Part shown: positions 1 through 64,000 of the stretch, one piece after another
Layout of the letters: each line of letters starts with the position of its first letter
How positions within the stretch are numbered: the stretch's first letter is position 1
Source: an uncultured Candidatus Saccharibacteria bacterium
GTDB lineage: Bacteria > Patescibacteriota > Minisyncoccia > Phycocordibacterales > UBA9973
Assembly (NCBI GenBank): GCA_964456475.1
Contig: CAYVZI010000003.1
Location: forward strand, 14,092-78,091
Reading direction: 5' to 3'
Length of the DNA stretch: 64,000 nt
The notes under the pieces: generated by a model
Database searches by the model: none
What the model saw: only the letters and a program-made list of their open reading frames with translations
Told to the model about the DNA's origin: nothing
Made by a program: the position numbers and the translations under genes

Positions 1-13
1 ATATGTCTACGAT

Positions 14-79
14 GGGGAACCACGTATGATCTGGGTTTTGTATGAAATAGTTCCTAACGTCGTCTAATAGGGTGCACAA
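14..79 (+). repeat. Direct repeat copy 1 (partner at 2871-2937). It is the 3' coding end (...EIVPNVV*) of an upstream gene that runs off the window.
   Basis: About 85% identity over about 66 nt to 2871-2937. Both copies end in frame with TAA. Confidence 0.7.
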
Positions 80-81
80 CG

Positions 82-113
82 AAAAACACCCTTACTCTGT
101 AAGGGTGTTTTTC
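82..113 (+). terminator. Rho-independent terminator after the upstream, off-window gene. Stem ACACCCTTA/TAAGGGTGT followed by a T-run.
   Basis: 9-bp perfect stem, 5-nt loop, TTTTT tail, read directly. Confidence 0.7.
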
Positions 114-171
114 TATACAAAATTGAGGTTGGAACCTGTTATACTTTTTATGCAAGTAAAAATGTAACTCT

Positions 172-1140
172 ATGTTTTCCTCAATTTTATTTCTCATAAT
201 TGGCCTCCTGCTTATTATTTTTGGAGCAGACTATTTCATAGCTGGCAGCTCGCTCGTCGCAAAGCGTTTTGGTATCCCCAAGCTCATAATTGGACTCACT
301 GTCGTCGCACTCGGCACTTCCGCCCCGGAATTTGGAGTCAACATTATTGCATCTATCCAAGGTCACAGCGAATTGGCACTCGGAAACATTCTGGGAAGCA
401 ATATCTCCAATGTTCTCGTGATTTTTGCTGGAGCTGCTATCTTTGCGAAAAAGGTTTTTATTTCAAAAAACAGCCTGACGCAGGTTTCCCTCACTGTACT
501 CGTCTCGTTTGTGGTGTTCGCACTCAGTATATTTTCATTCGGAGCCGAATCGAGAACGATCGTGCAGATCGAGGGGCTGGTACTGCTCGTCCTCGGCTTT
601 TTCTATTGGTTCTATCTCTACAAAATCACAAAGGCTGAGACAGAACGTCTGGAGGGTGATGATATTTCCGATAACAAACTGTCAAAGGTTTCATCTGTCG
701 CGTGGGTAATGATTATCACGCTTGCAAGCCTTATCGCGCTTCTGTACGGAAGTAATCTTGTAACGAATAGCGCGGTGTTCATAGCCCAGTCATTTGGTAT
801 TTCAGAGCTTGTTATAGCGGGAACGATTATTGCCATTGGCACATCGCTACCTGAGCTTGTTACCTCTATTCAGGCAGTAAGACAGAAACAGTTTGACCTC
901 ATGCTCGGAAATATTGTCGGTTCGAATATCGTAAATACGCTGTTCATTCTTGGGGCAAGTGTGCTAATTCGAGCCGTCCCCGTCGGAAATGATGCTATGC
1001 CATATCTTTATGTGAACAGCATTGCGCCGATATTGCTTCTTGTAGGGTTCACCCTCTTTGCACCGAGAGCATTCAAGCGTTGGCAGGCGATTTTTCTGCT
1101 AGCCGCTTACGGTATATTTTTAGTGTTCACTTTGTATTAA
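172..1140 (+). CDS. Ca2+/cation antiporter (CaCA, YrbG-like sodium/calcium exchanger)
   Basis: Ten predicted TM segments and two alpha-repeat motifs (GTSAPEF and GTSLPEL) typical of the CaCA family. Confidence 0.8.
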   Translation: MFSSILFLIIGLLLIIFGADYFIAGSSLVAKRFGIPKLIIGLTVVALGTSAPEFGVNIIASIQGHSELALGNILGSNISNVLVIFAGAAIFAKKVFISKNSLTQVSLTVLVSFVVFALSIFSFGAESRTIVQIEGLVLLVLGFFYWFYLYKITKAETERLEGDDISDNKLSKVSSVAWVMIITLASLIALLYGSNLVTNSAVFIAQSFGISELVIAGTIIAIGTSLPELVTSIQAVRQKQFDLMLGNIVGSNIVNTLFILGASVLIRAVPVGNDAMPYLYVNSIAPILLLVGFTLFAPRAFKRWQAIFLLAAYGIFLVFTLY

Positions 1141-1437
1141 ATGTGCGGAGAGAACCACCAAGATTCATTGAAATATTGTCAATAGTTGGCACAAAAGCTC
1201 CAATTCTAGGGGCTTTTTGGGAATTCCTACAGCTTGCTATTCGGGTTTTCGCTTATTTTGCTTGCATTGACCTCATATGGGCCTATACTTTAACTGAGCC
1301 GTATATTCCTGAAATTAACAGATCGGCACTTATTAATTGCACTATAACGTTCCAGTTTTTAGAAGAGTCGCTTAAAAGAATAGAAGATATTGGCCTTCGT
1401 GAACATACCACAAGGCATTTCTTTAATTTGAATTTAT

Positions 1438-2817
1438 ATGATCACCGTTATTGTTCCAACCCTTAACGAAGAAGAGACTGTCGGCGCTGTGGTGCGTTTT
1501 GCCCTCTCGTCTCAAAATGTGGCTGAAGTGGTCGTTGTCGATGACAAATCGTCCGACAGGACTGTCACCATTGCTCAGGAAGCCGGAGCTAAGGTCATTA
1601 CTAGCACGAAACTTGGCAAAGGGGCTTCCATGAAGGATGCGATCTTATGTGCGAAAAGCGAGATCCTCGTTTTTCTCGATGGGGACATTGACCCATACCC
1701 TTTGGGAACGATCGAGCTTCTTGCCGGGCCGATCGAGGAGGGCAGGGCGGATTTTGTAAAATCTACATTTAGCCGGAATGCGGGACGCGTTACAGAGCTT
1801 GTTGCGAAGCCGCTCCTCAGTATTTTCTTTCCGGAACTGCTCAAATTCGGGCAGCCATTGTCGGGAATGATAGCTGGGAAAAAATCCCTGTTTGAAACTC
1901 TCGATTTCAGCGACGATTATGGGGTGGATATCGGTATTTTGATTGATATGCATACACAAAAAGCGAGAATAGAGGAAGTTCAAATTGGATATATTGAAAA
2001 TAAAAGCAAGCCTTGGCAGGAGCTCGGCAAAATGAGCAAAGAAGTGGCGCAGATGATAATCCTGAAGGCCTCAACTTCAGGCAATGCTCAAATAAACTTT
2101 GAAAACCTCGGCATTATAAATGAAATCCGGTCGCAGATGGATTTTCCGATCACGGAACAGTCGAAAAAGCTTAAAAAACTCATTGTCTTCGATCTCGACA
2201 ATACCATCCTCGTCGGACGGTTCATCGATGAGTGCGCCCGAAAGTTCCGCTTTAAGGGTAAACTTGCTGCTTTGCGGGCAAAGGAAAAAGATCCTGTTAT
2301 TTTGACAAAGCATATCGCACTCCTGCTTAAAGGGGTCAACTTTGGTGAGCTGATAAAAGTCCTCGATGGGATACCGCTTGTGAAAGATACCAAAGAAGTT
2401 ATTGCCGAACTTAAGCAGAGGGGCTATGTGACAGGGATAATCTCCGACAGTTACGATTTCGTAGTCAATCACATCAAGAACAGTCTCGGCATGGAGTTTT
2501 CCATCGGGAATGAGCTTGAATTCTCGAAAAGCCTATGTACCGGCGAGGTGAAGATACCATCCCATCTAATCAGGAATGAAAAAAGCCTCAATGACCTTCC
2601 TGTGTGCAAGACAAACGCGCTCATGCATATCCTCGACAAGTACGGCATTCGAATGAAGAACTGCATTGCCGTGGGAGATGGGATCAACGATCTCGGAATG
2701 ATAAAAGAGGCGGGGCTCGGAGTGGCTTTCTGTTCGAGCGAACCGCTCCTTAATTATCATGCAGATATTATTATTTCCAAGAGGTCATTCAACGGGTTAC
2801 TGAAGAGTGCGCTCTAG
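1438..2817 (+). CDS. Bifunctional family-2-like glycosyltransferase fused to a C-terminal SerB-like HAD phosphatase domain
   Basis: N-terminus IVPTLNEEETVGAVV...VVVVDD...DGD matches the GT2/GT81 fold. C-terminus carries HAD motif I FDLDNT and motif IV GDGINDLGMIKEAGLGVAF. Confidence 0.7.
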   Translation: MITVIVPTLNEEETVGAVVRFALSSQNVAEVVVVDDKSSDRTVTIAQEAGAKVITSTKLGKGASMKDAILCAKSEILVFLDGDIDPYPLGTIELLAGPIEEGRADFVKSTFSRNAGRVTELVAKPLLSIFFPELLKFGQPLSGMIAGKKSLFETLDFSDDYGVDIGILIDMHTQKARIEEVQIGYIENKSKPWQELGKMSKEVAQMIILKASTSGNAQINFENLGIINEIRSQMDFPITEQSKKLKKLIVFDLDNTILVGRFIDECARKFRFKGKLAALRAKEKDPVILTKHIALLLKGVNFGELIKVLDGIPLVKDTKEVIAELKQRGYVTGIISDSYDFVVNHIKNSLGMEFSIGNELEFSKSLCTGEVKIPSHLIRNEKSLNDLPVCKTNALMHILDKYGIRMKNCIAVGDGINDLGMIKEAGLGVAFCSSEPLLNYHADIIISKRSFNGLLKSAL

Positions 2818-2870
2818 GGTCATGATTACGATACTGACGATATTTTTTCCAGCCTCCATATATCCACAAT

Positions 2871-2937
2871 AGGGAACCAGGTATGATCGGCATTTCTGAT
2901 GAAATAGTTCCTAACGTCGTCTAACAGGGAGCACAAG
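2871..2937 (+). repeat. Direct repeat copy 2: a degenerate gene 3'-end fragment
   Basis: Translates to ...YIHNREPGMIGISDEIVPNVV*, against ...YVYDGEPRMIWVLYEIVPNVV* in copy 1. Confidence 0.7.
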
Positions 2938-3195
2938 TAAGATGCCCTCGACGATTACGTCTAGGCGGTTTTTCGTGCGCGAGAAGTAAACCATTGGTTT
3001 ACGTGAAGACTTGAAAGCTCGGGCGGGGACCCATTCAGCAGAATGGGGCGCACGAGCAGGGCCGAGAAATTTTTTGAGTGGCGACGAAAAAAATGTTCTT
3101 GGTCAAGACATAATTCTATTGTGAACAAGACAGACTTGAAATCCTCAGCGTTGACTGGAGAATAATGCCGGGGAAAATTTTGATATACTACACAT

Positions 3196-3567
3196 ATGGA
3201 AAACACAAAAATTAAGAATCTTGCATTTGGCGTCGTGGGTATTATCATCGGACTTATAATTTCTTTTTATTTTTATGGCAATAAAAATGACAATACCATT
3301 GCTCATCAGTCGATGAATGAGGGAAGTATGCATGACACTATGACAGGTATGGTCTCTGGGCTTTCGGGTAAAACAGGCGATGCGTTTGATAAAGCATTTA
3401 TCGACGAAATGATTACTCATCATGAAGGCGCAGTTGTAATGGCAGAGAGTGCACTCAAGAATGCAAAACACCAGGAGATTAAGGACATGGCAGATGCTAT
3501 TATTTCTGCACAGACAAAGGAAATTAATCAGATGAAGGAATGGCGTTCATCTTGGTACGGAAATTAA
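3196..3567 (+). CDS. DUF305-family membrane-anchored protein
   Basis: N-terminal TM segment. DKAFIDEMITHHEGAVVMAE...AQTKEINQMKEW matches DUF305 His-rich helices. Confidence 0.6.
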   Translation: MENTKIKNLAFGVVGIIIGLIISFYFYGNKNDNTIAHQSMNEGSMHDTMTGMVSGLSGKTGDAFDKAFIDEMITHHEGAVVMAESALKNAKHQEIKDMADAIISAQTKEINQMKEWRSSWYGN

Positions 3568-3608
3568 ATGGAGAAAAAGTACTCATTCGGGTATAATGGT
3601 ACCTGTTC

Positions 3609-4157
3609 ATGATTGACCTAGAATCCATCAAGAAGACCCATTATATTTCCTTATTTGTACTTATCGTTATCGCGGGAAGTCTTATTTTGCTTGTCCAAAA
3701 AACGAACGAAATACGTTCTGCGACATTCGAGACTCTTCACAAAACAGCAACTTCACCAGTTTTTGTTGATTATTCAAACAAGCCAAGTGCGACGATCGGA
3801 AGCACGCGAGTCTTTTTGGAGGTTGCACAAACAAGCGGGCAAATACAAAAAGGATTGTCTGGTCGCCCGTCACTGGGTTTACAGAACGGAATGCTTTTTG
3901 TTTTTCCTAAGCCTGCGATATACAAGTTTTGGATGCCAAACATGCATTTTCCGCTCGATATGATTTGGATTCACAATGGCAAAGTTGTGGATATATCTGA
4001 AAACGTGCCAGTCGCTTTCGATACCGCCAACCCGATTTTTTATAGACCAAAAGTTCCAGCTCAATATGTAATCGAGGTAAATGCCGGATTCAGTTCTCGT
4101 CACGGTATTACAGTGGGGGATGTGGTTGTGTTCAAAAATATCTCCCGAAAACAATGA
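3609..4157 (+). CDS. DUF192-domain protein
   Basis: GMLFVF...FWMPNMHFPLDMIWI motif typical of DUF192. N-terminal TM segment. Confidence 0.6.
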   Translation: MIDLESIKKTHYISLFVLIVIAGSLILLVQKTNEIRSATFETLHKTATSPVFVDYSNKPSATIGSTRVFLEVAQTSGQIQKGLSGRPSLGLQNGMLFVFPKPAIYKFWMPNMHFPLDMIWIHNGKVVDISENVPVAFDTANPIFYRPKVPAQYVIEVNAGFSSRHGITVGDVVVFKNISRKQ

Positions 4158-5179
4158 TTATACAAGAAGCAACAAATTTTAGTCCCGAAGCATGGGATTC
4201 ATTTATACGTGAACATTATCCACCGGTGGGGGCTTTTATGCAGACGTTTGCTTGGGGTGAGTTTCAAAAGGAACTCGGGCGATCCGTTACTCGATATGAG
4301 ATCAGAGACAATGAGGAGATAATTGCAGTTTTTACTTATGTTGAACACATGCTCCGTTTTGGGTATGCATACGGATATATTCCCCGTGGCCCAGTGGTAT
4401 TGTCGAGTATCGATTCAAAAAAGATTCCCGAAATACTGAGTGCTATTGGTGTGTGGTCAAAAAAACAATTTCCTCATCTTATTTTCTTACGAGTTGAGCC
4501 ACCAGTGCCGTTTTTAAACGAGTACAAGCTCCCTCACTTTTGGTTTCCTGCAAATTATATCCAGCCAAAATACAATGCAACCATAGACGTTACGAAGAGT
4601 GAAGAGGAAATACTCGGTTCTTTCCATCCTTCCACTCGTTCAAACGTGAAGCGAGCAGAAAAACGCGGAGTTTCAGTCACAATGAAAGAGAGCATTGATA
4701 CCTCAGAGTATCAAGTTTTTGTGGAGATGATGAAAGATACAATCAAGCGCAATAGTGGACAGAACGCGTATTCCGGCGATGCATATTTTCGAGCCCTGTT
4801 TGAAACTGTTCCGTTTACTGTATTTTATGGACACCACGAAGGCAAAATTGTTTCAGCCCATTTTGTTTTATTTTTTGGAGAGACTGCTACCTATTTGTAT
4901 GGTGCTTCACATACGGCACATTTGAAATCAAAGATTGATACTTACTTACATTGGACAGCGATGAAAGAAGCAAAGAGACGAGGTTGTAAGTGGTATGACT
5001 TAGGCGGTATCGATTCAAAGCGTTGGCCGAGTCTGACTGCATACAAGCGCCAGTATCGTGGTCGTGAATTTGAGTATATAGGTACTATCGAGATCCCGTT
5101 TCGTTTGCCTCACTATCTCATATATACTGTGGCGAGAAACGCAAAAATATGGTTTTCAAAAATCACTTCAAGAAAATAA
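4154..5179 (+). CDS. FemAB-family peptidyltransferase (aminoacyl-tRNA-dependent peptidoglycan branch formation)
   Basis: Length and GNAT-like FemX fold signatures (ATYLYGAS, tandem acetyltransferase-like halves). Confidence 0.55.
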   Translation: MIIQEATNFSPEAWDSFIREHYPPVGAFMQTFAWGEFQKELGRSVTRYEIRDNEEIIAVFTYVEHMLRFGYAYGYIPRGPVVLSSIDSKKIPEILSAIGVWSKKQFPHLIFLRVEPPVPFLNEYKLPHFWFPANYIQPKYNATIDVTKSEEEILGSFHPSTRSNVKRAEKRGVSVTMKESIDTSEYQVFVEMMKDTIKRNSGQNAYSGDAYFRALFETVPFTVFYGHHEGKIVSAHFVLFFGETATYLYGASHTAHLKSKIDTYLHWTAMKEAKRRGCKWYDLGGIDSKRWPSLTAYKRQYRGREFEYIGTIEIPFRLPHYLIYTVARNAKIWFSKITSRK

Positions 5180-6219
5180 TCGCGGGCATCATTCTTGTCA
5201 TTATTGCAACGGCGGTATTTTTCTCTATTCAAAACAGGAACCCAAAAGTATCGGAACAAGTCGGTGTTGATCCAAAAATACTCCAGTCTGAAAAAGTCAC
5301 GCCGGAAATTCTACCGGTCTCATTGTTGCTTGATAATGGGGGATGGTACGCTGCTCAAACGTTCAACAACTGTGCGCCAGCAGCTCTTTCGATGAGTTTG
5401 GCCTATTATGGAATATATGTAGATCAGCAAACGATAGCGAATACATTGCGACCAAACAACAATACTTCGGGGAAAAATGACGAGAAATCTACTCCTCCCG
5501 AACAGATTGCAGCAGAAGCAGAAAAGCATAGTCTTGTTGCATACTATCGTCCAAATGGCAGTATCGATCTTCTCAAAAGAATGAACGCCGCAGGTTTTCC
5601 GGTGATTGTGCGCACTCGACTCAATACAAAAGAAGATTACGCTCATTATCGAGTAGTTAAGGGATACAACGATATAGATAGAGTGATTATTCAAGAAGAC
5701 GGGTACGAAGGGGAACATGTTGCGTATTCATATACTGAATTTGAGCAGTTGTGGAAACCTTTCCATAATGAATACGTAGTGTTTGCAACACCTGAGAAAA
5801 AGACAAAATTAGAATCAATACTTGGGGCTAATTTGAACGAGTTTGCCGCTTGGAAAGAAGCTGTAGTTAAAGCCGGTACCCCGTTTGCTCTTTCTGTTGC
5901 GTTGTATCACCTTGGAGACTATCAAGGGTCCGTAGATGCGTTCAAAAAAGCCGAACCTGCTTTGACCAAACATGCCCTCTGGTATCACATTGAACCGATT
6001 AAAAGTTTGTATGAGTTGGGGGAGTACGAAAAAGTATTTTCACTGGCGGATCAAATCTTCAAAGATGGAAATGTTGCATACACCGAATTGTATGTGGTTC
6101 TCGGCAAGAGCTACTTGAAGCAGGGGAATACAACTGCTGCTCGAATCGCATTTGAAACAGCGCTTCGTTATAATAAAAATTTCAAGTCTGCGCAAGAAGC
6201 ACTTGCAGAGATGCATTAA
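5149..6219 (+). CDS. Membrane-anchored C39-like cysteine peptidase domain protein with C-terminal TPR repeats
   Basis: N-terminal TM segment. GGWYAAQTFNNCAPAALSMSLAYYG matches the Peptidase_C39-like catalytic Cys region. C-terminal TPR-like helices. Confidence 0.5.
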   Translation: MVFKNHFKKIIAGIILVIIATAVFFSIQNRNPKVSEQVGVDPKILQSEKVTPEILPVSLLLDNGGWYAAQTFNNCAPAALSMSLAYYGIYVDQQTIANTLRPNNNTSGKNDEKSTPPEQIAAEAEKHSLVAYYRPNGSIDLLKRMNAAGFPVIVRTRLNTKEDYAHYRVVKGYNDIDRVIIQEDGYEGEHVAYSYTEFEQLWKPFHNEYVVFATPEKKTKLESILGANLNEFAAWKEAVVKAGTPFALSVALYHLGDYQGSVDAFKKAEPALTKHALWYHIEPIKSLYELGEYEKVFSLADQIFKDGNVAYTELYVVLGKSYLKQGNTTAARIAFETALRYNKNFKSAQEALAEMH

Positions 6220-6254
6220 TTTTAGATAAGAGTTCTGTACGGTATAATATCTAT

Positions 6255-6590
6255 ATGGCAAAATTGAAAGAATCACAATGTATTCCATGTAACGATAAGG
6301 ACTTGAAACCGCTTACCAAGATCGAAGCAGAGCTCTTGATGACCGAGCTCACCGGATGGGAATTGTCGCGTGACAGTAAGTCGATCGACAAAAGCATGGT
6401 CTTTAAGAATTTCGATAAAGCTATGGATTTTGTGAATATGGTTGCCGATGTAGCCGAATTTGAACAGCATCATCCAGATATCGATATACGATACAACAAA
6501 GTAGAACTCGTCTTGTCGACCCATTCTATCGGCGGACTATCCCGCAATGATTTTATTGTCGCCGCCAAGATTGACGCGATTTATTTGTAA
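6255..6590 (+). CDS. Pterin-4a-carbinolamine dehydratase (PCD/DCoH family)
   Basis: EFEQHHPD motif and size of about 110 aa. Confidence 0.65.
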   Translation: MAKLKESQCIPCNDKDLKPLTKIEAELLMTELTGWELSRDSKSIDKSMVFKNFDKAMDFVNMVADVAEFEQHHPDIDIRYNKVELVLSTHSIGGLSRNDFIVAAKIDAIYL

Positions 6591-6612
6591 TCTTAATTTT
6601 TAATTATTTTTT

Positions 6613-7050
6613 ATGTATTACCACATTCTACTCGCACTCATTGGTCTCGCCGGTTTTTGTATCGCTTCGTACATTTCTCATTGCAAAAATAAAAAGAAAC
6701 CACTCGTGTGTCCGCTTCGCACAAGTTGTGATTTTGTTACGACGAGTGACTATTCAAAATTTCTCGGGATCCACATCGAACACATTGGAATGGCATATTA
6801 TGCCATTGTGACATTGTTGCATTTCAGTATCGTATTCTTCCCTGAATTTGCTACATTTCCTGTTTTGTTGGCAGGACTCACCGCCTCGTCTTGTGCTTTT
6901 CTCTTTTCTTTATATCTCACCGGTATTCAGGCGTTTGTACTTAAGCAATGGTGCACTTGGTGCATTACATCAGCGGTTCTCTGCGCATTAATATTTGTAA
7001 CCACCTATCTTTCTTGGACCGGGGCACCGATTCTCGACATTCTCTCATAA
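6613..7050 (+). CDS. VKOR-family (vitamin K epoxide reductase-like) membrane thiol oxidoreductase
   Basis: Four TM segments, a loop Cys pair (C..C), and a TM CxxC (TWCITS). Confidence 0.5.
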   Translation: MYYHILLALIGLAGFCIASYISHCKNKKKPLVCPLRTSCDFVTTSDYSKFLGIHIEHIGMAYYAIVTLLHFSIVFFPEFATFPVLLAGLTASSCAFLFSLYLTGIQAFVLKQWCTWCITSAVLCALIFVTTYLSWTGAPILDILS

Positions 7051-7187
7051 AACTCGCTTTTTAAACGTTTTTTTGTTATAACTGCTAGCGAGGAAGCCAG
7101 CGAAAGCTTGCTTTTATTGGGTCCGAGCGAAGCAGTTATATGTGCTCATATAACATAAGGCTTGTTTTTCTTAAGAAAAACCAATAT

Positions 7188-7263
7188 GGAGGCTATGGTG
7201 TAACGGTTAACACTGAGGTTTGTGGAACCTTCGATTCGGGTTCGATTCCCGATAGCCTCCCCA
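7188..7263 (+). tRNA. tRNA-His: tRNA-His (anticodon GUG) with G-1 and encoded CCA
   Basis: Cloverleaf folded by hand. G-1 pairs with C73. Acceptor GAGGCUA/UAGCCUC, D stem GUGU/ACAC, anticodon stem GAGGU/ACCUU with loop UUGUGGA, T arm UCGGG-UUCGAUU-CCCGA, then CCA. Confidence 0.85.
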
Positions 7264-7300
7264 AATAAAAATCCCGGCTTTTGGCCGGGATTTTTATTTG
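7264..7300 (+). terminator. Rho-independent terminator after tRNA-His
   Basis: AAAAATCCCGGC-TTTT-GGCCGGGATTTTT. Confidence 0.75.
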
Positions 7301-7453
7301 GAGGACTAAGCGAGACAACTGCTTGTCTCGCGTGCGGGAATCGAAAGCCGCAGCCTACGAAGTCCGATGTACTCATCGGTAGGAGAGGTGGGGTCGAGAA
7401 CACTTAGTCCTCGCAATGTGTACTCACCTGAGAAGACTTAGTGATTCGTGACC

Positions 7454-7476
7454 GATTCCCGATAGCCTCCCCAAAA
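7454..7476 (+). repeat. 23-nt duplicate of the tRNA-His 3' end (T-loop and acceptor 3' strand plus CCAAA)
   Basis: CGATTCCCGATAGCCTCCCCAAA is identical to 7243-7265. Confidence 0.8.
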
Positions 7477-7478
7477 TT

Positions 7479-7508
7479 TACAAAATACCGCCCATTAGGG
7501 CGGTATTT
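7479..7508. terminator. Bidirectional terminator hairpin at the mscL 3' end
   Basis: AAAATACCGCCC-ATTA-GGGCGGTATTTT. Confidence 0.7.
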
Positions 7509-7523
7509 TGTAGGAAGAATGTC

Positions 7524-7922
7524 TTATATAGATTGAGTGCAATGCGCACAACGTTTTGCATTGATTGGAACCTTGCTTAAACACTCAGCGCATTCTTTGT
7601 GTGTCGGCGCCTTCGGATTTTTCTTTTCTGCTCGAGCAATGAGGAGGTTCATTGGCTTGATGACAAAGAAGAATATAGAACTTGCAACGAGCAAGAATGA
7701 GATGAGGCTATTAAGGAAATGCCCGTACATAAATTTGCTTCCGTTTATAACAAATGAAAGACTTGAAAAGTCTGGTGTTTTGGCGATTGCTCCTATAAGG
7801 GGAGTGAGGAGATCTGTAACAAGCGCAGTTACAATAGTACCAAATGCTGCACCGATCACGACACCGACTGCCAAATCGACGACGTTTCCTCGAAGTAAAA
7901 ATTGTTTAAATTCATTAAGCAT
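7524..7922 (-). CDS. mscL: Large-conductance mechanosensitive channel MscL with a C-terminal Cys4 zinc-ribbon-like tail
   Basis: MLNEFKQFLLRGNVVDLAVGVVIGAAFG is the MscL signature. The tail is CAEC...CAHC. Start placed at the internal Met. Confidence 0.85.
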   Translation of the reverse strand: MLNEFKQFLLRGNVVDLAVGVVIGAAFGTIVTALVTDLLTPLIGAIAKTPDFSSLSFVINGSKFMYGHFLNSLISFLLVASSIFFFVIKPMNLLIARAEKKNPKAPTHKECAECLSKVPINAKRCAHCTQSI

Positions 7923-7958
7923 GCAGAAAGTGTACTTGAAAATGTTGATTTTTGGCAC

Positions 7959-7986
7959 TTGACACGAATTATTACGATAGTATACT
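7959..7986 (+). promoter_or_regulatory. Sigma70-like promoter (TTGACA, 16 nt, TATACT) facing the helicase gene
   Basis: Consensus -35 and -10 hexamers read directly. Confidence 0.45.
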
Positions 7987-8082
7987 TGTTGTATGTTTAT
8001 ATACTGTTATAAGCTAATTAATACAATCAGCCCAAAGAGCATCTACTAACTCCGCGAAAGCGGTTTTTTTCTTGCCAAAATT

Positions 8083-9900
8083 ATGGAAAAATACAAACAA
8101 AACCTATTAGAAAAACTTCATACGCATATTTCCCATATGCAAGAGAAGATTCTTGAAAGCATGGATAGTGTTCGTGGAATGGCGACGAAGAGTTTGAAAG
8201 AAATCGGCTCGATGCAACCGGCAGATCAATTGGTGTATATGCAACTTAAAGCCTACGCCGTGGATCGAATGGAGCAATTAGAGAGGTTGCATGGAAGTCC
8301 GTACTTTACGGAGTGTGAGGTTGTGGATGATGTAACAGGCGAAATAAAGAAATATTTTTTTGCTAAGCATCAATTTGTAGAAGAGTCACTCTACTCGTGG
8401 GTTTCGCCGATTGCTTCGATTCGATTTGAAACACCAGGGCCGATCGAATATACAAATCCAAACGGCGACACAAAAAAGATGACAATCGTCCGTAAGGAAC
8501 AATATATGATTGTCGATGGCAAAGTTCTCTTCTTTACCGAAGAAGAACAAAACAAAGCACGCAATCTTATCTATCAAGAACATTTTACAAAGCAAAAATC
8601 AGAATTCATCCTGCCGGAAATTGTCGCTCAGATGGAAAAGGCGCAAGACACGGTTATTCGCGCTGGTTACAAATATCCACTCGTTATTTCTGGCCCTGCT
8701 GGTTCAGGGAAGACAACTCTTGCGCTTCACCGTGTGGCATATCTCACGCAAGCACCGGACACTGCTTCGCTCTATACCACTGACTCTATCATTGTGCTTG
8801 TGCAAGATTCTGGAACCCGAGATTACTTCTCACACTTGCTTCCCGGTCTTGGTATACACGGAGTTTCGATTGGGACGTTTTCTGAGTGGGCAATGACCGT
8901 GCTTGGTCTGGAAGGGTATACATATGTGAGTCGATACGGAAACACTGAGGAAGAGAAAGACTTGTATGAATATCAAAAATTGCAGACGCTCCGAGAAGGG
9001 AAGTGTATCTACAGTAGCGACCCATCCACAACACTCGCTCGTGGATACAAGAAATATTTTTCAAAAAATAGTGTTGCAATTTTTGACCAGCAGAAAAAAG
9101 AGAAGGTTCTCGACCGATTTGATTTAACTATTTTGCTGCACGCACATCTAGAAAAATTCGGAAAGTTTGAAATAGTGCGGGAATACAATTCTATTGTGAA
9201 GGGGGTAATGAAAAAGAAGATTCAAAAAAGAGACGTAGTGTATTCTCTGGCAATTATTGATGAATTTCAAAACTACCTTCCTGAACAACTTTCAATTCTC
9301 AAACAATGCGTGAGCGACAAAACAGAATCAATATTGTATGTGGGTGATATGGGACAACAGGTGTATCTTGGTACTATCAAAAACTGGAGCGATATGGCTG
9401 AGTCAATCAAGCCCGAGCGAAACATCCGTCTCGACAAGGTGTATCGAAACACAAGAAACATTCTCGAGTATATTCAATCACTTGGATATAAAGTAGGAAT
9501 TCCCGAAGGAATAAAACAAGGTCCGGAAGTCGTAGAAAAAATATGCGAGAATGCAATCTCTGAAATAGCTCATATCAAAAATCATATTGAGAAATATAAA
9601 GAGGGAAGTATTGGTGTGATTGCAAAAAATTCCGAATATCTTGAACTGTTTCGAAAAGAATTTGGTGAACACAAAAACATCCACCTACTCACCATGCAAG
9701 AATCGCAAGGGGTCGAATTTGACCTTGTGTGTATTGTTGGGGTTAACGACGAAACATTTAAGGTCGCTGAATATGCCGGAGTATCACCGACTCATATCGA
9801 AGAGCGAAAGCGAATCCAAAAAGATTTGCTCTATGTGGCGCTTACCCGAGCAATTACTGAGTTGCATGTACTCGGAAAAGAAAAACCAATCCTCCCTTAA
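8083..9900 (+). CDS. UvrD/Rep-superfamily DNA helicase, helicase IV/HelD-like
   Basis: N-terminal domain of about 190 aa, then Walker A LVISGPAGSGKTT. C-terminal QESQGVEFD and LYVALTRA motifs of the UvrD family. Confidence 0.65.
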   Translation: MEKYKQNLLEKLHTHISHMQEKILESMDSVRGMATKSLKEIGSMQPADQLVYMQLKAYAVDRMEQLERLHGSPYFTECEVVDDVTGEIKKYFFAKHQFVEESLYSWVSPIASIRFETPGPIEYTNPNGDTKKMTIVRKEQYMIVDGKVLFFTEEEQNKARNLIYQEHFTKQKSEFILPEIVAQMEKAQDTVIRAGYKYPLVISGPAGSGKTTLALHRVAYLTQAPDTASLYTTDSIIVLVQDSGTRDYFSHLLPGLGIHGVSIGTFSEWAMTVLGLEGYTYVSRYGNTEEEKDLYEYQKLQTLREGKCIYSSDPSTTLARGYKKYFSKNSVAIFDQQKKEKVLDRFDLTILLHAHLEKFGKFEIVREYNSIVKGVMKKKIQKRDVVYSLAIIDEFQNYLPEQLSILKQCVSDKTESILYVGDMGQQVYLGTIKNWSDMAESIKPERNIRLDKVYRNTRNILEYIQSLGYKVGIPEGIKQGPEVVEKICENAISEIAHIKNHIEKYKEGSIGVIAKNSEYLELFRKEFGEHKNIHLLTMQESQGVEFDLVCIVGVNDETFKVAEYAGVSPTHIEERKRIQKDLLYVALTRAITELHVLGKEKPILP

Positions 9901-9916
9901 CCGGGTTAAGGGAGGA

Positions 9917-10750
9917 TTAGTTTTTAGAAGAATAGAAATGCTTTTTGAATTTCGCATGCCATTTTGTCGAATCCTTTTTTGAACGAATGATGGTGATTTT
10001 TGTTGAGTCTTTACGATTACAGATTTTTTCGAGTTCGAGTTTGTTTTCGTGAGTAATTTTCGCGTATTTTTTGAAAAACAGATCTATGTCTTCGCCGAAT
10101 CGTTTGCTCGTAGATACTTTGAAAGTATAATCACCGACCACGTTGATATATTCTGTTTTTCCTAATCCATAATTGATACCTGTGCCGATTTGTCGGTATT
10201 TGTCACTATATATTTTTTTGAATTCAGTATCGAGAGGGGAAGTGCTTCCGAGTGCAAAGAACACAGGTTTTTTGTCGTCTTTGAAGCGACTGAGGAAAAA
10301 GAGTTCCGATTCAGTTCGTGCATGAATGAGCCACTCGTGTGGGTGAAAAACGAGAATAGGAATTTTTGCATCATGACGATTGAATATTGGATTGTAGGCA
10401 TGCGTCCAGAATATTCCCATCAAAATCGGGTTCTTGAATTTATAGGTAATTTTGTCCCCATCTTCTAGTGAGAAGATTTCGTGAGTACTCTCACTCGGAT
10501 CAATATATTTTTTACTGAAACGATACACTTTCTGAAGCCATTGTCGATTCAGCGTGTACACTTTTTTCTGTTTGGTTATGACTTCTTCTTCGATAAGCCT
10601 GCGGAGAATACGATAAAACGTCTCCTTTGAAATTGAGGAGTCTTTTTTTATAAGCTCGGAAAGCAGGGTAGGGCCTTCGACTTCACTAGAATGTAAAAGT
10701 TCCACAATATATTCCTCTATTTTCTTATCTCCATTTTGCGCGAGAAGCAT
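9917..10750 (-). CDS. wHTH-domain protein of unknown function, paralog A of 12385-13206
   Basis: N-terminal winged-helix-like region (TFYRILRRLIEEEVITK). C-terminal domain shares NPHEW, G(S/N)T(S/P)PLDT and DY.F motifs with paralog B. Start placed at the ATG that gives MLLAQ... Confidence 0.55.
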   Translation of the reverse strand: MLLAQNGDKKIEEYIVELLHSSEVEGPTLLSELIKKDSSISKETFYRILRRLIEEEVITKQKKVYTLNRQWLQKVYRFSKKYIDPSESTHEIFSLEDGDKITYKFKNPILMGIFWTHAYNPIFNRHDAKIPILVFHPHEWLIHARTESELFFLSRFKDDKKPVFFALGSTSPLDTEFKKIYSDKYRQIGTGINYGLGKTEYINVVGDYTFKVSTSKRFGEDIDLFFKKYAKITHENKLELEKICNRKDSTKITIIRSKKDSTKWHAKFKKHFYSSKN

Positions 10751-10770
10751 ATGTATAAGTATATCAAAAA

Positions 10771-10787
10771 GTGTCAAAAAATGACAC
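10771..10787. promoter_or_regulatory. Perfect inverted repeat GTGTCA-N5-TGACAC in the divergent paralog A / CDPS promoter region
   Basis: Read directly. It lies 21 nt upstream of the paralog A start. Confidence 0.45.
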
Positions 10788-10876
10788 TAATATATCAAAA
10801 AACAACATAATGTAGATTATGTCAAATAATGCCTATATGCTGATGAAAATCATTTTTCACAAATAAAAAATCGCAT

Positions 10877-11524
10877 ATGGAAATCAAAGAATATTCCCAG
10901 GTTGGCATGGATGCTGTATCTGAAAGACAAACGATCATCATTGGAATGAGCGTGAACAACAGTTATTTTAACGAAAGTAATATCGAGAAACTTCTTCTTT
11001 GGGCGAGAGAGAAAACCGATTCAGTATTTGTAATGATTCCAGATAAGCCAGCCGTTGCTACATTCTTGTCGTTAGGGTATTCAAACGAGGAGTCAGAACG
11101 AAAAGCTCGACTGAAATCAAATAATCTTGAAAACAAATGTAGGGTGATTATAAAACGACATGATATTCAAGGAATTACAATCATTCGCTGGAATGATGTT
11201 GTTGGGTCTCTTCGGTACGTTGAATCAATTAGAGATATAAAGTATTCGTATGATGACGATATGGAATTTAAAGAAAAACTCCGTTTAACTACAAAAGGTG
11301 TCTTGTCTTACGCCGGCAAAACCGAAATAACAGACAGTGTCATTGATTACGGAGTACTCTTTTTATTGCAAGAGTTGGCATTTATTGCAAGATCAACACT
11401 GATTTTGAAAAAAGAAAAAGTTGCTTACGTATATCATCAAACAATGGAAGTACTCAAAAATATATTTGAAAATAAGTATCAATTTGCAGCTGATCCGAAT
11501 GTCGGGTTTGTAACAGTAGGATAA
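10877..11524 (+). CDS. tRNA-dependent cyclodipeptide synthase (CDPS, AlbC family)
   Basis: IIGMSVNNSYF...LLLWA matches the AlbC IGISAGNSYF...LLQWA region with the catalytic Ser. YGVLFLLQELAFIA matches the conserved Y...E, and VAYVYHQ matches the YH region. Size is about 215 aa. Confidence 0.75.
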   Translation: MEIKEYSQVGMDAVSERQTIIIGMSVNNSYFNESNIEKLLLWAREKTDSVFVMIPDKPAVATFLSLGYSNEESERKARLKSNNLENKCRVIIKRHDIQGITIIRWNDVVGSLRYVESIRDIKYSYDDDMEFKEKLRLTTKGVLSYAGKTEITDSVIDYGVLFLLQELAFIARSTLILKKEKVAYVYHQTMEVLKNIFENKYQFAADPNVGFVTVG

Positions 11525-11532
11525 TTTAAAAA

Positions 11533-11561
11533 ATAAAAACCACCGCAAGGGTGGTTTTTTA
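11533..11561. terminator. Bidirectional terminator between the convergent CDPS and methyltransferase genes
   Basis: AAAACCACC-GCAAG-GGTGGTTTTTT. Confidence 0.7.
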
Positions 11562-11574
11562 ATTGTGAACGTAA

Positions 11575-12255
11575 TTATTTTTTCTGCGCGGTTATGATGA
11601 GATACGTCGGATAATTCCATTCGCCAATTCTTTCTGCAGCAGGGAATTCGGCGGCTTCGCGAATCGAACATACGGTAAAATGAGAAAGAAAGTAGTCACT
11701 CAGATATTCAGCCATCGTATGCGATGGTTCTTGAACAGTAATTTCTCGGTTGAAGATTTCTGAGTGCACAATTTCCTTCTTGAAGTAATCGGCTTGCGGA
11801 TTTTTCTTCTCAATGAATTGACGGAATGGGTGAACGACAAGGAATACGAAGTGGCCGCCTTTGCGAATAATGCGTACAACTTCGCGATAGATAGGTTCAA
11901 TGTGTTCGGCGGTTTGCATTGCCCATTTTGATATCACCAGATCAACCTCGTTTGGCTTGAGAAGTGTCTTTGAAAAGTCCCCATGGATTATGCGAGCGTG
12001 AGAGTTTTTCCGAGCAAGTGCAACCATATCAGAAGAACTGTCTATTCCCATACATTTGTGTCCAAGTGAATGAAGGTGGGATATCATGTCTCCTGGTCCG
12101 CAGCCGAGGTCGATCGCATGCCTCTCTTTTTTACCGAGAATGAGTCCAATTGCTCTTTTAAAGTCGTCGACAGATGAACGATTCATTTCTCCAAGACTAT
12201 TTGCAAACGTTTCAGCGATTCCGTCGGTGTATTGCTGTGCGAGATTCTTTTTCAT
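11575..12255 (-). CDS. Class I SAM-dependent methyltransferase
   Basis: Motif I AIDLGCGPGDM and the downstream acidic-loop arrangement of Methyltransf_11/25. Confidence 0.75.
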   Translation of the reverse strand: MKKNLAQQYTDGIAETFANSLGEMNRSSVDDFKRAIGLILGKKERHAIDLGCGPGDMISHLHSLGHKCMGIDSSSDMVALARKNSHARIIHGDFSKTLLKPNEVDLVISKWAMQTAEHIEPIYREVVRIIRKGGHFVFLVVHPFRQFIEKKNPQADYFKKEIVHSEIFNREITVQEPSHTMAEYLSDYFLSHFTVCSIREAAEFPAAERIGEWNYPTYLIITAQKK

Positions 12256-12307
12256 TTTTTTTGTTTTTAAGTAAACAATGATATTTCACCGAGTATGATA
12301 GGGGATA

Positions 12308-12369
12308 TTTGACAAATTGTCAGAAATATTGCATTTAACTATGTTACAGTAAACTTTAAGTTTACTGTT
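12308..12369. promoter_or_regulatory. Two palindromes in the methyltransferase / paralog B divergent promoter: TTGACAAATTGTCAG and ACAGTAAAC-N5-GTTTACTGT. A TATACT -10 box sits just downstream.
   Basis: Read directly at 12309-12323 and 12347-12369. The -10-like box is at 12373-12378. Confidence 0.45.
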
Positions 12370-12384
12370 TGGTATACTCTATTT

Positions 12385-13206
12385 ATGCTCTTGAGCTCAA
12401 AACCAAAGATAAATGAAATGATCGTTTCAATCCTGTCCGAAGGGCCAATTGATAGTTTGGCCTTGCTCGAGCGAGTGCAGAAAAAGATGCCAGTGACAAA
12501 GCAGGCGTTCTATAAGGCCCTTCGAGAGCTTTTGTCTGAAGAGGTGGTAACGAAGAATAAGCAGACGATAATTCTCAGTGGTATATGGCTCAATAAATTG
12601 AAAGGATTTGTGGATGGCGTCGAATCAAACTATCTTGCCGAGTCTTCAAAGCAATTCCTCTCACTTGCTGAAGGGGATACGATGATATTTCGCTTCAAAT
12701 CGATTCTAGACCTTGATCTACTTTGGGTGCATTATTTTTATATGCTTGCAAAGAACATTGATGCACCTGTGCTCTTTTATAATCCGCACGAATTCTGGTC
12801 GTTGTTCCGTTCTGATATTCAAAAACAATTGTATATTTGGATTCAGTCAAACAAGAAAAAAGTCTACCAAGTGATTGGAGGTAATACACCGCTCGATACT
12901 TCAACAACAAATTTGAACAAAAAATACGGCCTTGAAATGGCGTATGAAAATGTGGCAAGCCTTCCAAAACATACAAGTATCACAGTGATTGAAGATTATG
13001 TATTTTATACCGTACTCGACAAAAGTACGGCCCTTGAAATTGATCAGCTGTATAAAAAATATACGACTTGGAAGCCGGAGGTTGAAGCTGAGTTGCAAGC
13101 TATTATTGCTCGCATCAAAAAATCAAAGGTAATAATCGAGCGTAATCACAAAAAAGCCGAGAAATTCCGTAAAAAACTCATGAATCATTTCATTTTTTAT
13201 AAATAA
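12385..13206 (+). CDS. wHTH-domain protein of unknown function, paralog B of 9917-10750
   Basis: Same N-terminal MLL...wHTH (TKQAFYKALRELLSEEVVTK) and same C-terminal motifs as paralog A. Confidence 0.55.
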   Translation: MLLSSKPKINEMIVSILSEGPIDSLALLERVQKKMPVTKQAFYKALRELLSEEVVTKNKQTIILSGIWLNKLKGFVDGVESNYLAESSKQFLSLAEGDTMIFRFKSILDLDLLWVHYFYMLAKNIDAPVLFYNPHEFWSLFRSDIQKQLYIWIQSNKKKVYQVIGGNTPLDTSTTNLNKKYGLEMAYENVASLPKHTSITVIEDYVFYTVLDKSTALEIDQLYKKYTTWKPEVEAELQAIIARIKKSKVIIERNHKKAEKFRKKLMNHFIFYK

Positions 13207-13211
13207 TGACA

Positions 13212-13240
13212 AAAAGTACCACTTTGGTGGTGCTTTTTAT
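13212..13240 (+). terminator. Rho-independent terminator after paralog B
   Basis: GTACCAC-TTTG-GTGGTGC followed by TTTTT. Confidence 0.6.
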
Positions 13241-13583
13241 GTCTTACGGGCAAAATCATTAAAAATGTAAGAGTAAAAACTCTTTACAAAAAATTGTAAT
13301 GCTCGTTGAATGCGATAATTAAGTATTACAGTGTAATGCTCAAAAAGTATCGATGAAAAACGGTATAAAAAATGAGTTATCCACCGTTGCGGGAGTGTGA
13401 ATCGGGGATGTATACTATGCAAACAGTTTTAGATTTGTGCATCGAAAATGATATACACTTGTGCAAAATGTGCTCGGGTAACAGTTTTTTGGTGCATAAG
13501 TCACTCATTATAAGTTGGAAACGGGCAAGGTTGCATTCGTCACTTACATTTTTATTGATAAGTGTATTTTGTAGCCCCGGTAA

Positions 13584-14147
13584 GTGGTTAACATTATGAA
13601 AAAAAGTAATTGGTTTGTCTATACGCTCGGATTTGTCGCTTGTTTTTTGGTGCGTCTCATTCCTTTTCGAGCACCAAACATAGAACCAATACTTTCTGCT
13701 CAGATGCCATTTTCGCGTTCCTATGGAGCCCTTGCTGGCTTCTTTTTTGGCTTTGCGAGTATCGTCCTTTTTGATCTTGTAACCAATCATGTTGGTGTTT
13801 GGACGCTTGTTACGGCTTTTGCATACGGATTTTTGGGTGTTGGCGCTACTCTTTATTTCAAGAATAAGGGAAATAGTGCAAAAACCTATGTATCTTTTGC
13901 AATCGTGGCGACAATTGCCTACGACGCAGTCACTGGACTTACTGTTGGACCACTCTTCTTTCATCAACCAGTCACCGTTGCGCTTGCCGGTCAAATACCA
14001 TTCACAATTCTTCATCTTGTAGGAAATATTTCGTTTGCTTACTTCATTAGTCCAGCTCTGTATCGAATGATTGAGTATTATCAAAAACCCAAACCTGTAG
14101 AAAGTGCCTCACTTATTACCAACAACCCTCTTACTAACCTCTCATAA
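13584..14147 (+). CDS. Small polytopic membrane protein, ECF-transporter S-component-like. A B12-related substrate is possible from context only.
   Basis: About 185 aa with 5-6 TM segments, immediately upstream of the class II RNR. No diagnostic motif. Confidence 0.35.
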   Translation: MVNIMKKSNWFVYTLGFVACFLVRLIPFRAPNIEPILSAQMPFSRSYGALAGFFFGFASIVLFDLVTNHVGVWTLVTAFAYGFLGVGATLYFKNKGNSAKTYVSFAIVATIAYDAVTGLTVGPLFFHQPVTVALAGQIPFTILHLVGNISFAYFISPALYRMIEYYQKPKPVESASLITNNPLTNLS

Positions 14148-14152
14148 ATCTT

Positions 14153-16486
14153 ATGGCAACAAAAAAAACAAAAAACCCAGTCACTAAAAAGACTTCTGTA
14201 TCAAAAAAGGTGACTGTTGCAAAAAAAGGTTCATCTGAAAAAGTTTCATTAATCCAGAAGCGTGATGGTAATGTGGTTCCATTTTCGATTGAACGAGTTG
14301 AGCGAGCAGTACTGAAAGCTTTTGGGGCAACAGGAGAGGGGGGAGAGTCTGAAGCAAAAAAAGTCGCTGAGTCCGTATTGCATATTCTTGCTCATCAAAA
14401 ACAAGAATCAGGAAAGGGGTATGTACCACATGTTGAGCGCGTACAAGACTTTGTTGAGCAAGCACTCATCACACTCAAATTTCCAGTTACCGCAAAGGCA
14501 TACATCTTGTATCGTGAAGAACGCACTCAGAAGCGTAAGGCTGGAGTCTTTGTTCCAGAAAAAGTAAAAGAACTCGTAGCGGCTAGTAAAAAATATTTCC
14601 GTAACCCGCTCGCCGAGCTTGTGTACTACCGCTCATATTCAAACTGGATGAGTGAGGAAGGACGTCGCGAAACCTGGATCGAAACAGTCGACCGCTACAT
14701 GTCATTTATGAAAGAGAACCTCGGTTCAAAACTTTCATCAAGTGAATATGCCGAAGTTCGCGAAGCAATCCTCAATCACGAAGCACTTCCTTCAATGCGC
14801 CTTTTGCAATTTTCTGGCAAGGCTGCACACCGCACAAATGTGTGTGCATACAACTGTTCATTCATCGCCCCACAATCATTCCAAGATTTTGCTGAGATTA
14901 TGTATATCTCAATGTGTGGAACAGGAGTAGGATGGTCTGTTGAGAGTCGCAATATTCAAGCACTTCCTCAGGTCAAAATGCAGACAGGTAAAAAACTGCC
15001 AACCCACTACATCGTAGACAGTAAGGAAGGCTGGGCAGACGCATTTTCTCTTGGTATGAAGACTTGGTATGAAGGAAACGATATTGAATTCGATTTTTCT
15101 CTACTTCGACCAGCTGGTGCACGTCTCAAGACTATGGGTGGAAAGAGTTCTGGTCCGGCACCACTTCAGTCACTTCTTGAATTTACTCGTGAGCGTATTC
15201 TTCGCCGACAAGGACGTCACCTTACAAACCTCGATGCACACGACGTTATCTGTAAAATCGGAGACTGTGTTGTAGCTGGAGGAGTGCGTCGCAGTGCGAT
15301 GATTTCACTCTCTGATCTTGATGATGAAGCAATTCGTGATTCGAAGAAAGGACAGTTTTATCTCAACGAAGGACAGCGTATGCTTGCCAACAACTCTGCT
15401 GTATATGAATCAAAGCCTGAGACCGAAGAATTTTTGGACGAATGGGTTGCGCTTGTAAAATCAAAGTCAGGCGAGCGCGGAATCTTCAATCGTGGGGGTC
15501 TCGCAAAGACATTGCCAAAGCGCCGTCTCGATCAATTCAAAGGTGGTATCTATCCAGCATGGGGAACAAATCCATGCGGAGAAATTATCTTGCAATCAAA
15601 GCAATTCTGTAATCTTTCAGAAGTGGTAGCACGTGCTGAAGATACAGAAGAGACCTTGCTCAAGAAGATTCGTATTGCAACAATCCTTGGAACATATCAG
15701 TCAACGCTCACGTTCTTCCCATACCTTTCAAAAGAATGGAAAAAGAATTGTGAAAAGGAGCGCTTGCTCGGAGTTTCGATTACTGGTCAATGGGATAGTT
15801 CTACTGCTCGAAAAGGCGATGTACTCAAGCGCTTGAAGGATGAAGCAGTTAAGATCAACAAAAAATACGCAGAGAAATTCGGTATCACACAATCTACTTG
15901 TATCACCTGTGTGAAGCCATCAGGAACTGCATCTCAGACCGTGGACTGTTCAAGTGGAATGCATCCTCGTCATGCTCCGTATTACATCCGACGTGTTCGC
16001 ATTTCGGCAACAGATGCACTTTTCAAAATGCTTCGCGATCAAGGCGTGCCGTATTATCCAGAAGTCGGACAGACAATGGAAAATGCATCGACCTTCGTTC
16101 TTGAATTCCCAGTCAAGGCTCCAGACGGTGCAATCTGTAAAGATGATGTTGATGCAATCACTCAACTCGAACACTGGAAGGTGGTGAAGGTAAACTATAC
16201 CGAACACAATCCATCAGTAACTGTTTCTGTGGGAGATGATGAATGGCTCAAGGTGGGTAACTGGGTGTATGAAAACTGGGATATTGTTGGAGGACTTTCG
16301 TTCTTGCCTCGCAGTAACCACGTCTATCGACTCGCTCCGTACGAAGCAATCACCAAAGAAAAATACGAAGAACTTCTTAAGCAAGTAAGTCACATCGACT
16401 TCTCAAAGATTGTTACGTACGAGAAAGACGACGAGACTGAGATTAAGAAGGAATTAGCCTGCGTAGCAGGCGTCTGCGAAGTATAA
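14153..16486 (+). CDS. nrdJ: Class II (adenosylcobalamin-dependent) ribonucleoside-triphosphate reductase NrdJ with an N-terminal Lys-rich tail and ATP-cone
   Basis: ATP-cone (LIQKRDGNVVPFSIERVERAV), NPCGEI catalytic motif, and 777 aa monomeric class II size. Confidence 0.8.
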   Translation: MATKKTKNPVTKKTSVSKKVTVAKKGSSEKVSLIQKRDGNVVPFSIERVERAVLKAFGATGEGGESEAKKVAESVLHILAHQKQESGKGYVPHVERVQDFVEQALITLKFPVTAKAYILYREERTQKRKAGVFVPEKVKELVAASKKYFRNPLAELVYYRSYSNWMSEEGRRETWIETVDRYMSFMKENLGSKLSSSEYAEVREAILNHEALPSMRLLQFSGKAAHRTNVCAYNCSFIAPQSFQDFAEIMYISMCGTGVGWSVESRNIQALPQVKMQTGKKLPTHYIVDSKEGWADAFSLGMKTWYEGNDIEFDFSLLRPAGARLKTMGGKSSGPAPLQSLLEFTRERILRRQGRHLTNLDAHDVICKIGDCVVAGGVRRSAMISLSDLDDEAIRDSKKGQFYLNEGQRMLANNSAVYESKPETEEFLDEWVALVKSKSGERGIFNRGGLAKTLPKRRLDQFKGGIYPAWGTNPCGEIILQSKQFCNLSEVVARAEDTEETLLKKIRIATILGTYQSTLTFFPYLSKEWKKNCEKERLLGVSITGQWDSSTARKGDVLKRLKDEAVKINKKYAEKFGITQSTCITCVKPSGTASQTVDCSSGMHPRHAPYYIRRVRISATDALFKMLRDQGVPYYPEVGQTMENASTFVLEFPVKAPDGAICKDDVDAITQLEHWKVVKVNYTEHNPSVTVSVGDDEWLKVGNWVYENWDIVGGLSFLPRSNHVYRLAPYEAITKEKYEELLKQVSHIDFSKIVTYEKDDETEIKKELACVAGVCEV

Positions 16487-16497
16487 AAGATTTCTAA

Positions 16498-16532
16498 AAT
16501 GAGCGCGCTACTTTGTTGCCGCGCTCATTTTG
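16498..16532 (+). terminator. Rho-independent terminator after nrdJ
   Basis: AAAATGAGCGCGC-loop-GCGCGCTCATTTT. Confidence 0.7.
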
Positions 16533-16601
16533 TTCCCGCAATGTACCTCATGTACATCTTGGTCGCAAAATTCGCTAGCGCCTCGTATCGCATCTCATTT
16601 T
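16533..16601 (+). repeat. Copy A of a 68-nt intergenic element containing the palindrome TGTAC-N5-GTACA (16542-16556). Copy B is at 34073-34140.
   Basis: About 80% identity between the copies. Both lie downstream of a terminator and upstream of a + strand gene. Confidence 0.7.
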
Positions 16602-16621
16602 AAAAACTTTTAATTCAAACT

Positions 16622-17179
16622 ATGCTCTACACCAGAAAAGGCGACGGAGGAACAACTAAAACATTCGGCTGCGATCAGCGAGTTTCAAAAAGCTCGGCTA
16701 TCGCTGAGGCGCTCGGCTCTCTCGACGAAATCAATTCGTTTCTTGGTCTTTTGAAGTTGAAATCAGGTGATGCTGTTTGGGAATTGCCAGAAGAGAAGTT
16801 GGCAGTCGCCGAAACAGTCAATCGCATTCAACAAGACCTCTTCATTGTGCAGGCCGAGCTCGCTGGCGCAGAGAAAACGATTGTCGAAGACAAGGTCAAA
16901 TGGCTCGAATCTATCATTGATGGTATCGAAAAGACACTTCCGCCCATCACCACATTCTTCGTCTCCGGTGGTACCGAGCTCGCCGCACTTTCTGATGTCT
17001 GTCGCACGATTGTACGCCGTGCAGAACGTCGTGTGGTCGCCGTACACGAAGAGGCGACTCGTCCAGTAGGTGAATTCACTCGTGCTTATCTCAACCGCCT
17101 CTCAAGCGTCTTTTACGCCTTTGCTCGTGAGGCAAATCATGTGGCTGGTGTTGCTGAACAATCTCCGAAATACGAATAA
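16622..17179 (+). CDS. PduO-type ATP:cob(I)alamin adenosyltransferase
   Basis: N-terminus YTRKGDGGTTKTFGCDQRVSK matches the PduO/MMAB signature. Confidence 0.75.
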   Translation: MLYTRKGDGGTTKTFGCDQRVSKSSAIAEALGSLDEINSFLGLLKLKSGDAVWELPEEKLAVAETVNRIQQDLFIVQAELAGAEKTIVEDKVKWLESIIDGIEKTLPPITTFFVSGGTELAALSDVCRTIVRRAERRVVAVHEEATRPVGEFTRAYLNRLSSVFYAFAREANHVAGVAEQSPKYE

Positions 17180-17189
17180 TTAGCATTGG

Positions 17190-17258
17190 GTCATTCCAAA
17201 CTTGATTTGGAATCCAGGCTTAATAGTAATGGATTCCGGATCGGAGTCCGGAATGACA
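17190..17258. repeat. MITE-like element: two inverted hairpin modules (GTCATTCC-arm-loop-arm-GGAATCCAGG, then GGATTCCGGA-loop-TCCGGAATGACA)
   Basis: Family members at 19141-19304, 36190-36220, 38781-38809 and 44615-44690. Confidence 0.7.
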
Positions 17259-17693
17259 AAACAAATGGAAATTCTTCAATTCGGAACAAAAGAGCCTGGT
17301 GTGGAATATAAAGACCGACCGGGAACATACGCGCTTATTCTTAATGAGAACGGGTTATTTTGTGCAACAGAAAATTCTTGGGGAAAATATAGTTTGCCTG
17401 GTGGAGGAACTGACGAAGGTGAAAGTGACGAGGTGGCTCTTCGTCGAGAAATTCAGGAAGAACTTATACGAGATATTGAGTTGTTCCAGTTTGTCGGTGA
17501 AGCAAAGCAATTTGTGCGCAGTAAGAAAAATGGTGATGTAAACAAACATTGTAAATACTTTATTGTCTCACTTGCGCCGGGTGAAGATGGGCAAGGGGAT
17601 GTAATCACTCGCTGGGTCAACCTCGAGCAATTCAAAGAGAAGTCATACCAGGAAGCACATGTTTGGGCACTTGAAAAATTTTTACTGAAATAA
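17253..17693 (+). CDS. NUDIX hydrolase
   Basis: Nudix box GGGTDEGESDEVALRREIQEELI. Start moved past the repeat element. Confidence 0.7.
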   Translation: MTKQMEILQFGTKEPGVEYKDRPGTYALILNENGLFCATENSWGKYSLPGGGTDEGESDEVALRREIQEELIRDIELFQFVGEAKQFVRSKKNGDVNKHCKYFIVSLAPGEDGQGDVITRWVNLEQFKEKSYQEAHVWALEKFLLK

Positions 17694-17696
17694 TTT

Positions 17697-18329
17697 ATGA
17701 AAAAAATCTATTTTGTCCGTCATGGAGAAAGTGAAGGGAATATTGGTCCAGTGCAACAGGATCACACGTCACCCCTTACTCAAAAAGGGAAGGAACAGGC
17801 TCACTCTGTAGCGAAGCGACTTGCTGGTGTTTCTGTCGGAGTTATTGTTTCGAGCAATATGCTCCGTGCAAAAGAAACAGCAGAGGTGGTTGCTGGTGTG
17901 ACGAATGCTCCTGTCGAACATTCAGATTTTTTTGCTGAGCGCAGAAAGCCCTCGCTTATGTATGGTAAGTCGAAAGACGATACTGAATCGGTTGATGCGT
18001 ATAAAACGGTGGTCGCTAATTTTCATTTGCCTGGATTTCGTCATTCTGACGAAGAAAATTTCGATGATTTGAAAGATCGCGCAAAAAATGCGATGGCATA
18101 TCTCGCAAGTCGTCCAGAAGAAACCATTGTCGTTGTCACTCACGGATATTTTATGCGAATCATTATGGCGTACGCATTATTTGGAGATTCTCTTACTGGG
18201 GAAGAGTGCTCGCGTTGTGCACGATTTTTTCATATGGAAAATACAGGAATCACAATTTTGGAACATACGGAGAAAAAAGAAAATCCATGGTGGCTATGGG
18301 TGTGGAATGACCATGTACATTTAACCTAA
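17697..18329 (+). CDS. Histidine phosphatase (phosphoglycerate mutase superfamily). Could be CobC-like alpha-ribazole phosphatase, from context.
   Basis: YFVRHGESEGN RHG motif and a downstream VVTHGYFMR His motif. Confidence 0.65.
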   Translation: MKKIYFVRHGESEGNIGPVQQDHTSPLTQKGKEQAHSVAKRLAGVSVGVIVSSNMLRAKETAEVVAGVTNAPVEHSDFFAERRKPSLMYGKSKDDTESVDAYKTVVANFHLPGFRHSDEENFDDLKDRAKNAMAYLASRPEETIVVVTHGYFMRIIMAYALFGDSLTGEECSRCARFFHMENTGITILEHTEKKENPWWLWVWNDHVHLT

Positions 18330-18424
18330 ATTATATTTTGCTTCGAAAATAACCTTACAAAACAAGGTTATTTTTGATTGACAAATTAGTCATTGTTTGA
18401 TATAATACCGACAAATTTCCTCAT

Positions 18425-18862
18425 ATGAAAAACACATTAGAAAAGAAATATTTTTACTATTCTGCTAAAGCCTGGCAGCTGATGAGTCTTGCACTCTTTT
18501 TTGTTACACTTCGAATGATATGTATCGAAATGTCCGCAGTTGTAATAGGTAATACTGTTGCTATCTTTGCTTTTGCCTCGGGTATTATGTTGCCACTGTT
18601 GTCTGCTTCAGCACTTTGTCCACCAGAAAATAATAAAAAAAATAATGGTGGAAATAGTCGAGTGTACACGTTTAGTATGGCATTGTTTATTATGACAATA
18701 ATGTTCTCGGGTATTATGTTGAGTAACATCGGATTTGTGGTTCAATCGTACAAACAATCAGCTCTCGGATGGGCCGTTGCATTATTTATTCTTTTTTTAG
18801 TTGAATCAACATTAATTCGCAGGTGGAAACGTAGATATGGACAGGAACTAAAAAATGCATGA
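18425..18862 (+). CDS. Hypothetical membrane protein
   Basis: Four hydrophobic segments. No recognised family. Confidence 0.4.
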   Translation: MKNTLEKKYFYYSAKAWQLMSLALFFVTLRMICIEMSAVVIGNTVAIFAFASGIMLPLLSASALCPPENNKKNNGGNSRVYTFSMALFIMTIMFSGIMLSNIGFVVQSYKQSALGWAVALFILFLVESTLIRRWKRRYGQELKNA

Positions 18863-18870
18863 ACAAAATT

Positions 18871-18905
18871 TGAAAATGCCCATGTAAATGGGCATTTTTT
18901 TATCC
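18871..18905 (+). terminator. Rho-independent terminator
   Basis: AAAATGCCCAT-GTAA-ATGGGCATTTTTTT. Confidence 0.75.
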
Positions 18906-19140
18906 CCATTTGCGTAAAAATGGGGGAGGTGTAGAATACGTGGGCAGTTGAAAAAGAAATAACATTTGTGTTTGGGGAAGTGAGGTGAAAATCCTCCACA
19001 GTGCCGCTACGGTGATCCAAGAATTTACTTGGGAAGTCCGATTACCAATCACGAATAGGTGCGTCCCGAGCAGGAAAATGAGTATGCGAATGTGTACCCA
19101 GATATAGACTCCTCGGCGGGAGTTTTTTTGTGCTCGTATT

Positions 19141-19304
19141 GTCATTCCCGAGTACTCATCGGGAATCCAGGTTGAATGAATTTAAACCCAGAACCTGGAT
19201 CCATTACATGGACTGTACACCTTTCGCTTTCCGAGTACGGAATACTCAAGGTCTTGCGGAACGGGTCCCAACCCATTCCTCACTCGGTCAAGCCGAGGAT
19301 GACA
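19141..19304. repeat. Longer MITE-like element (about 164 bp) whose termini match the hairpin family (left GTCATTCCCGAGTACTCATCGGGAATCCAGG, right CATTCCTCACTCGGTCAAGCCGAGGATGACAC)
   Basis: The terminal modules are inverted copies of each other and match the elements at 17190 and 44615. Confidence 0.6.
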
Positions 19305-19320
19305 CAAATCCACACGCGAT

Positions 19321-19830
19321 ATGTATAAAAAATATACACCAATCATCATTTTTGGAATTCTCATTCTTGCTACAGCAGGAGCTTTGGGTTATTCGATACA
19401 AAAAAAGGACAATTTTATTGCTCCGTATGTTATTCCCGTTGCGTCACCAGTTCCAGTCGCTAAAACCCCAGACTCTTCTCCTGTTGTAAAAAACGACTTG
19501 GTTCAGAAAAAAGTAGACCAAACACCAAGCACCATAAACCAAACACCAACGCTTTCTATTACAGTTGTTGCTGGTGAGACGAAGGTGGGTATTCCGTACG
19601 TTGAAAACGAAACATTTTATAGCACGCTTGTTTCTGCTCAGAAATCTGGATTGGTTACATTTGCTGGACGTGAGTATTCAGGACTTGGATTTTTTGTGAG
19701 TGATATTGGAGATTTGCATATGACTCCTGGAAAAAATTTGTTGTATTACATTAATGGCAAGGAAGCGTCAGTCGGCGTGTCTACTTATATCCCGAAGAAC
19801 GGCGACGTCGTGGAATGGAGACTTAATTAA
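19321..19830 (+). CDS. Secreted or anchored DUF4430-domain protein (the transcobalamin beta-domain-like fold)
   Basis: N-terminal TM or signal segment. C-terminus YYINGKEASVGVSTYIPKNGDVVEW matches the DUF4430 pattern. Confidence 0.5.
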   Translation: MYKKYTPIIIFGILILATAGALGYSIQKKDNFIAPYVIPVASPVPVAKTPDSSPVVKNDLVQKKVDQTPSTINQTPTLSITVVAGETKVGIPYVENETFYSTLVSAQKSGLVTFAGREYSGLGFFVSDIGDLHMTPGKNLLYYINGKEASVGVSTYIPKNGDVVEWRLN

Positions 19831-19834
19831 AATT

Positions 19835-22033
19835 ATGAAAAACTTTTTTATAAAATTTGGTGTTGTGCTTTCTTTTGTTCTTGTGTTTGGAACTGTGGCT
19901 GTTCGTGCCGAGGTGGTGGCTGATACCACTGTGCCTGTAATCACACTTTTAGGCGATGCAAACCTTTCAATTGAGCAAGGGGTGACATACATCGATGCGG
20001 GTGCGACTGCGAGTGACGAAACAGACGGAGATATTACCGCGAATATTGTTATAACCGGAACAGTGGATACTGCGACCGTTGGTGTATATACAGAAACGTA
20101 TGCTGTATCTGATGTTGCAGGTAATCCTGCGACGCCAGTAGTTCGTACGATAACAGTCACTCCCGTAGTTGTTGTGGTTCCAACCGAAACAATTATTGTT
20201 CGAAACGGAGATACTGTCATTTGGCAAGGAGAAGTACCATTGCCTGATGACGGAACAGAAACGATCAGTGACGTAAATGGAAATCCTCATACGGTGAGCA
20301 CTCGCAGTGTCCTTGCTCTTGTAAAAGATGCTGAAACGACAAGTGGTGCATTTACACTTTCAAACCTAACTTATTATGATTCATTCGGAGCTTTCTATTT
20401 CAAATGTATTACTCCGACCGGAGGCACAGAACTTTGCGACAATTGGCAGTATGCAGTCGGCGGTACGACACCATGGACGAGTATTGATCAAACAATACTT
20501 ACCGGCGGAGAGACCATTGGAATTTATTTTGGAAATAACCACCAGGTTTCTTTTGGCACAACTACAATTTCGGCAGGTGGTACACTCACCGCAACTGCAG
20601 AAAAATATAATTATATTGATAATACCTGGAGTCCGTTAACCGGAGTTTCTGTTGGTATAACAACGCCAAACGAATCCGATCCGTGGAATCCGATCGTTAT
20701 TTCAACGAATCCTGTCGATTCCAACGGTAGTGCAGTAATAACAATTGAGAATCCTGGAGTTTATAATGCAGGTATTGTGGAGGACTATTATTTTCCTTCG
20801 TATGTAGTTACGGTAAATGCTGTTTCTGGGGGAGGTGGCGGAGGTGGAACTACTTCGACAACGTTCAGTGTGCCAAATGCAATTGCTTATTTGAAATCAG
20901 TGCAGTCGAGCGATGGTTCTTTTGGCGGTTCAGATCTATACACTGATTGGGTGGCGGTTACCTATGGAGCAGGTAGTGTTTTTGATAACTCTCGTAATTC
21001 TCTTCTTTCGTATCTTGCTTCACATAACACACTCTACTCACTCGTAACCGATAATGAACGCCGTGCAATGGCACTGCTCGCACTCGGGCAAAATCCGTAT
21101 TCGTATAACGGTGTAAATTATATCGAAGCAATTACTCAATCGTTTGATGGTACCCAAATTGGGGACGTGCATTTAATCAACGATGATGTTTTTGGATTGA
21201 TTGTACTTTCAAAAGCAGGGTATACGACAAGTGATGTAGAAATTTCAAAAACAATTGAATACATAGTGAAGGCGCAGCTGGTAAACGGATCATGGGACGG
21301 AAGTGTCGATATGACAGCTGCTTCAATTCAAGCACTCTCACTATTTCCGGGTGCACCTGGTGTTTCAGAATCGGTTACAAAAGCGGGTATGTATTTGCAA
21401 AATAATCAGAGCGGGGATGGTGGCTGGGTAAACGTGTCATCATCAAGTTGGGCGACTCAGGCAATGAACACACTGAATGTGTTGTGGACAAACAACGGAA
21501 AAACACCAGTACATTATTTTGGTGGTATACAGGCATCTGATGGTGCGGCATCTTTGAATTCTGAATCATTACAAAATAGGATTTGGGCGACGAGCTATGC
21601 TATTCCAGCAGTGCTTGGAAAATCATGGGATGCCATTTTGATTGGTGTTGCCCGCCCAAGTGTAAGCACTGGCGGTAACAATACGAACGGTGAGAGTGGT
21701 ACCACCAATCAGACTGACACACTCGTCGAAACAAAAAAAATCGAAATTGTAGAATTTCAGAATGATGCAATCGAAAAAAAGCCAAAACCAGAAGAGTTGG
21801 AAAAAGAAACAGAACGTGTGATAAATCAAAATCCAACGCAGCTCGTTTTTGCTCAAGAAAATAAAGTGCCACCTGTTCCGTCTGAAGATGCTCTTCCGCA
21901 AAATAATTTTGAATCGAATCTACTGACTGCAAGTGCAGAAGGGAGTAGGGTTCCAGTGCCTCTCTTTGTAACTGTCGGTGCGGGGATACTTGCTCTTGTT
22001 GGCGGCTTTTGGTATTGGTTTCGTCGACCGTAA
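19835..22033 (+). CDS. Large cell-surface protein with four regions: an Ig-like (DUF5011-type) domain, a DUF4430 domain, an alpha/alpha-toroid with prenyltransferase-like repeats, and a C-terminal TM anchor
   Basis: Signal peptide MKNFFIKFGVVLSFVLVFGTVAVRA. The DUF5011-like stretch is ITLLGDANLSIEQGVTYIDAGATASDETDGDITA. The DUF4430-like stretch is CDNWQYAVGG...GIYFG. Repeated DGSFGG, SDGAAS and WAT motifs mark the toroid. The tail is GILALVGGFWYWFRRP. Confidence 0.6.
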   Translation: MKNFFIKFGVVLSFVLVFGTVAVRAEVVADTTVPVITLLGDANLSIEQGVTYIDAGATASDETDGDITANIVITGTVDTATVGVYTETYAVSDVAGNPATPVVRTITVTPVVVVVPTETIIVRNGDTVIWQGEVPLPDDGTETISDVNGNPHTVSTRSVLALVKDAETTSGAFTLSNLTYYDSFGAFYFKCITPTGGTELCDNWQYAVGGTTPWTSIDQTILTGGETIGIYFGNNHQVSFGTTTISAGGTLTATAEKYNYIDNTWSPLTGVSVGITTPNESDPWNPIVISTNPVDSNGSAVITIENPGVYNAGIVEDYYFPSYVVTVNAVSGGGGGGGTTSTTFSVPNAIAYLKSVQSSDGSFGGSDLYTDWVAVTYGAGSVFDNSRNSLLSYLASHNTLYSLVTDNERRAMALLALGQNPYSYNGVNYIEAITQSFDGTQIGDVHLINDDVFGLIVLSKAGYTTSDVEISKTIEYIVKAQLVNGSWDGSVDMTAASIQALSLFPGAPGVSESVTKAGMYLQNNQSGDGGWVNVSSSSWATQAMNTLNVLWTNNGKTPVHYFGGIQASDGAASLNSESLQNRIWATSYAIPAVLGKSWDAILIGVARPSVSTGGNNTNGESGTTNQTDTLVETKKIEIVEFQNDAIEKKPKPEELEKETERVINQNPTQLVFAQENKVPPVPSEDALPQNNFESNLLTASAEGSRVPVPLFVTVGAGILALVGGFWYWFRRP

Positions 22034-22054
22034 TATGAATGTATAGCATAGTGT

Positions 22055-22081
22055 AAAAGCCCAATTTTGATTGGGCTTTTA
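22055..22081 (+). terminator. Rho-independent terminator
   Basis: AAAAGCCCAA-TTTTGA-TTGGGCTTTT. Confidence 0.7.
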
Positions 22082-22098
22082 CGTGATATAATCTAAAC

Positions 22099-22548
22099 AT
22101 GTATTCAGACAACGCCGGCAATGATTTGCTACAGAAGGCAGATGACAAAGCTCTCCAAAAAGCCAAGGAGGTTTTTGGGGATTTTGTGATATCGGTCGAA
22201 AATATAATCGACCGTTCGATTGAGCTTGGAAAGGCACGCGATATCCAAATGCTTACGGTACTTCGAGAGTTAAACACGGTACAAGATGATCTTGATGCCC
22301 TTGCAAAAAGTGCCCACGAAGAAGTTCCCGATCATAATTACCATATTGAGGTAACAAAAATTATTCGTGAGTACATTGCAGGAATTATAGAGCACGAATA
22401 TCAAAAGATTGAGGAACTTCGAAAAACAAAACCAGACGAGATTCAAGAAATAACAATGAGGATGAATCAATTAAGCAACATTATTCAGTTCTATGATACC
22501 GAATATCCTGAGTTGCAACTGGCTCTGAGAAACAAACACATGTATTAG
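22099..22548 (+). CDS. Hypothetical protein, helical or coiled-coil
   Basis: ORF only. Confidence 0.35.
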   Translation: MYSDNAGNDLLQKADDKALQKAKEVFGDFVISVENIIDRSIELGKARDIQMLTVLRELNTVQDDLDALAKSAHEEVPDHNYHIEVTKIIREYIAGIIEHEYQKIEELRKTKPDEIQEITMRMNQLSNIIQFYDTEYPELQLALRNKHMY

Positions 22549-22575
22549 TATCTATTACAAATAATATTTATTCTT

Positions 22576-23343
22576 ATGCAAGAACACACCACCCGAGAGG
22601 AGAGTGCTCCATCAGGAGAACAAAAAATAAAAGCAATTTCTTTGACGCAGGCAGTTTTGATCAATGGTCTCATAATTGCAATCGCTATTATTATTGGTGC
22701 ATGCATTATTCACGGTACATTCGATTCAAGCAACGATACGAAGCAGGGATCAGGTGAGACAAAGCAAGCTCTGTCAGTCGATATCAAAAATGTTTCGCTT
22801 TCTCACGAGCCGTTCATCGGTAATACGGAGGCAAAAGTAGTTGTTGCGTACTGGTCTGATTATCAGTGTTCGTATTGTAAAAAATTTGAAACAGGGCCAT
22901 TTCAGGAAATTATAAAGAACTACGTTTCGACCGGTGATGTTGCCATCGTTTTTAAGGATTACTCGTTCCTTGGTCCGGATTCAACTACTGCTGGCCTCTA
23001 TGATCGTGCGGTTTGGAATTTGTATCCCGAGCAGTACTTTGCTTGGAGAGAAGCAATGTTTGTTGCTCAAGACGGAGTGAATAGTGGATTTGGTGATGAA
23101 GCGAGTGTTGTAAAGCTCACCGGAACAATTCCTGGAATTGATGCAAAAAAAGTAGAGGCTGATGTGAAAAAAAATAACAATGCATATACGAAGCTTATGG
23201 AGGAATCACGTTCGCAGGGCTTAGATTTTGGAATCAATGGAACACCTTCATTTATCACTGGAACGCAGTTGATTGGGGGATACGTTGATTATGCTGGTTT
23301 CAAGACCCACCTCGATAAGCAATTGAAACAAATAAAAAAATAA
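22576..23343 (+). CDS. DsbA-family thiol:disulfide oxidoreductase, membrane anchored
   Basis: N-terminal TM segment and a thioredoxin CxxC (YWSDYQCSYCKKF). Confidence 0.7.
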   Translation: MQEHTTREESAPSGEQKIKAISLTQAVLINGLIIAIAIIIGACIIHGTFDSSNDTKQGSGETKQALSVDIKNVSLSHEPFIGNTEAKVVVAYWSDYQCSYCKKFETGPFQEIIKNYVSTGDVAIVFKDYSFLGPDSTTAGLYDRAVWNLYPEQYFAWREAMFVAQDGVNSGFGDEASVVKLTGTIPGIDAKKVEADVKKNNNAYTKLMEESRSQGLDFGINGTPSFITGTQLIGGYVDYAGFKTHLDKQLKQIKK

Positions 23344-23398
23344 ATCTTACGGATATCACTCTTGATACTTACTAAGCCATACACTATACTTTCTACAT

Positions 23399-23572
23399 AT
23401 GACAACACTTACACATCTTTGGGAAACAATACTCGGGGCAATCAGCTCGGTAGGGTATGTACCGTTTGCTGTTATGGTAATTGCGACTATTGTTCTCTAC
23501 AGACTTCACCCTGTTCTCGGTTTTCTCGGAGTACTTTTCTTGTTTGCAATACTTACTGGGCTTATTACATAA
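23399..23572 (+). CDS. Small two-TM membrane protein (57 aa), below the ORF-track length cut-off
   Basis: Manual translation gives MTTLTHLWETILGAISSVGYVPFAVMVIATIVLYRLHPVLGFLGVLFLFAILTGLIT. A strong terminator follows at 23581-23611. Confidence 0.4.
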   Translation: MTTLTHLWETILGAISSVGYVPFAVMVIATIVLYRLHPVLGFLGVLFLFAILTGLIT

Positions 23573-23580
23573 TATTTTTT

Positions 23581-23611
23581 CAAAAAGACTCCCCAGTTGG
23601 GAGTCTTTTTG
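23581..23611 (+). terminator. Rho-independent terminator
   Basis: AAAAAGACTCCC-CAGTT-GGGAGTCTTTTT. Confidence 0.8.
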
Positions 23612-23644
23612 TATGTTAGACATCGAAGGGTATTTGTATATACT

Positions 23645-23920
23645 ATGGATATGTTTGAACGACCTGACACGCTCAATACCTCAAATGAACTAGATTTGTT
23701 GGTGAATCCACCAACTGATGTCGTAGGAAAAGACGGCCGACCGGATGACGCGTGGGTACTTGAGCAAGAAACTATATTAAACAAAAAATACCCAGGTAGA
23801 AATTTGCTACTGGAATATCATTCTTTGGATAACAAGATGCATGTTTCAGAAAATACGAGCGAGACGAGTCCAGGTTCACCCACACGTCCGCTTGATGAGT
23901 GGCAAAAAATTAATTCGTAA
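23645..23920 (+). CDS. Hypothetical protein
   Basis: ORF only. Confidence 0.3.
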   Translation: MDMFERPDTLNTSNELDLLVNPPTDVVGKDGRPDDAWVLEQETILNKKYPGRNLLLEYHSLDNKMHVSENTSETSPGSPTRPLDEWQKINS

Positions 23921-23926
23921 ATTCCC

Positions 23927-24808
23927 ATGATAGAAATACTAAAAAAACAAAAAGACTATGAATTGCTCGATTCCGGAGAAGGGGAAAAGCTTGAGCGGTT
24001 TGGCAAATATACCCTCGCACGTCCGGACCCTGAAGCACTTTGGGAAAAGAGGCTTTCAAAAAAAGTATGGGATGATGCCGATGCACGTTTTGAGCGACGC
24101 GGAGCGAGTGGTTCATGGAAAACAAAAAATGGCTTTCCAAAAAATTGGAACCTTGAATTTGGCGGACTCACTTTGGAACTTCGTCCAACATCATTCAAAC
24201 ATGTTGGACTTTTTCCCGAACAACTGAGCCACTGGAAGTGGCTCGAAGAAAAAATTACGAATTACGAATTAGAAATTAAGAATAAAAACACAAAAATACG
24301 AATGCTTAATCTTTTTGCTTACACAGGTGGAGCAACATTATCGGCTCTCAAAGCTGGTGCGGAAGTTACTCACGTAGATTCTTCAAAGGTGGCAATCGAA
24401 TGGGCTCGTAAAAATGCCGAACTTTCTGGTCTTGTAGATGCACCCGTTCGTTGGATAGAAGATGACGTGCTTAAATTCCTGCGACGTGAAGTAAAGCGTG
24501 GAAACAAATACGACGTGGTCATCATGGACCCTCCGGCATTCGGTCATGGCTCAGGCAAAACACTCTGGAAAATCGAAAAAGATTTTTATGAATTATTTAA
24601 CTTGGTAGAACAAGTTCTCTCTGAAAATCCAGTCGCAGTAATCGTGAATGGATATACTGCTGGCTATTCGCCACTCACACTCGAAAATAATGCAAAAAGA
24701 TTGTTGGAAAAGTACGGAGGCAGTACTGATTGCGGAGAACTCGCAATTTCTGAAACAGATAGCGATCGACTTTTGCCGGCTGGAGTATTTGCACGGTGGA
24801 GCAGGTAA
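23927..24808 (+). CDS. Class I SAM-dependent RNA methyltransferase (RlmI/YccW-like). It carries an in-frame low-complexity insert derived from a 34-nt repeat.
   Basis: LNLFAYTGGATLSAL motif I and DPPAFG motif IV. The insert KITNYELEIKNKNTKIR is encoded by the repeat at 24251-24284. Confidence 0.6.
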   Translation: MIEILKKQKDYELLDSGEGEKLERFGKYTLARPDPEALWEKRLSKKVWDDADARFERRGASGSWKTKNGFPKNWNLEFGGLTLELRPTSFKHVGLFPEQLSHWKWLEEKITNYELEIKNKNTKIRMLNLFAYTGGATLSALKAGAEVTHVDSSKVAIEWARKNAELSGLVDAPVRWIEDDVLKFLRREVKRGNKYDVVIMDPPAFGHGSGKTLWKIEKDFYELFNLVEQVLSENPVAVIVNGYTAGYSPLTLENNAKRLLEKYGGSTDCGELAISETDSDRLLPAGVFARWSR

Positions 24809-24826
24809 AATCAATTAGGAATGAAA

Positions 24827-24872
24827 TACGCAATAAAAAATGCCGGAATGGCATTTTTTATTGCGTATTTTT
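24827..24872. terminator. Long bidirectional terminator hairpin
   Basis: ACGCAATAAAAAATGCC-GGAA-TGGCATTTTTTATTGCGT. Confidence 0.7.
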
Positions 24873-24936
24873 GAATGCAAAAGAGGCTCATTTGTGGTAT
24901 TCTTGTATTCGTATAAGCTTTAATTATTGAAATACC

Positions 24937-25470
24937 ATGAATAAACAAACAATTATTACTCTGGTTGCAATTGTAATTCTTGCTGTACTTATTGTGTACA
25001 CACAAAAGAATTATCATCCAAAGGAAACAGCACCAATAGACGTTGAAACAACTCAAAATTATGAGGAAGGTGCAGAGGCAGAATCGAATATTACAGCTAT
25101 TACAAATCAACCAAAAAATTCTATGGAAGGAACAGAAACAACTACGGCGAGTGGGCTCAAAATGACAATCATAAAGGAAGGTACAGGAACTCCCGCAGTT
25201 TCTGGTGATATGGTAACGGTCCACTACACGGGTATGTTTACTGATGGTAAGGTCTTTGATTCGAGTGTCGGAAAGCAGCCATTTTCATTCAAGCTTGGAG
25301 CACATATGGTGATTTCCGGCTGGGACGAAGGAGTAGCTGGTATGAAGGTTGGAGAAAAACGTCATCTCGTAATTCCAGCAAGTATCGGATACGGACCGAA
25401 CGGATACGGGCCGATTCCGGGGAATGCAACGCTTGTGTTTGATGTTGAGCTTCTTGCTATCAATCAATAG
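24937..25470 (+). CDS. FKBP-type peptidyl-prolyl cis-trans isomerase with an N-terminal TM anchor
   Basis: VTVHYTGMFTDGKVFDSS...LGAHMVISGWDEGVAGMKVGEKRHLVIPASIGYG FKBP domain. Confidence 0.85.
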   Translation: MNKQTIITLVAIVILAVLIVYTQKNYHPKETAPIDVETTQNYEEGAEAESNITAITNQPKNSMEGTETTTASGLKMTIIKEGTGTPAVSGDMVTVHYTGMFTDGKVFDSSVGKQPFSFKLGAHMVISGWDEGVAGMKVGEKRHLVIPASIGYGPNGYGPIPGNATLVFDVELLAINQ

Positions 25471-25643
25471 TGGTACATATTGTATGAAGAAAAAAATTCT
25501 TACTATCATTGTGTTGCTCTTTATACTCTCAGGAATTACCTGGGGTATCTACGGCATGATGAATCCAACTCTCAGTACGGTTAACGCTAGTATTCCTAAC
25601 TAATCGGCAGTCGATGTATTATCAATAATTATTTTTTAAACAG

Positions 25644-26414
25644 ATGAATACTTTTTTTGATCAAAATAATGCTACACGTATGGGCAAGATTCTCATGGTT
25701 CTCGCAATCCTTGCGACATTGTTTGTGTGTGTAAAATTTGTAAGTGCCGTCAAAAACATGAATCGTGCTACTGATATTGCCAAGGCGACAACAATCGATG
25801 TTTCCGGTGAAGGAAAATCTTTTGCAATTCCTGATATTGCAAACGTAAGCTTTACGGTAGAACAAAAAGAAGCAACAGTGCATGAAGCACAGGAAATTGT
25901 TACCAAAAAATCAAATGATGCAATCGCATTTTTGAAATCTTCTGGAATCGCTGAAAAAGATATTCAAACTACTAATTACAGTGCAAATCCACAGTACGAT
26001 TATTCGTATTCAGGTGGAAGGTCACCAAAGCTGACTGGATATATCGTTTCAAATACTGTAACGGTAAAAATTCGTGACACTGCAACCGTAGGGAAGATTA
26101 TTGACGGTCTTGGTGCAAAAGGAGTAACCGGTCTCACTGGTCCAAATTTTACGGTTGATAACCCAAATGCCTTGAGTGCAGAGGCTCGAGCAAAAGCAAT
26201 TGCAGATGCAAAGGCAAAAGCAGAAGTCCTAGCGAAGGATCTTGGCGTCCGCTTGGTTCGCATTGTCCGTTTTTCAGAGAGTAACGGAGGAAATTATCCA
26301 CAACCAATGTACGCAAAAGATATGATGGTGGGTGGTGCAGGTGCTACTCCAGAGTTTGCAGTAGGGGAGAATAAGTTTACTTCGAATGTAACAATTACCT
26401 ACGAGATACGATAG
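25644..26414 (+). CDS. SIMPL-domain (DUF541) protein
   Basis: IDVSGEGKSFAIPDIANVSFTVE opening and a two-lobed domain pattern. Confidence 0.6.
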   Translation: MNTFFDQNNATRMGKILMVLAILATLFVCVKFVSAVKNMNRATDIAKATTIDVSGEGKSFAIPDIANVSFTVEQKEATVHEAQEIVTKKSNDAIAFLKSSGIAEKDIQTTNYSANPQYDYSYSGGRSPKLTGYIVSNTVTVKIRDTATVGKIIDGLGAKGVTGLTGPNFTVDNPNALSAEARAKAIADAKAKAEVLAKDLGVRLVRIVRFSESNGGNYPQPMYAKDMMVGGAGATPEFAVGENKFTSNVTITYEIR

Positions 26415-26426
26415 TAAACGCAAGCT

Positions 26427-26455
26427 CTAAAAATTAAATTCTAAACTCTAAAAAA
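26427..26455 (+). repeat. Heptanucleotide tandem repeat (NNCTAAA) x4
   Basis: CTCTAAA-AATTAAA-TTCTAAA-CTCTAAA. Confidence 0.6.
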
Positions 26456-26572
26456 GGTGCGTTGGCGAAAGCCGGCGCACCTTTTGACTTTTATATAGGT
26501 TTGGGGTATTATCTGTGTATCAGAAAGGCCCCCGCGGGCTTTTTAATTTAGCCATTAAACGAAGATTCTAAA

Positions 26573-26755
26573 ATGAGTATTATTTCATATATCAAAGAAA
26601 CACGCGAAGAACTAAAGCATGTAAACTGGCCGAGCCGCAAACAGGCAATAGCTTATTCTGTGGCAGTGATTATTCTTTCTGTCCTTGTTGCATACTTGCT
26701 TGGTGCGTTTGATGCATTGTTTCAGTACGGACTCAGTAAGCTATTGGGCTTTTAA
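26573..26755 (+). CDS. secE: Preprotein translocase subunit SecE
   Basis: 60 aa, single C-terminal TM segment, directly upstream of nusG. Confidence 0.85.
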   Translation: MSIISYIKETREELKHVNWPSRKQAIAYSVAVIILSVLVAYLLGAFDALFQYGLSKLLGF

Positions 26756-26783
26756 TTTTATTAGCAATTAATTTTTTAGACCC

Positions 26784-27332
26784 ATGGCAAAACAAGAAAT
26801 ACAAGGAGACCGAAGTTGGTATGCGATCCACACCTATGCTGGATATGAAAACGCAGTGCTTCGAAACCTCAAACAGCGTATTGAATCACTCGGAATGCAA
26901 GACAAGATCTTCAACGTAGTTGTTCCAATGGAAAAGAAGATCAAAATCAAGGCAGGGAAGCGCGTTGAATCTGAAGAGCGCGTATATCCCGGTTATGTCC
27001 TTGTGGATATGATCGTGACTGATGACTCTTGGTACGTAGTCCGTAACACTCCTCGCGTAACTGGATTCGTTGGAGCAGGGGTAAACCCAGTTCCACTCAA
27101 CAAAGACGAGGTTGCTGCACTCTTCAAAACTATGGACAACACCGAAAGTGCAAAGCACACAATCGACCTCTCAATCGGAGATCTTGTGACTATCGCCGAT
27201 GGACCATTCAAAGAACTCGAAGGGAAGGTGTCAGATGTTGACCATGATCGAGGAAAGGTTCGCGTACTCGTCGCAATGTTCGGCCGCGAAACTCCAGTGG
27301 AACTCGACTTCCTTCAGGTGAAGAAGATGTAA
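26784..27332 (+). CDS. nusG: Transcription termination/antitermination factor NusG
   Basis: NGN domain (WYAIHTYAGYEN) and C-terminal KOW (GKVRVLVAMFGRETPVELDF). Confidence 0.9.
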   Translation: MAKQEIQGDRSWYAIHTYAGYENAVLRNLKQRIESLGMQDKIFNVVVPMEKKIKIKAGKRVESEERVYPGYVLVDMIVTDDSWYVVRNTPRVTGFVGAGVNPVPLNKDEVAALFKTMDNTESAKHTIDLSIGDLVTIADGPFKELEGKVSDVDHDRGKVRVLVAMFGRETPVELDFLQVKKM

Positions 27333-27340
27333 CGAGCCCA

Positions 27341-27481
27341 GGCTTTAGGCACTAGGCGTTAGGCTTTAGCCAAAATAGCCCAGTTGCTTTTACTATTTTT
27401 TCTGGTATAGTTTCGTTTGTTACGCTACAGCTTCAATTTTACCTAGTGCCTAGAGCCTAATAATCTAATTATCTAATTCAA
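27341..27481 (+). repeat. rplK leader with heptamer repeats TTAGGCA-CTAGGCG-TTAGGCT and an imperfect long-range inverted copy CCTAGTGCCTAGAGCC. It ends in the motif CTAGAGCCTAATAATCTAATTATCTAATTC directly before the ATG.
   Basis: Read directly. The same motif is found upstream of efp (59494-59536). Confidence 0.6.
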
Positions 27482-27907
27482 ATGGCAAAGAAAATAACCA
27501 AAAAAGTAAAAGTACAAATTGCCGGCGGACGCGCAACGCCAGCACCACCACTTGGACCTGCACTCGGTCAGGCTGGTGTAAACATCAGTGACTTCGTTCA
27601 GAAGTTCAATGCAGCAACCGCAAACATGATGGGTGATACAGTAGGATGTGTTATTACCGTCTACGAAGACCGCAGTTACGATTTTGTTGTCAAAACTCCA
27701 CCAGTAGCCGGTCTCCTTTTTAAGGCAGCAGGCATCACCAAGGGTTCTGGTAAACCGAATGTCTCAAAAGCGGGAAGTATCACTACTGCTCAGCTTCGAG
27801 AAATCGCCGAAAAGAAACTTCCAGACCTCAACGCAAAAGACGTTGAAGGCGCGATGAAAATCGTAGCCGGAAGTGCTCGTCAGGCAGGAATCGAAATCAA
27901 AGGTTAA
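27482..27907 (+). CDS. rplK: 50S ribosomal protein L11
   Basis: [35 protein letters not shown]... Confidence 0.95.
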
Positions 27908-27942
27908 AACAAAAAACTTCCGGAATGCCGGAAGTTTTTTGT
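27906..27942 (+). terminator. Rho-independent terminator after rplK. A second terminator follows at 27972-28008.
   Basis: AAAAAACTTCCGG-AAT-GCCGGAAGTTTTTT. Confidence 0.8.
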
Positions 27943-28191
27943 TTACCCGATTAACACAGTTGATTTAGGGTTAAAACAAAAAAAACGCTTCGGCGGTTTT
28001 TTTGTTTGTTCTGCCAATGAGGTTGATTTGGGGGCGAATAGAAATTTCAATTTCTAAATCCTAATTTTTAATGTCTAAACATACAAAAGTGCGCGTCCTT
28101 AACCCAGTAGGTGATTCTGCTGAATCAGGCGCGCACTTTTGTATTTTACTTAGGATATGTATCGTGGTATATTTAAAAAAATCTTTTCGTT

Positions 28192-28539
28192 ATGAAAAAT
28201 GGCGTATTGGTAACTATCACTGTAAATTCAGACAATCATCAAGTCGTGAATGAATGGCTCCGTAAGCATGTTGACGACAGTAGTCTGCTTGGCTGGTGTA
28301 GCAACATTAGAAAGTTTGTAAAAGGAGACACTCTGTGTGTTTTATATCATTCGACAAAGGTAGGGATCGCAAATGCTTGTCCGACTTTGTATGGATTATA
28401 TAAGGATATTAAAAATTCTTCTTCGAATGTCAAAGTAGAGGCAATAACCGAAAGTAATTATATTACTCTCGATGGAGAGGAACCTGTTCCGATCGAAAAG
28501 ATGAAGATGATTATGCGGAATGTAACACTCTTTGCTTAA
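28192..28539 (+). CDS. Hypothetical protein in the position where rplA normally follows rplK
   Basis: ORF only. No L1 signature. Confidence 0.35.
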   Translation: MKNGVLVTITVNSDNHQVVNEWLRKHVDDSSLLGWCSNIRKFVKGDTLCVLYHSTKVGIANACPTLYGLYKDIKNSSSNVKVEAITESNYITLDGEEPVPIEKMKMIMRNVTLFA

Positions 28540-28559
28540 TTTGTTTTTTATATTACATA

Positions 28560-28590
28560 AAAGCGCCCTACGGGCGCTTTTCTTTTTTAA
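28560..28590. terminator. Bidirectional terminator
   Basis: AAAAGCGCCC-TAC-GGGCGCTTTTCTTTTTT. Confidence 0.75.
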
Positions 28591-29123
28591 AAATTATTTT
28601 TCCACATCATGGATTCTTTTGGTAACGCTTCTTGTCCGGAATATTTTGCGTTTGCTTTTTTACTGTAGAGATTTTCCACTTCTCCATCCACGATGTAATA
28701 AATGAGCTGACCTACTGGCATACCGGCATAAATGCGAACGGGGATAGTACAAGAGAGTTCGAGTGTCCAGAATCCACAGAAGCCGACGTCGCCCTTGCCG
28801 GCTGTAGCGTGAATGTCGATGCCGAGACGGCCCGTAGAAGACTTTCCCTCGAGGAATGGTACATGTTTGTGTGTCTCGGTATATTCGAGTGTTGAACCCA
28901 AATAGAGCTGTCCTGGCTGGAGTACGTAGCCTTCTTCTGGAATTTCAAAGTGACGGATCTGGTTGTGCTTCTTGGCGTCGATCATTCCGTCCACGTACTG
29001 GGCGAGGTGCTTAGAAATATGGACGTCGTACGAATTTCCACCCATATTTTTTGGGTCAAAAGGAGTAATGACGATTTCGCCTTTTTCGATGCATTCGAGG
29101 ATTTTTTTATCAGATAAGATCAT
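28587..29123 (-). CDS. dcd: dCTP deaminase
   Basis: MILSDKKILECIEKGEIVITPFDPKNMGGNSYDVHI... Dcd/dUTPase-fold signature. Confidence 0.85.
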   Translation of the reverse strand: MILSDKKILECIEKGEIVITPFDPKNMGGNSYDVHISKHLAQYVDGMIDAKKHNQIRHFEIPEEGYVLQPGQLYLGSTLEYTETHKHVPFLEGKSSTGRLGIDIHATAGKGDVGFCGFWTLELSCTIPVRIYAGMPVGQLIYYIVDGEVENLYSKKANAKYSGQEALPKESMMWKNNF

Positions 29124-29144
29124 ATGTGCTGAAAGTTTCGCATA

Positions 29145-29558
29145 TTACAATAAATTGTCAATCGCTTGTTGTGACATTTTGGCGATGGGGGAAGGGAGAG
29201 TATCAAAAGTAAACCAGCCGATTTCTGAACATTTTTCCGATTCTTGAATCGATGGCGTTCCTGAGATTATTTTGGTTTGAAAAATATTCGTGAGCCAGTG
29301 CTGATTTTCTTCGGAAACGATATAGTCGTATGAGGGGAGCTGTTTTGTAATTTCCACAACAACGCTGAGTTCTTCTTGTAATTCCCTTACTACAGTTTCT
29401 TTCATTGTTTCTCCAAAATTAACTTTACCACCGGGAAGTGCCCATGCACCCGGCTCGGTTCCGACATTTTGTCCACGCTTCATCAATAAAAATTCGCCGG
29501 CATCATTTATGATGAATGCGCCAACGCCGACGCCGATGTAATCAATGCCAGGTTTCAT
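29145..29558 (-). CDS. NUDIX hydrolase
   Basis: Nudix box GGKVNFGETMKETVVRELQEELSV. Start placed at MKPGIDYIGVG, giving a 4-nt overlap with folA. Confidence 0.75.
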   Translation of the reverse strand: MKPGIDYIGVGVGAFIINDAGEFLLMKRGQNVGTEPGAWALPGGKVNFGETMKETVVRELQEELSVVVEITKQLPSYDYIVSEENQHWLTNIFQTKIISGTPSIQESEKCSEIGWFTFDTLPSPIAKMSQQAIDNLL

Positions 29559-30067
29559 TTTGTGTATGTAATAAAAGTATACGAGAATGGATTTTTTTCG
29601 TCCGCAACATGTGGTTCTTCGGAGATTATGTTCCATTCGTTTCCAATCTCCGGAAAGAATGTATCAGCTTCAGGTGAATCATCTACACGTGTTATGTAGA
29701 GCTTGTTCGTTCGAGGAATACTTTCTTTGTAGAGTTCGCCGCCACCAATAATGAAAACTTCGGTCTCATCTTGTTTCTCTTCAAAATGTTTTCCTTGTTC
29801 GAGTGCTGCAAAACGGAGGGCTTCATCAAGCGAGTGAACAATAGTGATACCTGGCTGGTAATAGTTGAGGTCTCGAGTGACTACAATATTTTCTCGGTCG
29901 GGGAGAGGGCGACCGATTGATTCAAATGTCTTACGTCCCATGATGACGGTGTGTCCACGAGTAGTATCGCGAAAATGCTTCATGTCGGCAGGCAAACTCC
30001 AAAGGAGTTTGCCTGCCTTGCCGAGCTCGTTCTTTTTTCCAATTGCTGCGATGAGAGAGATTATCAT
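29555..30067 (-). CDS. folA: Dihydrofolate reductase
   Basis: MIISLIAAIGKKNELG...LPW...MGRKTFESIG. Confidence 0.9.
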   Translation of the reverse strand: MIISLIAAIGKKNELGKAGKLLWSLPADMKHFRDTTRGHTVIMGRKTFESIGRPLPDRENIVVTRDLNYYQPGITIVHSLDEALRFAALEQGKHFEEKQDETEVFIIGGGELYKESIPRTNKLYITRVDDSPEADTFFPEIGNEWNIISEEPHVADEKNPFSYTFITYTK

Positions 30068-30072
30068 ATGTC

Positions 30073-31014
30073 TTATACAGCAATCGGAGCTTTGATTGCA
30101 GGATGCGGATCGTATCCAATAAGCTCGAAGTCATCAATAGTAAAATCTTCAAGTTTCATTTTTTCTGGATTTATTTTGAGTGTTGGCATCGGACGAATAT
30201 CTCCACGGCGAGCGAGTTGTTCTTTGGCTTGTTCAATATGATTGAGATACAAATGTGTGTCACCGCCAGTCCAAACGAATTCGCCAAGCTCAAGACCTGT
30301 CATTTGGGCAACAATCATAGTGAGTACTGCATACGATGCAATGTTGAAGGGGACACCAAGAAACGTATCGCAACTGCGTTGGTAGAGTTGGCAAGAAAGT
30401 TTGCCGTCTGCTACGTAGAATTGAAACAAACAATGACATGGTGGAAGTCCTGCAACTGCCATCTCGTCGAGTTGTCCAACATTCCAGGCTGATACTATAA
30501 GACGACGATCATCCGGTCGAGTTTTGATGCGTTCAATAATTTGTGAGAGTTGGTCAATGTGTTGCCCGTTTGGTGTTGGCCATGCACGCCATTGGTACCC
30601 ATAGATTGGTCCAAGATTTCCATGTTCTTTTGCGAAGGCATCGTCCGTTTTTATTTTTTCGACATATTCTGTGAGACCATTTTTCCACTCCTCGCTGTCA
30701 CTTGCTGGAACTGGTAAGCCGAGCTTTTTTAAATATGCCTTGTATGGCCATTCATCCCAAATATGCACATTATTCTGTGCGAGATATTGCAAATTGGTAT
30801 CACCGCGCATAAACCAAAGTAGCTCATGGATGATGGACTTGATTCCGACTTTCTTTGTAGTAATAAGTGGGAATCCATCGGCAAGATTAAAACGCATTTG
30901 ATACCCCAGAACACTTTTTGTGCCCGTTCCTGTACGGTCTGTTTTTGTTGCCCCGTTGATAAGAAGATGATCGAGAAGATCGAGATACGATTCGTCTACA
31001 TGTTTGCCTTTCAT
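30073..31014 (-). CDS. thyA: Thymidylate synthase (ThyA, folate-dependent)
   Basis: [11 protein letters not shown]...[21 protein letters not shown] active-site region. Confidence 0.92.
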
Positions 31015-31162
31015 ATAAAGAAGTATAGAGGAGAGGGGAGGGTTTTGCTATATATTGACAATATATGCAAAATATGCTAGGGTGTGTTCGATAAAGGGCC
31101 CTCAAAAAACAAAAGCCCTTCTAGTAACTTAAAAATTTCAAAAACCAAAAAAACGATAGAAA

Positions 31163-31879
31163 ATGAAAAAGACAACCATTTTTCTGGCGATAGTGTTCGC
31201 CGTATGTACATTGTTTGCCGGAACCACGAGTGCACAGGCACACGGAAAGAAAAAGAAGAAAGCCGCACCCGTGGCCGACAGTTATGAAAGTGGTAATCCA
31301 CCACCAGGCGGTGATATGAACTATTACCAAAGCTGGGTTGCTTGCACGAATTTATTAGTTTTTCGCGAGCAAACTATTTCCAACCTGCGTGCTGATTCTC
31401 AAAACAAGCAAGCAAATGTTTTGAGCCTGACTATTCAACTGAGCAACGCAGCGGATTCGATAGCGAGCCTCAATGAGCAAAACAAAAAGCTCAAAGAACA
31501 GGTTGCTGGATTGGCAAAACAAACACAAATCCAACCCGGCTTCGTTGCCACAACTCCGGAAATTTCGGAATTAGTTTTGGATTCGGCGGCTATCGCACTG
31601 GTCAAGAATATGGAGCTCGGACTTAAATTTTATCAGATGAGCCCCGAAGAACTGGCCTCAAGATACTCAGGACTTTCGCTTAATTGGCAAAGATCGCCAG
31701 GTGAAAGATATCTTTTTTCTGGAAAATCGATAAAAGATATCAGCACTGCTGCTCTGCAGAGTGAGATGAAAAAATGGATGATGTATTTGTACGACAAGAG
31801 TACTGGTAGTGACCGGTTGAGATATAGTAAACTATTCCTTAATATTACCGGCGACACGTACTTTCAGCGGAAGTACTAA
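31163..31879 (+). CDS. Secreted hypothetical protein (signal peptide, Lys-run, coiled-coil region)
   Basis: MKKTTIFLAIVFAVCTLFAGTTSAQA signal peptide. Confidence 0.5.
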   Translation: MKKTTIFLAIVFAVCTLFAGTTSAQAHGKKKKKAAPVADSYESGNPPPGGDMNYYQSWVACTNLLVFREQTISNLRADSQNKQANVLSLTIQLSNAADSIASLNEQNKKLKEQVAGLAKQTQIQPGFVATTPEISELVLDSAAIALVKNMELGLKFYQMSPEELASRYSGLSLNWQRSPGERYLFSGKSIKDISTAALQSEMKKWMMYLYDKSTGSDRLRYSKLFLNITGDTYFQRKY

Positions 31880-31897
31880 GATTTATTAAAAGAAGTG

Positions 31898-31934
31898 AGA
31901 ACCCTTAGCGAAAGCAAAAGGGTTCTTTTTTTGT
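31898..31934 (+). terminator. Rho-independent terminator
   Basis: GAGAACCCTT-AGCGAAAGCAA-AAGGGTTCTTTTTTT. Confidence 0.75.
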
Positions 31935-31984
31935 TGACAAAGGCGACCGGTTTCTTTATCTTACATACGAATAAATTTTTTTAT

Positions 31985-32380
31985 ATGGATACTATATTGA
32001 TACCAGAATTTCAGGGTTACTTTTCTCCGATTATAGAATTTGGCAAAACGCCATTTTGGATAGGGGAAACACTTCAACAATTGATAGATGAGATGCCACC
32101 TTTTACATCTTCAAAGGCGTTTGAAATCAACAAAAAGGTGTATGTAAAAGACCGGCCGTTAATCACTTTGCCGCAGCTTTTTGTGGGAATGCATCATCTG
32201 GTATGGCAACAATCAAAAGGCCAGGAGGGATTCCTTTGTCTCGATGGAATGACGACAATCGGTCCGATTCAAGACGGCGGAGGGAAAAGGCCCATTCAGT
32301 ATGTTCATCTGACTTACTTTAAGAATGATTTGCGTTGGAAATGCAGCCTACGAGATGTCTCAGGTATTATCAAAATTTAG
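31985..32380 (+). CDS. Hypothetical protein
   Basis: ORF only. Confidence 0.3.
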   Translation: MDTILIPEFQGYFSPIIEFGKTPFWIGETLQQLIDEMPPFTSSKAFEINKKVYVKDRPLITLPQLFVGMHHLVWQQSKGQEGFLCLDGMTTIGPIQDGGGKRPIQYVHLTYFKNDLRWKCSLRDVSGIIKI

Positions 32381-32567
32381 TTTGTATTAAATCGCCCCCT
32401 AAAGGCGATTTTTGTATGGCATTGACAGAATATTAAAGAAATGCTATTCTGTTTATATCATTCTCACTAAGGACCAAACGAGGTTCTGTTTACTAATAAA
32501 GAGAGTGCGCTTGTGGAATCTTGCCTAAACACGTTGTTGTATGGCCAGTCCATGACAACAATTATTT

Positions 32568-34028
32568 ATGCCCACAGGTCATTCTGCGCGGCCGTCATCT
32601 GGCGGTAAGCGCTCATTTTCATCATCACCGGTTACACGATCGGGTTCAGGTTTCCGTTATTCAGGACCAAGTCACTCGATTCAGCAGAATCGCCCTGGGG
32701 ACAAGCTACGTCCGGCAGGTGCTAGTTCGTCTGCTCGCCCAGCGTTTAAATCTGCTGGATCAGCACCACGCACTGGTGGTTTTAAAGGCCCAGCTCGTAC
32801 CGGAGGCTTCAAAGGTTCTTCATCTCGATCAGGAGTTCGCAGTCCTGGAGGATTTGGCGCAGGTCGCCGATCTTCTAGCTTTGCTCGTAAGAGTGCAGCT
32901 CCAATGGGAGGCAGTCGCTTTGCTCAACGCATAGACTTTTCAAAGTTTGTGAAGAAGGCAGAGCCGAAAGTAGAACAAGTGAAGTATGTTGCGAAGCACA
33001 CATTTGCAGATTTTCCATTCAACGAACAGTTGCAGAAAAATATTGCAAAGAAAGGTTTCGTACATCCAACTCCGATTCAAGATCAATCAATCATGACAGT
33101 GCTCGAAGGACGCGACTTCTTTGGTCTCGCAAACACGGGAACAGGGAAGACTGGCGCGTTCATCCTTCCGCTCATCGACCGTGTATCTCGCGACAAGAAA
33201 CAGCAAGTGCTCATCATGGCACCGACTCGCGAACTCGCTCAGCAGATCGAAATGGAATTCCGCACGCTCTCCCTTTGGATGAGTCAGTATTCCGCTTCTG
33301 TTGTTGGTGGAATGCCGATCAATCGCCAAATCTCTGAAATCAAGCGCGGAGTGAACTTTGTCATTGGAACACCAGGACGCATCACGGATCTCGTAAAGCA
33401 AAAAGTACTCGACCTATCTAAATATAGTACTGTGGTGCTCGACGAGGCAGACCGAATGCTCGACATGGGATTTCGTGACGATATGACATTCATCCTTGGA
33501 AAGTGTTCTCCAGACCGACAGACATTGTTCTTCTCGGCGACGCTTTCTCCGGAAATCAAAAAGATGACAGAAATGTATCTCAAAAATCCACAATTCGTTT
33601 CAGTGGTCACAGGCAATACTTCAAAAAATATTGAACAAGATGTGGTGCGCGTGAAGAAAGAAGAAAAACTCGACCGTTTACACGATATTCTTATAAAAGA
33701 CGGTTCTGACAAAGTCCTCATTTTCCGCGAAACAAAACGTAGTGTCGACACACTCGAAACTGAGCTTAAGGCTCGTGGTTTCAAAGTAGCCGGCATTCAT
33801 GGAGACAAACGCAATCGTGAACGAATGCGCACGCTCGACGCTTTTAAGATGAACCAAATAAACATTCTCATCGCAACTGACGTCGCGGCTCGCGGACTCG
33901 ATATTCCGAATGTTACTCACGTGATCAACTACGATATTCCAAACGACTACGAAACCTATGTGCACCGCATCGGCCGAACTGGCCGAGCAGATAAAACAGG
34001 AACGGCTCTAACTTTTATCCCCGCATAG
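32568..34028 (+). CDS. DEAD-box ATP-dependent RNA helicase with an N-terminal Arg/Gly/Ser-rich low-complexity extension of about 130 aa
   Basis: Q motif, motif I ANTGTGKTGAF, DEAD (VLDEADRMLDMGF), SAT, and HRIGRTGRA. The N-terminus has repeated RTGGFKG units. Confidence 0.85.
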   Translation: MPTGHSARPSSGGKRSFSSSPVTRSGSGFRYSGPSHSIQQNRPGDKLRPAGASSSARPAFKSAGSAPRTGGFKGPARTGGFKGSSSRSGVRSPGGFGAGRRSSSFARKSAAPMGGSRFAQRIDFSKFVKKAEPKVEQVKYVAKHTFADFPFNEQLQKNIAKKGFVHPTPIQDQSIMTVLEGRDFFGLANTGTGKTGAFILPLIDRVSRDKKQQVLIMAPTRELAQQIEMEFRTLSLWMSQYSASVVGGMPINRQISEIKRGVNFVIGTPGRITDLVKQKVLDLSKYSTVVLDEADRMLDMGFRDDMTFILGKCSPDRQTLFFSATLSPEIKKMTEMYLKNPQFVSVVTGNTSKNIEQDVVRVKKEEKLDRLHDILIKDGSDKVLIFRETKRSVDTLETELKARGFKVAGIHGDKRNRERMRTLDAFKMNQINILIATDVAARGLDIPNVTHVINYDIPNDYETYVHRIGRTGRADKTGTALTFIPA

Positions 34029-34072
34029 AAATTTCATATACAGCGCATCTCATTGTTGCTGTACTCAATTTT

Positions 34073-34140
34073 TTCCCGCAATGTACGTCCAGTACATTTT
34101 GGTCACAAATTTCGTTTGCGCCTCGAGCTGCATCTGTCTC
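34073..34140 (+). repeat. Copy B of the 68-nt intergenic element, with the palindrome TGTACGTCCAGTACA at 34082-34096
   Basis: See copy A at 16533-16601. Confidence 0.7.
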
Positions 34141-34274
34141 TGAAAATTTCTTAAATTAGTGAAATGACGTAAATACCCCTGAGACCTTTACAGGTCTCGG
34201 GGGTATTGCATTATATATAATTGAGGTGTAGTATTTATTTAAATTTTTTTGTAAACAAAACTAAATCACACAGG

Positions 34275-34838
34275 ATGAAAAGACTGGTTATCGTTCAGCT
34301 CGCGCTCCTTCAGGGAGGCAACACACAAAGAAATACTGAATTGCTGGAACAAATGGCAGCCTTGGCCAAAAGCCTCAAGCGGTATGCCGAAGACTTTTTT
34401 GCGTTAGAAAACAGAAAAGACACTTCTGTAAAAAAAGTGGACGCTTCGTTTCAGGAGGTGCTCATGCTTTGTTCTGAGTCTCCCAAGGCTCAGCCGACAG
34501 TTGAAATCTTTCAAAAGACCTTCGGGGTCTTGCCGGGGCTACATCAGGAGCTTTGCTCAACTGACGGCCATAAGGTGAGTCTAAAAAATCTGAATGATTT
34601 AGTGGACGCTCAAAGGAGCTCCATCGTTGTTCTGATAACAGATGAATATTACCGGAAGACATACCCTGCATATTTTTCTTTAATGCATAAATATCGCAAG
34701 CCATTCGGAGAGATTGATTTGGCTGTAGGCCAGGCTTTTGTGATAAACAACGACAAAACCTCGCCATCTTACGGGTCTTCAGAAATTGTTAACGGAGTTG
34801 TCATAACAACTCAGGTGCCGCAGGCCGTAGAGGCTTAA
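34275..34838 (+). CDS. Hypothetical protein, compositionally GC-richer than its neighbours
   Basis: ORF only. Start placed at MKRLVIVQ. Confidence 0.4.
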   Translation: MKRLVIVQLALLQGGNTQRNTELLEQMAALAKSLKRYAEDFFALENRKDTSVKKVDASFQEVLMLCSESPKAQPTVEIFQKTFGVLPGLHQELCSTDGHKVSLKNLNDLVDAQRSSIVVLITDEYYRKTYPAYFSLMHKYRKPFGEIDLAVGQAFVINNDKTSPSYGSSEIVNGVVITTQVPQAVEA

Positions 34839-34870
34839 AACTTACAAACAGCCCAATCAAAATATTGTTT

Positions 34871-34900
34871 AAAAGCCGCTCATCTAGCGGCTTTTTTTAT
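34871..34900 (+). terminator. Rho-independent terminator
   Basis: AAAAGCCGCT-CATCT-AGCGGCTTTTTTT. Confidence 0.8.
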
Positions 34901-34926
34901 TGCCCCGCCAGTGCTAGAATCAGCGC

Positions 34927-36180
34927 ATGAGTAACTATCAAGAAACTGAAGTTTTTGAAGCAATTGCAGGAGAGGCGAAGCGTCAGTCCGAAGGCCTCGA
35001 ACTTATTCCATCTGAAAACTATGTTTCCAAAAATGTGCTTCTTGCCAATGGTTCCATTCTCACCAACAAATATTCCGAAGGGTATCCAGGTCGCCGTTAT
35101 TATGGGGGACAGGAATTCACCGACCAAGTCGAGACGCTTGCGATTGAACGCGTGAAGCAACTCTTCAATTGTAAATTTGCCAATGTGCAACCACACTCAG
35201 GCGCACCGGCAAACCTCGCAGTCTATTCAGCGCTCCTTGAACCAGGGGACACTGTGCTTGGTATGGATCTCTCTCATGGAGGACATCTTACGCATGGTCA
35301 CCCAATGACTCTTCCTGCAAAGATTTACAAATTTGTCACATACAAAATGAAAGACCCGGAGACTGGTGAGATAGATTATGAAGGTCTTCGACAAGTCGCA
35401 CTCGAACATAAACCGAAACTCATTATCGCGGGATTTTCTGCATACCCTCGCACTCTCGACTACGCGAAGTTTGTGGAGATTGCAAAAGAAGTTGGAGCTA
35501 TTACTATGGCCGATATGGCACACATCGCTGGACTTATCGCCGGCAAGGCACTTCGCAATCCATTCGATGATGGATTCGATATTATTACTTCTACCACACA
35601 CAAAACACTTCGTGGTCCACGTGGAGGAATAATTCTCACTCGCGAGAGTGAAGAAATTGCCAAGAAAATCGACAAAGCAATTTTCCCTGGAATTCAAGGT
35701 GGTCCACACATGCATACCATTGCAGCCAAGGCTGTAGCTTTCGGCGAAGCAATGACTCCCGCGTATCAAGAATACTGCCAGCAAGTTTTGAAAAATGCGA
35801 AGGCGATGGAAGCAGTGTTTAATCGTGAAAAAATTCGCATGATTGGTGGCGGTACTGACAATCATCTCATTCTCGCCGATGTATTCGGCTCGCTTGGAGT
35901 GACAGGGAAGGAAGCGCAGACTGCACTCGATGAAGTGGGTATCACACTCAATATGAACTCAATCGCGGGAGATACTCGCAAACCACTCGATCCATCAGGA
36001 ATTCGTTTTGGTACACCGGCGATCACGACACGCGGCTTCAAGGAGGCGGATTGTGCACGCGTTGCTGAGCTTTTGATTGAAACACTCCGTAATCACACTG
36101 ACGAGGGAAAGAAGAAAATAATTAAAGAAGAAATAAAGGCGTTGGCTGAACAGTTTCCGATCCCGGAATCTTTTGTTTAA
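34927..36180 (+). CDS. glyA: Serine hydroxymethyltransferase
   Basis: SHMT signatures (SHGGHLTHG, PLP-Lys region HKTLRGPRGG). Confidence 0.92.
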   Translation: MSNYQETEVFEAIAGEAKRQSEGLELIPSENYVSKNVLLANGSILTNKYSEGYPGRRYYGGQEFTDQVETLAIERVKQLFNCKFANVQPHSGAPANLAVYSALLEPGDTVLGMDLSHGGHLTHGHPMTLPAKIYKFVTYKMKDPETGEIDYEGLRQVALEHKPKLIIAGFSAYPRTLDYAKFVEIAKEVGAITMADMAHIAGLIAGKALRNPFDDGFDIITSTTHKTLRGPRGGIILTRESEEIAKKIDKAIFPGIQGGPHMHTIAAKAVAFGEAMTPAYQEYCQQVLKNAKAMEAVFNREKIRMIGGGTDNHLILADVFGSLGVTGKEAQTALDEVGITLNMNSIAGDTRKPLDPSGIRFGTPAITTRGFKEADCARVAELLIETLRNHTDEGKKKIIKEEIKALAEQFPIPESFV

Positions 36181-36189
36181 TTTTATTAG

Positions 36190-36220
36190 CCTGGATTCCC
36201 GGTCAAGCCAGGAATGACAC
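36190..36220. repeat. Solo hairpin module of the MITE-like family (CCTGGATTCCCGGTCAAGCCAGGAATGACAC)
   Basis: Reverse-orientation match to the 17190 and 38781 modules. It ends 8 nt before the DNPH1 start. Confidence 0.65.
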
Positions 36221-36228
36221 TCAAAATT

Positions 36229-36633
36229 ATGAAAATTTATTTTGCAGGATCGATACGAGGAGGACGGGGAGATGCACAATTATACAAGCAGATTATTGAA
36301 CTTCTTGGTCAATACGGGGAAGTTCTTACTGAACATATTGGCGATGAGACACTCACGTCAGCAGGAAGTGCTATGGAGCCTCAATATATATTCGAGCAAG
36401 ACACAGACTGGCTTCGCGAAGCAGATGTTGTTGTTGCTGAAGTGACCACACCGTCTCTTGGGGTAGGATACGAAATTGGTCTTGCTGAATCACTCGAAAA
36501 AAGAATCTTGTGCTTGTATCGAGAACAGGAAGATTCTCACGTTTCGGCAATGATTCTCGGCAACCGCAATCTTTCAATCGCGCAATATGAATCGATTACT
36601 GATATCGAAAATTATTTACAAGATTATTTTTAA
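36229..36633 (+). CDS. 2'-deoxynucleoside 5'-phosphate N-hydrolase (DNPH1/Rcl family, nucleoside 2-deoxyribosyltransferase fold)
   Basis: MKIYFAGSIRGGRGD signature. Confidence 0.7.
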   Translation: MKIYFAGSIRGGRGDAQLYKQIIELLGQYGEVLTEHIGDETLTSAGSAMEPQYIFEQDTDWLREADVVVAEVTTPSLGVGYEIGLAESLEKRILCLYREQEDSHVSAMILGNRNLSIAQYESITDIENYLQDYF

Positions 36634-36637
36634 TAAC

Positions 36638-37222
36638 ATGGGAATACTTTTTACACTTCTCGGTGTCACAAATACCGGGAAAACAACTCAACAAAAATTA
36701 CTTGAAGAACATCTAAAAAACGATGGGTATACTGTTGTGTATGTAAAATATCCGCGATACGAAACGGAACCGACCGGGCCAAGGATCAATGCTTATTTGC
36801 GCGGGGGAAATCCTGAACACATATCGGCGCAAGAGTTCCATGAATTGCAGATACAAAACAAATTTGATTTTGAACCGGAATTACTCGCTTTACTTGAAGA
36901 AAATGATATCGTTTTGGCTGAAATGTATGTAGGGACAGGAATTACCTATGGCGTGGGTGACGGAATCTCGAAGGATTGGCTCATTAAGCGATATGAACCG
37001 CTTCGTAAAGCCGATATTTCAATTTTGCTTGATGGAAAACGGTTTATGGAAAGCAAAGAAGAAGGACATCATTATGAGAACGATGATGAGAAGACAGAAA
37101 AGATTCGTCTCGCACATCTCGAGCTTGCAAACGATTTTGGATGGACAATTATTAATGCAAATCAAACAATAGACGAAGTGCACCAGCAAATTTATTCAGA
37201 AATAAAAAAGATCCTTCAGTAG
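36638..37222 (+). CDS. Thymidylate kinase-like P-loop (deoxy)nucleotide kinase
   Basis: P-loop LLGVTNTGKTTQ. Overall Tmk-like layout, with a noncanonical DRY-equivalent (EMY). Confidence 0.5.
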   Translation: MGILFTLLGVTNTGKTTQQKLLEEHLKNDGYTVVYVKYPRYETEPTGPRINAYLRGGNPEHISAQEFHELQIQNKFDFEPELLALLEENDIVLAEMYVGTGITYGVGDGISKDWLIKRYEPLRKADISILLDGKRFMESKEEGHHYENDDEKTEKIRLAHLELANDFGWTIINANQTIDEVHQQIYSEIKKILQ

Positions 37223-37226
37223 TTTT

Positions 37227-37808
37227 ATGATTGATGTAGAAATTCGCGGGCCGGTGGCAAAAAAAGAATACGACCGTGTTAAAAAACTTTTCTCGACTGC
37301 GGGGGAAAGTGTTTTTGTCGAACATCAAGTTGTCGTTTCGTACACTGACAGAGGATTCAACAATCGTGCCGTGCGACTCGAATACAAGAACGGCGTAGGT
37401 ACTATCTGTATTGAAATCGGCAAGCTTGGCGAACGTAAAGAAATTAAAACTCGTCTCGCTCATGATTCATTTTCTGACGCCGTGCAAATGCTCGCCGAGC
37501 TTGGATACAAAAAAGCGAGTGTTTCTGCGATAGAAGTATTCTCTTGTATTTACGCCGGAGCGTTTTTTTCACTCTATGATCCGGATGGGGAATCATATTA
37601 TTACGATGCAGTGATCGGAGCTGTGGGGCCGGAAGAAGCTAAAGAAGCCAAAGTAAAGCTTCACAACCTTGGTCGCAAATTCATGCTTCCGATGTGGAGT
37701 CCGATCGATATGCTCGAGTTCACCCGAAAATTGAAAGAAAAAACCAATTGGCTGTATGATTATGAGACAGACGGGGCAGGATATTTTAAAGATAAATTTG
37801 GAATCTGA
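37227..37808 (+). CDS. CYTH-like (triphosphate tunnel metalloenzyme) domain protein
   Basis: N-terminal IDVEIRG resembles the ExExK opening of CYTH. Weak match. Confidence 0.35.
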   Translation: MIDVEIRGPVAKKEYDRVKKLFSTAGESVFVEHQVVVSYTDRGFNNRAVRLEYKNGVGTICIEIGKLGERKEIKTRLAHDSFSDAVQMLAELGYKKASVSAIEVFSCIYAGAFFSLYDPDGESYYYDAVIGAVGPEEAKEAKVKLHNLGRKFMLPMWSPIDMLEFTRKLKEKTNWLYDYETDGAGYFKDKFGI

Positions 37809-37811
37809 GTT

Positions 37812-38345
37812 ATGGAAATATTAGATATCGTAAACGAAAACGACGAAGTAATCGGACAAGAAGACCGAAAGGTTATTCACCAGGAAGGATTATTACATCG
37901 TGAAATTCATGTATGGCTTGTTACACCTGACGGCAAAATAATTTTTCAAAAACGAGGAATGCATAAAGATACATATCCAGGACTTTTAGATGCAACAGTT
38001 GGTGGCCATGTTGACCTAGGTGAATCATATGAAGATGCTGCTCTCCGAGAAACACAGGAAGAAACCGGACTCAGTTTATATCAATCAGATTTAAAATTTA
38101 TTAAAAAAGAATTTTCAAAATCATTTGATTCTATTACCGGAATGAAGAATCATAAATTTAGCTCAATTTATACATATTTATTTCCAGATGACCTTGAAAA
38201 ACTTAAACTTGAAGATGCTGGAGCTTTAGGTTTTGAATCTTTTTCTATTGAAAAACTCAAAAACCTTTCAGACGAAGAAAAGAAAATGTTTATACCAAGA
38301 TTTCTTACCGAAGAATATTTAGAATTTTTTGAAACCATCGTATGA
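37812..38345 (+). CDS. NUDIX hydrolase
   Basis: Nudix box GGHVDLGESYEDAALRETQEETGL. Confidence 0.75.
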   Translation: MEILDIVNENDEVIGQEDRKVIHQEGLLHREIHVWLVTPDGKIIFQKRGMHKDTYPGLLDATVGGHVDLGESYEDAALRETQEETGLSLYQSDLKFIKKEFSKSFDSITGMKNHKFSSIYTYLFPDDLEKLKLEDAGALGFESFSIEKLKNLSDEEKKMFIPRFLTEEYLEFFETIV

Positions 38346-38764
38346 GGATTAAGATTAAAAAAATGAAAGATGGGGCGAAGTTGCCGACATATGCAAAACC
38401 GGGAGATGTGGGGATGGATATGTATGCGATGGAGACAGTGACGATTCCACCACAAGGGCATCATATTTTTTGGCATGGTTTTGCAATGGAATTCGATGAA
38501 GGATTCGCGGCGATTGTGAAAGACAAATCAAGTATTTCAAAAGCCGGATTGCATACAATGGGTGGAGTTTTCGATGCTGGATATCGTGGGGAATACAATA
38601 CTCATCTCGTAAATCTCTCTAGTGATCCATACACAGTGGAAGAGGGTGACAAAATAGCTCAACTCATCATCTATCCTGTGGTTATTGCAGAATTGGAGGA
38701 AACTGATACTCTGAGTGAGTCAGAACGTGGGGCAGGTGGCTTCGGCTCGACAGGCAAGAAATGA
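38342..38764 (+). CDS. dut: dUTP diphosphatase
   Basis: AKPGDVGMDMYA, GVFDAGYRGE and RGAGGFGSTG motifs. Confidence 0.9.
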   Translation: MRIKIKKMKDGAKLPTYAKPGDVGMDMYAMETVTIPPQGHHIFWHGFAMEFDEGFAAIVKDKSSISKAGLHTMGGVFDAGYRGEYNTHLVNLSSDPYTVEEGDKIAQLIIYPVVIAELEETDTLSESERGAGGFGSTGKK

Positions 38765-38780
38765 CCTGTGCACTCGACAG

Positions 38781-38809
38781 GTCATCCCAGACTTGATCTG
38801 GGATCCAGG
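38781..38809. repeat. Solo hairpin module of the MITE-like family (GTCATCCCAGACTTGATCTGGGATCCAGG), directly after a terminator-like hairpin at 38763-38783
   Basis: Matches the module at 17190-17218. It ends 15 nt before the argS start. Confidence 0.65.
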
Positions 38810-38823
38810 TTTGTATTTGAATT

Positions 38824-40530
38824 ATGAAATCACAACTCGAACAAATTGTAAAAAACGTACTCAAAAATCTTGGCATTGAAGTTGAGAGTGTTGTGCTTGA
38901 ACACCCGGCAGAAATTGCGAATGGGGATTATTCAACGAGTGCGGCTTTGGCGTACGCCAAAGCCGCGCAGGTAAGTCCTCGCGCTCTCGCCGAAAAAATC
39001 GTCGCCGAAATCGAAAACAACAAACCAGCCGAAATCGAAAAAATCGAAATCGCTGGTCCTGGCTTCATCAACTTCTATCTCTCAAAAGAATTTTTTGGAA
39101 ACTCAATCAAAGAAATTCATCAGGAAGAAAAATGGGGTGCAAATAAAACACTTGCCGGCAAAAAGGTCATGGTGGAATATACGCAACCAAATCCATTCAA
39201 ACCTTTTCATATCGGACATCTTATGTCGAATGCAATTGGCGAATCTATTTCTCGTATCGTGGAATTTTCCGGTGCGCACACCATTCGTGCTAACTATCAA
39301 GGTGATGTTGGTCTGCATGTTGGCAAATCCATCTATGGCCTTATCCAGAAAGGGAAGCCCGACTCAAATCTTTCTGTCTCCGAGCAAGCGATATATATAG
39401 GCACATGTTATTCATGGGCTTCTCAGCTTTATGACGAAGATGAAAAAATAAAAGCTGAAATTGATGCAATCAACAAAAAAGTATATGAAAGAAGCGATTC
39501 TGCGATCAACGAATTGTATGACTGGGGGAGAAAGGTAACACTCGATGCCTTTGAAATACTTTACAAAACTCTTGGAACAAAATTTGACTATTATTTTTTT
39601 GAAAGTGAAATGGCGCCGATCGGGGCTAAGATCGTAAAAGAAAATTTGGGAAGGGTTTTTGATGAGTCTGACGGAGCGATTGTTTTTCATGGAGAAAAAT
39701 ATGATCCAAAATTGCATACGCGCGTGTTCATTACAAAACAAGGACTTCCAACATATGAAGCCAAAGAAATAGGCCTCAATATAACAAAATTCGAAAAAGA
39801 GAATCCGGATATCTCAATAACTGAAACTGCTATCGAGCAAGGTGAATATATGAAGGTCGTGACTGCTTCAATTCGTGAGGTCTACCCACAGTATGCCGAT
39901 CACATGCAGCATGTTACGCACGGTATGATGCGACTTGCCGGAGGTAAGATGAGTTCTCGAAAAGGGAATATTATCACCGGTGAATCACTCCTTTCTGATT
40001 CGTACGAAATCGTCAAAGAAAAAATGGCTGAACGCGAATTATCTCCTGAGCAAAGAGAAGTTATCTCTCATCAGGTGGGAATTTCTGCGATCAAATACAC
40101 AATTCTCAAACAACAGCTCGGTGGAAATATTATTTATGATGAAGAAAAGTCTGTTTCGTTTGAAGGTGATTCTGGTCCCTACTTGCAATATACGGCTGTG
40201 CGATCAAATTCTATTTTGGAAAAGGCAAAGAAGGAGGGGGTAGAACCAAGTTATATTTTGCCAGAAAATTGGGAAACTACATCGCTCGAAAAATATTTGT
40301 ATCGATTCCCGGAAGTCGTGCTTTTGGCATATCAAAAACTCGAACCACATGGTATTGCTACGTATCTCGGCGAACTCGCATCAACATTTAATTCATTTTA
40401 CGCACAGCAACAGGTGGTAGATACAACTGATGCTTCATCACCATATCGTGTAGCCCTCGTAGAATCATTCCTCAAAACGATGAAAAATGGTTTGTATCTG
40501 CTTGGTATTGAAGTACCGGACAAAATGTAA
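38824..40530 (+). CDS. argS: Arginyl-tRNA synthetase
   Basis: HIGH-type motif PFHIGHLMS, KMSSRKGN, and the DALR anticodon-binding C-terminus. Confidence 0.9.
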   Translation: MKSQLEQIVKNVLKNLGIEVESVVLEHPAEIANGDYSTSAALAYAKAAQVSPRALAEKIVAEIENNKPAEIEKIEIAGPGFINFYLSKEFFGNSIKEIHQEEKWGANKTLAGKKVMVEYTQPNPFKPFHIGHLMSNAIGESISRIVEFSGAHTIRANYQGDVGLHVGKSIYGLIQKGKPDSNLSVSEQAIYIGTCYSWASQLYDEDEKIKAEIDAINKKVYERSDSAINELYDWGRKVTLDAFEILYKTLGTKFDYYFFESEMAPIGAKIVKENLGRVFDESDGAIVFHGEKYDPKLHTRVFITKQGLPTYEAKEIGLNITKFEKENPDISITETAIEQGEYMKVVTASIREVYPQYADHMQHVTHGMMRLAGGKMSSRKGNIITGESLLSDSYEIVKEKMAERELSPEQREVISHQVGISAIKYTILKQQLGGNIIYDEEKSVSFEGDSGPYLQYTAVRSNSILEKAKKEGVEPSYILPENWETTSLEKYLYRFPEVVLLAYQKLEPHGIATYLGELASTFNSFYAQQQVVDTTDASSPYRVALVESFLKTMKNGLYLLGIEVPDKM

Positions 40531-40939
40531 TCTAGGGAACAGGGAGAAGGGGTTAGGGAGTAGAAAAATAAAAAACCGACCCTCAATGTGAGAGTCGGCA
40601 AGTTAGAGAAAAGGCACACGTATAACCGCGTCTGCTGGCACGATGTTTAGACACCTTCTTTCGCGAGTAAATAACTAAAAGCCCGAAGAGCCATTAATCT
40701 AAAAATATACTCCTCCCACTTGAAAGTCAAATGAAATATGGTATTCTTTCAATAGAAGCGATGAAGGGGCTATCACCCTGGAGCTTGGGGAAGAACATCA
40801 GCTTTGGCTGGTCAGTAGAACCCTATAAATAAGCCCGAAGGAATACCAGAGGGGAAAGAAGGTGGTACCACGATTTCTTATATAAAAAAGAAACCCGTCC
40901 TTGCAATCATGACTTTTGTCGTGATGCGAGGACGGGTTT

Positions 40940-41161
40940 TTAACTTACTTCCTTTAAGTATCTTCTTGTTGTTTTTATGCCATCGTATATGAAAATTACT
41001 ATTGTAATTAAAAAACAAAATGGCCAAACGATACTTAGAAGAATCTTCAAATACCTAGGCATTTTTGGAAGTATTGTATATGTGCTACGAGCTGCAAGTA
41101 TATAAACAATTGCAAGAATAAAACACGCTAAAACCATAAGAAATTTTCTAATACTATACAC
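40940..41161 (-). CDS. Small hypothetical membrane protein (two TM segments)
   Basis: ORF, hydrophobic segments, terminator hairpin at 40888-40945. Confidence 0.35.
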   Translation of the reverse strand: MYSIRKFLMVLACFILAIVYILAARSTYTILPKMPRYLKILLSIVWPFCFLITIVIFIYDGIKTTRRYLKEVS

Positions 41162-41186
41162 CTTATTAATAATTTAGTCAAGTATC

Positions 41187-44100
41187 ATGGAAACACCTGA
41201 AAATAAACCTAAATCACCAGCTGCAGAGCGAGAAGAAAAAGTTCTCGGTTTTTGGAAGGAGAACAATGTCTTTGAAAAAACGCTCAAGAAAGATTCGCCC
41301 AAAGGTGAGTTTGTATTCTTCGAAGGTCCACCAACTGCGAACGGTAAGCCTGGTATCCACCACCTTGAAGCTCGTGCTTTCAAAGACGCGATTCCTCGCT
41401 ACAAAACAATGCAAGGATTCCATGTGCGCCGAAAAGGGGGATGGGATACACATGGACTTCCAGTGGAACTTCAAGTAGAAAAAGCACTCGGCCTCAATTC
41501 GAAAAAAGCGATTGAAGAATTCGGCATTGCGAAATTTAACGACAAGTGTAAAGAAAGCGTCTGGCAGTACACCGATCTTTGGGAAAAATTCACTGACCGT
41601 ATCGGTTATTGGGTGGATCAAAAAAATCCTTATGTGACCTATCACAACTCATACATTGAGTCTGTTTGGAATGTCTTGCAGAAGGTAAATGACCAAGGAC
41701 TTGTGTATAAAGATTATCGAATCGTGCCGTGGTGTCCACGCTGTGGAACAGCGCTTTCGTCGCATGAACTTGCACAAGGATATCAGGACGACCGTGACCT
41801 GTCGGTCACGGCCAAGTTTAAAGTTATAAAGTCGAAAGTTGAAAGTCTGGAAAATACGTACGTTCTTGCTTGGACTACGACGCCGTGGACTCTTCCGGGG
41901 AATGTCGCACTTGCGGTGGGGAATGATATTGATTATGTAAAAGTAAAAGTTGGTGAAGAATTTTTGATTCTCGCGGAAGCACGCATTAGCGTGCTTCCGG
42001 AGGGCTTTGAAATTGTAGAAAAAATAAAAGGGAGCGATCTTGTCGGTCTTGAATACGAACCACTTTATCCATATTTGAAAGACAATATTGCTGACTCACA
42101 AAAAGAAAAACTTGAAAAAGCTTTCAAAGTGTATCCAGCAGATTTCGTCACAACCACTGATGGAACAGGAGTTGTGCATACAGCGGTGATGTATGGAGCA
42201 GACGACTTTGAGCTTGGAACCAAGCTTGGTTTGCCGAAGCAACATATGGTAAATCTCGATGGAACGTTTGTTGAATACGCCGATTTTCTTGCGGGACGTT
42301 TTGTAAAAGATGAAGATGTAGCTGTTGATATCATCAAAGACCTCGCGCATCGCGGGCTCTTGTTCAAAAAAGAAAAGTACGAACACTCATATCCACACTG
42401 TTGGCGTTGTAAGACTCCACTCATCTACTACGCGCGAGATTCTTGGTATATCCGCATGAGTGATCCTAAAATCAAAGACCAACTCATCGAAGAAAACAAA
42501 AAAATAAATTGGGAACCATCGTATATCCGCGATGGGCGTTTTGGTGAATGGCTCAAAGATATCAAAGATTGGGCGATTTCTCGTGAACGATATTGGGGAA
42601 CACCACTTCCGATCTGGATGACCGAGAGTGGAAAAATCGAAGTGATTGGCTCACTCGACGAAATGAAAAAGAAGGCAAAGAAGTCTGGTAATACCTACCA
42701 TATCATTCGTCACGGCGAGGCTGATCACAATCTGAAAGGCATGGCGAGTGCCGACCCGAATGAGCCGGTACATCTCACCGAGCTTGGTCGCAAGCAAGTC
42801 GCCGGTCAGGTTTCTAAACTCAAAGAGGCTGGAATCGATCTCATTATTGCGTCACCATTCGTTCGAACACGCGAAACCGCAGACATCATTCGCGAAGGAC
42901 TCGGCGGACAAGTTGAGATACTTTTCGATGAACGTTTGCGAGAGATGGATATTGGAATTTATAACAAAGGTCCATGGAGTAAATACCATGAGGACTTTCC
43001 AAAGACGGTAGAGAATTTCTACAATGGCCCAGAAGGTGGGGAATCATACAATACGGTCAAAGGCTGGATGATGGATTTTATCCACGATGTGGAAATCAAA
43101 TTCCAGAATAGAAAAGTTCTTTTTGTGAGTCATGGCGGTCCATCCTGGCTTCTTATGGCTGGTATACAAGGATTCGGTGCAGAGGAATCGCTCAAGATGA
43201 TTGCGGACAAAAAAGATTTTCATTATTTTGAAAACGCAGAAGTGCGTGAAGTTCCGTATGTGCCATTTCCGCACAACCACAATTGGGAGCTTGATTTGCA
43301 TCGACCATATATTGATCATGTTGAGCTCGTCTCAGAAAATGGCGAGCCAATGAAGCGCGTAAACGAAGTGATGGACGTATGGTTTGACTCAGGGGCAATG
43401 CCGTTTGCGCAAGACCACTATCCATTTGCAACAAAAGATATCTTGTACCCCGCAGACTTCATTTGTGAAGCTATCGACCAGACGCGTGGATGGTTTTATA
43501 CACTCCACGCAGTTGGAATGCTCATGGGTCGTGGTCTCGCGTATAAGAATGTGGTGTGTCTCGGACATATTCTCGACGCAGAAGGGAAGAAGATGAGTAA
43601 GTCGCTTGGCAACATCGTCGACCCATGGGAGATGATTGAAAAGTACGGCGTAGACACGCTTCGTCTCTGGATGTACTCGGTCAATCAGCCAGGTGAATCA
43701 AAAAACTTCGACGAAAAAACAGTGGCCGAATTGCACAACAAAGTATTTAATTTGCTCTACAACGTTCTCGCATTTTATGAACTCTACCGTGATAAAGAAG
43801 TCGAAAGCTCAAAGCCTAAAGCTGAAAGCTCAAACATTCTCGATCAATGGGTTGTGGCTCGACTTAATCAACTGACAGCGACAGTGACGGAGAATCTCGA
43901 TAATTACAAACTCCTTGAACCAGTACGTGCACTTCGAGAATTCATCGACGACCTTTCCACCTGGTACGTGCGTCGCAGTCGCGACCGAATGAAGGACGGC
44001 GATGTTGAAGCAAAACAAACTTTGTATTTTGTGCTTACAACAATTGCAAAACTGATGGCGCCATTCGCGCCGTTTGCCGCCGAAGATATTTGGCTCCGAC

Positions 44101-44606
44101 TTGGCGGCACAAAGAGTGTGCATTTTGAAACTTGGCCAGAAAATGAGTTAAAAGTCGAAAGTCAAAAAGTCTTGGAAGAAATGCAGAAAGTTCGTGAAAT
44201 TGTGACGCTTGGAATGGAAGCACGACAGAAAGCAAAGTTTGCTGTGCGACAACCACTCGCACAGCTCAAAGCTAAAAACTTAAAGCTGAAAGACCAATAC
44301 TTGGAAATCATTCAAGATGAACTCAATGTAAAAAATGTCGTCGAAGATGAGTCGCTTGAAACTGAAGTGTGGCTTGATACAGAAATTACTCCAGAACTTA
44401 AACGCGAAGGGGAGTATCGTGAGCTTGTGCGTGCAATTCAAGACACTCGCAAGAAGCAAGGACTTACACCAAGTGACGTCATTACACTTACTCTTCCAGA
44501 AAATACCAAGGATACAGTCGTGGGTTTTGAAGATGATTTGAAAAAGACGGTGCTTGCCGAGAGTGTCACATTTGCCGGAAGTGAGATTGTAATTGAAAAA
44601 GTGTAA
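41187..44606 (+). CDS. ileS: Isoleucyl-tRNA synthetase carrying an inserted histidine-phosphatase-superfamily domain (about aa 504-720)
   Basis: IleRS N-terminus GPPTANGKPGIHH and GWDTHGLPVE, DWAISRERYWGTPLPIW, DVWFDSGAM, KMSKSLGN. Between the last two lie YHIIRHGEADHNLKG ... ASPFVRTRETADII ... VLFVSHGGPSWLL. Confidence 0.85.
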   Translation: METPENKPKSPAAEREEKVLGFWKENNVFEKTLKKDSPKGEFVFFEGPPTANGKPGIHHLEARAFKDAIPRYKTMQGFHVRRKGGWDTHGLPVELQVEKALGLNSKKAIEEFGIAKFNDKCKESVWQYTDLWEKFTDRIGYWVDQKNPYVTYHNSYIESVWNVLQKVNDQGLVYKDYRIVPWCPRCGTALSSHELAQGYQDDRDLSVTAKFKVIKSKVESLENTYVLAWTTTPWTLPGNVALAVGNDIDYVKVKVGEEFLILAEARISVLPEGFEIVEKIKGSDLVGLEYEPLYPYLKDNIADSQKEKLEKAFKVYPADFVTTTDGTGVVHTAVMYGADDFELGTKLGLPKQHMVNLDGTFVEYADFLAGRFVKDEDVAVDIIKDLAHRGLLFKKEKYEHSYPHCWRCKTPLIYYARDSWYIRMSDPKIKDQLIEENKKINWEPSYIRDGRFGEWLKDIKDWAISRERYWGTPLPIWMTESGKIEVIGSLDEMKKKAKKSGNTYHIIRHGEADHNLKGMASADPNEPVHLTELGRKQVAGQVSKLKEAGIDLIIASPFVRTRETADIIREGLGGQVEILFDERLREMDIGIYNKGPWSKYHEDFPKTVENFYNGPEGGESYNTVKGWMMDFIHDVEIKFQNRKVLFVSHGGPSWLLMAGIQGFGAEESLKMIADKKDFHYFENAEVREVPYVPFPHNHNWELDLHRPYIDHVELVSENGEPMKRVNEVMDVWFDSGAMPFAQDHYPFATKDILYPADFICEAIDQTRGWFYTLHAVGMLMGRGLAYKNVVCLGHILDAEGKKMSKSLGNIVDPWEMIEKYGVDTLRLWMYSVNQPGESKNFDEKTVAELHNKVFNLLYNVLAFYELYRDKEVESSKPKAESSNILDQWVVARLNQLTATVTENLDNYKLLEPVRALREFIDDLSTWYVRRSRDRMKDGDVEAKQTLYFVLTTIAKLMAPFAPFAAEDIWLRLGGTKSVHFETWPENELKVESQKVLEEMQKVREIVTLGMEARQKAKFAVRQPLAQLKAKNLKLKDQYLEIIQDELNVKNVVEDESLETEVWLDTEITPELKREGEYRELVRAIQDTRKKQGLTPSDVITLTLPENTKDTVVGFEDDLKKTVLAESVTFAGSEIVIEKV

Positions 44607-44614
44607 CTTATTGT

Positions 44615-44690
44615 GTCACCCCGGAGTACTCATCCGGGATCCATGAATATTCAAATTTAAATGGATTCCGGATCAAGTCCGGAATGACAC
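44615..44690. repeat. MITE-like element with both hairpin modules (GTCACCCCGGAGTACTCATCCGGGATCCATG and GGATTCCGGATCAAGTCCGGAATGACAC)
   Basis: Family member. It ends 8 nt before the HAD gene start. Confidence 0.7.
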
Positions 44691-44697
44691 TACGCAT

Positions 44698-45207
44698 ATG
44701 ACAAATAAAAAACTTATCATCTTTGATTTTGACGGAGTGCTAATTCATACATCACTTTTACCCCAAAAACTTCACCGAACCATACCGGAGGAGATGAAAA
44801 TTCTCATTCGAGAACTGGACGCAAACTACTTGCTTGCGATTGTTTCTGCGAGTGAATATTCTACTATTTCCGATTTTCTTGAAACACAAAATATCAGGAA
44901 TTCTTTTGTGGGGATTCTCGGTGGCAATTCTAATGGAGAAAAGGCTGCAAAAATAGCACAGCTTTTAAGGGAATATGAAATTGCTCCTCAATATACAATT
45001 ATGATTACTGATACGACTGGCGATGTTCGTGAGGCTCGGGAATGTAGCGTTCAATCGATTGCAGTAACATGGGGATTTCATGACAGGGAGCGTCTTAGAC
45101 GGGCAGAACCAGCATTCTATGTAGATACAGTACAAGAACTCGAACACGTAATTGAAACGTATTTTCTAGAACCCAACGAGAATGTACCCATACCGGCGTC
45201 CTCTTGA
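44698..45207 (+). CDS. HAD-superfamily hydrolase
   Basis: Motif I IIFDFDGVL. Confidence 0.65.
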   Translation: MTNKKLIIFDFDGVLIHTSLLPQKLHRTIPEEMKILIRELDANYLLAIVSASEYSTISDFLETQNIRNSFVGILGGNSNGEKAAKIAQLLREYEIAPQYTIMITDTTGDVREARECSVQSIAVTWGFHDRERLRRAEPAFYVDTVQELEHVIETYFLEPNENVPIPASS

Positions 45208-45232
45208 GGGTAGACCCTAGTCCCTAGAACCT
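45208..45232. repeat. TAGG-type heptamer repeat GGGTAGACCCTAGTCCCTAGAACC. Its reverse complement shares GGTTCTAGGGACTAGG with 61247-61284.
   Basis: Read directly. It lies 14 nt upstream of the 45246 start. Confidence 0.6.
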
Positions 45233-45245
45233 TTATAATGATTAC

Positions 45246-45791
45246 ATGGAAGACATTGCTCATCGCACAAAAGAAGGTCAGGAAATTTTGAAAGACCATC
45301 TTGGCTACATTAAATTAGAGGCAGATGCCTTTTTGGGGGCGCTCAAGGGTTTTCGACGTGACCTCGCGTTGTCTGCAAGGGCGACTGGTGGAATGATTCA
45401 CGGAGAATTCAAGGAGACAGCTACAATCATTGCTGTTCCGCCATTGGTAGATGGTATGAGTTTTGCCGATCTTCGAGCAATGCTTCATATCTGTACAGAG
45501 GCGTTTTTTGGAAAAATCATTGTAGAATCAAGATCTGTACAAAAAGAAGAGATTGAGATTATTCACAAAAACGTGATGGATGTAGCTGATTTTGCTCGAA
45601 GATTGTACGAGACGATCAAGACTGCTGGATTTGAATTCGATGTATTTAATACTCAAAATCTGGAAGCAGAACACATTGAATGTAATATTCTTTTCAATCG
45701 TGATGCGCTGAATGTTGCTATGGAAATTTCTCGCGCGCTTGGTGAATACGCCGTGCGTCTCGATATTGATTTGATGGAAGCAAAAAAGTAA
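45246..45791 (+). CDS. Hypothetical protein
   Basis: ORF only. Confidence 0.4.
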   Translation: MEDIAHRTKEGQEILKDHLGYIKLEADAFLGALKGFRRDLALSARATGGMIHGEFKETATIIAVPPLVDGMSFADLRAMLHICTEAFFGKIIVESRSVQKEEIEIIHKNVMDVADFARRLYETIKTAGFEFDVFNTQNLEAEHIECNILFNRDALNVAMEISRALGEYAVRLDIDLMEAKK

Positions 45792-45795
45792 CTAT

Positions 45796-46410
45796 ATGAA
45801 AAAACAAGTTATCGTAATTCATGGAGGAGATTGTTTTGAGACAAAGGAAAAATACCTTTCTTTTTTGCGTAGTTTTGAGATTGACAGTCTTGATTATTTT
45901 TTTGGAACGAGCTGGAAGAGTACACTTCAACAAAATCTCGGAGAGGATTTTCAGGTGGTTGCCCCTCGCATGCCAAATCAATTTGATGCTCGCTATGAGG
46001 AATGGAAGATTTGGTTTGAAAAATTAATTACATTACTCAATAGTGAAGTTGTACTCGTAGGGCATTCGCTGGGAGGAACATTTCTTGCAAAATACCTTGC
46101 AGAAAACACGCTGAGTAAAAAGATAACAAGCCTTCACCTTGTCGCACCTATGTATGATGCCGAAGGAACGAATGATTCTATGTGTGATTTTGTGATGCCT
46201 CAAAACTTAGAAAAAATAACAAATCAGTGTTCATCTGTTTTTATTTATCAGAGTAGCGACGATGAAATTGTTCCACCTTTAAACGCCGAGAAATTTTTGA
46301 AAGCACTACCGGATGCGAAGTTGCTATCATTTTCTGATAGAGGTCATTTCAATCAAGAATCTTTTCCTGAAATTATTGAAAACATCAAAGTTCAAAAGCT
46401 TGAAAGCTAA
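45796..46410 (+). CDS. Alpha/beta-fold serine hydrolase (RBBP9/YdeN-like)
   Basis: VLVGHSLGG nucleophile elbow. About 200 aa. Confidence 0.55.
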   Translation: MKKQVIVIHGGDCFETKEKYLSFLRSFEIDSLDYFFGTSWKSTLQQNLGEDFQVVAPRMPNQFDARYEEWKIWFEKLITLLNSEVVLVGHSLGGTFLAKYLAENTLSKKITSLHLVAPMYDAEGTNDSMCDFVMPQNLEKITNQCSSVFIYQSSDDEIVPPLNAEKFLKALPDAKLLSFSDRGHFNQESFPEIIENIKVQKLES

Positions 46411-46422
46411 AAAGCTTCCACT

Positions 46423-47010
46423 ATGCATCATATTCACCACACAGAAGCATTTGTGCTCGGTTCGCGGGCAAAAGGGGAGGACTCGAAAATCCTCTTTCTT
46501 TACACGCGCGAATTGGGCCTTGTATATGCTCATGCGCAAGGCATTCGAAAGATTTCTTCAAAGTTGCGATTTACGTTGCAGGATTTTTCGCGTGCACAAA
46601 TAGATCTTGTGCGTGGAAAAGAAATTTGGCGCGTGACGACGGCTTCACCAATTCATTCATACACCCACATATTGCATATCAAGGAAAGCGAGCGCATTCT
46701 TGCTCATGTTTCGTCACTCATTCTTCGCCTGGTGACAGGGGAGGAAGCAAGTGAAGAAATATTCCAGATACTTGTCCGTACGTATGCGTTGCTTGAAACA
46801 GGAGGTAAGTCGCAAGAAGATTTTCGCGCACTCGAACTTCTTTGCGTTGCGCGAATCTTGATCTCTCTCGGATACCTTTCTCGAGCTATACCGGGTGTGG
46901 CGGTCACGTTGGGCGGTGAGGCACAGATACCACAAGAGTTTTCCGATATTGCATATCAACACCGATTGATTCGCGACATCAATCAAGCACTGAGCGAGTC
47001 GCAACTCTAA
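46423..47010 (+). CDS. recO: DNA repair protein RecO
   Basis: N-terminal OB-fold pattern (EAFVLGSRAKGEDSKILFLYTRELGLV) and length. Confidence 0.6.
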   Translation: MHHIHHTEAFVLGSRAKGEDSKILFLYTRELGLVYAHAQGIRKISSKLRFTLQDFSRAQIDLVRGKEIWRVTTASPIHSYTHILHIKESERILAHVSSLILRLVTGEEASEEIFQILVRTYALLETGGKSQEDFRALELLCVARILISLGYLSRAIPGVAVTLGGEAQIPQEFSDIAYQHRLIRDINQALSESQL

Positions 47011-47123
47011 GCACAAAGCCGAAAGCTTAAAGTTGAAAGTGAAATACAAAATTCGTTACGGGTAGAGATTTCATCTTTAGGCTTTGAGCTTTTTTCTCTC
47101 ATTTTATGTGATAAAATGAGCCC

Positions 47124-49046
47124 ATGTCCGAACAGGGAAATCCAAACGAGCCACATAACTTAGATGACGTAAATGCACGCCTGTATCGACGTGATCTCGC
47201 TGGGCGTGTGATGCGACGCATCGACAGTCTTCATGTGAATCCGACACCGGTTAAGAAGGACTGGGAAGAAGATATGTCAAAGTCTCAATCCGGAAAAACC
47301 AAAATTCACCATTCTTTCTTTAAGAAGTTTTTTTATTTTTCACTTGGATTTGCAGTGCTTGCCGCACTTTTTGCTACAGTAATGTTCTTCACCGGAGGGA
47401 ACACTGTTTCAAATGCAAATATAGAAATTACAGTTCTTGGAAATTCATTTACCGCGGGAGGTGAAGAGCTTCCTTTGCAGGTTGAAGTTTCAAATAAGAA
47501 CGCGAGTGCACTTGAACTCGCTGATCTTTTTGTTGAGTATGACAATGGTGGGACTACTACCAATAGCGTCGGGCACGTTCGTGAATTGAATTCACTCGGT
47601 ACGATTCCTGCTGGTGGAAATACTACCAAGAGTCTTTTTGTAACACTGTTTGGCGAACAGGGGAGCACAAAGAGTGTTGACTTCACCTTGCAATATCGTC
47701 TTCGTGGCTCAAACGCAATTTTTGTAAAAAAATCTTCGTTTGTAGTGACTATCAATTCTGCCCCGGTATCACTTTCTGTTGATGGTCCAAAAAGTATAAC
47801 TCCGAATCAAAAATTGACCTTTACCGTCAAGACTGTCTCAAATAGCAAAAACACGCTTTCTGGAATGTTACTCCATGTCGAATATCCAACTGGATTTAAT
47901 TTTGAAAAATCAGTCCCAGAAGCAACTGCTTCAAATAATGTGTGGAACCTCGGTGATTTTGCACCTGGAGCGGAACGCGACGTCGTGATTACTGGTACGG
48001 TGTATGGACAGGACGGGGAAGATAGAGCTTTCCATGTATATACAGGTGCCGTAAGTACGACCGATAACTCCAAAATTGGTGTGACATACAATTCATTGCT
48101 TCAAACAGTATCGCTCGTCAAACCATTTCTTGCTGCGCGTCTTTCTATCAATGGTTCGACTACTGACCCAACACCAGTAGGTAGTGCTGGAAATGTTTCG
48201 GTTACTGTAAATTACACAAATAATTTGCCGACTCGCGTAACGGACGCTTCGGTGACCGTTCATTTGTCAGGGAACGCGCTCGATGGAAAATCAGTCGATG
48301 CGCAAAAAGGTTTTTACAATTCTTTGGACAAAACGATAACTTGGAACAAAACATCTGTCGCGGAACTTGCTTCGATTGAACCATCAGATCAGGGAATTTT
48401 ACAGTTTTCGTTCAAAGTTTTGCCGCTGTGGTCTACTGGAGGAACAATTTCTAAACCTTCTGTAAAAGTATCGGTAAGCATAAAAGGCAAACAGCCAGAT
48501 CAAGGGGGAGCGGTAAGCGAGGTTGCTGATTTTGAAGAAAAGACCGCAGTAATAAATTCTGATCTTGGTTTTTCTCCCGATGCCTCATATAGTACCGGAC
48601 CATTTTCAAATACCGGACCAATTCCACCGAAGGCAAATCAGCCCACGACATACACGGTTACTTGGACTGTAACCAATTCGGCAAATGCACTTACTGACGG
48701 TGTTGCTACGGCTCTCTTGCCGACATATGTAGATTGGGTTGGCACGATTTCTCCATCCGGAGAGTCTGTGGAATACGACGCGACAACAAGTACGATTCGC
48801 TGGAAAATTGGAACCGTGCCTGCCGGTGCTGGTACGAGCGGATCTCCCCGTAAGGTGTCGTTCCAAGTGCGCCTCAATCCGTCAGAAACTCAGGTGGGCA
48901 GTGTTCCAAAACTTGTTTTAGACACAACCATATCAGCAAAAGATACATTTACCGGTGTGATGCTCACTACGAGTCGTGGAGCAATATCGACCCAACTTCG
49001 TAACGAGCCAGGATTCCCGCCAGATGGACAGACGGTTGTACCATAA
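47124..49046 (+). CDS. Large membrane-anchored extracellular protein with beta-rich (Ig/DUF11-like) repeats
   Basis: N-terminal TM segment. Thr/Ser/Val-rich beta-strand pattern. No catalytic motifs. Confidence 0.45.
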   Translation: MSEQGNPNEPHNLDDVNARLYRRDLAGRVMRRIDSLHVNPTPVKKDWEEDMSKSQSGKTKIHHSFFKKFFYFSLGFAVLAALFATVMFFTGGNTVSNANIEITVLGNSFTAGGEELPLQVEVSNKNASALELADLFVEYDNGGTTTNSVGHVRELNSLGTIPAGGNTTKSLFVTLFGEQGSTKSVDFTLQYRLRGSNAIFVKKSSFVVTINSAPVSLSVDGPKSITPNQKLTFTVKTVSNSKNTLSGMLLHVEYPTGFNFEKSVPEATASNNVWNLGDFAPGAERDVVITGTVYGQDGEDRAFHVYTGAVSTTDNSKIGVTYNSLLQTVSLVKPFLAARLSINGSTTDPTPVGSAGNVSVTVNYTNNLPTRVTDASVTVHLSGNALDGKSVDAQKGFYNSLDKTITWNKTSVAELASIEPSDQGILQFSFKVLPLWSTGGTISKPSVKVSVSIKGKQPDQGGAVSEVADFEEKTAVINSDLGFSPDASYSTGPFSNTGPIPPKANQPTTYTVTWTVTNSANALTDGVATALLPTYVDWVGTISPSGESVEYDATTSTIRWKIGTVPAGAGTSGSPRKVSFQVRLNPSETQVGSVPKLVLDTTISAKDTFTGVMLTTSRGAISTQLRNEPGFPPDGQTVVP

Positions 49047-49080
49047 AAATTACGAATTACGAATTAGGAATTAGGAATGT
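49047..49080 (+). repeat. 34-nt heptamer-based repeat AAAATTACGAATTACGAATTAGGAATTAGGAATG. A near-identical copy lies inside the CDS at 24251-24284.
   Basis: 32 of 34 nt identical between the two copies. Confidence 0.7.
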
Positions 49081-49148
49081 CACACAATGGAAAAATGAGA
49101 CAAGAAATGGTAGGGTAGACACATATGGAAAAAGGACAGGAAAATGTA

Positions 49149-50474
49149 ATGGAAAAGATTCAGTCGCTCTGTAAGCGACGAGGCTTTATATTTCAAGGCT
49201 CAGAAATCTATGGAGGACTTTCAGGTATTTTTGACTACGGACCGCTTGGCGTAGAACTTCGCCATAATATCAAGCAATACTTCTGGGAGACATTCATCAA
49301 AAATCGAGAAGATATTTACCCGATTAGTGCTGGAATTTTGATGCCAGCAAAAGTCTGGGAAGCATCAGGTCATACCGAACTATTTACCGACCCGCTCGTC
49401 GAATGCAAAATTTGTAACGGACGCGTGCGTGCCGATCAACCGGAAGCTATAGCTGATCATGAAGCGACACATCCGAAGGAAAAAGTGGAATGGTCTACAC
49501 CTCGCGTTTTTAATCTGCTCGTTGAGACCAAACTCGGTGCATCAGAAGACACAGCTCAGCAAGTGTATCTTCGTGGAGAAATCACTCAGGGTGTCCATGT
49601 GAACTTCAAAAATATTCTTGACTCAATGCATCCGAAGCTCCCGTTCGGCGTGGGGCAGGTTGGAAAAGCTTTTCGCAACGAAATCACACCTCGCGATTTC
49701 CTATTCCGTCAGCGCGAATTCGAACAGATGGAAATTCAGTATTACATCAAGCCAGATGAAAAAACTGGCGCGGAAACATTTGAATTTTGGAAAAATGCCG
49801 CACTTGATTGGTACTACGGACTCGGATTCAAAAAAGAAAGTTTGCGTTTGCGTGCACATGAAGCAGATGAACGCGCACACTATGCCAAAGATGCATGGGA
49901 TATTGAATACAACATGCCAGGCGTTGGTTGGAAGGAGGCATGGGGAATTCACCATCGCGGTGATTGGGATTTGCGACGCCATTCCGAATACTCTGGTGTA
50001 GATCTTTCGTATTACGATGAAGAGACAAAGGAACGCTGTATTCCATGGGACATTGAATGTTCTGGAGGTGTAGATCGAGCCGTACTCTTTACACTTATGG
50101 AAGCATATACAGAAGACCAGATGGGGAATGAGACTCGCGCATATCTTAAACTCAAGCCTTCCATCGCACCAGTACTTTGCGCTGTGTCTCCACTCCTCAA
50201 AAACAAACCTGAACTCGTAGAAAAAGCACGCAGTGTATATATGATGCTCAAAAAGGAATTCGGACGCGTTGCGTTTGATGACAATGGCAACATTGGCAAG
50301 CGCTATCGTAGGCAAGATGAAATCGGTACGCCATGGTGTATCGTGATCGACTTCGACACACTCGGCGAAAATCCAGAATTGCTCGATACGGTCACTATTC
50401 GCGACCGAGATACAGGAAATCAAGAACGCGTAAAAATTTCTGATTTGATTTCAAAAATTAAAGAACAATTGTAA
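49149..50474 (+). CDS. glyQS: Glycyl-tRNA synthetase (class II, alpha2 GlyQS type)
   Basis: RRGFIFQGSEIYGGLSGIFDYGPLG motif 1-2 region. Anticodon-binding C-terminus. Confidence 0.9.
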   Translation: MEKIQSLCKRRGFIFQGSEIYGGLSGIFDYGPLGVELRHNIKQYFWETFIKNREDIYPISAGILMPAKVWEASGHTELFTDPLVECKICNGRVRADQPEAIADHEATHPKEKVEWSTPRVFNLLVETKLGASEDTAQQVYLRGEITQGVHVNFKNILDSMHPKLPFGVGQVGKAFRNEITPRDFLFRQREFEQMEIQYYIKPDEKTGAETFEFWKNAALDWYYGLGFKKESLRLRAHEADERAHYAKDAWDIEYNMPGVGWKEAWGIHHRGDWDLRRHSEYSGVDLSYYDEETKERCIPWDIECSGGVDRAVLFTLMEAYTEDQMGNETRAYLKLKPSIAPVLCAVSPLLKNKPELVEKARSVYMMLKKEFGRVAFDDNGNIGKRYRRQDEIGTPWCIVIDFDTLGENPELLDTVTIRDRDTGNQERVKISDLISKIKEQL

Positions 50475-50510
50475 ATAAAAAATCGAAGCAGTAATGCTTC
50501 GATTTTTAGT
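50472..50510. terminator. Bidirectional terminator
   Basis: AAAAAATCGAAGC-AGTAAT-GCTTCGATTTTTAG. Confidence 0.8.
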
Positions 50511-51117
50511 ATTTTCTCTTATCTTTTGGTTTTCCTTTCTTTTTCCATGCAAGATTCATTTCAAACAAATGGTCGCTCAAGAATTTTTTGAATACAGTAT
50601 GGCGATTGTACTGATTGCAGTAATTCCATATTTTTAAAAAAATATCAGGGGTGATAATGTTTCTAAAATGTTTCTGTAGCGCTTTTTGAATTGAGTCTAC
50701 TGAAAAGGGAATATCATACGATTTTATTGAAAACGAGTTTTGATTAATCCGCATTTCGAAATCTGCTTTTGATAGAAACAAATCACAACAAGTTGTATCT
50801 ACTGTTTCATATAGAAAAGTATTTTCCAATGCAAAATTTTTTAAACTCTCAACCCCTGATAACTTTTTAAAATATTTAGGGTTTTGTTCAAGTAATCTTT
50901 TAACAGATTTCGTATGGAGTATATATAGATCAGAATCTGGAATAGAGTCTGAAGGTGAAATATGCACCTCGTCGTTTTGTAAACTTCTGATACGAATTTT
51001 GCGTTTCGGAGTATCTTCATTCCGATTCATTTCTATATACATTACTGGGTAATCAGGTTGAAAAAGAAGAATATGTCCCTGAAGCCGGGTGCGCTTCTTT
51101 AGTACAAGTATTTTCAT
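50506..51117 (-). CDS. Hypothetical protein, markedly AT-rich, opposite strand to its neighbours
   Basis: ORF only. Confidence 0.4.
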   Translation of the reverse strand: MKILVLKKRTRLQGHILLFQPDYPVMYIEMNRNEDTPKRKIRIRSLQNDEVHISPSDSIPDSDLYILHTKSVKRLLEQNPKYFKKLSGVESLKNFALENTFLYETVDTTCCDLFLSKADFEMRINQNSFSIKSYDIPFSVDSIQKALQKHFRNIITPDIFLKIWNYCNQYNRHTVFKKFLSDHLFEMNLAWKKKGKPKDKRKY

Positions 51118-51201
51118 CGGCTTAAGTTTTTCTGCATAGTAGTCTTTATTCTAGATATTGCAAGTCTTGTCTTTGGTTGGTGGGGAATATATAGTGAATC
51201 T

Positions 51202-52476
51202 ATGCAATACACTAAAACCAAGCTTAAAAACGGACTTCGAGTGATCACTGTCCCGATGAAGGATAATCCAACTGTCACCGTCCTTGTGCTTGTCGAAACG
51301 GGCTCAAAATACGAGACAAAGGCTAAGAACGGTATATCTCATTTCCTGGAGCATATGTGCTTCAAGGGGACTACGGTGCGCCCTTCAGCCCATGCTATTT
51401 CGGCTGAGCTTGATGGGCTTGGAAGCCAGTCAAATGCTTTTACCGGACAAGAATACACCGGCTATTATGCCAAGAGCGATGCCAAGCATTTCAAACAAAT
51501 CTTCGACATTGTTTCTGATGTCTACCTTAATTCGACGTTTCCAGAAGCGGAAATTGAAAAAGAAAAAGGTGTGATTGTGGAAGAAATCAACATGTACGAA
51601 GACATGCCCCAACAGCAGGCACAAATTGTTTTTATGAGTTTGCTCTATGGTAATCAACCAGCGGGATGGTGCATTGCCGGCACTCGCGACAATGTTCGTG
51701 CAATGACACGCAAGGATTTTGTGGAGTATAAGAATGCGCATTATGTTCCAAAAGCGACGACAGTAATTGTCGCAGGAAAAGTATCTGAAAAAGAAGTCGC
51801 GAAAGAAATCGAGCGAGTATTCGGCGCCCTTAAATCGACTGCAAAATCAACAAAAGGAAAAACGAAGGATTCGCAATCAAAACCTGCGGTACTTATTGCT
51901 CAAAAAAAATCTGATCAAACACATCTCGTGCTCGGTGTGCGTAGTTTTGACACCTATGACAAAAAGAATCCTATTGTCACAGTACTCGGTACAATCTTGG
52001 GTGGGGGAATGAGTTCGCGTCTCTTTATTAAACTCCGTGAAGAACTCGGCGTAGCGTATTATGTGCGTGCGGGTAATGACACCTATTCTGATCATGGCGC
52101 ATTCCAAATTTCTGCAGGTGTGTCGAACGAACGTGTCGCCGAAGTGGTCAAGGAGGTTCTCGCTGAGTGTGCACGACTCAAGACTGAGCTTGTTGAAAAA
52201 GCTGAACTTGATAAAGCCAAGGAATATTTGATAGGGAATATGAAGCTCGAACTCGAAAGTTCTGATGCATGGGCATCTTATTTTGGCGGACAAGAAGTCA
52301 TGCGCAAAAAGATACAATCTCCAGAAGAAATCGAAGCGAAGATTCGCAAAGTCACCGCAGAGCAAATTCAGGCAGTCGCTCGGGAGATATTTGTCGACAA
52401 ACATCTCAATCTTGCGCTCGTTGGGCCGTTTGAAAATAAGGCTGATTTCTTGAAAAATCTCACATTTAAACCTTAG
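51202..52476 (+). CDS. M16-family zinc metallopeptidase (insulinase-like)
   Basis: HFLEHMCFKGT inverted zinc-binding HxxEH motif. Confidence 0.85.
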   Translation: MQYTKTKLKNGLRVITVPMKDNPTVTVLVLVETGSKYETKAKNGISHFLEHMCFKGTTVRPSAHAISAELDGLGSQSNAFTGQEYTGYYAKSDAKHFKQIFDIVSDVYLNSTFPEAEIEKEKGVIVEEINMYEDMPQQQAQIVFMSLLYGNQPAGWCIAGTRDNVRAMTRKDFVEYKNAHYVPKATTVIVAGKVSEKEVAKEIERVFGALKSTAKSTKGKTKDSQSKPAVLIAQKKSDQTHLVLGVRSFDTYDKKNPIVTVLGTILGGGMSSRLFIKLREELGVAYYVRAGNDTYSDHGAFQISAGVSNERVAEVVKEVLAECARLKTELVEKAELDKAKEYLIGNMKLELESSDAWASYFGGQEVMRKKIQSPEEIEAKIRKVTAEQIQAVAREIFVDKHLNLALVGPFENKADFLKNLTFKP

Positions 52477-52500
52477 CCGTAAAGGTGCTATGATGGGCAT

Positions 52501-53511
52501 ATGAACCCCCAGGGAGAGAAAGTTATTACGATAAGTCAAAAGACTATTTGGAGCACTATTGCTCTTTTGGCGCTTATTTTTGGACTGTACTATCTTCGAG
52601 ATTTGGTCTACGTTTTCCTCACATCAATCGTCATTGCATCATTCGTTGAATTCGGCGTAAAGAAACTGGTGGCACGTAAGCTCGGAAGGAGTTTCTCTGT
52701 GGTTATTATTTATTTTTGTGTTATTGCTTTGTTTGGGTTGTTTTTGTATTTTTTTGTTCCTGTATTCCTCGGACAGATGGCACAGTTTTTTAATTTTATT
52801 CACACGTATCTACCGACAACGGGCACGAATGTTTCGGAAGGTGTTCCGTTTGTGGATATTATCGGAAAGTTTGAATCATTGGCAACAAACACAGGACCAC
52901 AAGCTATTGCTGCAGCGAGCTTTATATTCGGTGGACTTATCAACGTAGTCTTGCTTGCTGTTATTTCTTTTTATCTTTCAATCAACAAAAACGGAGTTGA
53001 AAATTTTCTTCGCATTATTACCCCAGATCGGAATGAAGAGTATGTAGTCAATCTTTGGAAGAGGACAGAACACAAGATCGGCCTCTGGTTTCAAGGGCAA
53101 CTCCTGCTTGGATTTTTGGTTGGGGTATTTATTTACCTAGGTCTTCTTTTGTTTAATGTGCAATATGCACTTCTTCTTGCTGTAGCGGCTGCGATTATGG
53201 AACTTATACCATTCGGTATTATTTTGGCAGCAATACCGGCAATTGCCTCGGGGTATTCAAGTGGCGGAACTACCACAGCGCTCGAAGTTGCTGGCCTCTA
53301 TGTAGTCATTCAGCAATTTGAAGCAAATCTGATTCAGCCACTCATTGTCAAAAAAGTAGTTGGAATCTCATCTCTCTTGGTAATCTTATCTTTGCTTGTA
53401 GGTATTGAGCTTGCCGGGTTCTGGGGGGTTATTCTCTCTATTCCGGTCGCTGTATGTGTCATGGAGTTTTTTGAGGACCTCGATAAAAAGAAAAAAGCAG
53501 CCATAAACTAA
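52501..53511 (+). CDS. AI-2E family transporter (UPF0118/PerM-like)
   Basis: Eight TM segments and the conserved GQLLLGFLVG region. Confidence 0.65.
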   Translation: MNPQGEKVITISQKTIWSTIALLALIFGLYYLRDLVYVFLTSIVIASFVEFGVKKLVARKLGRSFSVVIIYFCVIALFGLFLYFFVPVFLGQMAQFFNFIHTYLPTTGTNVSEGVPFVDIIGKFESLATNTGPQAIAAASFIFGGLINVVLLAVISFYLSINKNGVENFLRIITPDRNEEYVVNLWKRTEHKIGLWFQGQLLLGFLVGVFIYLGLLLFNVQYALLLAVAAAIMELIPFGIILAAIPAIASGYSSGGTTTALEVAGLYVVIQQFEANLIQPLIVKKVVGISSLLVILSLLVGIELAGFWGVILSIPVAVCVMEFFEDLDKKKKAAIN

Positions 53512-53523
53512 CTATAAATTTAT

Positions 53524-54963
53524 ATGAAGCCATTTTATATTACAACTACACTCCCGTACGTAAATGCCGACCTTCACATGGGGCATGCGCTTGAATTTGT
53601 GCGTGCCGATGTGATTGCTCGTTACAAAAAACTCAATGGGTTTGATGTATTTTTCAATACGGGTACTGATGAACATGGTATGAAGATATACGAGAAAGCG
53701 CAGTCTTTAGGAAAGACCCCGCAAGAGTTTGTGGACGAGAGTTTTGCCCGATTTACTGAATCCGTAAAAATTTTTGGCTTAGATGAAAGTATTCTCCATT
53801 ACGCTCGTACGACAGATGCTCGTCATGAATCTGCAGCGCAAGAGTTTTGGAAACGATGCGATCAAAATGGATATATTTACAAGAAGAACTATCAAGCAAA
53901 ATATTGTGTTGGTTGTGAGGAGGTAAAAACCGACTCAGATCTCGTTGGGGGAGAATGCCCTGTGCATCCAGGGAGACCACTTGAAATCATTGAAGAGGAA
54001 AATTACTTTTTTAAGTATTCGGCATTTACCGAAAAATTGCTTGCTTTTTATGATTCACACCCAAGCTTCGTCGTGCCAGATTTTCGCTATAACGAAATCA
54101 AAGCATTCGCAGGACGCGGGTTGGAGGATTTTTCAATTTCACGTCTGAAGAGCAAGATGCCATGGGGAATACCGGTACCAGGGGATGAGGCGCATGTGAT
54201 GTATGTTTGGTTTGATGCTTTAACCAATTATATTTCTACACTTGATTGGCCAAACGAAGGAGGAAATTTTGAAACGTATTGGAAAACTGGGACTCCGACT
54301 CAGTATTGTGGGAAGGACAATACTCGATTTCAGTCTGCAATGTGGCAGGCAATGCTCATGGCCGCAAATGTACCCAATTCCCATCAAATCGTAGTCAACG
54401 GCTTTGTCACAGCTGATGGCGGTGTACGTATGTCGAAGACTCTCGGTAATGGAGTCGATCCAAAAGATGTTGTGGCCGAGTATGGCACAGATGCAATGCG
54501 ATTCTTCTTGGCAAAGGAAATCTCGTCTTTTGAAGATAGTCCATTTACGATGGAGAGATTTAAGGCATCGTATAATGCGCATCTTGCAAACGGGTTGGGA
54601 AATCTCGCTTCGCGAATTCTTACGCTTTCAGAAAAATATCTCGTAGAATGTCCTCCATTACCCGAGCAATCAATTCCCCAAGAGTTTTTTGATACGCTTG
54701 AATTGTTTGATATTCAAAAGGCTACCGCTCTCATTTGGGAAAAAATCCAAGTGCTCGATCAGAAAATCCAAAAGACAGAACCTTTTAAGGTCGTAAAAGT
54801 GGATGAAGTAAAAGGAAAGGAACTCATTTCGGAAATGGTTCTTGATTTGTATACTATTGCGAGAATGCTCAATCCAATCATGCCTGAAACAAATGCAAAA
54901 TTGAAAGCGCTTATTAAAGCCAACAAAAAACCTGAGACTCCGCTCTTTATGCGTAAGGAATAA
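53524..54963 (+). CDS. metG: Methionyl-tRNA synthetase (short form)
   Basis: HMGH and RMSKTLGN motifs. Zn knuckle CVGCEE...CPVH. Confidence 0.92.
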   Translation: MKPFYITTTLPYVNADLHMGHALEFVRADVIARYKKLNGFDVFFNTGTDEHGMKIYEKAQSLGKTPQEFVDESFARFTESVKIFGLDESILHYARTTDARHESAAQEFWKRCDQNGYIYKKNYQAKYCVGCEEVKTDSDLVGGECPVHPGRPLEIIEEENYFFKYSAFTEKLLAFYDSHPSFVVPDFRYNEIKAFAGRGLEDFSISRLKSKMPWGIPVPGDEAHVMYVWFDALTNYISTLDWPNEGGNFETYWKTGTPTQYCGKDNTRFQSAMWQAMLMAANVPNSHQIVVNGFVTADGGVRMSKTLGNGVDPKDVVAEYGTDAMRFFLAKEISSFEDSPFTMERFKASYNAHLANGLGNLASRILTLSEKYLVECPPLPEQSIPQEFFDTLELFDIQKATALIWEKIQVLDQKIQKTEPFKVVKVDEVKGKELISEMVLDLYTIARMLNPIMPETNAKLKALIKANKKPETPLFMRKE

Positions 54964-54967
54964 GAAT

Positions 54968-55813
54968 ATGGAATTAAAATATGTTGATGTGCACGCCCAT
55001 GTGAATTTCAAGGCCTACGACGAAGATCGGGAGGCTGTAATTGAGCGGGCGCGAGAAGCTGGGGTGTCCATGATGAATGTGGGTACTCAGCAAGATACCT
55101 CGATGGATGCGGTGCGTCTTGCAGAAAAATATGAAAGTGGGGTGTATGCGGCGATAGCCTTGCATCCAATTCATACTGCGGCATCATTTCATGATGCTAA
55201 AGAGCTTGGCGAAGAGGCGAAGGCTTTTACGAGTCGGGGAGAGATATTCGATCCAGTATTTTATGAGAAGCTCGCCGAAAATCCAAAGGTCAAAGCTATC
55301 GGCGAATGTGGACTCGATTATTATCGACTGGAAGAAAATACCGCTGAATTACAAAAAAAAGTGTTCATTCAACATATTGAGATTGCCAATAAAGTAGGGA
55401 AGCCGCTCATGTGTCATATTCGCAATGCCCTACACCAAGGCTCGGTCGGCCAAGCATATAAAGATGCGGCAGATATTTTGCGCACCCACGCAAAAGTAAA
55501 AGGAGATATTCATTTCTTTGCCGGCACCTGGGAAGAAGCGCAATGGTTTCTCGATCTTGGATTCACGCTCTCATTCACGGGTGTTATTACATTTACAAAA
55601 GATTACGATGAAGTGGTACGTAATACTCCACTCAATATGATTCTCTCTGAAACTGACTGTCCGTACATCACCCCAACTCCGTATCGAGGACAACGCAATG
55701 AACCAATACACGTAAGGGAAGTGGTCAAAGCAATCGCACGAATCAAAGATCTTGATGAAGAGACAGTTCGACTGCAGCTAGTAGAAAATGCTAAACGAGT
55801 GTTTGGATTTTAA
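54968..55813 (+). CDS. tatD: TatD-family metal-dependent hydrolase/DNase
   Basis: VDVHAHVNF and other TatD His/Glu motifs. Classic metG-tatD linkage. Confidence 0.85.
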   Translation: MELKYVDVHAHVNFKAYDEDREAVIERAREAGVSMMNVGTQQDTSMDAVRLAEKYESGVYAAIALHPIHTAASFHDAKELGEEAKAFTSRGEIFDPVFYEKLAENPKVKAIGECGLDYYRLEENTAELQKKVFIQHIEIANKVGKPLMCHIRNALHQGSVGQAYKDAADILRTHAKVKGDIHFFAGTWEEAQWFLDLGFTLSFTGVITFTKDYDEVVRNTPLNMILSETDCPYITPTPYRGQRNEPIHVREVVKAIARIKDLDEETVRLQLVENAKRVFGF

Positions 55814-55816
55814 ATA

Positions 55817-55850
55817 AAAATACCCCAGCCTCATTAAGGTTGGGGTATTA
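55817..55850. terminator. Bidirectional terminator
   Basis: AATACCCCAGCC-TCATTAA-GGTTGGGGTATT. Confidence 0.75.
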
Positions 55851-56151
55851 ACTTTGATCTTTGTATAACCACACCGGCAATCATTTTTTTAATCTCGTCT
55901 TTGGTATTCCAGTACTGAATACCTGTATATGCATCACCGTCTTTTCTTGCATCAAATAATTTTCCAAAACATTCCTTTACAAAAGCAAGGGAAACAGTTT
56001 CTACTCCAGTAAAATCGCAGAGGATTGCTTCAACCTTACCAAAATATTCTTCCATTTTTTTGCGCATTTGCTCACCTTGTTCTATCGAGGTAAGTTCCGC
56101 ATTTACATTGGGTCCTCCAAATATGACCTCAGGTATTTTATTGTTTTCCAT
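55834..56151 (-). CDS. DUF4325 (STAS-like) domain protein
   Basis: ILCDFTGVETVSLAFVKECFGKL matches the DUF4325 core pattern. Confidence 0.5.
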   Translation of the reverse strand: MENNKIPEVIFGGPNVNAELTSIEQGEQMRKKMEEYFGKVEAILCDFTGVETVSLAFVKECFGKLFDARKDGDAYTGIQYWNTKDEIKKMIAGVVIQRSKLIPQP

Positions 56152-56332
56152 ATTCTTGTTTTTCTAAACAGTACAGAAAAAGATCAATCTTGTCAAAAAT
56201 GATTATTTTTGGTAGTCTATGAACGTCTTATTCGATAGGTGACTGAACGCCTATCGCAAGGTCCGAAATGAGACAATATGCTTTTTAAGCATATATTACA
56301 AGGTTTTCTAGCGGTTTACCGCACATTATAAT

Positions 56333-56830
56333 ATGGATGAAATGACACCTGTAGAAGTATCTGACAACGGAGTATACGAAGTTGGATTTATTCTCGTGCC
56401 TGAAATTACCGAGGAAAAACTCCCGGAAATGTTTGGCAATCTTAAAAATGCTATCCTAGATATGGGAGCGATTGCAATTTCGGAAGAATTTCCAAAGTTG
56501 ATCACGCTTGCATACACCATGGAGCGTACGATCAACAACAAGATCGAGCGATTCACTGAAGGAAATTTTGGATGGATCAAGTTCGAACTTGATAGTAGTA
56601 AAGTAGAAGGTCTCGAAGCAGCACTTCGCCTTCGTACTGATCTTGTTCGTCACTTGCTTATCAAAACAGTTCGCGAAAACACAATCGCAAGTAAAAAAGG
56701 CTTTGGTGTTCGCCGACGTCCAGGAGGAAAAGAGGAAGGCAAGGAAAAAGATGTTCAGCCTGAAATGTCAAAAGAGCAGATTGATCGAGAGATCGAAGCT
56801 TTGGTAGACGACAAGGAGACCACTGCTTAA
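56333..56830 (+). CDS. rpsF: 30S ribosomal protein S6 with a C-terminal charged extension
   Basis: S6 fold pattern. Position in the rpsF-ssb-rpsR operon. Confidence 0.8.
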   Translation: MDEMTPVEVSDNGVYEVGFILVPEITEEKLPEMFGNLKNAILDMGAIAISEEFPKLITLAYTMERTINNKIERFTEGNFGWIKFELDSSKVEGLEAALRLRTDLVRHLLIKTVRENTIASKKGFGVRRRPGGKEEGKEKDVQPEMSKEQIDREIEALVDDKETTA

Positions 56831-56918
56831 ACTCAAGCTTTAAATTAAGAATCACTGGGAGATTAATAGTTTAATAATAGGGGTGATTTGTATCGTGGGC
56901 ATCACTCCTCGAAAATAT

Positions 56919-57374
56919 ATGTTTTTCAACAAAGCAATCATCATCGGTAATGTGACTCGTGATCCAGAAATGAAGGCATTGCCTTCCGGTGCAAAAGTTA
57001 CACAGCTTTCGATCGCAACAAATCGCGTATGGAAAGATGCAAACGGTGCAAAAAAGGAGCAGTCTGATTTTCACAACATTGTAGTGTTCGGTCGCCAAGC
57101 GGAGACTGTCGCACAGTATGTGAAGAAGGGATCTATGCTTATGGTTGAAGGACGCATTCAGACGCGCAGTTGGGACGGTGCTGATGGTAAGAAAAACTAT
57201 CGCACAGAAATCGTAGCTGACCGTGTGCAGTTCGGTCCACGTAGTGGAGCAGTTGGTGGAGGTACAACAGTTGCTGGATCAAACGATCCTCAGAGCAATG
57301 CTCCATCAAACAAGGAAGAAGACACTATCGATTATCCAATGGAGGATATTAATTCAGAAGATATTCCATTCTAA
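56919..57374 (+). CDS. ssb: Single-stranded DNA-binding protein
   Basis: OB-fold (NKAIIIGNVTRDPEMKALPSGAKVTQLSIATNRVWKD) and an acidic tail ending DIPF. Confidence 0.9.
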   Translation: MFFNKAIIIGNVTRDPEMKALPSGAKVTQLSIATNRVWKDANGAKKEQSDFHNIVVFGRQAETVAQYVKKGSMLMVEGRIQTRSWDGADGKKNYRTEIVADRVQFGPRSGAVGGGTTVAGSNDPQSNAPSNKEEDTIDYPMEDINSEDIPF

Positions 57375-57381
57375 ATTACCA

Positions 57382-57467
57382 GAAAATAGAAAATAGAAAA
57401 TAGAAAATAGCAGCCCAAAATCGGATATGCTATAACTACTTTCTACTTTCTACTAACTACTTACTAG
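57382..57467 (+). repeat. Quasi-palindromic heptamer repeats in the ssb-rpsR spacer: (AAAATAG)x4, then 25 nt, then (CTACTTT)x3
   Basis: Read directly. The arms pair with one mismatch per unit. Confidence 0.7.
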
Positions 57468-57470
57468 AAA

Positions 57471-57671
57471 ATGAAACAAGATTTTTTCTCATCAAATAAC
57501 ATAAAGCACATCGACTACAAGGATGTTGAGGTTTTGAAAAAATTCCTCGGTCCTACAGCCAAGATCCAAAGCGGACGCCGAACAGGCCTCTCTGCTTCGA
57601 ACCAACGCAAAGTAGCTCTCGCTGTGAAGCGCGCTCGATTCATGGGACTTATCCCGTACGTGCAGAAATAG
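57471..57671 (+). CDS. rpsR: 30S ribosomal protein S18
   Basis: IDYKDVEVLKKFL...RRTGLSASNQRKVALAVKRARFMGLIPY. Confidence 0.92.
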   Translation: MKQDFFSSNNIKHIDYKDVEVLKKFLGPTAKIQSGRRTGLSASNQRKVALAVKRARFMGLIPYVQK

Positions 57672-57812
57672 GTAAGCTCTCGAGCTTGTTAGAGAAAAAC
57701 CACCCCCCGAGGTGGTTTTTCTCTACACCTTGACTTTTTGCTTAAAATGTGCTAGGGTGTGTTTGATAAAAATCTAATTTCTTTTACGTAATCAAAAAAT
57801 AAAACTAGAAAA

Positions 57813-58745
57813 ATGAAAAAAATGTTTATTTTGCTCGCAGCGGCCATATTTGGCGCATTTTCAATTACTCATGCTCAGCTTACTGTAGCTATGAGCCAAT
57901 CCAATGCTCAGATGGGCATGAGGGTTGTAAGTATAATGACCGGAATGACACCGGGGAATACAATAGTGCGGAACATCCGTATGTATGATGACATTACCCA
58001 TACTGCCACTGCGGCGGGGTTGAGGGACACATTTGTGGCTATCAGCCCAATAGCGACCCGGGTGGATACATTACGTACTTCTGTGCCGTATCCACATGTT
58101 TACTTCATCACGGACACAGTGATGGAAATTGATTCAACCGGCGCCATTATCGACATTGCGTTTGCGGTAAATGATACTGGAATACGGTTATCACCGTATT
58201 TTATCAATCCGACTCAGGCTGTTAAGAACCATAAGTCTGACACGGCGAATGCATATTTTGACGGGACTTTTATGTCCGGATATGACGATGCTGTGGTGAC
58301 CGTTGTGGTTTCTTATGGTGACACTACTTTCAAGAACCCGGTAAAATCACATCCAGCGGTAATTGATACGATTTTGCCAATCTTGGGTACAACCGTGCAA
58401 GCAGTTTCAAGGGCAGTGGTAATTCCGATCGGGGTAAATAATTTTCCATACAGTTTCCGTGTGTATATACGGAACAGTAAAAAAACGGATTCGTCTGCGG
58501 TCTACAAAGGTCGCACCCACGGTGGAATAACTTCCGGTGTGATGGATCCAATCGGTAAGTTTTCGGGATACGTCTCGATTTACAACTTGGAAGGGAAGCT
58601 GATCTATGCTGATCATTTTATGGATGTATCAGACATGGATAAAGTTCGTGATGCTGTTTCAATCACCGGAATATATATCTTGGTTGTAAAAACAGAAACC
58701 GGCATACCGTGGATACAGGAAAAAATACGGATTTCAAAAGAATAG
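57813..58745 (+). CDS. Secreted protein with a C-terminal beta-sandwich that resembles a T9SS-type sorting domain
   Basis: Signal peptide MKKMFILLAAAIFGAFSITHA. C-terminus VSIYNLEGKLIY...ITGIYILVVKTETGIPWIQEKIRI. Confidence 0.5.
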   Translation: MKKMFILLAAAIFGAFSITHAQLTVAMSQSNAQMGMRVVSIMTGMTPGNTIVRNIRMYDDITHTATAAGLRDTFVAISPIATRVDTLRTSVPYPHVYFITDTVMEIDSTGAIIDIAFAVNDTGIRLSPYFINPTQAVKNHKSDTANAYFDGTFMSGYDDAVVTVVVSYGDTTFKNPVKSHPAVIDTILPILGTTVQAVSRAVVIPIGVNNFPYSFRVYIRNSKKTDSSAVYKGRTHGGITSGVMDPIGKFSGYVSIYNLEGKLIYADHFMDVSDMDKVRDAVSITGIYILVVKTETGIPWIQEKIRISKE

Positions 58746-58825
58746 ACAATATTTTTTCATGCAATAGTAAAAAACCTCCAGTAATGGAGGTTTTATTTTT
58801 TATACATTTCCCGCTTAATATTAAA

Positions 58826-58855
58826 AGAAGGCCATCGAGGCCTTCTTTTAATATG
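58826..58855. terminator. Bidirectional terminator. A second hairpin lies at 58780-58810.
   Basis: AAAAGAAGGCC-ATCG-AGGCCTTCTTTT. Confidence 0.75.
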
Positions 58856-58911
58856 TTTCTTACTTCGTGATTACTCGAAGTCTTCAAGAGCATAAATTTC
58901 CGGTAGGAAAT

Positions 58912-59493
58912 TTATGCTCTTTCCACATATTCACCAGTTTCGGTGTTTACTACAATTTTGTCGCCAGTTTCTACGAAAAATGGTGCGGAGATGTTTGTGC
59001 CGTTTTCGAGTGTGATAACCTTACCGCCACCGTTGGCAGTGTTGCCTTTGATTGATGGGGGAGCTTCTTTGACAACGAATGTTGTTTTGATTGGCAAAAT
59101 GACACCAATTGTTTCTTCCTCGTCCTCATCGTTGGTCCAAACGAGTGCCTGGACGATTTGGTTTGGATTTAAAAATTTTATTTTATCACCAAGGAGCTTG
59201 TCAGGAAGCATAAAACGATTCGAAGGATTTTTTGGGTCGGCAAACCAGTATTCACCTTTGTTGGTAAAAAGGAATTTCGTCTCGCGCTTTTCAAGATCAG
59301 CTTCGTCGGCTGAATCTGACACGTGAAAGACTTCGTTGTAGGCCTTACCACTCTTGAGTGAGCGGAGCTTTACTGCATTTTGAGGTTTGCGCTGTTGGGT
59401 GCGGGCAACGTGGTTGTCGAGCACTTCACATGGCTCATCATTATGAATGATAATTTTGCCGGTGCGGATTTCGTTGTATTCGAGTTTTGCCAT
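58912..59493 (-). CDS. efp: Elongation factor P
   Basis: KOW-like N-terminus (IRTGKIIIHNDEPCEVLD), the conserved loop ...VKLRSLKSGKAYNEVFHVSDS, and two OB domains. Confidence 0.88.
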   Translation of the reverse strand: MAKLEYNEIRTGKIIIHNDEPCEVLDNHVARTQQRKPQNAVKLRSLKSGKAYNEVFHVSDSADEADLEKRETKFLFTNKGEYWFADPKNPSNRFMLPDKLLGDKIKFLNPNQIVQALVWTNDEDEEETIGVILPIKTTFVVKEAPPSIKGNTANGGGKVITLENGTNISAPFFVETGDKIVVNTETGEYVERA

Positions 59494-59536
59494 AGGAATA
59501 GATAATTAGGCGCTAGATAATTAGGCTCTAGCAGAT
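59494..59536 (-). repeat. efp leader repeat. On the minus strand it reads CTAGAGCCTAATTATCTAGCGCCTAATTATCTATTCC directly before the ATG.
   Basis: Shares CTAGAGCCTAAT(A/T)ATCTA...ATTATCTA(A/T)TTC with the rplK leader. Confidence 0.65.
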
Positions 59537-59596
59537 ACGGATAATAAGGTCAGACAAGGGGATTCTACTTGAAATACGGCCTTTTTTCAAGCTCAA

Positions 59597-60085
59597 TTGA
59601 CTCACGGGTGCAATAGGGATATAGTTTTAAAAAATCATTTTCTTATGAACACACACACATTCAGATACGAACTTTACGGCCAACTCGCGTTTAGTATTGC
59701 CGTTGGACTGGTCCCAGGGGATTTTCTTACTCATTTTATTGAGAATAGCAGTACCTACAAGGCTTCGGTGCTTACGCTTGCCCGTAAAATGAATCCCGAT
59801 GTTACGCCAAATATTGTCATTAAATATTTGACTGATATTAGTAAACCTACCGAACTTTGGGTTTTGCATCCAGATAGAGAGTGTCCTATATTCGGAAAAT
59901 ATTCCGCGGTAGCGTATGCAGATTTTATTCTTCGCTCAACAAAGAACACCCCAAATCAGTTGCGCGAAAACCTTCATTCGATTATGGAGAACGGGCGTTT
60001 GTATGAGAATGGTCATTTGCGCACGGTAACACACAAAGAAATTGACTATTTTATCGAGCAGGTAGAAGCTGAGTTATCTTGCTAA
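59597..60085 (+). CDS. Hypothetical protein
   Basis: ORF only. Confidence 0.35.
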   Translation: MTHGCNRDIVLKNHFLMNTHTFRYELYGQLAFSIAVGLVPGDFLTHFIENSSTYKASVLTLARKMNPDVTPNIVIKYLTDISKPTELWVLHPDRECPIFGKYSAVAYADFILRSTKNTPNQLRENLHSIMENGRLYENGHLRTVTHKEIDYFIEQVEAELSC

Positions 60086-60087
60086 TT

Positions 60088-60128
60088 TAAATTGCGTTCT
60101 GGGTAAACCCAGAACGCAATTTTTTAAA
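60088..60128. terminator. Bidirectional terminator between the hypothetical gene and recA
   Basis: TTGCGTTCTGGG-TAAA-CCCAGAACGCAATTTTTT. Confidence 0.8.
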
Positions 60129-60168
60129 GCTAAAAAGCTTAACAGCTGCAAAGCTTGAAAGCTGTTTT

Positions 60169-61242
60169 CTACTCTCCCGCGCTTGCGACTTGGATTTCGC
60201 TGAAGCGTGAGCGGATTGTCTTTTCGATTTCTTTTTCCATTTTCGCGTTTTGCTTGAGGAATGTGCGAGTGGCGTCATAGCCACGACCCATTTTGACTTC
60301 TTCAGCTTTGCTCCCATCTTTGTTTTGCGGGGTATACGTATATGATCCACCGGAAGATTTGGCAACGATACCAATCTTTTCTCCGAGAGCCATGAGTTCG
60401 CCTTCGTATGAAATTCCTTCACCGTAGATGATATCGAACTCAGTCTGCTTGAATGGGGCAGCGACCTTGTTTTTGACCACTTTCACGCGCGTGCGACCTC
60501 CGACCACTTCTTCGCCTTTTTTGATCTGGGCAATGCGACGAATGTCGAGACGGATAGATGTGTAGAATTTGAGCGCCTTTCCACCTGGAGTGGTTTCTGG
60601 GTTGCCGAACATGATACCGATTTGCATGCGAATCTGGTTGATGAAGATAACGACAGTGTTTGATTTTGAAACGATGGCGGTGAGTTTGCGGAGCGCCTGA
60701 CTCATGAGGCGTGCTTGTTTACCGACGTGTTGTGCTCCCATGTCACCCTCGATTTCATCTTTTGGAGTAAGTGCGGCTACTGAGTCGATAACCACCACGG
60801 CAATCTTTCCCGAACGGACGAGTGATTCACAGATTTCGAGACCTTGTTCACCAGTATCAGGCTGGGAGATGAGGAGTTCGTTGGTATTTACGCCAAGGTT
60901 CTTGGCATAGACTGGGTCCATTGCGTGTTCGGCGTCGATGAATGCACAGATACCGCCTTTCTTTTGGGCTTCAGCCACAATGTGGAGGGCGAGCGTGGTC
61001 TTACCAGAGGATTCCGGTCCAAAGATTTCGATGATACGTCCGCGGGGGATTCCTCCGACACCAAGAGCCATATCAAGCCCCATCGATCCTGATGGGATGA
61101 CATCGACATCCACTTTTGGAGTGTCGCCGAGCTTCATGATCGCACCCTCTCCAAACTTTGTTTGGATTGATTTGATGGTGTCGATGATGTCCATCCCAGT
61201 TTCTTTCTTTTCTTTCGGCGCTTTTTTTGCAAATCCAGCCAT
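60169..61242 (-). CDS. recA: Recombinase RecA
   Basis: Walker [15 protein letters not shown]1/L2 loop regions, KLGDT. About 357 aa. Confidence 0.95.
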
Positions 61243-61246
61243 TTGA

Positions 61247-61284
61247 TTAGGGTCTAGGTTCTAGGGACTAGGTTCTAGTCGCTC
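61247..61284. repeat. TAGG-type heptamer repeat immediately upstream of the recA start codon (TAGGGTC-TAGGTTC-TAGGGAC-TAGGTTC-TAG)
   Basis: Shares GGTTCTAGGGACTAGG with 45208-45232. Confidence 0.65.
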
Positions 61285-61375
61285 GACACCCAGATGTGAT
61301 TAACTTCTAATAATTATTTTTAGGATTGGGATGAACAGATGCAGTTTGAGGCGAAAACTGTATTTTGCACGGAAA

Positions 61376-61390
61376 CGTACTAGAAGTACG
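61376..61390. promoter_or_regulatory. Palindrome CGTACTAGAAGTACG (GTAC-N5-GTAC) in the recA upstream region. Candidate SOS/LexA-type operator.
   Basis: Read directly. The same GTAC-N5-GTAC core sits in the elements at 16542-16556 and 34082-34096. Confidence 0.35.
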
Positions 61391-61441
61391 GTGAGTACAA
61401 AATAGGGTTTTCAACAATGAAATGCGCTGTTCATACCGATC

Positions 61442-61795
61442 CTAACTTTTGTAATAAATTCGATATATCTTTTCGGTGGTTCTTTTGAATCGGTCGGTGA
61501 CCTCAATCTGTATTGTATTCTCTCCCGGCAATAGAGCAAGCGTGTCTTCCCAGGTGCCATCTCCAGCCAAGGACACGGTATGACCGTTGATGACAAGCAG
61601 GTTTGCGTGCCGAGCATTGCCAGAATACGTGAGGATACCTTCGCTTGTAGACATACCGTCGTGTATTCCATCGACAGAGAATGAAATGCCAAACAATATA
61701 TCTCGCCCGATCCATATTCCGTATCCGAGAACGAGTACGATGCTGGTAATGGCACCTCCTATTCTAAGTGTTTTTTTGAGATTGAAACGTTCCAT
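61442..61795 (-). CDS. Small membrane-anchored hypothetical protein with a beta-sandwich-like domain
   Basis: ORF and N-terminal TM segment. Start placed at MERFNLKK. Confidence 0.4.
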   Translation of the reverse strand: MERFNLKKTLRIGGAITSIVLVLGYGIWIGRDILFGISFSVDGIHDGMSTSEGILTYSGNARHANLLVINGHTVSLAGDGTWEDTLALLPGENTIQIEVTDRFKRTTEKIYRIYYKS

Positions 61796-61880
61796 AACGT
61801 AAAAATTAAAATGAAAAAAGCAAAACGACAACTAAAAATCTAAAATGGAATGCGGGTTAATAATTTTTCATTTTTATCTT

Positions 61881-64000
61881 TTAATTTTGCATTTCTGTTG
61901 GTACATCCATAATTCCATCACCTTGTTTGATGAGTACGTCGCGTGGCTTGGCTCCGCTACCCGGACCGATCACTCCGCGCTCTTCGAGCATGTCGATGAG
62001 ACGAGCAGCGCGTGCGTATCCGACACCGAGCTTGCGCTGTAGGTATGAAGTCGAAGCTTTTCCAGCCTCAATAACGGTCATGCGAGCATCTTCGTAGAGT
62101 TCATCTTCGTTTTCGCCGTCAGAGTCAAGATTGGCGTCGAAGATTGTCTTATCTGGCGACACAGATCCTGAAAGTACGATTTCGTCGGCACCGTCTGACT
62201 CATTATGATCAATGATGAATTTCACGATTTCCTTCACTTCACCTTCGGAAATAAATGCACTTTGAAGACGTTCTGGTTGTGGTTTGTCACCAGCTGCGTA
62301 GAGCATGTCTCCGGCACCAAGAAGTTTTTCGGCTCCGCCTGTGTCGAGAATCGTACGTGAATCGATTTGGGAAGAAACTTGAAGGGCAATACGTGCTGGA
62401 ACGTTGGCTTTGATGAGACCAGTAATGACATTCACCGATGGGCGCTGTGTTGAAAGGAGAAGGTGAATACCGACAGCACGCGACATCTGAGCAAGGCGCA
62501 CAATCGCAGACTCGAGTTCTCGTGGGTAGCTCTGCATGATATCAGCCAATTCGTCGATGATGATGACTATATATGGCATTGGGTCAGCTGCAACTTCATC
62601 AGTTTTGCCTTTTTTTGCATCACCCACCACGGTCTTGTGATAGCTTTCGATGTCGCGTACTGATTCGGCTTGAAGGATGTCATATCGGCGATCCATTTCC
62701 TTGGCTGCCCATTTGAGTGCGAGGATGGCCTTCTTGGCATCAGTAATGACTGGGGTGAGAAGATGAGGGATATTCTTATATAAGGTAAGTTCCACGCGCT
62801 TCGGGTCAATCATGATGAAGCGCATCTCGTCGGGTCCGTTGCGATAGAGGAGAGATACGACAATAGAGTGAATAGTGACGGACTTTCCAGATCCAGTTGC
62901 GCCGGCGACAAGTACGTGAGGCATTTTGGCAAGATTTCCAAAATTCGCCATACCATTGATTCCTCGTCCAAGTGCCACAGTGAGCGGCTTTTCTGAATTT
63001 TTGAATTTATCATCAGACAAAAGCGTAGCCATTCCCACGATTGATTTTGCCTTGTTTGGGATTTCGATACCTACCAGACTCTTGCCTGGAATCGGGGCTT
63101 CTATACGGATTGGGTGAGCAGCGAGTGCAAGTGAGAGGTCGTTTTGAAGACCAACAATACGAGAAAGTTTTACACCTTCAGCAGGCTTGAGCGCATATCT
63201 TGTGACAGTCGGTCCGATTGTCACCTCGTCCATCTCGACTTCAATACCGAAGTTTGAAAGCGAACGTTTGATGATGTTGGCGTTGGCTTTGACATCACCC
63301 ACATTCGGTTTACCGGAATCTCGTTTGAGGAGATCGAGTGGTGGTGGCACATATGATGAATATGCTTTGCGGATTTTTTGCTTCGGCAAGATTTCCAATT
63401 CATCCATCAATGATTCATTTCCTGATGGACTTACCTCATCATCAATTTGTTGAGATTTTGGTACGGGTTGTGGTTCTGGAACTTGTGTATTGTCGTTGAC
63501 CACGAGACGCTTGTTGGCGAGTGCTTGCGCTTTGCGTGCATCGCGACGTGCCTCCCATCTTTCGATGAGACCGTTGACTATCGAAAGAGTAGGACGGGTA
63601 TCAAAAAGTACGACGAGCGAAATAATGAGAAACGCTCCAAGAAAAAGAATCGCACCAAGTGTGCCGAATGGTCGTTCGAAGATGAATCCAAAAAATTTTC
63701 CGATGACTCCACCGGCATGACTTGGATTGCTTGCAATGTCGATGAGACCAAGTGTCCCCATCAAAAAAAGTATCGAACCTACACCTTGAGTGAGTGCGAT
63801 GTGTGGTCGTCCTGTGCGTACAAAAGTGATACCAAGAAATGCACATAAGATCGGAAGAAGGACGTATCCAACACCGAACAAATATTTTCCTGCGCTGTGT
63901 ACACCAGCCCCGACTGGTCCGCCAGAACCGAATCCTGCTATTACAAAAAAAAGTGCGAGTGCGAGAAATATGACTCCGACTACGGTGTGTCTTGTCTCAT
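61881..64000 (-). CDS. ftsK: DNA translocase FtsK/SpoIIIE. The 5' end is partial: the reading frame stays open to the window edge.
   Basis: Walker A VAGATGSGKSV. C-terminal gamma-domain wHTH (TSYLQRKLGVGYARAARLIDMLEERGVIG). N-terminal TM segments continue past 63881 without a stop codon. Confidence 0.9.
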   Translation of the reverse strand, partial: ETRHTVVGVIFLALALFFVIAGFGSGGPVGAGVHSAGKYLFGVGYVLLPILCAFLGITFVRTGRPHIALTQGVGSILFLMGTLGLIDIASNPSHAGGVIGKFFGFIFERPFGTLGAILFLGAFLIISLVVLFDTRPTLSIVNGLIERWEARRDARKAQALANKRLVVNDNTQVPEPQPVPKSQQIDDEVSPSGNESLMDELEILPKQKIRKAYSSYVPPPLDLLKRDSGKPNVGDVKANANIIKRSLSNFGIEVEMDEVTIGPTVTRYALKPAEGVKLSRIVGLQNDLSLALAAHPIRIEAPIPGKSLVGIEIPNKAKSIVGMATLLSDDKFKNSEKPLTVALGRGINGMANFGNLAKMPHVLVAGATGSGKSVTIHSIVVSLLYRNGPDEMRFIMIDPKRVELTLYKNIPHLLTPVITDAKKAILALKWAAKEMDRRYDILQAESVRDIESYHKTVVGDAKKGKTDEVAADPMPYIVIIIDELADIMQSYPRELESAIVRLAQMSRAVGIHLLLSTQRPSVNVITGLIKANVPARIALQVSSQIDSRTILDTGGAEKLLGAGDMLYAAGDKPQPERLQSAFISEGEVKEIVKFIIDHNESDGADEIVLSGSVSPDKTIFDANLDSDGENEDELYEDARMTVIEAGKASTSYLQRKLGVGYARAARLIDMLEERGVIGPGSGAKPRDVLIKQGDGIMDVPTEMQN

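Follow-up and report, generated by a model that had tools for sequence, protein, structure and literature searches.

How does an ultra-small bacterium obtain vitamin B12 and put it to use? We examine this question at a locus of a Patescibacterium of the Nomurabacteria/Paceibacteria group, in a stretch of 64,000 nucleotides (the window; every feature given below lies on its + strand). A sequence-only reading had proposed seven linked B12 genes here, capturing corrinoid, adenosylating it and using it around a class II ribonucleotide reductase; its open reading frames are all present in the window where it had placed them. We find a conserved Patescibacteria gene cluster, probably for capture of external vitamin B12, its activation and its use for DNA building blocks. 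Across 80 related Patescibacteria loci the cluster is kept in two gene orders, and its members recur at very different rates: the small DUF4430 protein in 75 loci, NrdJ in 46, the S-component in 45, PduO in 28, the histidine phosphatase in 2, and neither the Nudix hydrolase nor a 145-aa membrane protein in any. Linkage beyond chance holds for five genes only (S-component, NrdJ, PduO, the small DUF4430 protein and a 732-aa surface protein). The capture, adenosylation and use reading stands for these five; the Nudix hydrolase, the phosphatase and the 145-aa protein, with 0, 2 and 0 of 80 loci, are therefore passengers.

The passengers lie between two transcription units. The Nudix hydrolase (17202-17693; Pfam NUDIX, 45 bits) keeps its proposed identity and loses its place in the B12 cluster. 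The next gene (17697-18329) encodes a generic histidine phosphatase (His_Phos_1, 123 bits); the CobC identity suggested for it fails, TIGR03162 scoring 67.7 against a cut-off of 162.9. The 145-aa membrane protein (gene at 18425-18862), previously counted into the island, matches no known family in Pfam or NCBIfam and forms an independent unit (18378-18898), with a promoter of perfect sigma-70 consensus (18378-18406; 12/12 plus TG) and its own terminator (18873-18898).

We now consider the enzymes that use the vitamin. NrdJ (14153-16486) is a monomeric, RTPR-type ribonucleotide reductase of class II that depends on AdoCbl. The ATP-cone and NPCGEI motif read from the sequence are confirmed: Pfam finds an N-terminal ATP-cone (64.7 bits), RNR_Alpha and the barrel, TNPCGEI is present, and the chain ends in a CxxxC tail. 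The top PDB match is 1L1L, the class II RTPR of L. leichmannii (E 9e-51). The top NCBIfam model is likewise AdoCbl-dependent RTPR (TIGR02505), at 298 bits and thus below its cut-off of 340, and identity to the L. helveticus RTPR is 27% over the full core (E 1e-55). The gene at 16622-17179 encodes, as had been proposed, a PduO-type cob(I)alamin adenosyltransferase (PF01923, 153 bits; TIGR00636, 149 bits against a cut-off of 108), sharing 30% identity with its counterpart in the Lactobacillus cluster.

In the 377-nt leader (13207-13583) ahead of the S-component gene the earlier reading saw no B12 box, and an Rfam scan of it gave no match. Its first element is the terminator of the upstream gene (12385-13206), a hairpin with a T-run at 13218-13240 (stem ACCAC/GTGGT). 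Further on is the promoter of the S-component, NrdJ and PduO genes (13377-13416), a block kept in two related loci (L002 and L003): a DnaA-box-like TTATCCAC(C) at 13377-13385, a -35 element TTGCGG at 13387-13392 and a -10 element TATACT at 13411-13416. From these elements the transcript would start near 13423, with a 5'UTR of about 160 nt. Of 46 related upstream regions, 20 carry the DnaA-box-like motif in the same orientation and spacing (about 1.0 per kb, against a background of 0.06 per kb). A search of the promoter region for NrdR boxes found none. The leader contains a promoter with a DnaA-box-like motif, and no riboswitch.

How cobalamin crosses the membrane turns on the first gene of this unit (13584-14147), which encodes a CbrT-like, ECF-type S-component of 187 aa from a GTG, or 183 aa from an ATG at 13596. 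Its PF07155 score (29.4 bits, cut-off 26.7) upholds the ECF-S-component-like call made from the sequence, and it has 1104 relatives of about 181 aa. Searched against the PDB, the family profile has a sole and weak match, to CbrT (6FNP_A, E 0.031). Aligned with the CbrT family by hhalign, it reaches 95.6% probability (E 1e-8, 151 columns), the similarity being full-length with shared motifs and 19% identity in the profile alignment. The gene is adjacent to NrdJ, in either order, in 45 of the 46 NrdJ-bearing loci among the 80. Profile similarity and adjacency thus point to a putative cobalamin-binding membrane transporter subunit, remotely homologous to CbrT.

What would energise this subunit? 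In agreement with the earlier claim that the window lacks a BtuFCD or ECF energising module, we find no ABC-signature ATPase and no cob, cbi, btu or ecf gene in it, and neither the window nor the conserved surroundings of the 80 loci contain EcfA/EcfT or BtuCDF. This absence would suit a reading with the same parts in which the S-component works alone, fed by the surface trap, in reduced genomes without an ECF module; solitary cases exist in BtuM and some BioY (PMC6072759). However, Group II S-components normally lie far from the shared ECF module, so the local absence is uninformative, and a solitary CbrT gave no B12-dependent growth in E. coli (PMC5997447). Nor is the family BtuM-like: its profile has no PDB match to BtuM, and its conserved cysteine sits in TM1, not in loop 3. 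We think solitary operation the less probable arrangement. A different view, that the S-component imports something else needed with NrdJ (a nucleoside, a queuosine precursor or another vitamin) while B12 enters by another route, can draw on the weakness of the Pfam match, which is to a riboflavin S-component family, on the remoteness of the similarity to CbrT, on the fact that S-components of differing specificity are remote homologues of each other, and on the position of the gene outside riboswitch control. Yet CbrT alone among solved S-components is reached by the family profile, the profile-profile similarity spans the full length with motifs in common, and the tight placement beside NrdJ parallels the proven Lactobacillus arrangement. 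We consider a substrate other than B12 improbable, and cobalamin the probable cargo.

Direct control by cobalamin is predicted at the second unit. A cobalamin riboswitch, absent from the sequence-only reading, lies 5.4 kb downstream of the 377-nt leader, before the surface-protein genes. The aptamer (18965-19055) scores 38.3 bits with Rfam AdoCbl-II (RF01689), above the gathering score of 36.5. Its homologs in 60 loci each lie directly 5' of the small-protein gene, with compensatory changes in 17 of 24 pairs; five of six related loci tested give Rfam matches above the gathering score, and the best-scoring member of clan CL00101 differs between orthologous loci. Short RF01689-type aptamers can favour methyl- or aquo-cobalamin over AdoCbl. 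The expression platform is an intrinsic terminator (19106-19131), a transcriptional OFF switch: a hairpin with a U-run stands 58-105 nt past the aptamer in 58 of 60 loci, compared with 40 of 600 random segments (6.7%).

The promoter of this unit (18900-18937) resembles that of the first, with a DnaA-box-like TTATCCCCA at 18900-18908, a -35 element TTGCGT at 18910-18915 and a TG-extended -10 element TAGAAT at 18932-18937. Just two TTATCCAC-like sites in the window have a correctly spaced -10, the 18900 site being one of them, and the motif stands at the equivalent place in 18 of 59 related loci (background 4.5%). Between terminator and start codon the window carries some 190 nt extra where relatives have only about 10-20 nt (their aptamer-to-start distance is typically 70-100 nt). 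Within this stretch sits a palindromic element of about 65 nt (19139-19209), present once in the window and detected by nhmmer in L003 and L020 at other positions and in another orientation; it is probably a small inserted repeat.

Behind the riboswitch come two genes that had been read as secreted DUF4430 proteins. For the first (19321-19830) this holds: PF14478 scores 36.5 bits against a cut-off of 23.8, and the protein runs from an N-terminal membrane anchor through a linker rich in Pro, Ser and Thr to a transcobalamin-β-like domain at its C-terminus. It is the counterpart of CbrS: alongside its family alignment it shows local similarity to the DUF4430 protein that L. helveticus encodes in the cbrS place. 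For the second (19835-22033, 732 aa) the HMM assignment fails, with no PF14478 match even at E<=10, and the fold is recovered only by structure and transitive homology. Pfam matches in it are Bact_surface_Ig-like and SQHop_cyclase_C. Pfam, the AF2 model (pLDDT >90 over residues 30-610) and structure search together delimit a signal peptide (19835-19909), an Ig-like domain (19922-20170), an SLBB/transcobalamin-β-like domain (20171-20539), a β-sandwich (20540-20824), an α/α toroid (20867-21649), then a disordered stalk, and a C-terminal TM anchor (21950-22021).

As modelled, residues 113-240 of the large protein fold like the transcobalamin β-domain, with the α/α toroid next. The top 19 PDB matches of this fragment are all cobalamin carriers or 3U7Z, and before a sharp fall in score only the transcobalamin β-domain, haptocorrin, intrinsic factor and 3U7Z appear. 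Transcobalamin is also among the matches of the whole-chain search, where the likeness of the toroid to TED domains and terpene cyclases is at least equal to that to transcobalamin. The transitive link is the homolog P0105, whose passing DUF4430 match falls at the aligned position. The homologs P0030 and P0089 pass the Pfam cut-off of PF01122, the eukaryotic cobalamin-binder family. The large protein itself stays below the PF01122 and PF14478 cut-offs, and its profile-profile comparison with the small-protein family was negative. Its SLBB domain has two invariant cysteines. A secreted DsbA-like thioredoxin-fold protein is encoded downstream (22576-23343; PF13462 in L001; NF041057 at 62 bits, cut-off 190), and behind the large gene a thioredoxin-like protein stands in 25 related loci and DsbB in 22; the secreted protein may possibly be an accessory for surface-protein disulfides, a weak link.

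Folds of this kind leave the ligand unfixed, and in the L. sakei operon Lsa1836-1840 the same protein types (a homologous pair of the β-like Lsa1839 and the toroid-like Lsa1840, and an ECF S-component) have an experimental link to heme uptake. We nevertheless find it quite improbable that heme, or some other tetrapyrrole, is what the surface pair and S-component take up: in about 60 loci the pair stands under the direct control of a cobalamin-clan riboswitch, the cluster centres on an AdoCbl-dependent enzyme and a cobalamin adenosyltransferase, and the nearest solved S-component is the B12-specific CbrT. That the large protein is an enzyme (terpene cyclase or prenyltransferase) or an α2-macroglobulin-like protease trap, beside B12 genes by coincidence, is very unlikely: some database names say terpene cyclase or prenyltransferase, SQHop_cyclase_C scores 29.8 bits, the top sequence-profile PDB matches are squalene-hopene cyclases and the whole-chain fold search is led by TED-containing complement/α2M proteins and by terpene synthases, but the protein has a signal peptide for secretion and a C-terminal TM as membrane anchor, reads SVDMT where the SHC DxDD catalytic motif aligns, has two cysteines only, both in SLBB, and therefore no CGEQ thioester, bears a transcobalamin-β-type domain, and is co-transcribed with the DUF4430 protein behind the cobalamin riboswitch in 75 of 80 loci.

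Taken together, we judge it likely that the locus is a two-unit cobalamin salvage-and-use cluster with riboswitch-controlled surface capture, a reading supported by the gene identities, the folds, the conservation of the cluster and the riboswitch with its covariation and terminator. Unit 1 (13377-17179) would be transcribed from the promoter with the DnaA-box-like site. Its CbrT-like S-component would bind external cobalamin in the membrane and move it inward; PduO would adenosylate the imported cobalamin, and NrdJ would use AdoCbl to supply dNTPs. In unit 2 (18900-22033) cobalamin would act through riboswitch and terminator to switch expression off. When B12 is scarce, the small membrane-anchored SLBB/DUF4430 protein and the large C-terminally anchored protein, with its SLBB domain beside a toroid, would be made, trap corrinoids outside and pass them to the S-component. 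Transcobalamin sandwiches B12 between its β-domain and α/α toroid, and the surface proteins may bind it too. Our literature search returned no binding or transport data for Patescibacterial members or for any bacterial extracellular SLBB protein. Counting against the mechanism are the S-component not being riboswitch-governed, the extra sequence between terminator and start codon, and the remote CbrT identity.

Is this a new route? The earlier reading of secreted transcobalamin-β-like proteins with an S-component-like membrane protein and PduO is supported, but its suggestion of a new corrinoid capture route is not: the locus is the Patescibacteria version of a system that had already been predicted, and in part proven, for lactic acid bacteria. 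The same four functions make up Lactobacillus nrdJ-cbrS-cbrT-pduO, the S-component family is remotely homologous to CbrT, and paired SLBB proteins and the SLBB/toroid fusion were predicted as B12 scavengers in 2007. In the Lactobacillales cluster B12 import by ECF-CbrT is experimentally proven (Rodionov et al. 2009; Santos et al. 2018, PMC5997447). Checking its four functions in two L. helveticus loci (L082 and L083), we find a DUF4430 protein at the cbrS position. Both systems thus have an RTPR-type NrdJ, a secreted DUF4430 protein, an ECF-type S-component and PduO; NrdJ and PduO are homologous, the S-component families remotely so, with identities of 19-30%. In contrast to Lactobacillus, where an Rfam search of the locus detected no riboswitch, the window has its DUF4430 gene in a separate second unit under a cobalamin riboswitch with an additional 732-aa SLBB and toroid protein, and it differs in gene order and in the ATP-cone of NrdJ.

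The small and large pair resembles the bacterial SLBB surface proteins that Burroughs, Balaji, Iyer & Aravind (2007, PMC1796856) predicted to scavenge B12: secreted or anchored, with a transcobalamin-type β-grasp followed by a C-terminal α/α toroid and often Ig-like domains, frequently with a second, paralogous SLBB gene as neighbour, in hosts without B12 synthesis. Their description drew mainly on low-GC Gram-positives, with some archaea, and tied them to CbiO/CbiQ genes. In the window the host is a Patescibacterium, an extra β-sandwich separates SLBB and toroid, the anchor is a C-terminal TM and not LPXTG, CbiO/CbiQ are not nearby and riboswitch control is direct. The L. sakei system also joins an ECF S-component to two exported proteins supplying β-domain and toroid, for which tetrapyrrole capture and transfer to the S-component were proposed (bioRxiv 10.1101/864751), but its operon includes EcfA-A' and EcfT, is tied to heme and lacks NrdJ and PduO, whereas the window additionally has a β-domain fused to a toroid within a single chain, and its genetic context and riboswitch indicate cobalamin. 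Mammalian transcobalamin, intrinsic factor and haptocorrin (PF01122) share the α/α toroid and SLBB β-domain (fragment model against PF01122 β-domains, TM up to 0.59; toroid against the transcobalamin α-domain, E ~1e-5); in the large protein the order is reversed, β before α, with a β-sandwich between, and the chain is membrane-anchored rather than soluble. BtuM of Proteobacteria (Rempel et al. 2018, PMC6072759), a B12 transporter that is S-component-like and solitary, is likewise a small S-component-fold membrane protein associated with B12 uptake and with no adjacent ECF module, but it has no detectable sequence relationship to the window S-component, which has no evident equivalent of its loop-3 Cys80 and does have extracellular SLBB partners. 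The riboswitch shows no essential difference from the others of clan CL00101 (RF01689 AdoCbl-II, RF01482, RF00174): it shares their conserved core, hairpins and covarying P1, and likewise governs B12 acquisition genes through a terminator as expression platform.

Relatives of the large surface protein (19835-22033) are encoded in at least 276 species-level genomes, and from these, using the alignment of the large-protein family as the query, we draw 80 loci of species-representative genomes, all of them Patescibacteria (Nomurabacteria, Paceibacteria and similar). Genes are then counted by tblastn of the window proteins against these loci. The small DUF4430 gene sits beside the large-protein gene in 75/80 loci; NrdJ is found in 46, the S-component in 45 (each time adjoining NrdJ) and PduO in 28. 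Two gene orders occur, S-component-NrdJ-PduO-riboswitch-small-large and NrdJ-S-component-riboswitch-small-large. The sequence-only reading had seven linked genes here. All of the ORFs it listed are present in the window and five of the partners are conserved, but three others lose their place: the Nudix gene and the gene for a 145-aa membrane protein are linked in 0/80 loci and the histidine phosphatase gene in just 2. From these counts, and because the 145-aa gene has a promoter and a terminator of its own, we take the conserved system to be five genes plus a riboswitch; the Nudix protein, the histidine phosphatase and the 145-aa membrane protein are passengers.

The passengers can be described briefly. 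Pfam and NCBIfam identify a Nudix protein (17202-17693, +) and a branch-1 histidine phosphatase (17697-18329, +), and match no family to the 145-aa protein (18425-18862). The latter is a multi-pass membrane protein whose unit (18378-18898, +) interrupts the island between its two transcription units and is missing from all related loci; its sigma-70 promoter is a perfect 12/12 match to consensus and carries a TG extension. The phosphatase had been placed with CobC/alpha-ribazole phosphatase, and this assignment falls away: it scores 67.7 bits against TIGR03162 (CobC), where the cut-off is 162.9, no better than against phosphoglycerate mutase families, and its linkage to the cluster is as rare as the counts indicate. 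No cobS, cobT or cobU gene is found within the window. All-against-all clustering of ORFs in the flanks (1.3 Mb of DNA around the related loci) returns, downstream of the large gene, a thioredoxin-like protein in 25 loci, DsbB in 22 and an ArsR regulator in 16. Genes for disulfide formation thus accompany the surface-protein genes in the window as well, where a DsbA-like thioredoxin protein (22576-23343, +) lies two genes downstream of the large gene and a VKOR homologue is encoded at 6613-7050 (+).

Two of the five genes encode enzymes. NrdJ (14153-16486) is an ATP-cone ribonucleotide reductase by Pfam and NCBIfam, with TIGR02505 (adenosylcobalamin-dependent RTPR) as its best NCBIfam model at 298 bits, just below the equivalog cut-off of 340. 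Its closest solved structure is 1L1L, the class II enzyme of L. leichmannii (E 9e-51), and it is therefore not class III; the alignment to the L. helveticus RTPR is full-length and includes TNPCGEI and the C-terminal Cys pair. The cluster thus contains a class II, AdoCbl-dependent, RTPR-type reductase, as a cluster of the nrdJ-cbrS-cbrT-pduO type does. PduO (16622-17179) scores 153 bits against PF01923 and 149 bits against TIGR00636 (cut-off 108), and is homologous to PduO of the Lactobacillus cluster. Both the class II NrdJ and the PduO-type adenosyltransferase had been named from the sequence alone, and both identities hold.

Three observations concern DNA outside the island. Genes of deoxynucleotide metabolism are dense 7-17 kb downstream of it, at 28587-31014 (-) and 34927-38764 (+): dCTP deaminase, Nudix, DHFR, thymidylate synthase, SHMT, nucleoside 2-deoxyribosyltransferase, thymidylate kinase, another Nudix and dUTPase. 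The isoleucyl-tRNA synthetase (41187-44606, +; 1139 aa) carries a His_Phos_1 domain at residues 505-671 (109 bits), inserted between the two halves of the catalytic core at roughly the usual site of the editing domain; the architecture is unusual. Finally, a cyclodipeptide synthase (10877-11524, +; PF16715, 98 bits) is encoded beside a SAM-dependent methyltransferase (11575-12255, -), and the pair may form a small natural-product locus in this reduced genome.

Now we consider the membrane protein encoded at 13584-14147. That it is ECF-S-component-like was recognized before any database search, and Pfam agrees on an ECF-type S-component-like protein (PF07155 at 29.4 bits, with the cut-off at 26.7). 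Its family, 1104 relatives of about 181 aa, has highly conserved motifs (RLIPFRxPNIEP, GxWT, AYG, QIPFTxxHLxGN), and the family profile finds a sole match in the PDB, 6FNP chain A (E 0.031), the L. delbrueckii S-component CbrT, which is specific for vitamin B12 (PMC5997447). Aligned by hhalign, this profile and that of the CbrT family match over 151 columns (probability 95.6%, E 1e-8); motifs are shared and identity is 19%, while the best Pfam family differs (PF07155 for the window protein, PF12822 for CbrT members). At the level of sequence profiles, then, we read the relation to CbrT as remote homology, short of established family membership. We reject the BtuM family, in which a loop-3 cysteine is the cobalt ligand and whose host is without an ECF module (PMC6072759): the profile matches no other S-component of solved structure and finds no BtuM chain in the PDB at E<=10, and the one near-invariant cysteine of the family, C20, lies in TM1.

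The small surface protein (19321-19830) passes PF14478 (DUF4430) at 36.5 bits against a cut-off of 23.8, as had been expected of it, and shares local similarity with the L. helveticus DUF4430 protein at the cbrS position. The large protein had likewise been called DUF4430, and here the outcome is divided. By HMM the call fails: Pfam scores a bacterial Ig-like domain and a squalene-hopene-cyclase-type toroid, PF14478 does not match even at E<=10 with the isolated region searched, PF01122 (transcobalamin, intrinsic factor, haptocorrin) does not match, profile-profile alignment of the large- and small-protein families (hhalign) is negative, and a PDB sequence-profile search with the large-protein family returns squalene-hopene cyclase-type repeats and Ig domains and nothing else. 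By transitive homology and fold it stands. The homolog P0105 passes DUF4430 at 34.7 bits with a match column-aligned to window residues 181-233, and two further homologs, P0030 (28.6 bits) and P0089 (25.4 bits), exceed the PF01122 cut-off of 25 with the match in the toroid.

The fold is read from an AlphaFold2 model built on a 115-sequence alignment, with pLDDT >90 over residues 30-610. The model, together with the sequence, lays out an N-terminal signal peptide, an Ig-like domain (residues 30-112), an α/β (SLBB) domain (113-235), a β-sandwich (236-330) followed by a glycine linker, an α/α toroid (345-605), a disordered stalk and a C-terminal transmembrane helix. Since both surface proteins begin with an anchor or signal peptide and the large one also ends in this helix, both are predicted to be secreted or located at the cell surface. 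Generic toroid and Ig folds (complement/α2-macroglobulin, terpene synthases) make up most of the whole-chain Foldseek matches, and several transcobalamin structures appear at E about 1e-5 with poor rmsd; because TED/complement, terpene synthases and transcobalamin all fall at about E 1e-5 to 1e-7, this search is unspecific for transcobalamin homology. As it is not decisive, we model residues 113-240 alone (AF2, pLDDT 92). In this fragment a helix (47-58) is followed by a β-hairpin (strands 61-64 and 67-69), and the top 19 Foldseek PDB matches are exclusively transcobalamin β-domains (human, rat, bovine), haptocorrin, intrinsic factor and 3U7Z, a bacterial DUF4430 structure, at E 1.7e-3 to 2.8e-2; unrelated β-grasp proteins come next at E >=0.19. 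Against haptocorrin the fragment superposes with TM 0.59 and rmsd 3.6 Å. Residues 113-240 are thus modelled as a β-grasp fold of the transcobalamin β-domain type, and we accept a DUF4430-type assignment for the large protein solely at the level of predicted fold and transitive homology.

Database names attached to the large protein imply enzyme identities, which we reject. It is not a class II terpene cyclase: the protein is exported, the DVDDTA of squalene-hopene cyclase aligns to SVDMTA in the family profile so that DxDD is absent, and the TIGR01787 score of 35.6 is below the cut-off of 322.7. Nor is it an α2-macroglobulin/complement TED protein, as the CGEQ thioester motif is missing; the only two cysteines, the invariant C191 and C201, both sit in the SLBB domain, and the protein is therefore without a thioester. 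The tri-domain module defines a moderately sized family (554 clusters at 50% identity, E<=1e-30, mostly end-to-end alignments). In some members (P0105, P0004 and others) the SLBB plus β-sandwich module occurs in two tandem copies before the toroid, or other surface domains replace the Ig-like domain, and on these grounds the capture module appears to be modular.

How are the surface proteins regulated? Scanned with Rfam over its full length, the window yields a single riboswitch, AdoCbl-II (RF01689), at 18965-19055 (+); it lies in the gap that separates the unit of the 145-aa membrane protein from the surface-protein pair, and not in the leader (13207-13583). Its score, 38.3 bits where the gathering score is 36.5, is marginal, and for this reason we turned to relatives. 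The aptamer has a sequence homologue (E<=0.01) in 60/80 loci, always on the coding strand and always directly upstream of the small DUF4430 gene. An alignment of 46 of these sequences has an invariant core (GCCGCUACGGU, AGUCCGA) and compensatory double changes at 17/24 predicted pairs. Rfam itself, run on six relatives, reports a cobalamin-clan riboswitch (RF01689, RF01482 or RF00174; clan CL00101) at the orthologous site in five, at 36.6-56.6 bits and above the gathering scores. The unit reads from a promoter with -35 TTGCGT (18910-15) and a TG-extended -10 TAGAAT (18932-37) on the + strand, and a terminator of hairpin and U-run (19106-19131, +) forms the expression platform; a terminator-like hairpin with U-run lies 58-105 nt past the aptamer in 58/60 loci, compared with 40/600 random segments of the same DNA. 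Covariation, position and terminator together argue for a genuine, conserved, transcription-terminating cobalamin riboswitch that is predicted to control both surface-protein genes. The window has an extra ~190 nt (19132-19320) between terminator and start codon, where relatives have about 10-20 nt. This segment includes a ~65-nt palindromic element (core about 19139-19209) that is single-copy in the window and occurs elsewhere and in the other orientation in two related loci, L003 (9914-9983) and L020; we regard the element as probably a small mobile repeat.

The leader itself, 377 nt free of ORFs before the S-component gene, opens with the upstream gene's terminator (13218-13240). We discard a riboswitch there: a sensitive Rfam scan of 13207-13583 returns only noise, in agreement with the sequence-only reading, which had seen no B12 box, and the leader is conserved in just the two closest relatives. 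NrdR boxes are not enriched upstream of the nrdJ unit (0.38 vs 0.28 sites/kb). The leader does carry a promoter (+), kept as a block in those two relatives, in which TTATCCAC (13377-84) abuts a -35 TTGCGG, followed after 18 nt by a -10 TATACT (13411-16). TTATCCAC recurs, with position and orientation kept, in 20/46 related operon upstream regions, about 17-fold above background. The riboswitch promoter shares this layout (TTATCCCCA-T-TTGCGT), and these two promoters are the only window sites that combine the motif with a correctly spaced -10; at the riboswitch-promoter position the motif is found in 18/59 related loci against a background of 4.5%. The -35 of both island promoters is thus abutted by a DnaA-box-like motif (TTATCCAC / TTTTCCACA, at 13377-13385 and 18900-18908). 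The DnaA-box consensus is TTWTNCACA, which we take the variants TTATCCACA and TTTTCCACA to fit, and in E. coli the RNR genes are under DnaA control. This arrangement suggests a coupling of B12 capture and of dNTP supply to DnaA, or else to some other factor recognising the motif. A separate 14-nt palindrome-like motif, TAGTT[G/T]CG[A/C]AACTA, lies just past the -10 in 19/46 of the operon upstream regions and may face either way (background 0.036/kb; for example in L021, L038, L006 and L033, about 25-85 nt before the S-component or NrdJ start); it is not in the window, and looks like the operator of some regulator.

Given the two transcription units, the gene identities, the folds, the surface topology and the riboswitch with its terminator, we can sketch how the parts would act together. 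At low B12 the riboswitch would let transcription continue into the small and large genes; corrinoids would then be caught on the outside of the cell by the SLBB domains and the toroid, on the model of the transcobalamin sandwich, and handed to the CbrT-like S-component; PduO would adenosylate the corrinoid and NrdJ would use the product. The S-component, NrdJ and PduO lie outside riboswitch control, which makes sense for NrdJ because the enzyme needs B12. The main rival to a corrinoid is heme: in L. sakei, separate secreted β-like and α-like transcobalamin proteins belong to an ECF operon linked to heme uptake (bioRxiv 10.1101/864751), but the cobalamin riboswitch, NrdJ and PduO in the island point strongly to corrinoids as the ligand.

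We turn to the energising of import. The lack of a BtuFCD or ECF module noted from the sequence is borne out: the 64-kb window has no ABC-signature ATPase and no cob, cbi, btu or ecf gene, and clustering of flank ORFs finds no ECF A or T component in the conserved neighbourhood of related loci. The ABC ATPases in the 1.3 Mb of flanks are exporter-type half-transporters and small FtsE/LolD-sized proteins, with no tandem EcfA genes. In roughly 15 related loci (for example L057, 707-2566, and L079, 1654-3435) an exporter-fold half-transporter of about 590 aa (ABC_membrane + ABC_tran) is encoded upstream of the cluster, at a distance of a few kb; mycobacterial BacA is an exporter-fold ABC protein able to import cobalamin, though synteny alone may account for the linkage seen here. 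S-components served by a common ECF module usually lie apart from it in the genome. As CbrT alone is moreover inactive in E. coli (PMC5997447), the local lack of a module says little. We regard it as improbable that the full scheme applies, in which an S-component without an ECF ATPase module is fed by a riboswitch-induced, two-protein, transcobalamin-like surface trap and both promoters are tied to DnaA. If it did, it would be a minimal B12 import route in reduced-genome bacteria, a living bacterial model of the β-domain plus toroid sandwich thought to be ancestral to animal B12 carriers, and a case of B12 capture and dNTP synthesis coupled to the start of replication via DnaA-box-like sites.

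Patescibacteria (CPR), with their tiny genomes, are dependent on other organisms, and the cluster suggests that DNA-precursor synthesis relies on scavenged B12 in a large group of them, the large protein being encoded in at least 276 species-level genomes. In 2007, capture of B12 was predicted for bacterial surface proteins of the transcobalamin-like kind; in our view, no in-silico support for this has so far been clearer than their direct control by a cobalamin riboswitch in about 60 diverged loci. In the literature we found no experiments on B12 binding by bacterial extracellular SLBB proteins and no experimental work on this cluster in Patescibacteria. The surface proteins are good candidates for a first biochemical test of that prediction, and the island proteins could help settle whether an S-component can work without an ECF module.

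Finally, we compare the island with known systems. In Lactobacillus, cbrT belongs to an nrdJ-cbrS-cbrT-pduO cluster, and ECF-CbrT imports cobalamin and cobinamide (Santos et al., PMC5997447). The L. helveticus gene between nrdJ and cbrT, at the cbrS position, encodes a 136-aa DUF4430 protein, and the window island is therefore the same four-function kit, with its own RTPR-type NrdJ, PduO and secreted DUF4430 protein. Identity to the Lactobacillus counterparts is 19-30%, which argues for an old shared design and against recent transfer. The large protein has its precedent in the transcobalamin-like clade of SLBB β-grasp domains defined by Burroughs et al. in 2007 (PMC1796856): bacterial surface proteins of this clade fuse the SLBB domain, on either side, to an α/α toroid and often carry Ig domains too; another SLBB protein, a paralogue, is often encoded alongside, CbiO/CbiQ genes are linked, the hosts are without B12 synthesis, and a role in B12 scavenging was predicted. 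Eukaryotic carriers of the PF01122 family, by contrast, are single soluble chains with an N-terminal α/α toroid and a C-terminal β-domain, whereas the large protein runs β-domain, β-sandwich, toroid and is membrane-anchored. What had been proposed as a new corrinoid capture route thus maps onto the Lactobacillus cluster and the SLBB plus toroid proteins of the 2007 prediction, and the island is a new lineage's version of a known kind of system.

Follow-up and report, generated by a model that had tools for sequence, protein, structure and literature searches.

A histidine-phosphatase domain nested in the isoleucyl-tRNA synthetase of an uncultured patescibacterium

Few enzymes have been studied as thoroughly as the aminoacyl-tRNA synthetases, and editing domains are the only catalytic domains known to be nested in the class Ia core. 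The ileS gene examined here raises the question of whether a second, unrelated enzyme can be built into this core and, if so, what it would be doing there. The gene lies in a 64,000-nucleotide stretch of DNA from an uncultured Candidatus Saccharibacteria bacterium, all of which was analysed (the window). A first-pass annotation, made from the letters of the sequence, had proposed that its product contains a complete histidine phosphatase.

An isoleucyl-tRNA synthetase interrupted at a surface hairpin

The open reading frame at 41187–44606 was found as annotated, and its translation of 1139 aa contains all of the isoleucyl-tRNA synthetase (IleRS) motifs that had been quoted for it. The gene is divided as follows.

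41187–44606, + strand: ileS, predicted type-2 isoleucyl-tRNA synthetase with nested phosphatase, 1139 aa (open reading frame, TIGR00392, AF2, Foldseek)
41187–42674, + strand: IleRS N-terminal part, aa 1–496 (motifs, Pfam, alignment)
42675–43283, + strand: inserted module, aa 497–699, with a histidine-phosphatase core (aa 503–689) and a C-terminal linker of ~10 aa, VPFPHNHNWE (PF00300, junctions, AF2, Foldseek)
43284–44606, + strand: IleRS C-terminal part, aa 700–1139 (motifs, Pfam)

The whole protein scores 888.1 bits against the ileS model TIGR00392 (cut-off 621.4). Its N-terminal part holds the first Rossmann half with the HIGH motif in the GxHH-type form GIHH (aa 56–59), the CP1 domain, WAISRERYWG and the ascending arm of a hairpin, while the C-terminal part holds LDLHRPYID on the descending arm, DVWFDSG, DQTRGWFY, KMSKS (aa 802–806), the anticodon-binding domain and the type-2 C-terminal domain PF19302. 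Across nested homologues, conservation is 97–100% for KMSKS and 100% for DQTRGWFY. The CP1 editing domain carries WTTTPWTLP at aa 229 and GTGVVHTAVMYGADD at aa 326, both 98–100% conserved (across nested forms, 98% for the T-rich editing peptide and 100% for the editing Asp). PF08264 (aa 886–1024) followed by PF19302 (aa 1026–1132), without the IleRS1 C-terminal zinc-binding domain, is the type-2 C-terminal organisation, and the best Foldseek matches of the full-length protein (AF2 model: pLDDT 92.4, pTM 0.86) are IleRS2 and eukaryote-type enzymes. Judged from its sequence, ileS encodes an intact, editing-competent type-2 IleRS. The window holds no second ileS, weak class-I similarity at ~53.5–54.6 kb being all that was found.

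Upstream of the gene lies a leader with the elements of an isoleucine-specific T-box.

40720–40941, + strand: ileS leader with promoter-like site and predicted Ile-specific T-box (sequence reading, Rfam, aligned leaders)
40720–40747, + strand: promoter-like site (sequence reading)
40770–40775, + strand: ultrashort Stem I loop CUAUCA, with specifier AUC at 40772–40774 (sequence reading)
40861–40872, + strand: T-box core GGUGGUACCACG (sequence reading)
40891–40941, + strand: long terminator with U-run (sequence reading)

The leader scores 25.8 bits against Rfam RF00230, below the gathering threshold of 93 because 6 nt stand where the model has 76 positions of Stem I. In 39 related loci a single exact copy of the core lies on the + strand, upstream of the ileS gene, and the AUC+A loop is kept, with compensatory stem changes, in 40 aligned leaders; we read the element as an Ile T-box that is conserved and whose Stem I is ultrashort. 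From this leader, the intact motifs and the conserved synteny with insert-less ileS genes, we infer that the enzyme activates isoleucine and charges tRNA(Ile).

The proposal of a contiguous module between WAISRERYWG and DVWFDSG is borne out by Pfam, by alignment to IleRS2 and by insert-less relatives. The class-I core model PF00133 is split (aa 19–501 and a later stretch) around PF00300 (His_Phos_1), which matches aa 505–671 with E=3e-31 when the whole protein is searched and 1e-32 when the segment is searched by itself (109–114 bits; gathering threshold 21.7). In the alignment, query residues 497–700 correspond to ~6 residues of the Priestia megaterium IleRS2 chain (8c8w), and the distance from WAISR to DSG is 275 aa, compared with 73–94 aa in insert-less relatives. 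The segment, which carries the RHG and His motifs, is an in-frame insertion. The limits first given for it, 42690–43320, hold, except that the 3′ end moves by ~12 codons (42675–43283 here). Similarly, the description of an insertion into the catalytic core was right in that the module sits in frame within the catalytic domain, but the site is the tip of a surface zinc-knuckle hairpin projecting from the second Rossmann half, not the active site. The junctions at this tip are fixed in 81 homologues. A supposed conserved basic linker at the N-terminal junction proved to be native IleRS hairpin sequence. The CxxC...CxC ligands on both sides of the insert are kept in 42/81 homologues; half of the nested proteins, among them that of the window's lineage, have lost all four zinc ligands of the hairpin, and the other half keep ligands and insert together.

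An assembly or gene-calling artefact, such as the chimeric contig that the first-pass annotation had named as a possible refutation, is excluded for practical purposes. Identical junctions and the same in-frame architecture recur, down to 38% identity, in 79 independent species-level genomes and in 32 metagenome contigs from many projects. GC content is continuous across the junctions (0.42–0.50), and the fold of the full-length protein is confidently predicted. The same uninterrupted gene, ~1130–1230 aa long, is found in 79/80 species-representative loci and in dozens of metagenome contigs. Two apparent exceptions were discarded: "split" ileS genes suggested by matches shorter than 600 aa on long contigs are fragmentary gene calls, and a seemingly insert-less lineage (L172) has a frameshift inside the insert.

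The phosphatase domain and its free-standing relatives

The residues expected of a histidine phosphatase are present in the insert, with conservation given among nested homologues and, where stated, after free-standing relatives were added.

42708–42716, + strand: RHG motif R508-H509-G510, H509 being the predicted phospho-acceptor nucleophile (R 81/81, H 81/81, G 80/81; R508 and H509 127/127 with free-standing relatives)
42864–42866, + strand: R560, predicted second phosphate-binding Arg, in SPFVRTRET (80/80; 127/127)
42942–42944, + strand: E586, predicted general acid/base (79/80; 120/127)
43131–43133, + strand: H649, predicted second catalytic His, in VSHGG (80/80; 127/127)

Identity to the window's protein across homologues is ~40% in the insert and ~77% in the flanking IleRS core. 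The full catalytic set of R508, H509, R560, E586 and H649 appears to be kept under strong purifying selection, and the nested phosphatase is apparently active. Modelled alone, the insert gives an AF2 structure with pLDDT 93.1 and pTM 0.90, which Foldseek matches with probability 1.00 and TM ~0.75 to PspA, PhoE, GpgP and Rv3214; the best sequence match in the PDB is PspA (4IJ5, E=8e-11). We therefore describe the insert as a predicted branch-1 histidine phosphatase of the compact PhoE/PspA/GpgP-like kind. With the PF00300 match, the predicted fold, the conserved catalytic residues and the wide recurrence, the first reading of a complete histidine-phosphatase fold in frame in a genuine IleRS was correct.

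No phosphatase equivalog model reached its cut-off with the insert. It scored 79, 56 and 30 bits against the mutase models NF038349, NF002901 and NF002339 (cut-offs 225, 261 and 316), 79 and 50 against the CobC models TIGR03162 and NF011580 (162.9 and 250), 49 against the PspA model NF045917 (350) and 33.5 against the SixA model TIGR00249 (74.5), where the N-terminal 74 residues alone match. The window's immediate lineage has R627W at an Arg that is otherwise 96% conserved, and the phosphatase domain of the window's own clade is acidic (net −6); from these two features, activity or substrate in this clade may have drifted. A second histidine phosphatase, annotated at 17697–18329, does exist (His_Phos_1, E=2e-35); it lies in a cobalamin-salvage (B12) cluster and is not a functionally relevant relative of the insert. 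At 29% identity over 73 aa, a recent duplication of that gene into ileS was rejected as the insert's origin.

A survey of relatives, suggested with the original proposal, found the same insert to be common in IleRS of Patescibacteria. In other Patescibacteria the domain is also found at two further, independent insertion sites in IleRS loops (B and C), so that nesting occurs at three different loops overall, in 1–4 copies that include tandem copies. Each of the three (A, B and C) is a variable loop at the protein surface. One case among the site B and C insertions and tandem copies has a non-Paceibacteria-like genomic context. Neighbor-joining trees of both the IleRS core and the phosphatase domain have very short internal branches and intermix nested and adjacent forms; they give the nested form no single clean origin (a perfect split in 0/50 bootstraps) and are compatible with one or several site-A nesting events.

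These adjacent forms belong to a free-living sister family of ~190 aa with the same domain boundaries as the insert and no names on record. The sister gene lies directly upstream of insert-less ileS in 5/6 look-ups. Among 80 metagenome loci sampled family-wide, the phosphatase adjoins ileS in 41 (with 2 more nearby) and is nested in 32; it is thus adjacent or nested in 75 of the 77 informative loci, the remaining 2 being without ileS. Spacing between the two genes has a median of 4 nt and falls between −11 and +10 nt in 39 of 48 cases, and in coupled loci the stop and start codons of the phosphatase gene and ileS overlap. No second phosphatase copy was found in the flanks of nested loci (0/110): the nested and adjacent states are mutually exclusive. 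By this gene arrangement the free-standing phosphatase is predicted to be translationally coupled to insert-less ileS, and the family would be an almost obligate ileS partner in Patescibacteria. Partner synthetases are divergent IleRS subtypes, all above the ileS cut-off. The block ArgRS-phosphatase-IleRS-RecO is syntenic as a whole; we know of no link between RecO and IleRS. The window's 656-nt leader was searched for a relic of an upstream phosphatase gene and none was found (best match 18 aa, E=0.026).

The family is also exceptionally basic. Free-standing phosphatases carry +8.4 charges per 100 aa; the IleRS encoded beside them, at equal locus GC, carry +1.4. The ancestral net charge of the family is put at ~+16. 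The positive excess is distributed across the whole fold and is only modestly enriched on helix 36–52 and the cap. The idea that charge was lost on fusion is only partly true: in 25 nested domains, which match the free forms in basicity, fusion left the charge unchanged.

What the nested phosphatase may do

The explanation we favour, at a probability of roughly 0.55, is that the domain is an IleRS-coupled phosphomonoesterase, whether nested or translationally coupled. The ileS product would be a two-enzyme machine in which the IleRS half charges tRNA(Ile) normally. In the phosphatase half, the nucleophile H509 would take over the phosphate of a phosphomonoester as phospho-histidine, which water would then hydrolyse; R508, R560 and H649 would bind the phosphate group, and E586 would serve as acid/base. 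The partnership with IleRS exists in two genetic formats and was re-invented at several loops, from which we infer that the phosphatase would work in concert with IleRS, on something that IleRS binds or delivers. The near-constant link to ileS suggests that its activity, so far undescribed, has to do with tRNA charging.

What the substrate might be is more speculative. Given the family charge of ~+16, phosphate borne by tRNA, RNA or a nucleotide is the likeliest class; tentatively, and at odds well short of even, we suggest a phosphate on tRNA(Ile), another RNA or a nucleotide, for example a 2′/3′-phosphorylated acceptor end that blocks aminoacylation. More doubtful again is the specific version in which the domain provides built-in repair or licensing of tRNA ends, removing a 2′/3′-phosphate or other RNA-borne phosphomonoester from tRNA(Ile) before charging; in the sister lineages, a basic 190-aa subunit docked on IleRS would do the same. 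A phosphorylated tRNA end, which the first-pass annotation had listed, is a possible substrate. Alarmones of the Ap4A/ppGpp type, listed with it, fit the chemistry of the phosphatase poorly because they are not phosphomonoesters at the relevant bond.

Several observations count against coupling. Every one of the closest characterised relatives has a small-molecule substrate rather than RNA; whole-block synteny that includes RecO means that adjacency alone could be inertia; and proximity by itself favours fusion between neighbours. The diffuse distribution of the positive charge, its retention in 25 nested domains, the acidic domain of the window's clade, the R627W change of its immediate lineage and scores below every phosphatase equivalog cut-off weigh on the same side. 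The most substantial competing account, which we consider unlikely though it merits real weight, is that the domain is an ordinary small-molecule phosphomonoesterase (PhoE-like and broad, or acting on phospho-amino acids or on sugar or glycerate phosphates) with no functional tie to aminoacylation. A neighbour of ileS by ancestral gene order would have been captured into permissive surface loops, with co-expression guaranteed in a streamlined genome. Its closest solved relatives by both sequence and fold are small-molecule phosphatases, the insert has, as a loosely integrated domain would, diverged far more rapidly than the rest of IleRS (0.40 versus 0.77 identity), the loops at A, B and C are variable and lie at the surface, and the wider block is conserved without functional logic. 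However, such a passenger would not be expected to stay with ileS in 75/77 informative loci, across divergent IleRS subtypes and with coupling down to overlapping stop and start codons; fusion between neighbours is normally N-terminal, whereas this domain was nested repeatedly, at three internal loops and with as many as four copies; and a metabolic phosphatase would not usually carry a net charge of +16.

HipA-type kinase toxins target aminoacyl-tRNA synthetases, and the domain could in principle be a protein phosphatase that removes phosphate from a His, Ser, Thr or Tyr residue of IleRS or of some other translation factor, for instance undoing inactivation by such a toxin. Tethering to the target would account for both nesting and mutual exclusivity, and the superfamily includes enzymes of this sort (SixA, PGAM5, Sts-1). 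The SixA model does match weakly (30–33 bits), but this is far under its cut-off of 74.5, SixA-type proteins are shorter, and the best structural neighbours are small-molecule enzymes. No conserved kinase gene was found in the neighbourhood of the examined loci, and defence-system, toxin and phage libraries gave no informative match, which makes this reading improbable. Very improbable is a cofactor-dependent phosphoglycerate mutase carrying out the glycolytic dPGM step, as the automatic JGI name would have it. Although dPGM_arch is the best NCBIfam phosphatase-model match of the whole protein (75 bits), the mutase equivalogs remain far under cut-off (75 versus 225, 51 versus 261 and 30 versus 316 for the whole protein), the domain is of the short ~190-aa form, and mutases rank below phosphatases in the fold search (TM 0.53–0.58, normalised to target). 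The loss of all four zinc ligands in half of the nested proteins and the R627W change would suit a non-catalytic module, a structural spacer or binding platform replacing the zinc knuckle. Against this, 127 sequences show little or no change at the catalytic residues although elsewhere the domain falls to ~40% identity, the other half of the nested proteins keep their zinc ligands alongside the insert, and the free-standing relatives are, from the same residues, predicted stand-alone enzymes; we regard a purely structural role as highly unlikely.

Returning to the coupled phosphomonoesterase, persistence of the partnership in several formats suggests a selected, undescribed function linked to isoleucine charging, with tRNA-end repair, nucleotide turnover at the synthetase and regulation as candidates. 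In much of the Patescibacteria, IleRS is accompanied by a second, unrelated hydrolase with an intact catalytic set, and knowing what it does would give one of the few functional insights into how these uncultivated, host-dependent bacteria live. If tRNA-end repair were true, it would be a third catalytic function of aminoacyl-tRNA synthetases beside synthesis and editing, widespread in Patescibacteria and repeatedly invented at three loops. If the domain is instead a passenger, the family would be an unusually clear natural case of repeated domain nesting in permissive loops of an essential enzyme.

Comparison with known systems

In the literature searched, no description of a phosphatase-nested IleRS was found. 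The original statement that no aminoacyl-tRNA synthetase of this architecture has been described holds to that extent; the architecture is auto-annotated in databases, where JGI names it [quoted passage not shown], and is not unique to this genome. In family and domain order the protein is like IleRS2 of Priestia megaterium (8C8U/8C8W) and IleRS of Thermus thermophilus (1ILE), sharing with solved IleRS2-type enzymes the GxHH-type HIGH motif, KMSKS, CP1 and the type-2 C-terminal domains (phmmer 795 bits; Foldseek TM 0.75–0.84 to PmIleRS2 and TtIleRS, normalised to target). The GxHH variant of HIGH is tied to mupirocin hyper-resistance and is accepted in IleRS2 (PMC10485003); of two IleRS-specialist papers, that one included, neither mentions a phosphatase. 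Where solved IleRS have a short zinc-knuckle hairpin alone, the window's IleRS has a 200-aa enzyme domain.

As a phosphatase, the insert is like PspA (4IJ5), PhoE (1H2E), GpgP Rv2419c (4QIH), Rv3214 (2A6P), the riboflavin-pathway HFP (9MMH) and CobC (6NRU) in fold and catalytic residues. It shares with compact branch-1 phosphatases a length of ~190–210 aa and the absence of a mutase tail (TM ~0.75, 22–26% identity). Those phosphatases are free-standing metabolic enzymes, whereas the ileS-linked family is nested or coupled, with free forms of exceptional basicity.

A second catalytic domain within the Rossmann fold has a precedent in CP1 of IleRS, ValRS and LeuRS, which acts in cis on the tRNA 3′ end. 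CP1 is a universal and ancient aminoacyl-ester hydrolase. In contrast, the nested phosphatase is restricted to certain lineages, occupies a different loop, has phosphomonoester chemistry and also occurs as a separate gene. Another curated case of an IleRS with an extra enzyme domain is NF040702 (isoleucine--tRNA ligase, N-acetyltransferase domain-containing), so IleRS fusions do occur; its extra domain is a GNAT domain in another architecture, and the window's protein, at 354.6 bits against a cut-off of 1999, is not a member. Fusion of a branch-1 phosphatase to a nucleic-acid enzyme is known from the Rv2228c-type bifunctional RNase H/acid phosphatase (NF005567), which is the third-best phosphatase model for the insert (73–75 bits, cut-off 326). 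There the phosphatase is fused terminally to RNase HI, in Actinobacteria.

Host synthetase, insertion site and fold

The gene under study, the module that it carries and its leader are as follows.

40720-40941, + strand: isoleucine-specific transcription-attenuation T-box with an ultrashort Stem I, in the ileS leader and also upstream of ileS in the related loci L001-L078
41187-44606, + strand: ileS, a 1139-aa ORF
42675-43283, + strand: inserted module (aa 497-699), with boundaries set in this analysis

Against the ileS equivalog model, whose cut-off is 621, the ileS product reached 888 bits; the type-2 MupA and MupB models came next, and every synthetase and phosphatase motif listed in the first-pass annotation was found in this ORF. 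A Pfam search split its PF00133-type class-I catalytic core into two pieces around a PF00300 (His_Phos_1) domain at aa 505-671 (E=3e-31 with the full-length protein as query, 1e-32 with only the segment). When aligned with P. megaterium IleRS2, the closest solved structure, aa 497-700 corresponded to only ~6 residues. The split core and this alignment confirm the in-frame phosphatase insertion that the annotation had claimed. The WAISR-to-RHG distance was 49–50 residues in almost all of 81 aligned nested proteins, and at the 3′ junction the last domain strand (NAEIRELxF) is followed by a ~10-residue linker (VPLPHNENYE) and then by the IleRS motif LDLHRPYID; both junctions are fixed. In insert-less relatives, the same site is a zinc knuckle, a hairpin of the form CxxC-x4-(I/V)GSxxELxxKxxx-(D)LH(R/K)P(Y/F)ID-x6-CxC, and comparison with them places the phosphatase at its exact tip. 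Both cysteine pairs are kept in 42 of the 81 nested proteins and both are lost in the rest, including the window protein.

The host synthetase is intact. KMSKS, DQTRGWFY, the T-rich editing peptide and the editing Asp are all 97–100% conserved among nested homologues, and an AlphaFold2 model of the full-length protein (53-sequence alignment; pLDDT 92.4, pTM 0.86) has a body which superimposes on IleRS2 and on T. thermophilus IleRS. The window enzyme belongs to IleRS2. Its HIGH motif is the GxHH variant GIHH (aa 56-59, 41352-41363); among nested homologues, 77% have G at its first position and 85% have H at its third. According to PMC10485003, this motif confers mupirocin hyper-resistance in the IleRS2 clade.

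In the full-length model, the insert is a discrete alpha/beta domain (pLDDT 90–97 except for the 671-680 loop), and the insert modeled by itself has pLDDT 93.1. Its nearest folds (TM ~0.75) are mycobacterial hydrolase 1, the riboflavin-pathway phosphatase, PspA, GpgP, PhoE and Rv3214, which are compact phosphomonoesterases; mutases rank lower. No equivalog model among dPGM, CobC, PspA, SixA and GpmB came near its cut-off, and the insert is a histidine phosphatase outside every characterized subfamily. It is the fastest-evolving part of the protein, with a mean identity to the window of 0.40 vs 0.77 in the flanking core. R508, H509, R560 and H649 are nevertheless invariant across 127 nested and free-standing sequences, and G510, S556, T564 and E586 are nearly so; the pattern is that expected of an enzyme under selection. 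Only the window and its three closest relatives (L001-L003) have Trp at aa 627 (43065-43067), where 122 of the 127 family members (96%), and also an unrelated CobC-like paralogue, have Arg. This R627W change may have altered substrate binding in the window lineage.

Spread among relatives, leader and neighboring genes

Phosphatase-bearing IleRS is real and widespread. A junction-spanning query retrieved dozens of PF00133+PF00300 proteins with 36–49% identity from many Patescibacteria groups, and a second search found the combination in Wolfe-, Vogel- and Yonathbacteria, Peregrinibacteria/Peribacteraceae, Gracilibacteria and ‘Pacebacteria’. Some bear the automatic JGI name ‘isoleucyl-tRNA synthetase/bisphosphoglycerate-dependent phosphoglycerate mutase’. 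Across the junction query, the closest relative (L001) shared 96% identity; those ranking behind it are labeled Nomurabacteria, which points to a source organism of Paceibacteria/Nomurabacteria type for the window. A scan of species-representative genomes yielded 97 relatives; 79 of the 80 loci kept had the nested architecture, nearly all as one unbroken ORF of 1130–1230 aa. An assembly artifact is excluded by this recurrence and by the continuous base composition over both insert junctions.

Paceibacteria-type nested ileS was also seen under the labels Acidobacteriaceae (L072), Burkholderiales (L076) and, in many TPA records, ‘uncultured Candidatus Saccharibacteria’; these labels probably reflect bin contamination or generic labeling. 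In one locus (L172:73-3562), the nested gene is broken inside the phosphatase: the first ORF stops after the first half of His_Phos_1, and a second begins 29 nt downstream in a different frame. The locus may represent a sequencing error, a pseudogene or an IleRS that is split naturally.

The Stem I hairpin of the T-box leader reads GGGG-CUAUCA-CCCU, where A comes right after the specifier AUC; the leader also contains the core GGUGGUACCACG and a long terminator. With only 25.8 bits against an Rfam GA of 93, it would escape standard annotation. In 39 nested-type genome loci, the exact core is present a single time, on the + strand upstream of ileS, and compensatory stem changes were found among the leaders of nested-type loci. 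In the literature searched, no paper connected T-boxes with the candidate phyla radiation. Between terminator and start codon lie ~245 nt of AT-rich sequence (40942-41186; GC about 0.31) with no recognized RNA family.

On either side of the ArgRS-IleRS pair (37812-38764 and 44698-46410) lie genes for small hydrolases, namely NUDIX, dUTPase, one hydrolase of the HAD family and one alpha/beta serine hydrolase, and a 181-aa ORF at 45246-45791 had no Pfam match. The + strand stretch at 53554-54639 weakly resembles segments of class-I synthetases (E=1e-7 to 4e-5) and is presumably another class-Ia synthetase gene. Elsewhere in the window is a cobalamin-salvage cluster (16622-19055).

16622-17179: PduO-type cob(I)alamin adenosyltransferase
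17202-17693: NUDIX
17697-18329: free-standing His_Phos_1
18965-19055: AdoCbl-II riboswitch (38.3 bits vs GA 36.5)

The first-pass annotation had pointed to the phosphatase in this cluster as a second one beside the insert. It does exist, and is probably a CobC-like alpha-ribazole phosphatase; with 29% identity over 73 aa and this genomic setting, it is functionally unrelated to the IleRS insert.

A free-standing sister family and repeated nesting

An exhaustive, profile-free search with the insert returned, besides IleRS-embedded copies, many stand-alone proteins of 187–196 aa which share its boundaries, starting with M..NNKYF(I/L)LRHG and ending just past GE(L/F)RKLN. In five of six context look-ups, the stand-alone gene lay between ArgRS and an insert-less ileS (931–984 aa) with gene-call gaps of −10 to +3 nt; these loci and the window share one gene order, ArgRS, IleRS, RecO, DUF11 and a class-II synthetase. 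We then scanned metagenome contigs with the free-standing-family alignment and sorted the 80 best loci by tblastn. The phosphatase was directly upstream of ileS in 41, within 1.5 kb in 2 and nested in 32; in 3 the flank was too short to judge, and in 2 ileS was absent from a sufficient flank. From phosphatase stop to ileS start the median was 4 nt (39 of 48 values from −11 to +10). A second phosphatase copy was found in the flanks of none of 110 nested loci, and the partner synthetases of adjacent-type loci fall into at least three divergent hairpin/motif subtypes, all above the ileS cut-off. These results make the phosphatase an almost obligate companion of ileS, in one of two mutually exclusive formats. 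The nested domain either derives from a translationally coupled partner gene or gave rise to it. Nested and adjacent forms did not separate in neighbor-joining trees, whether built from the IleRS core or from the phosphatase domain, and the internal branches of these trees were very short.

Three loci (L147, L163 and L088) are exceptions: two family members lack an ileS within flanks that extend 5 kb or more in both directions, and in the third the phosphatase follows ArgRS with ileS convergent on the opposite strand. In several adjacent-type loci (L083, L087, L096, L102, L107, L113 and others), the partner IleRS belongs to a deeply divergent subtype with HYGH for HIGH, DVGNPWLDAG in place of DVWFDSG and, in a provisional, alignment-dependent reading, EMHK(S/K) at the KMSKS position; it nevertheless reaches 756 bits against the ileS model.

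Nesting has occurred at three loops.

IleRS loops carrying the phosphatase domain (window numbering)
Site A: 496/700, zinc-hairpin tip; used in the window
Site B: about 750/756, between DVWFDSG and PADFI
Site C: about 868/882, past the KMSKS region and ahead of the anticodon-binding domain

Counted by motif over every protein collected, the site combinations were A 236, C 10, AA 6, BC 6, AC 2 and AB 1. Site C was seen in a Gracilibacteria-labeled protein and AA in Peregrinibacteria; at site A, P0241 has two copies in tandem and the truncated P0143 has four or more. Six near-identical proteins represent the B+C form (P0174); their contigs reach 1.06 Mb, and their gene context is different (PurA, DAHP synthase and SLH proteins; no ArgRS). 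The Arg-His dyad is retained in all copies. Relatives with two to at least four phosphatase domains, either tandem at the hairpin or placed at loops B and C, are P0143, P0174, P0199, P0227, P0241, L169 and L170, and some first copies have RHA instead of the usual RHG.

Function and comparison with known systems

The window encodes an IleRS with a predicted catalytically competent phosphomonoesterase on a surface hairpin. We infer that the two activities are functionally linked, because the partnership persists in two formats, with divergent IleRS subtypes, at three loops and through copy-number expansion. The chief alternative is that a metabolic phosphatase was taken in as a passenger, through proximity and permissive loops. 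The closest characterized relatives, which are small-molecule enzymes, favor this passenger; however, simple fusion of neighbors predicts a terminal fusion, not the repeated internal nesting seen. Less likely are a protein-phosphatase role, a mutase role, for which the dPGM model is too far from its cut-off and mutases too low in the fold ranking, and a purely structural role, which is at odds with the invariant catalytic residues.

We speculate that the substrate may be a phosphate carried by tRNA(Ile) or by a nucleotide. Free-standing members have a median pI of 9.8 and carry +8.4 charges per 100 aa vs +1.4 for their own IleRS, with equal locus GC in the two groups compared. Twenty-five nested domains are equally basic (about +16), and the extra charge is spread across the fold with some concentration at helix 36-52, the cap region and the C-terminal strand. 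This ancestral charge suggests such a substrate; counting against it are the small-molecule relatives and a large clade, including the window, whose domain has turned acidic (about −5). Defense-system and phage libraries gave no informative match.

Phosphatase-bearing IleRS is apparently undescribed so far. The full-text literature searched did not describe the architecture, although most subscription journals were outside its scope and an earlier mention is possible; no mention of it turned up on targeted reading of the 2023 IleRS2 structure paper, a 2026 preprint on IleRS domain evolution, the TBDB preprint and AARS Online. In concept, it comes closest to the nested CP1 editing domain, to the NCBI family ‘IleRS with GNAT domain’ and to the RNase H/acid phosphatase of Rv2228c type. 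Phosphatase-bearing IleRS is a member of none of these; it stands beside them as a directly testable case of a multifunctional aminoacyl-tRNA synthetase.
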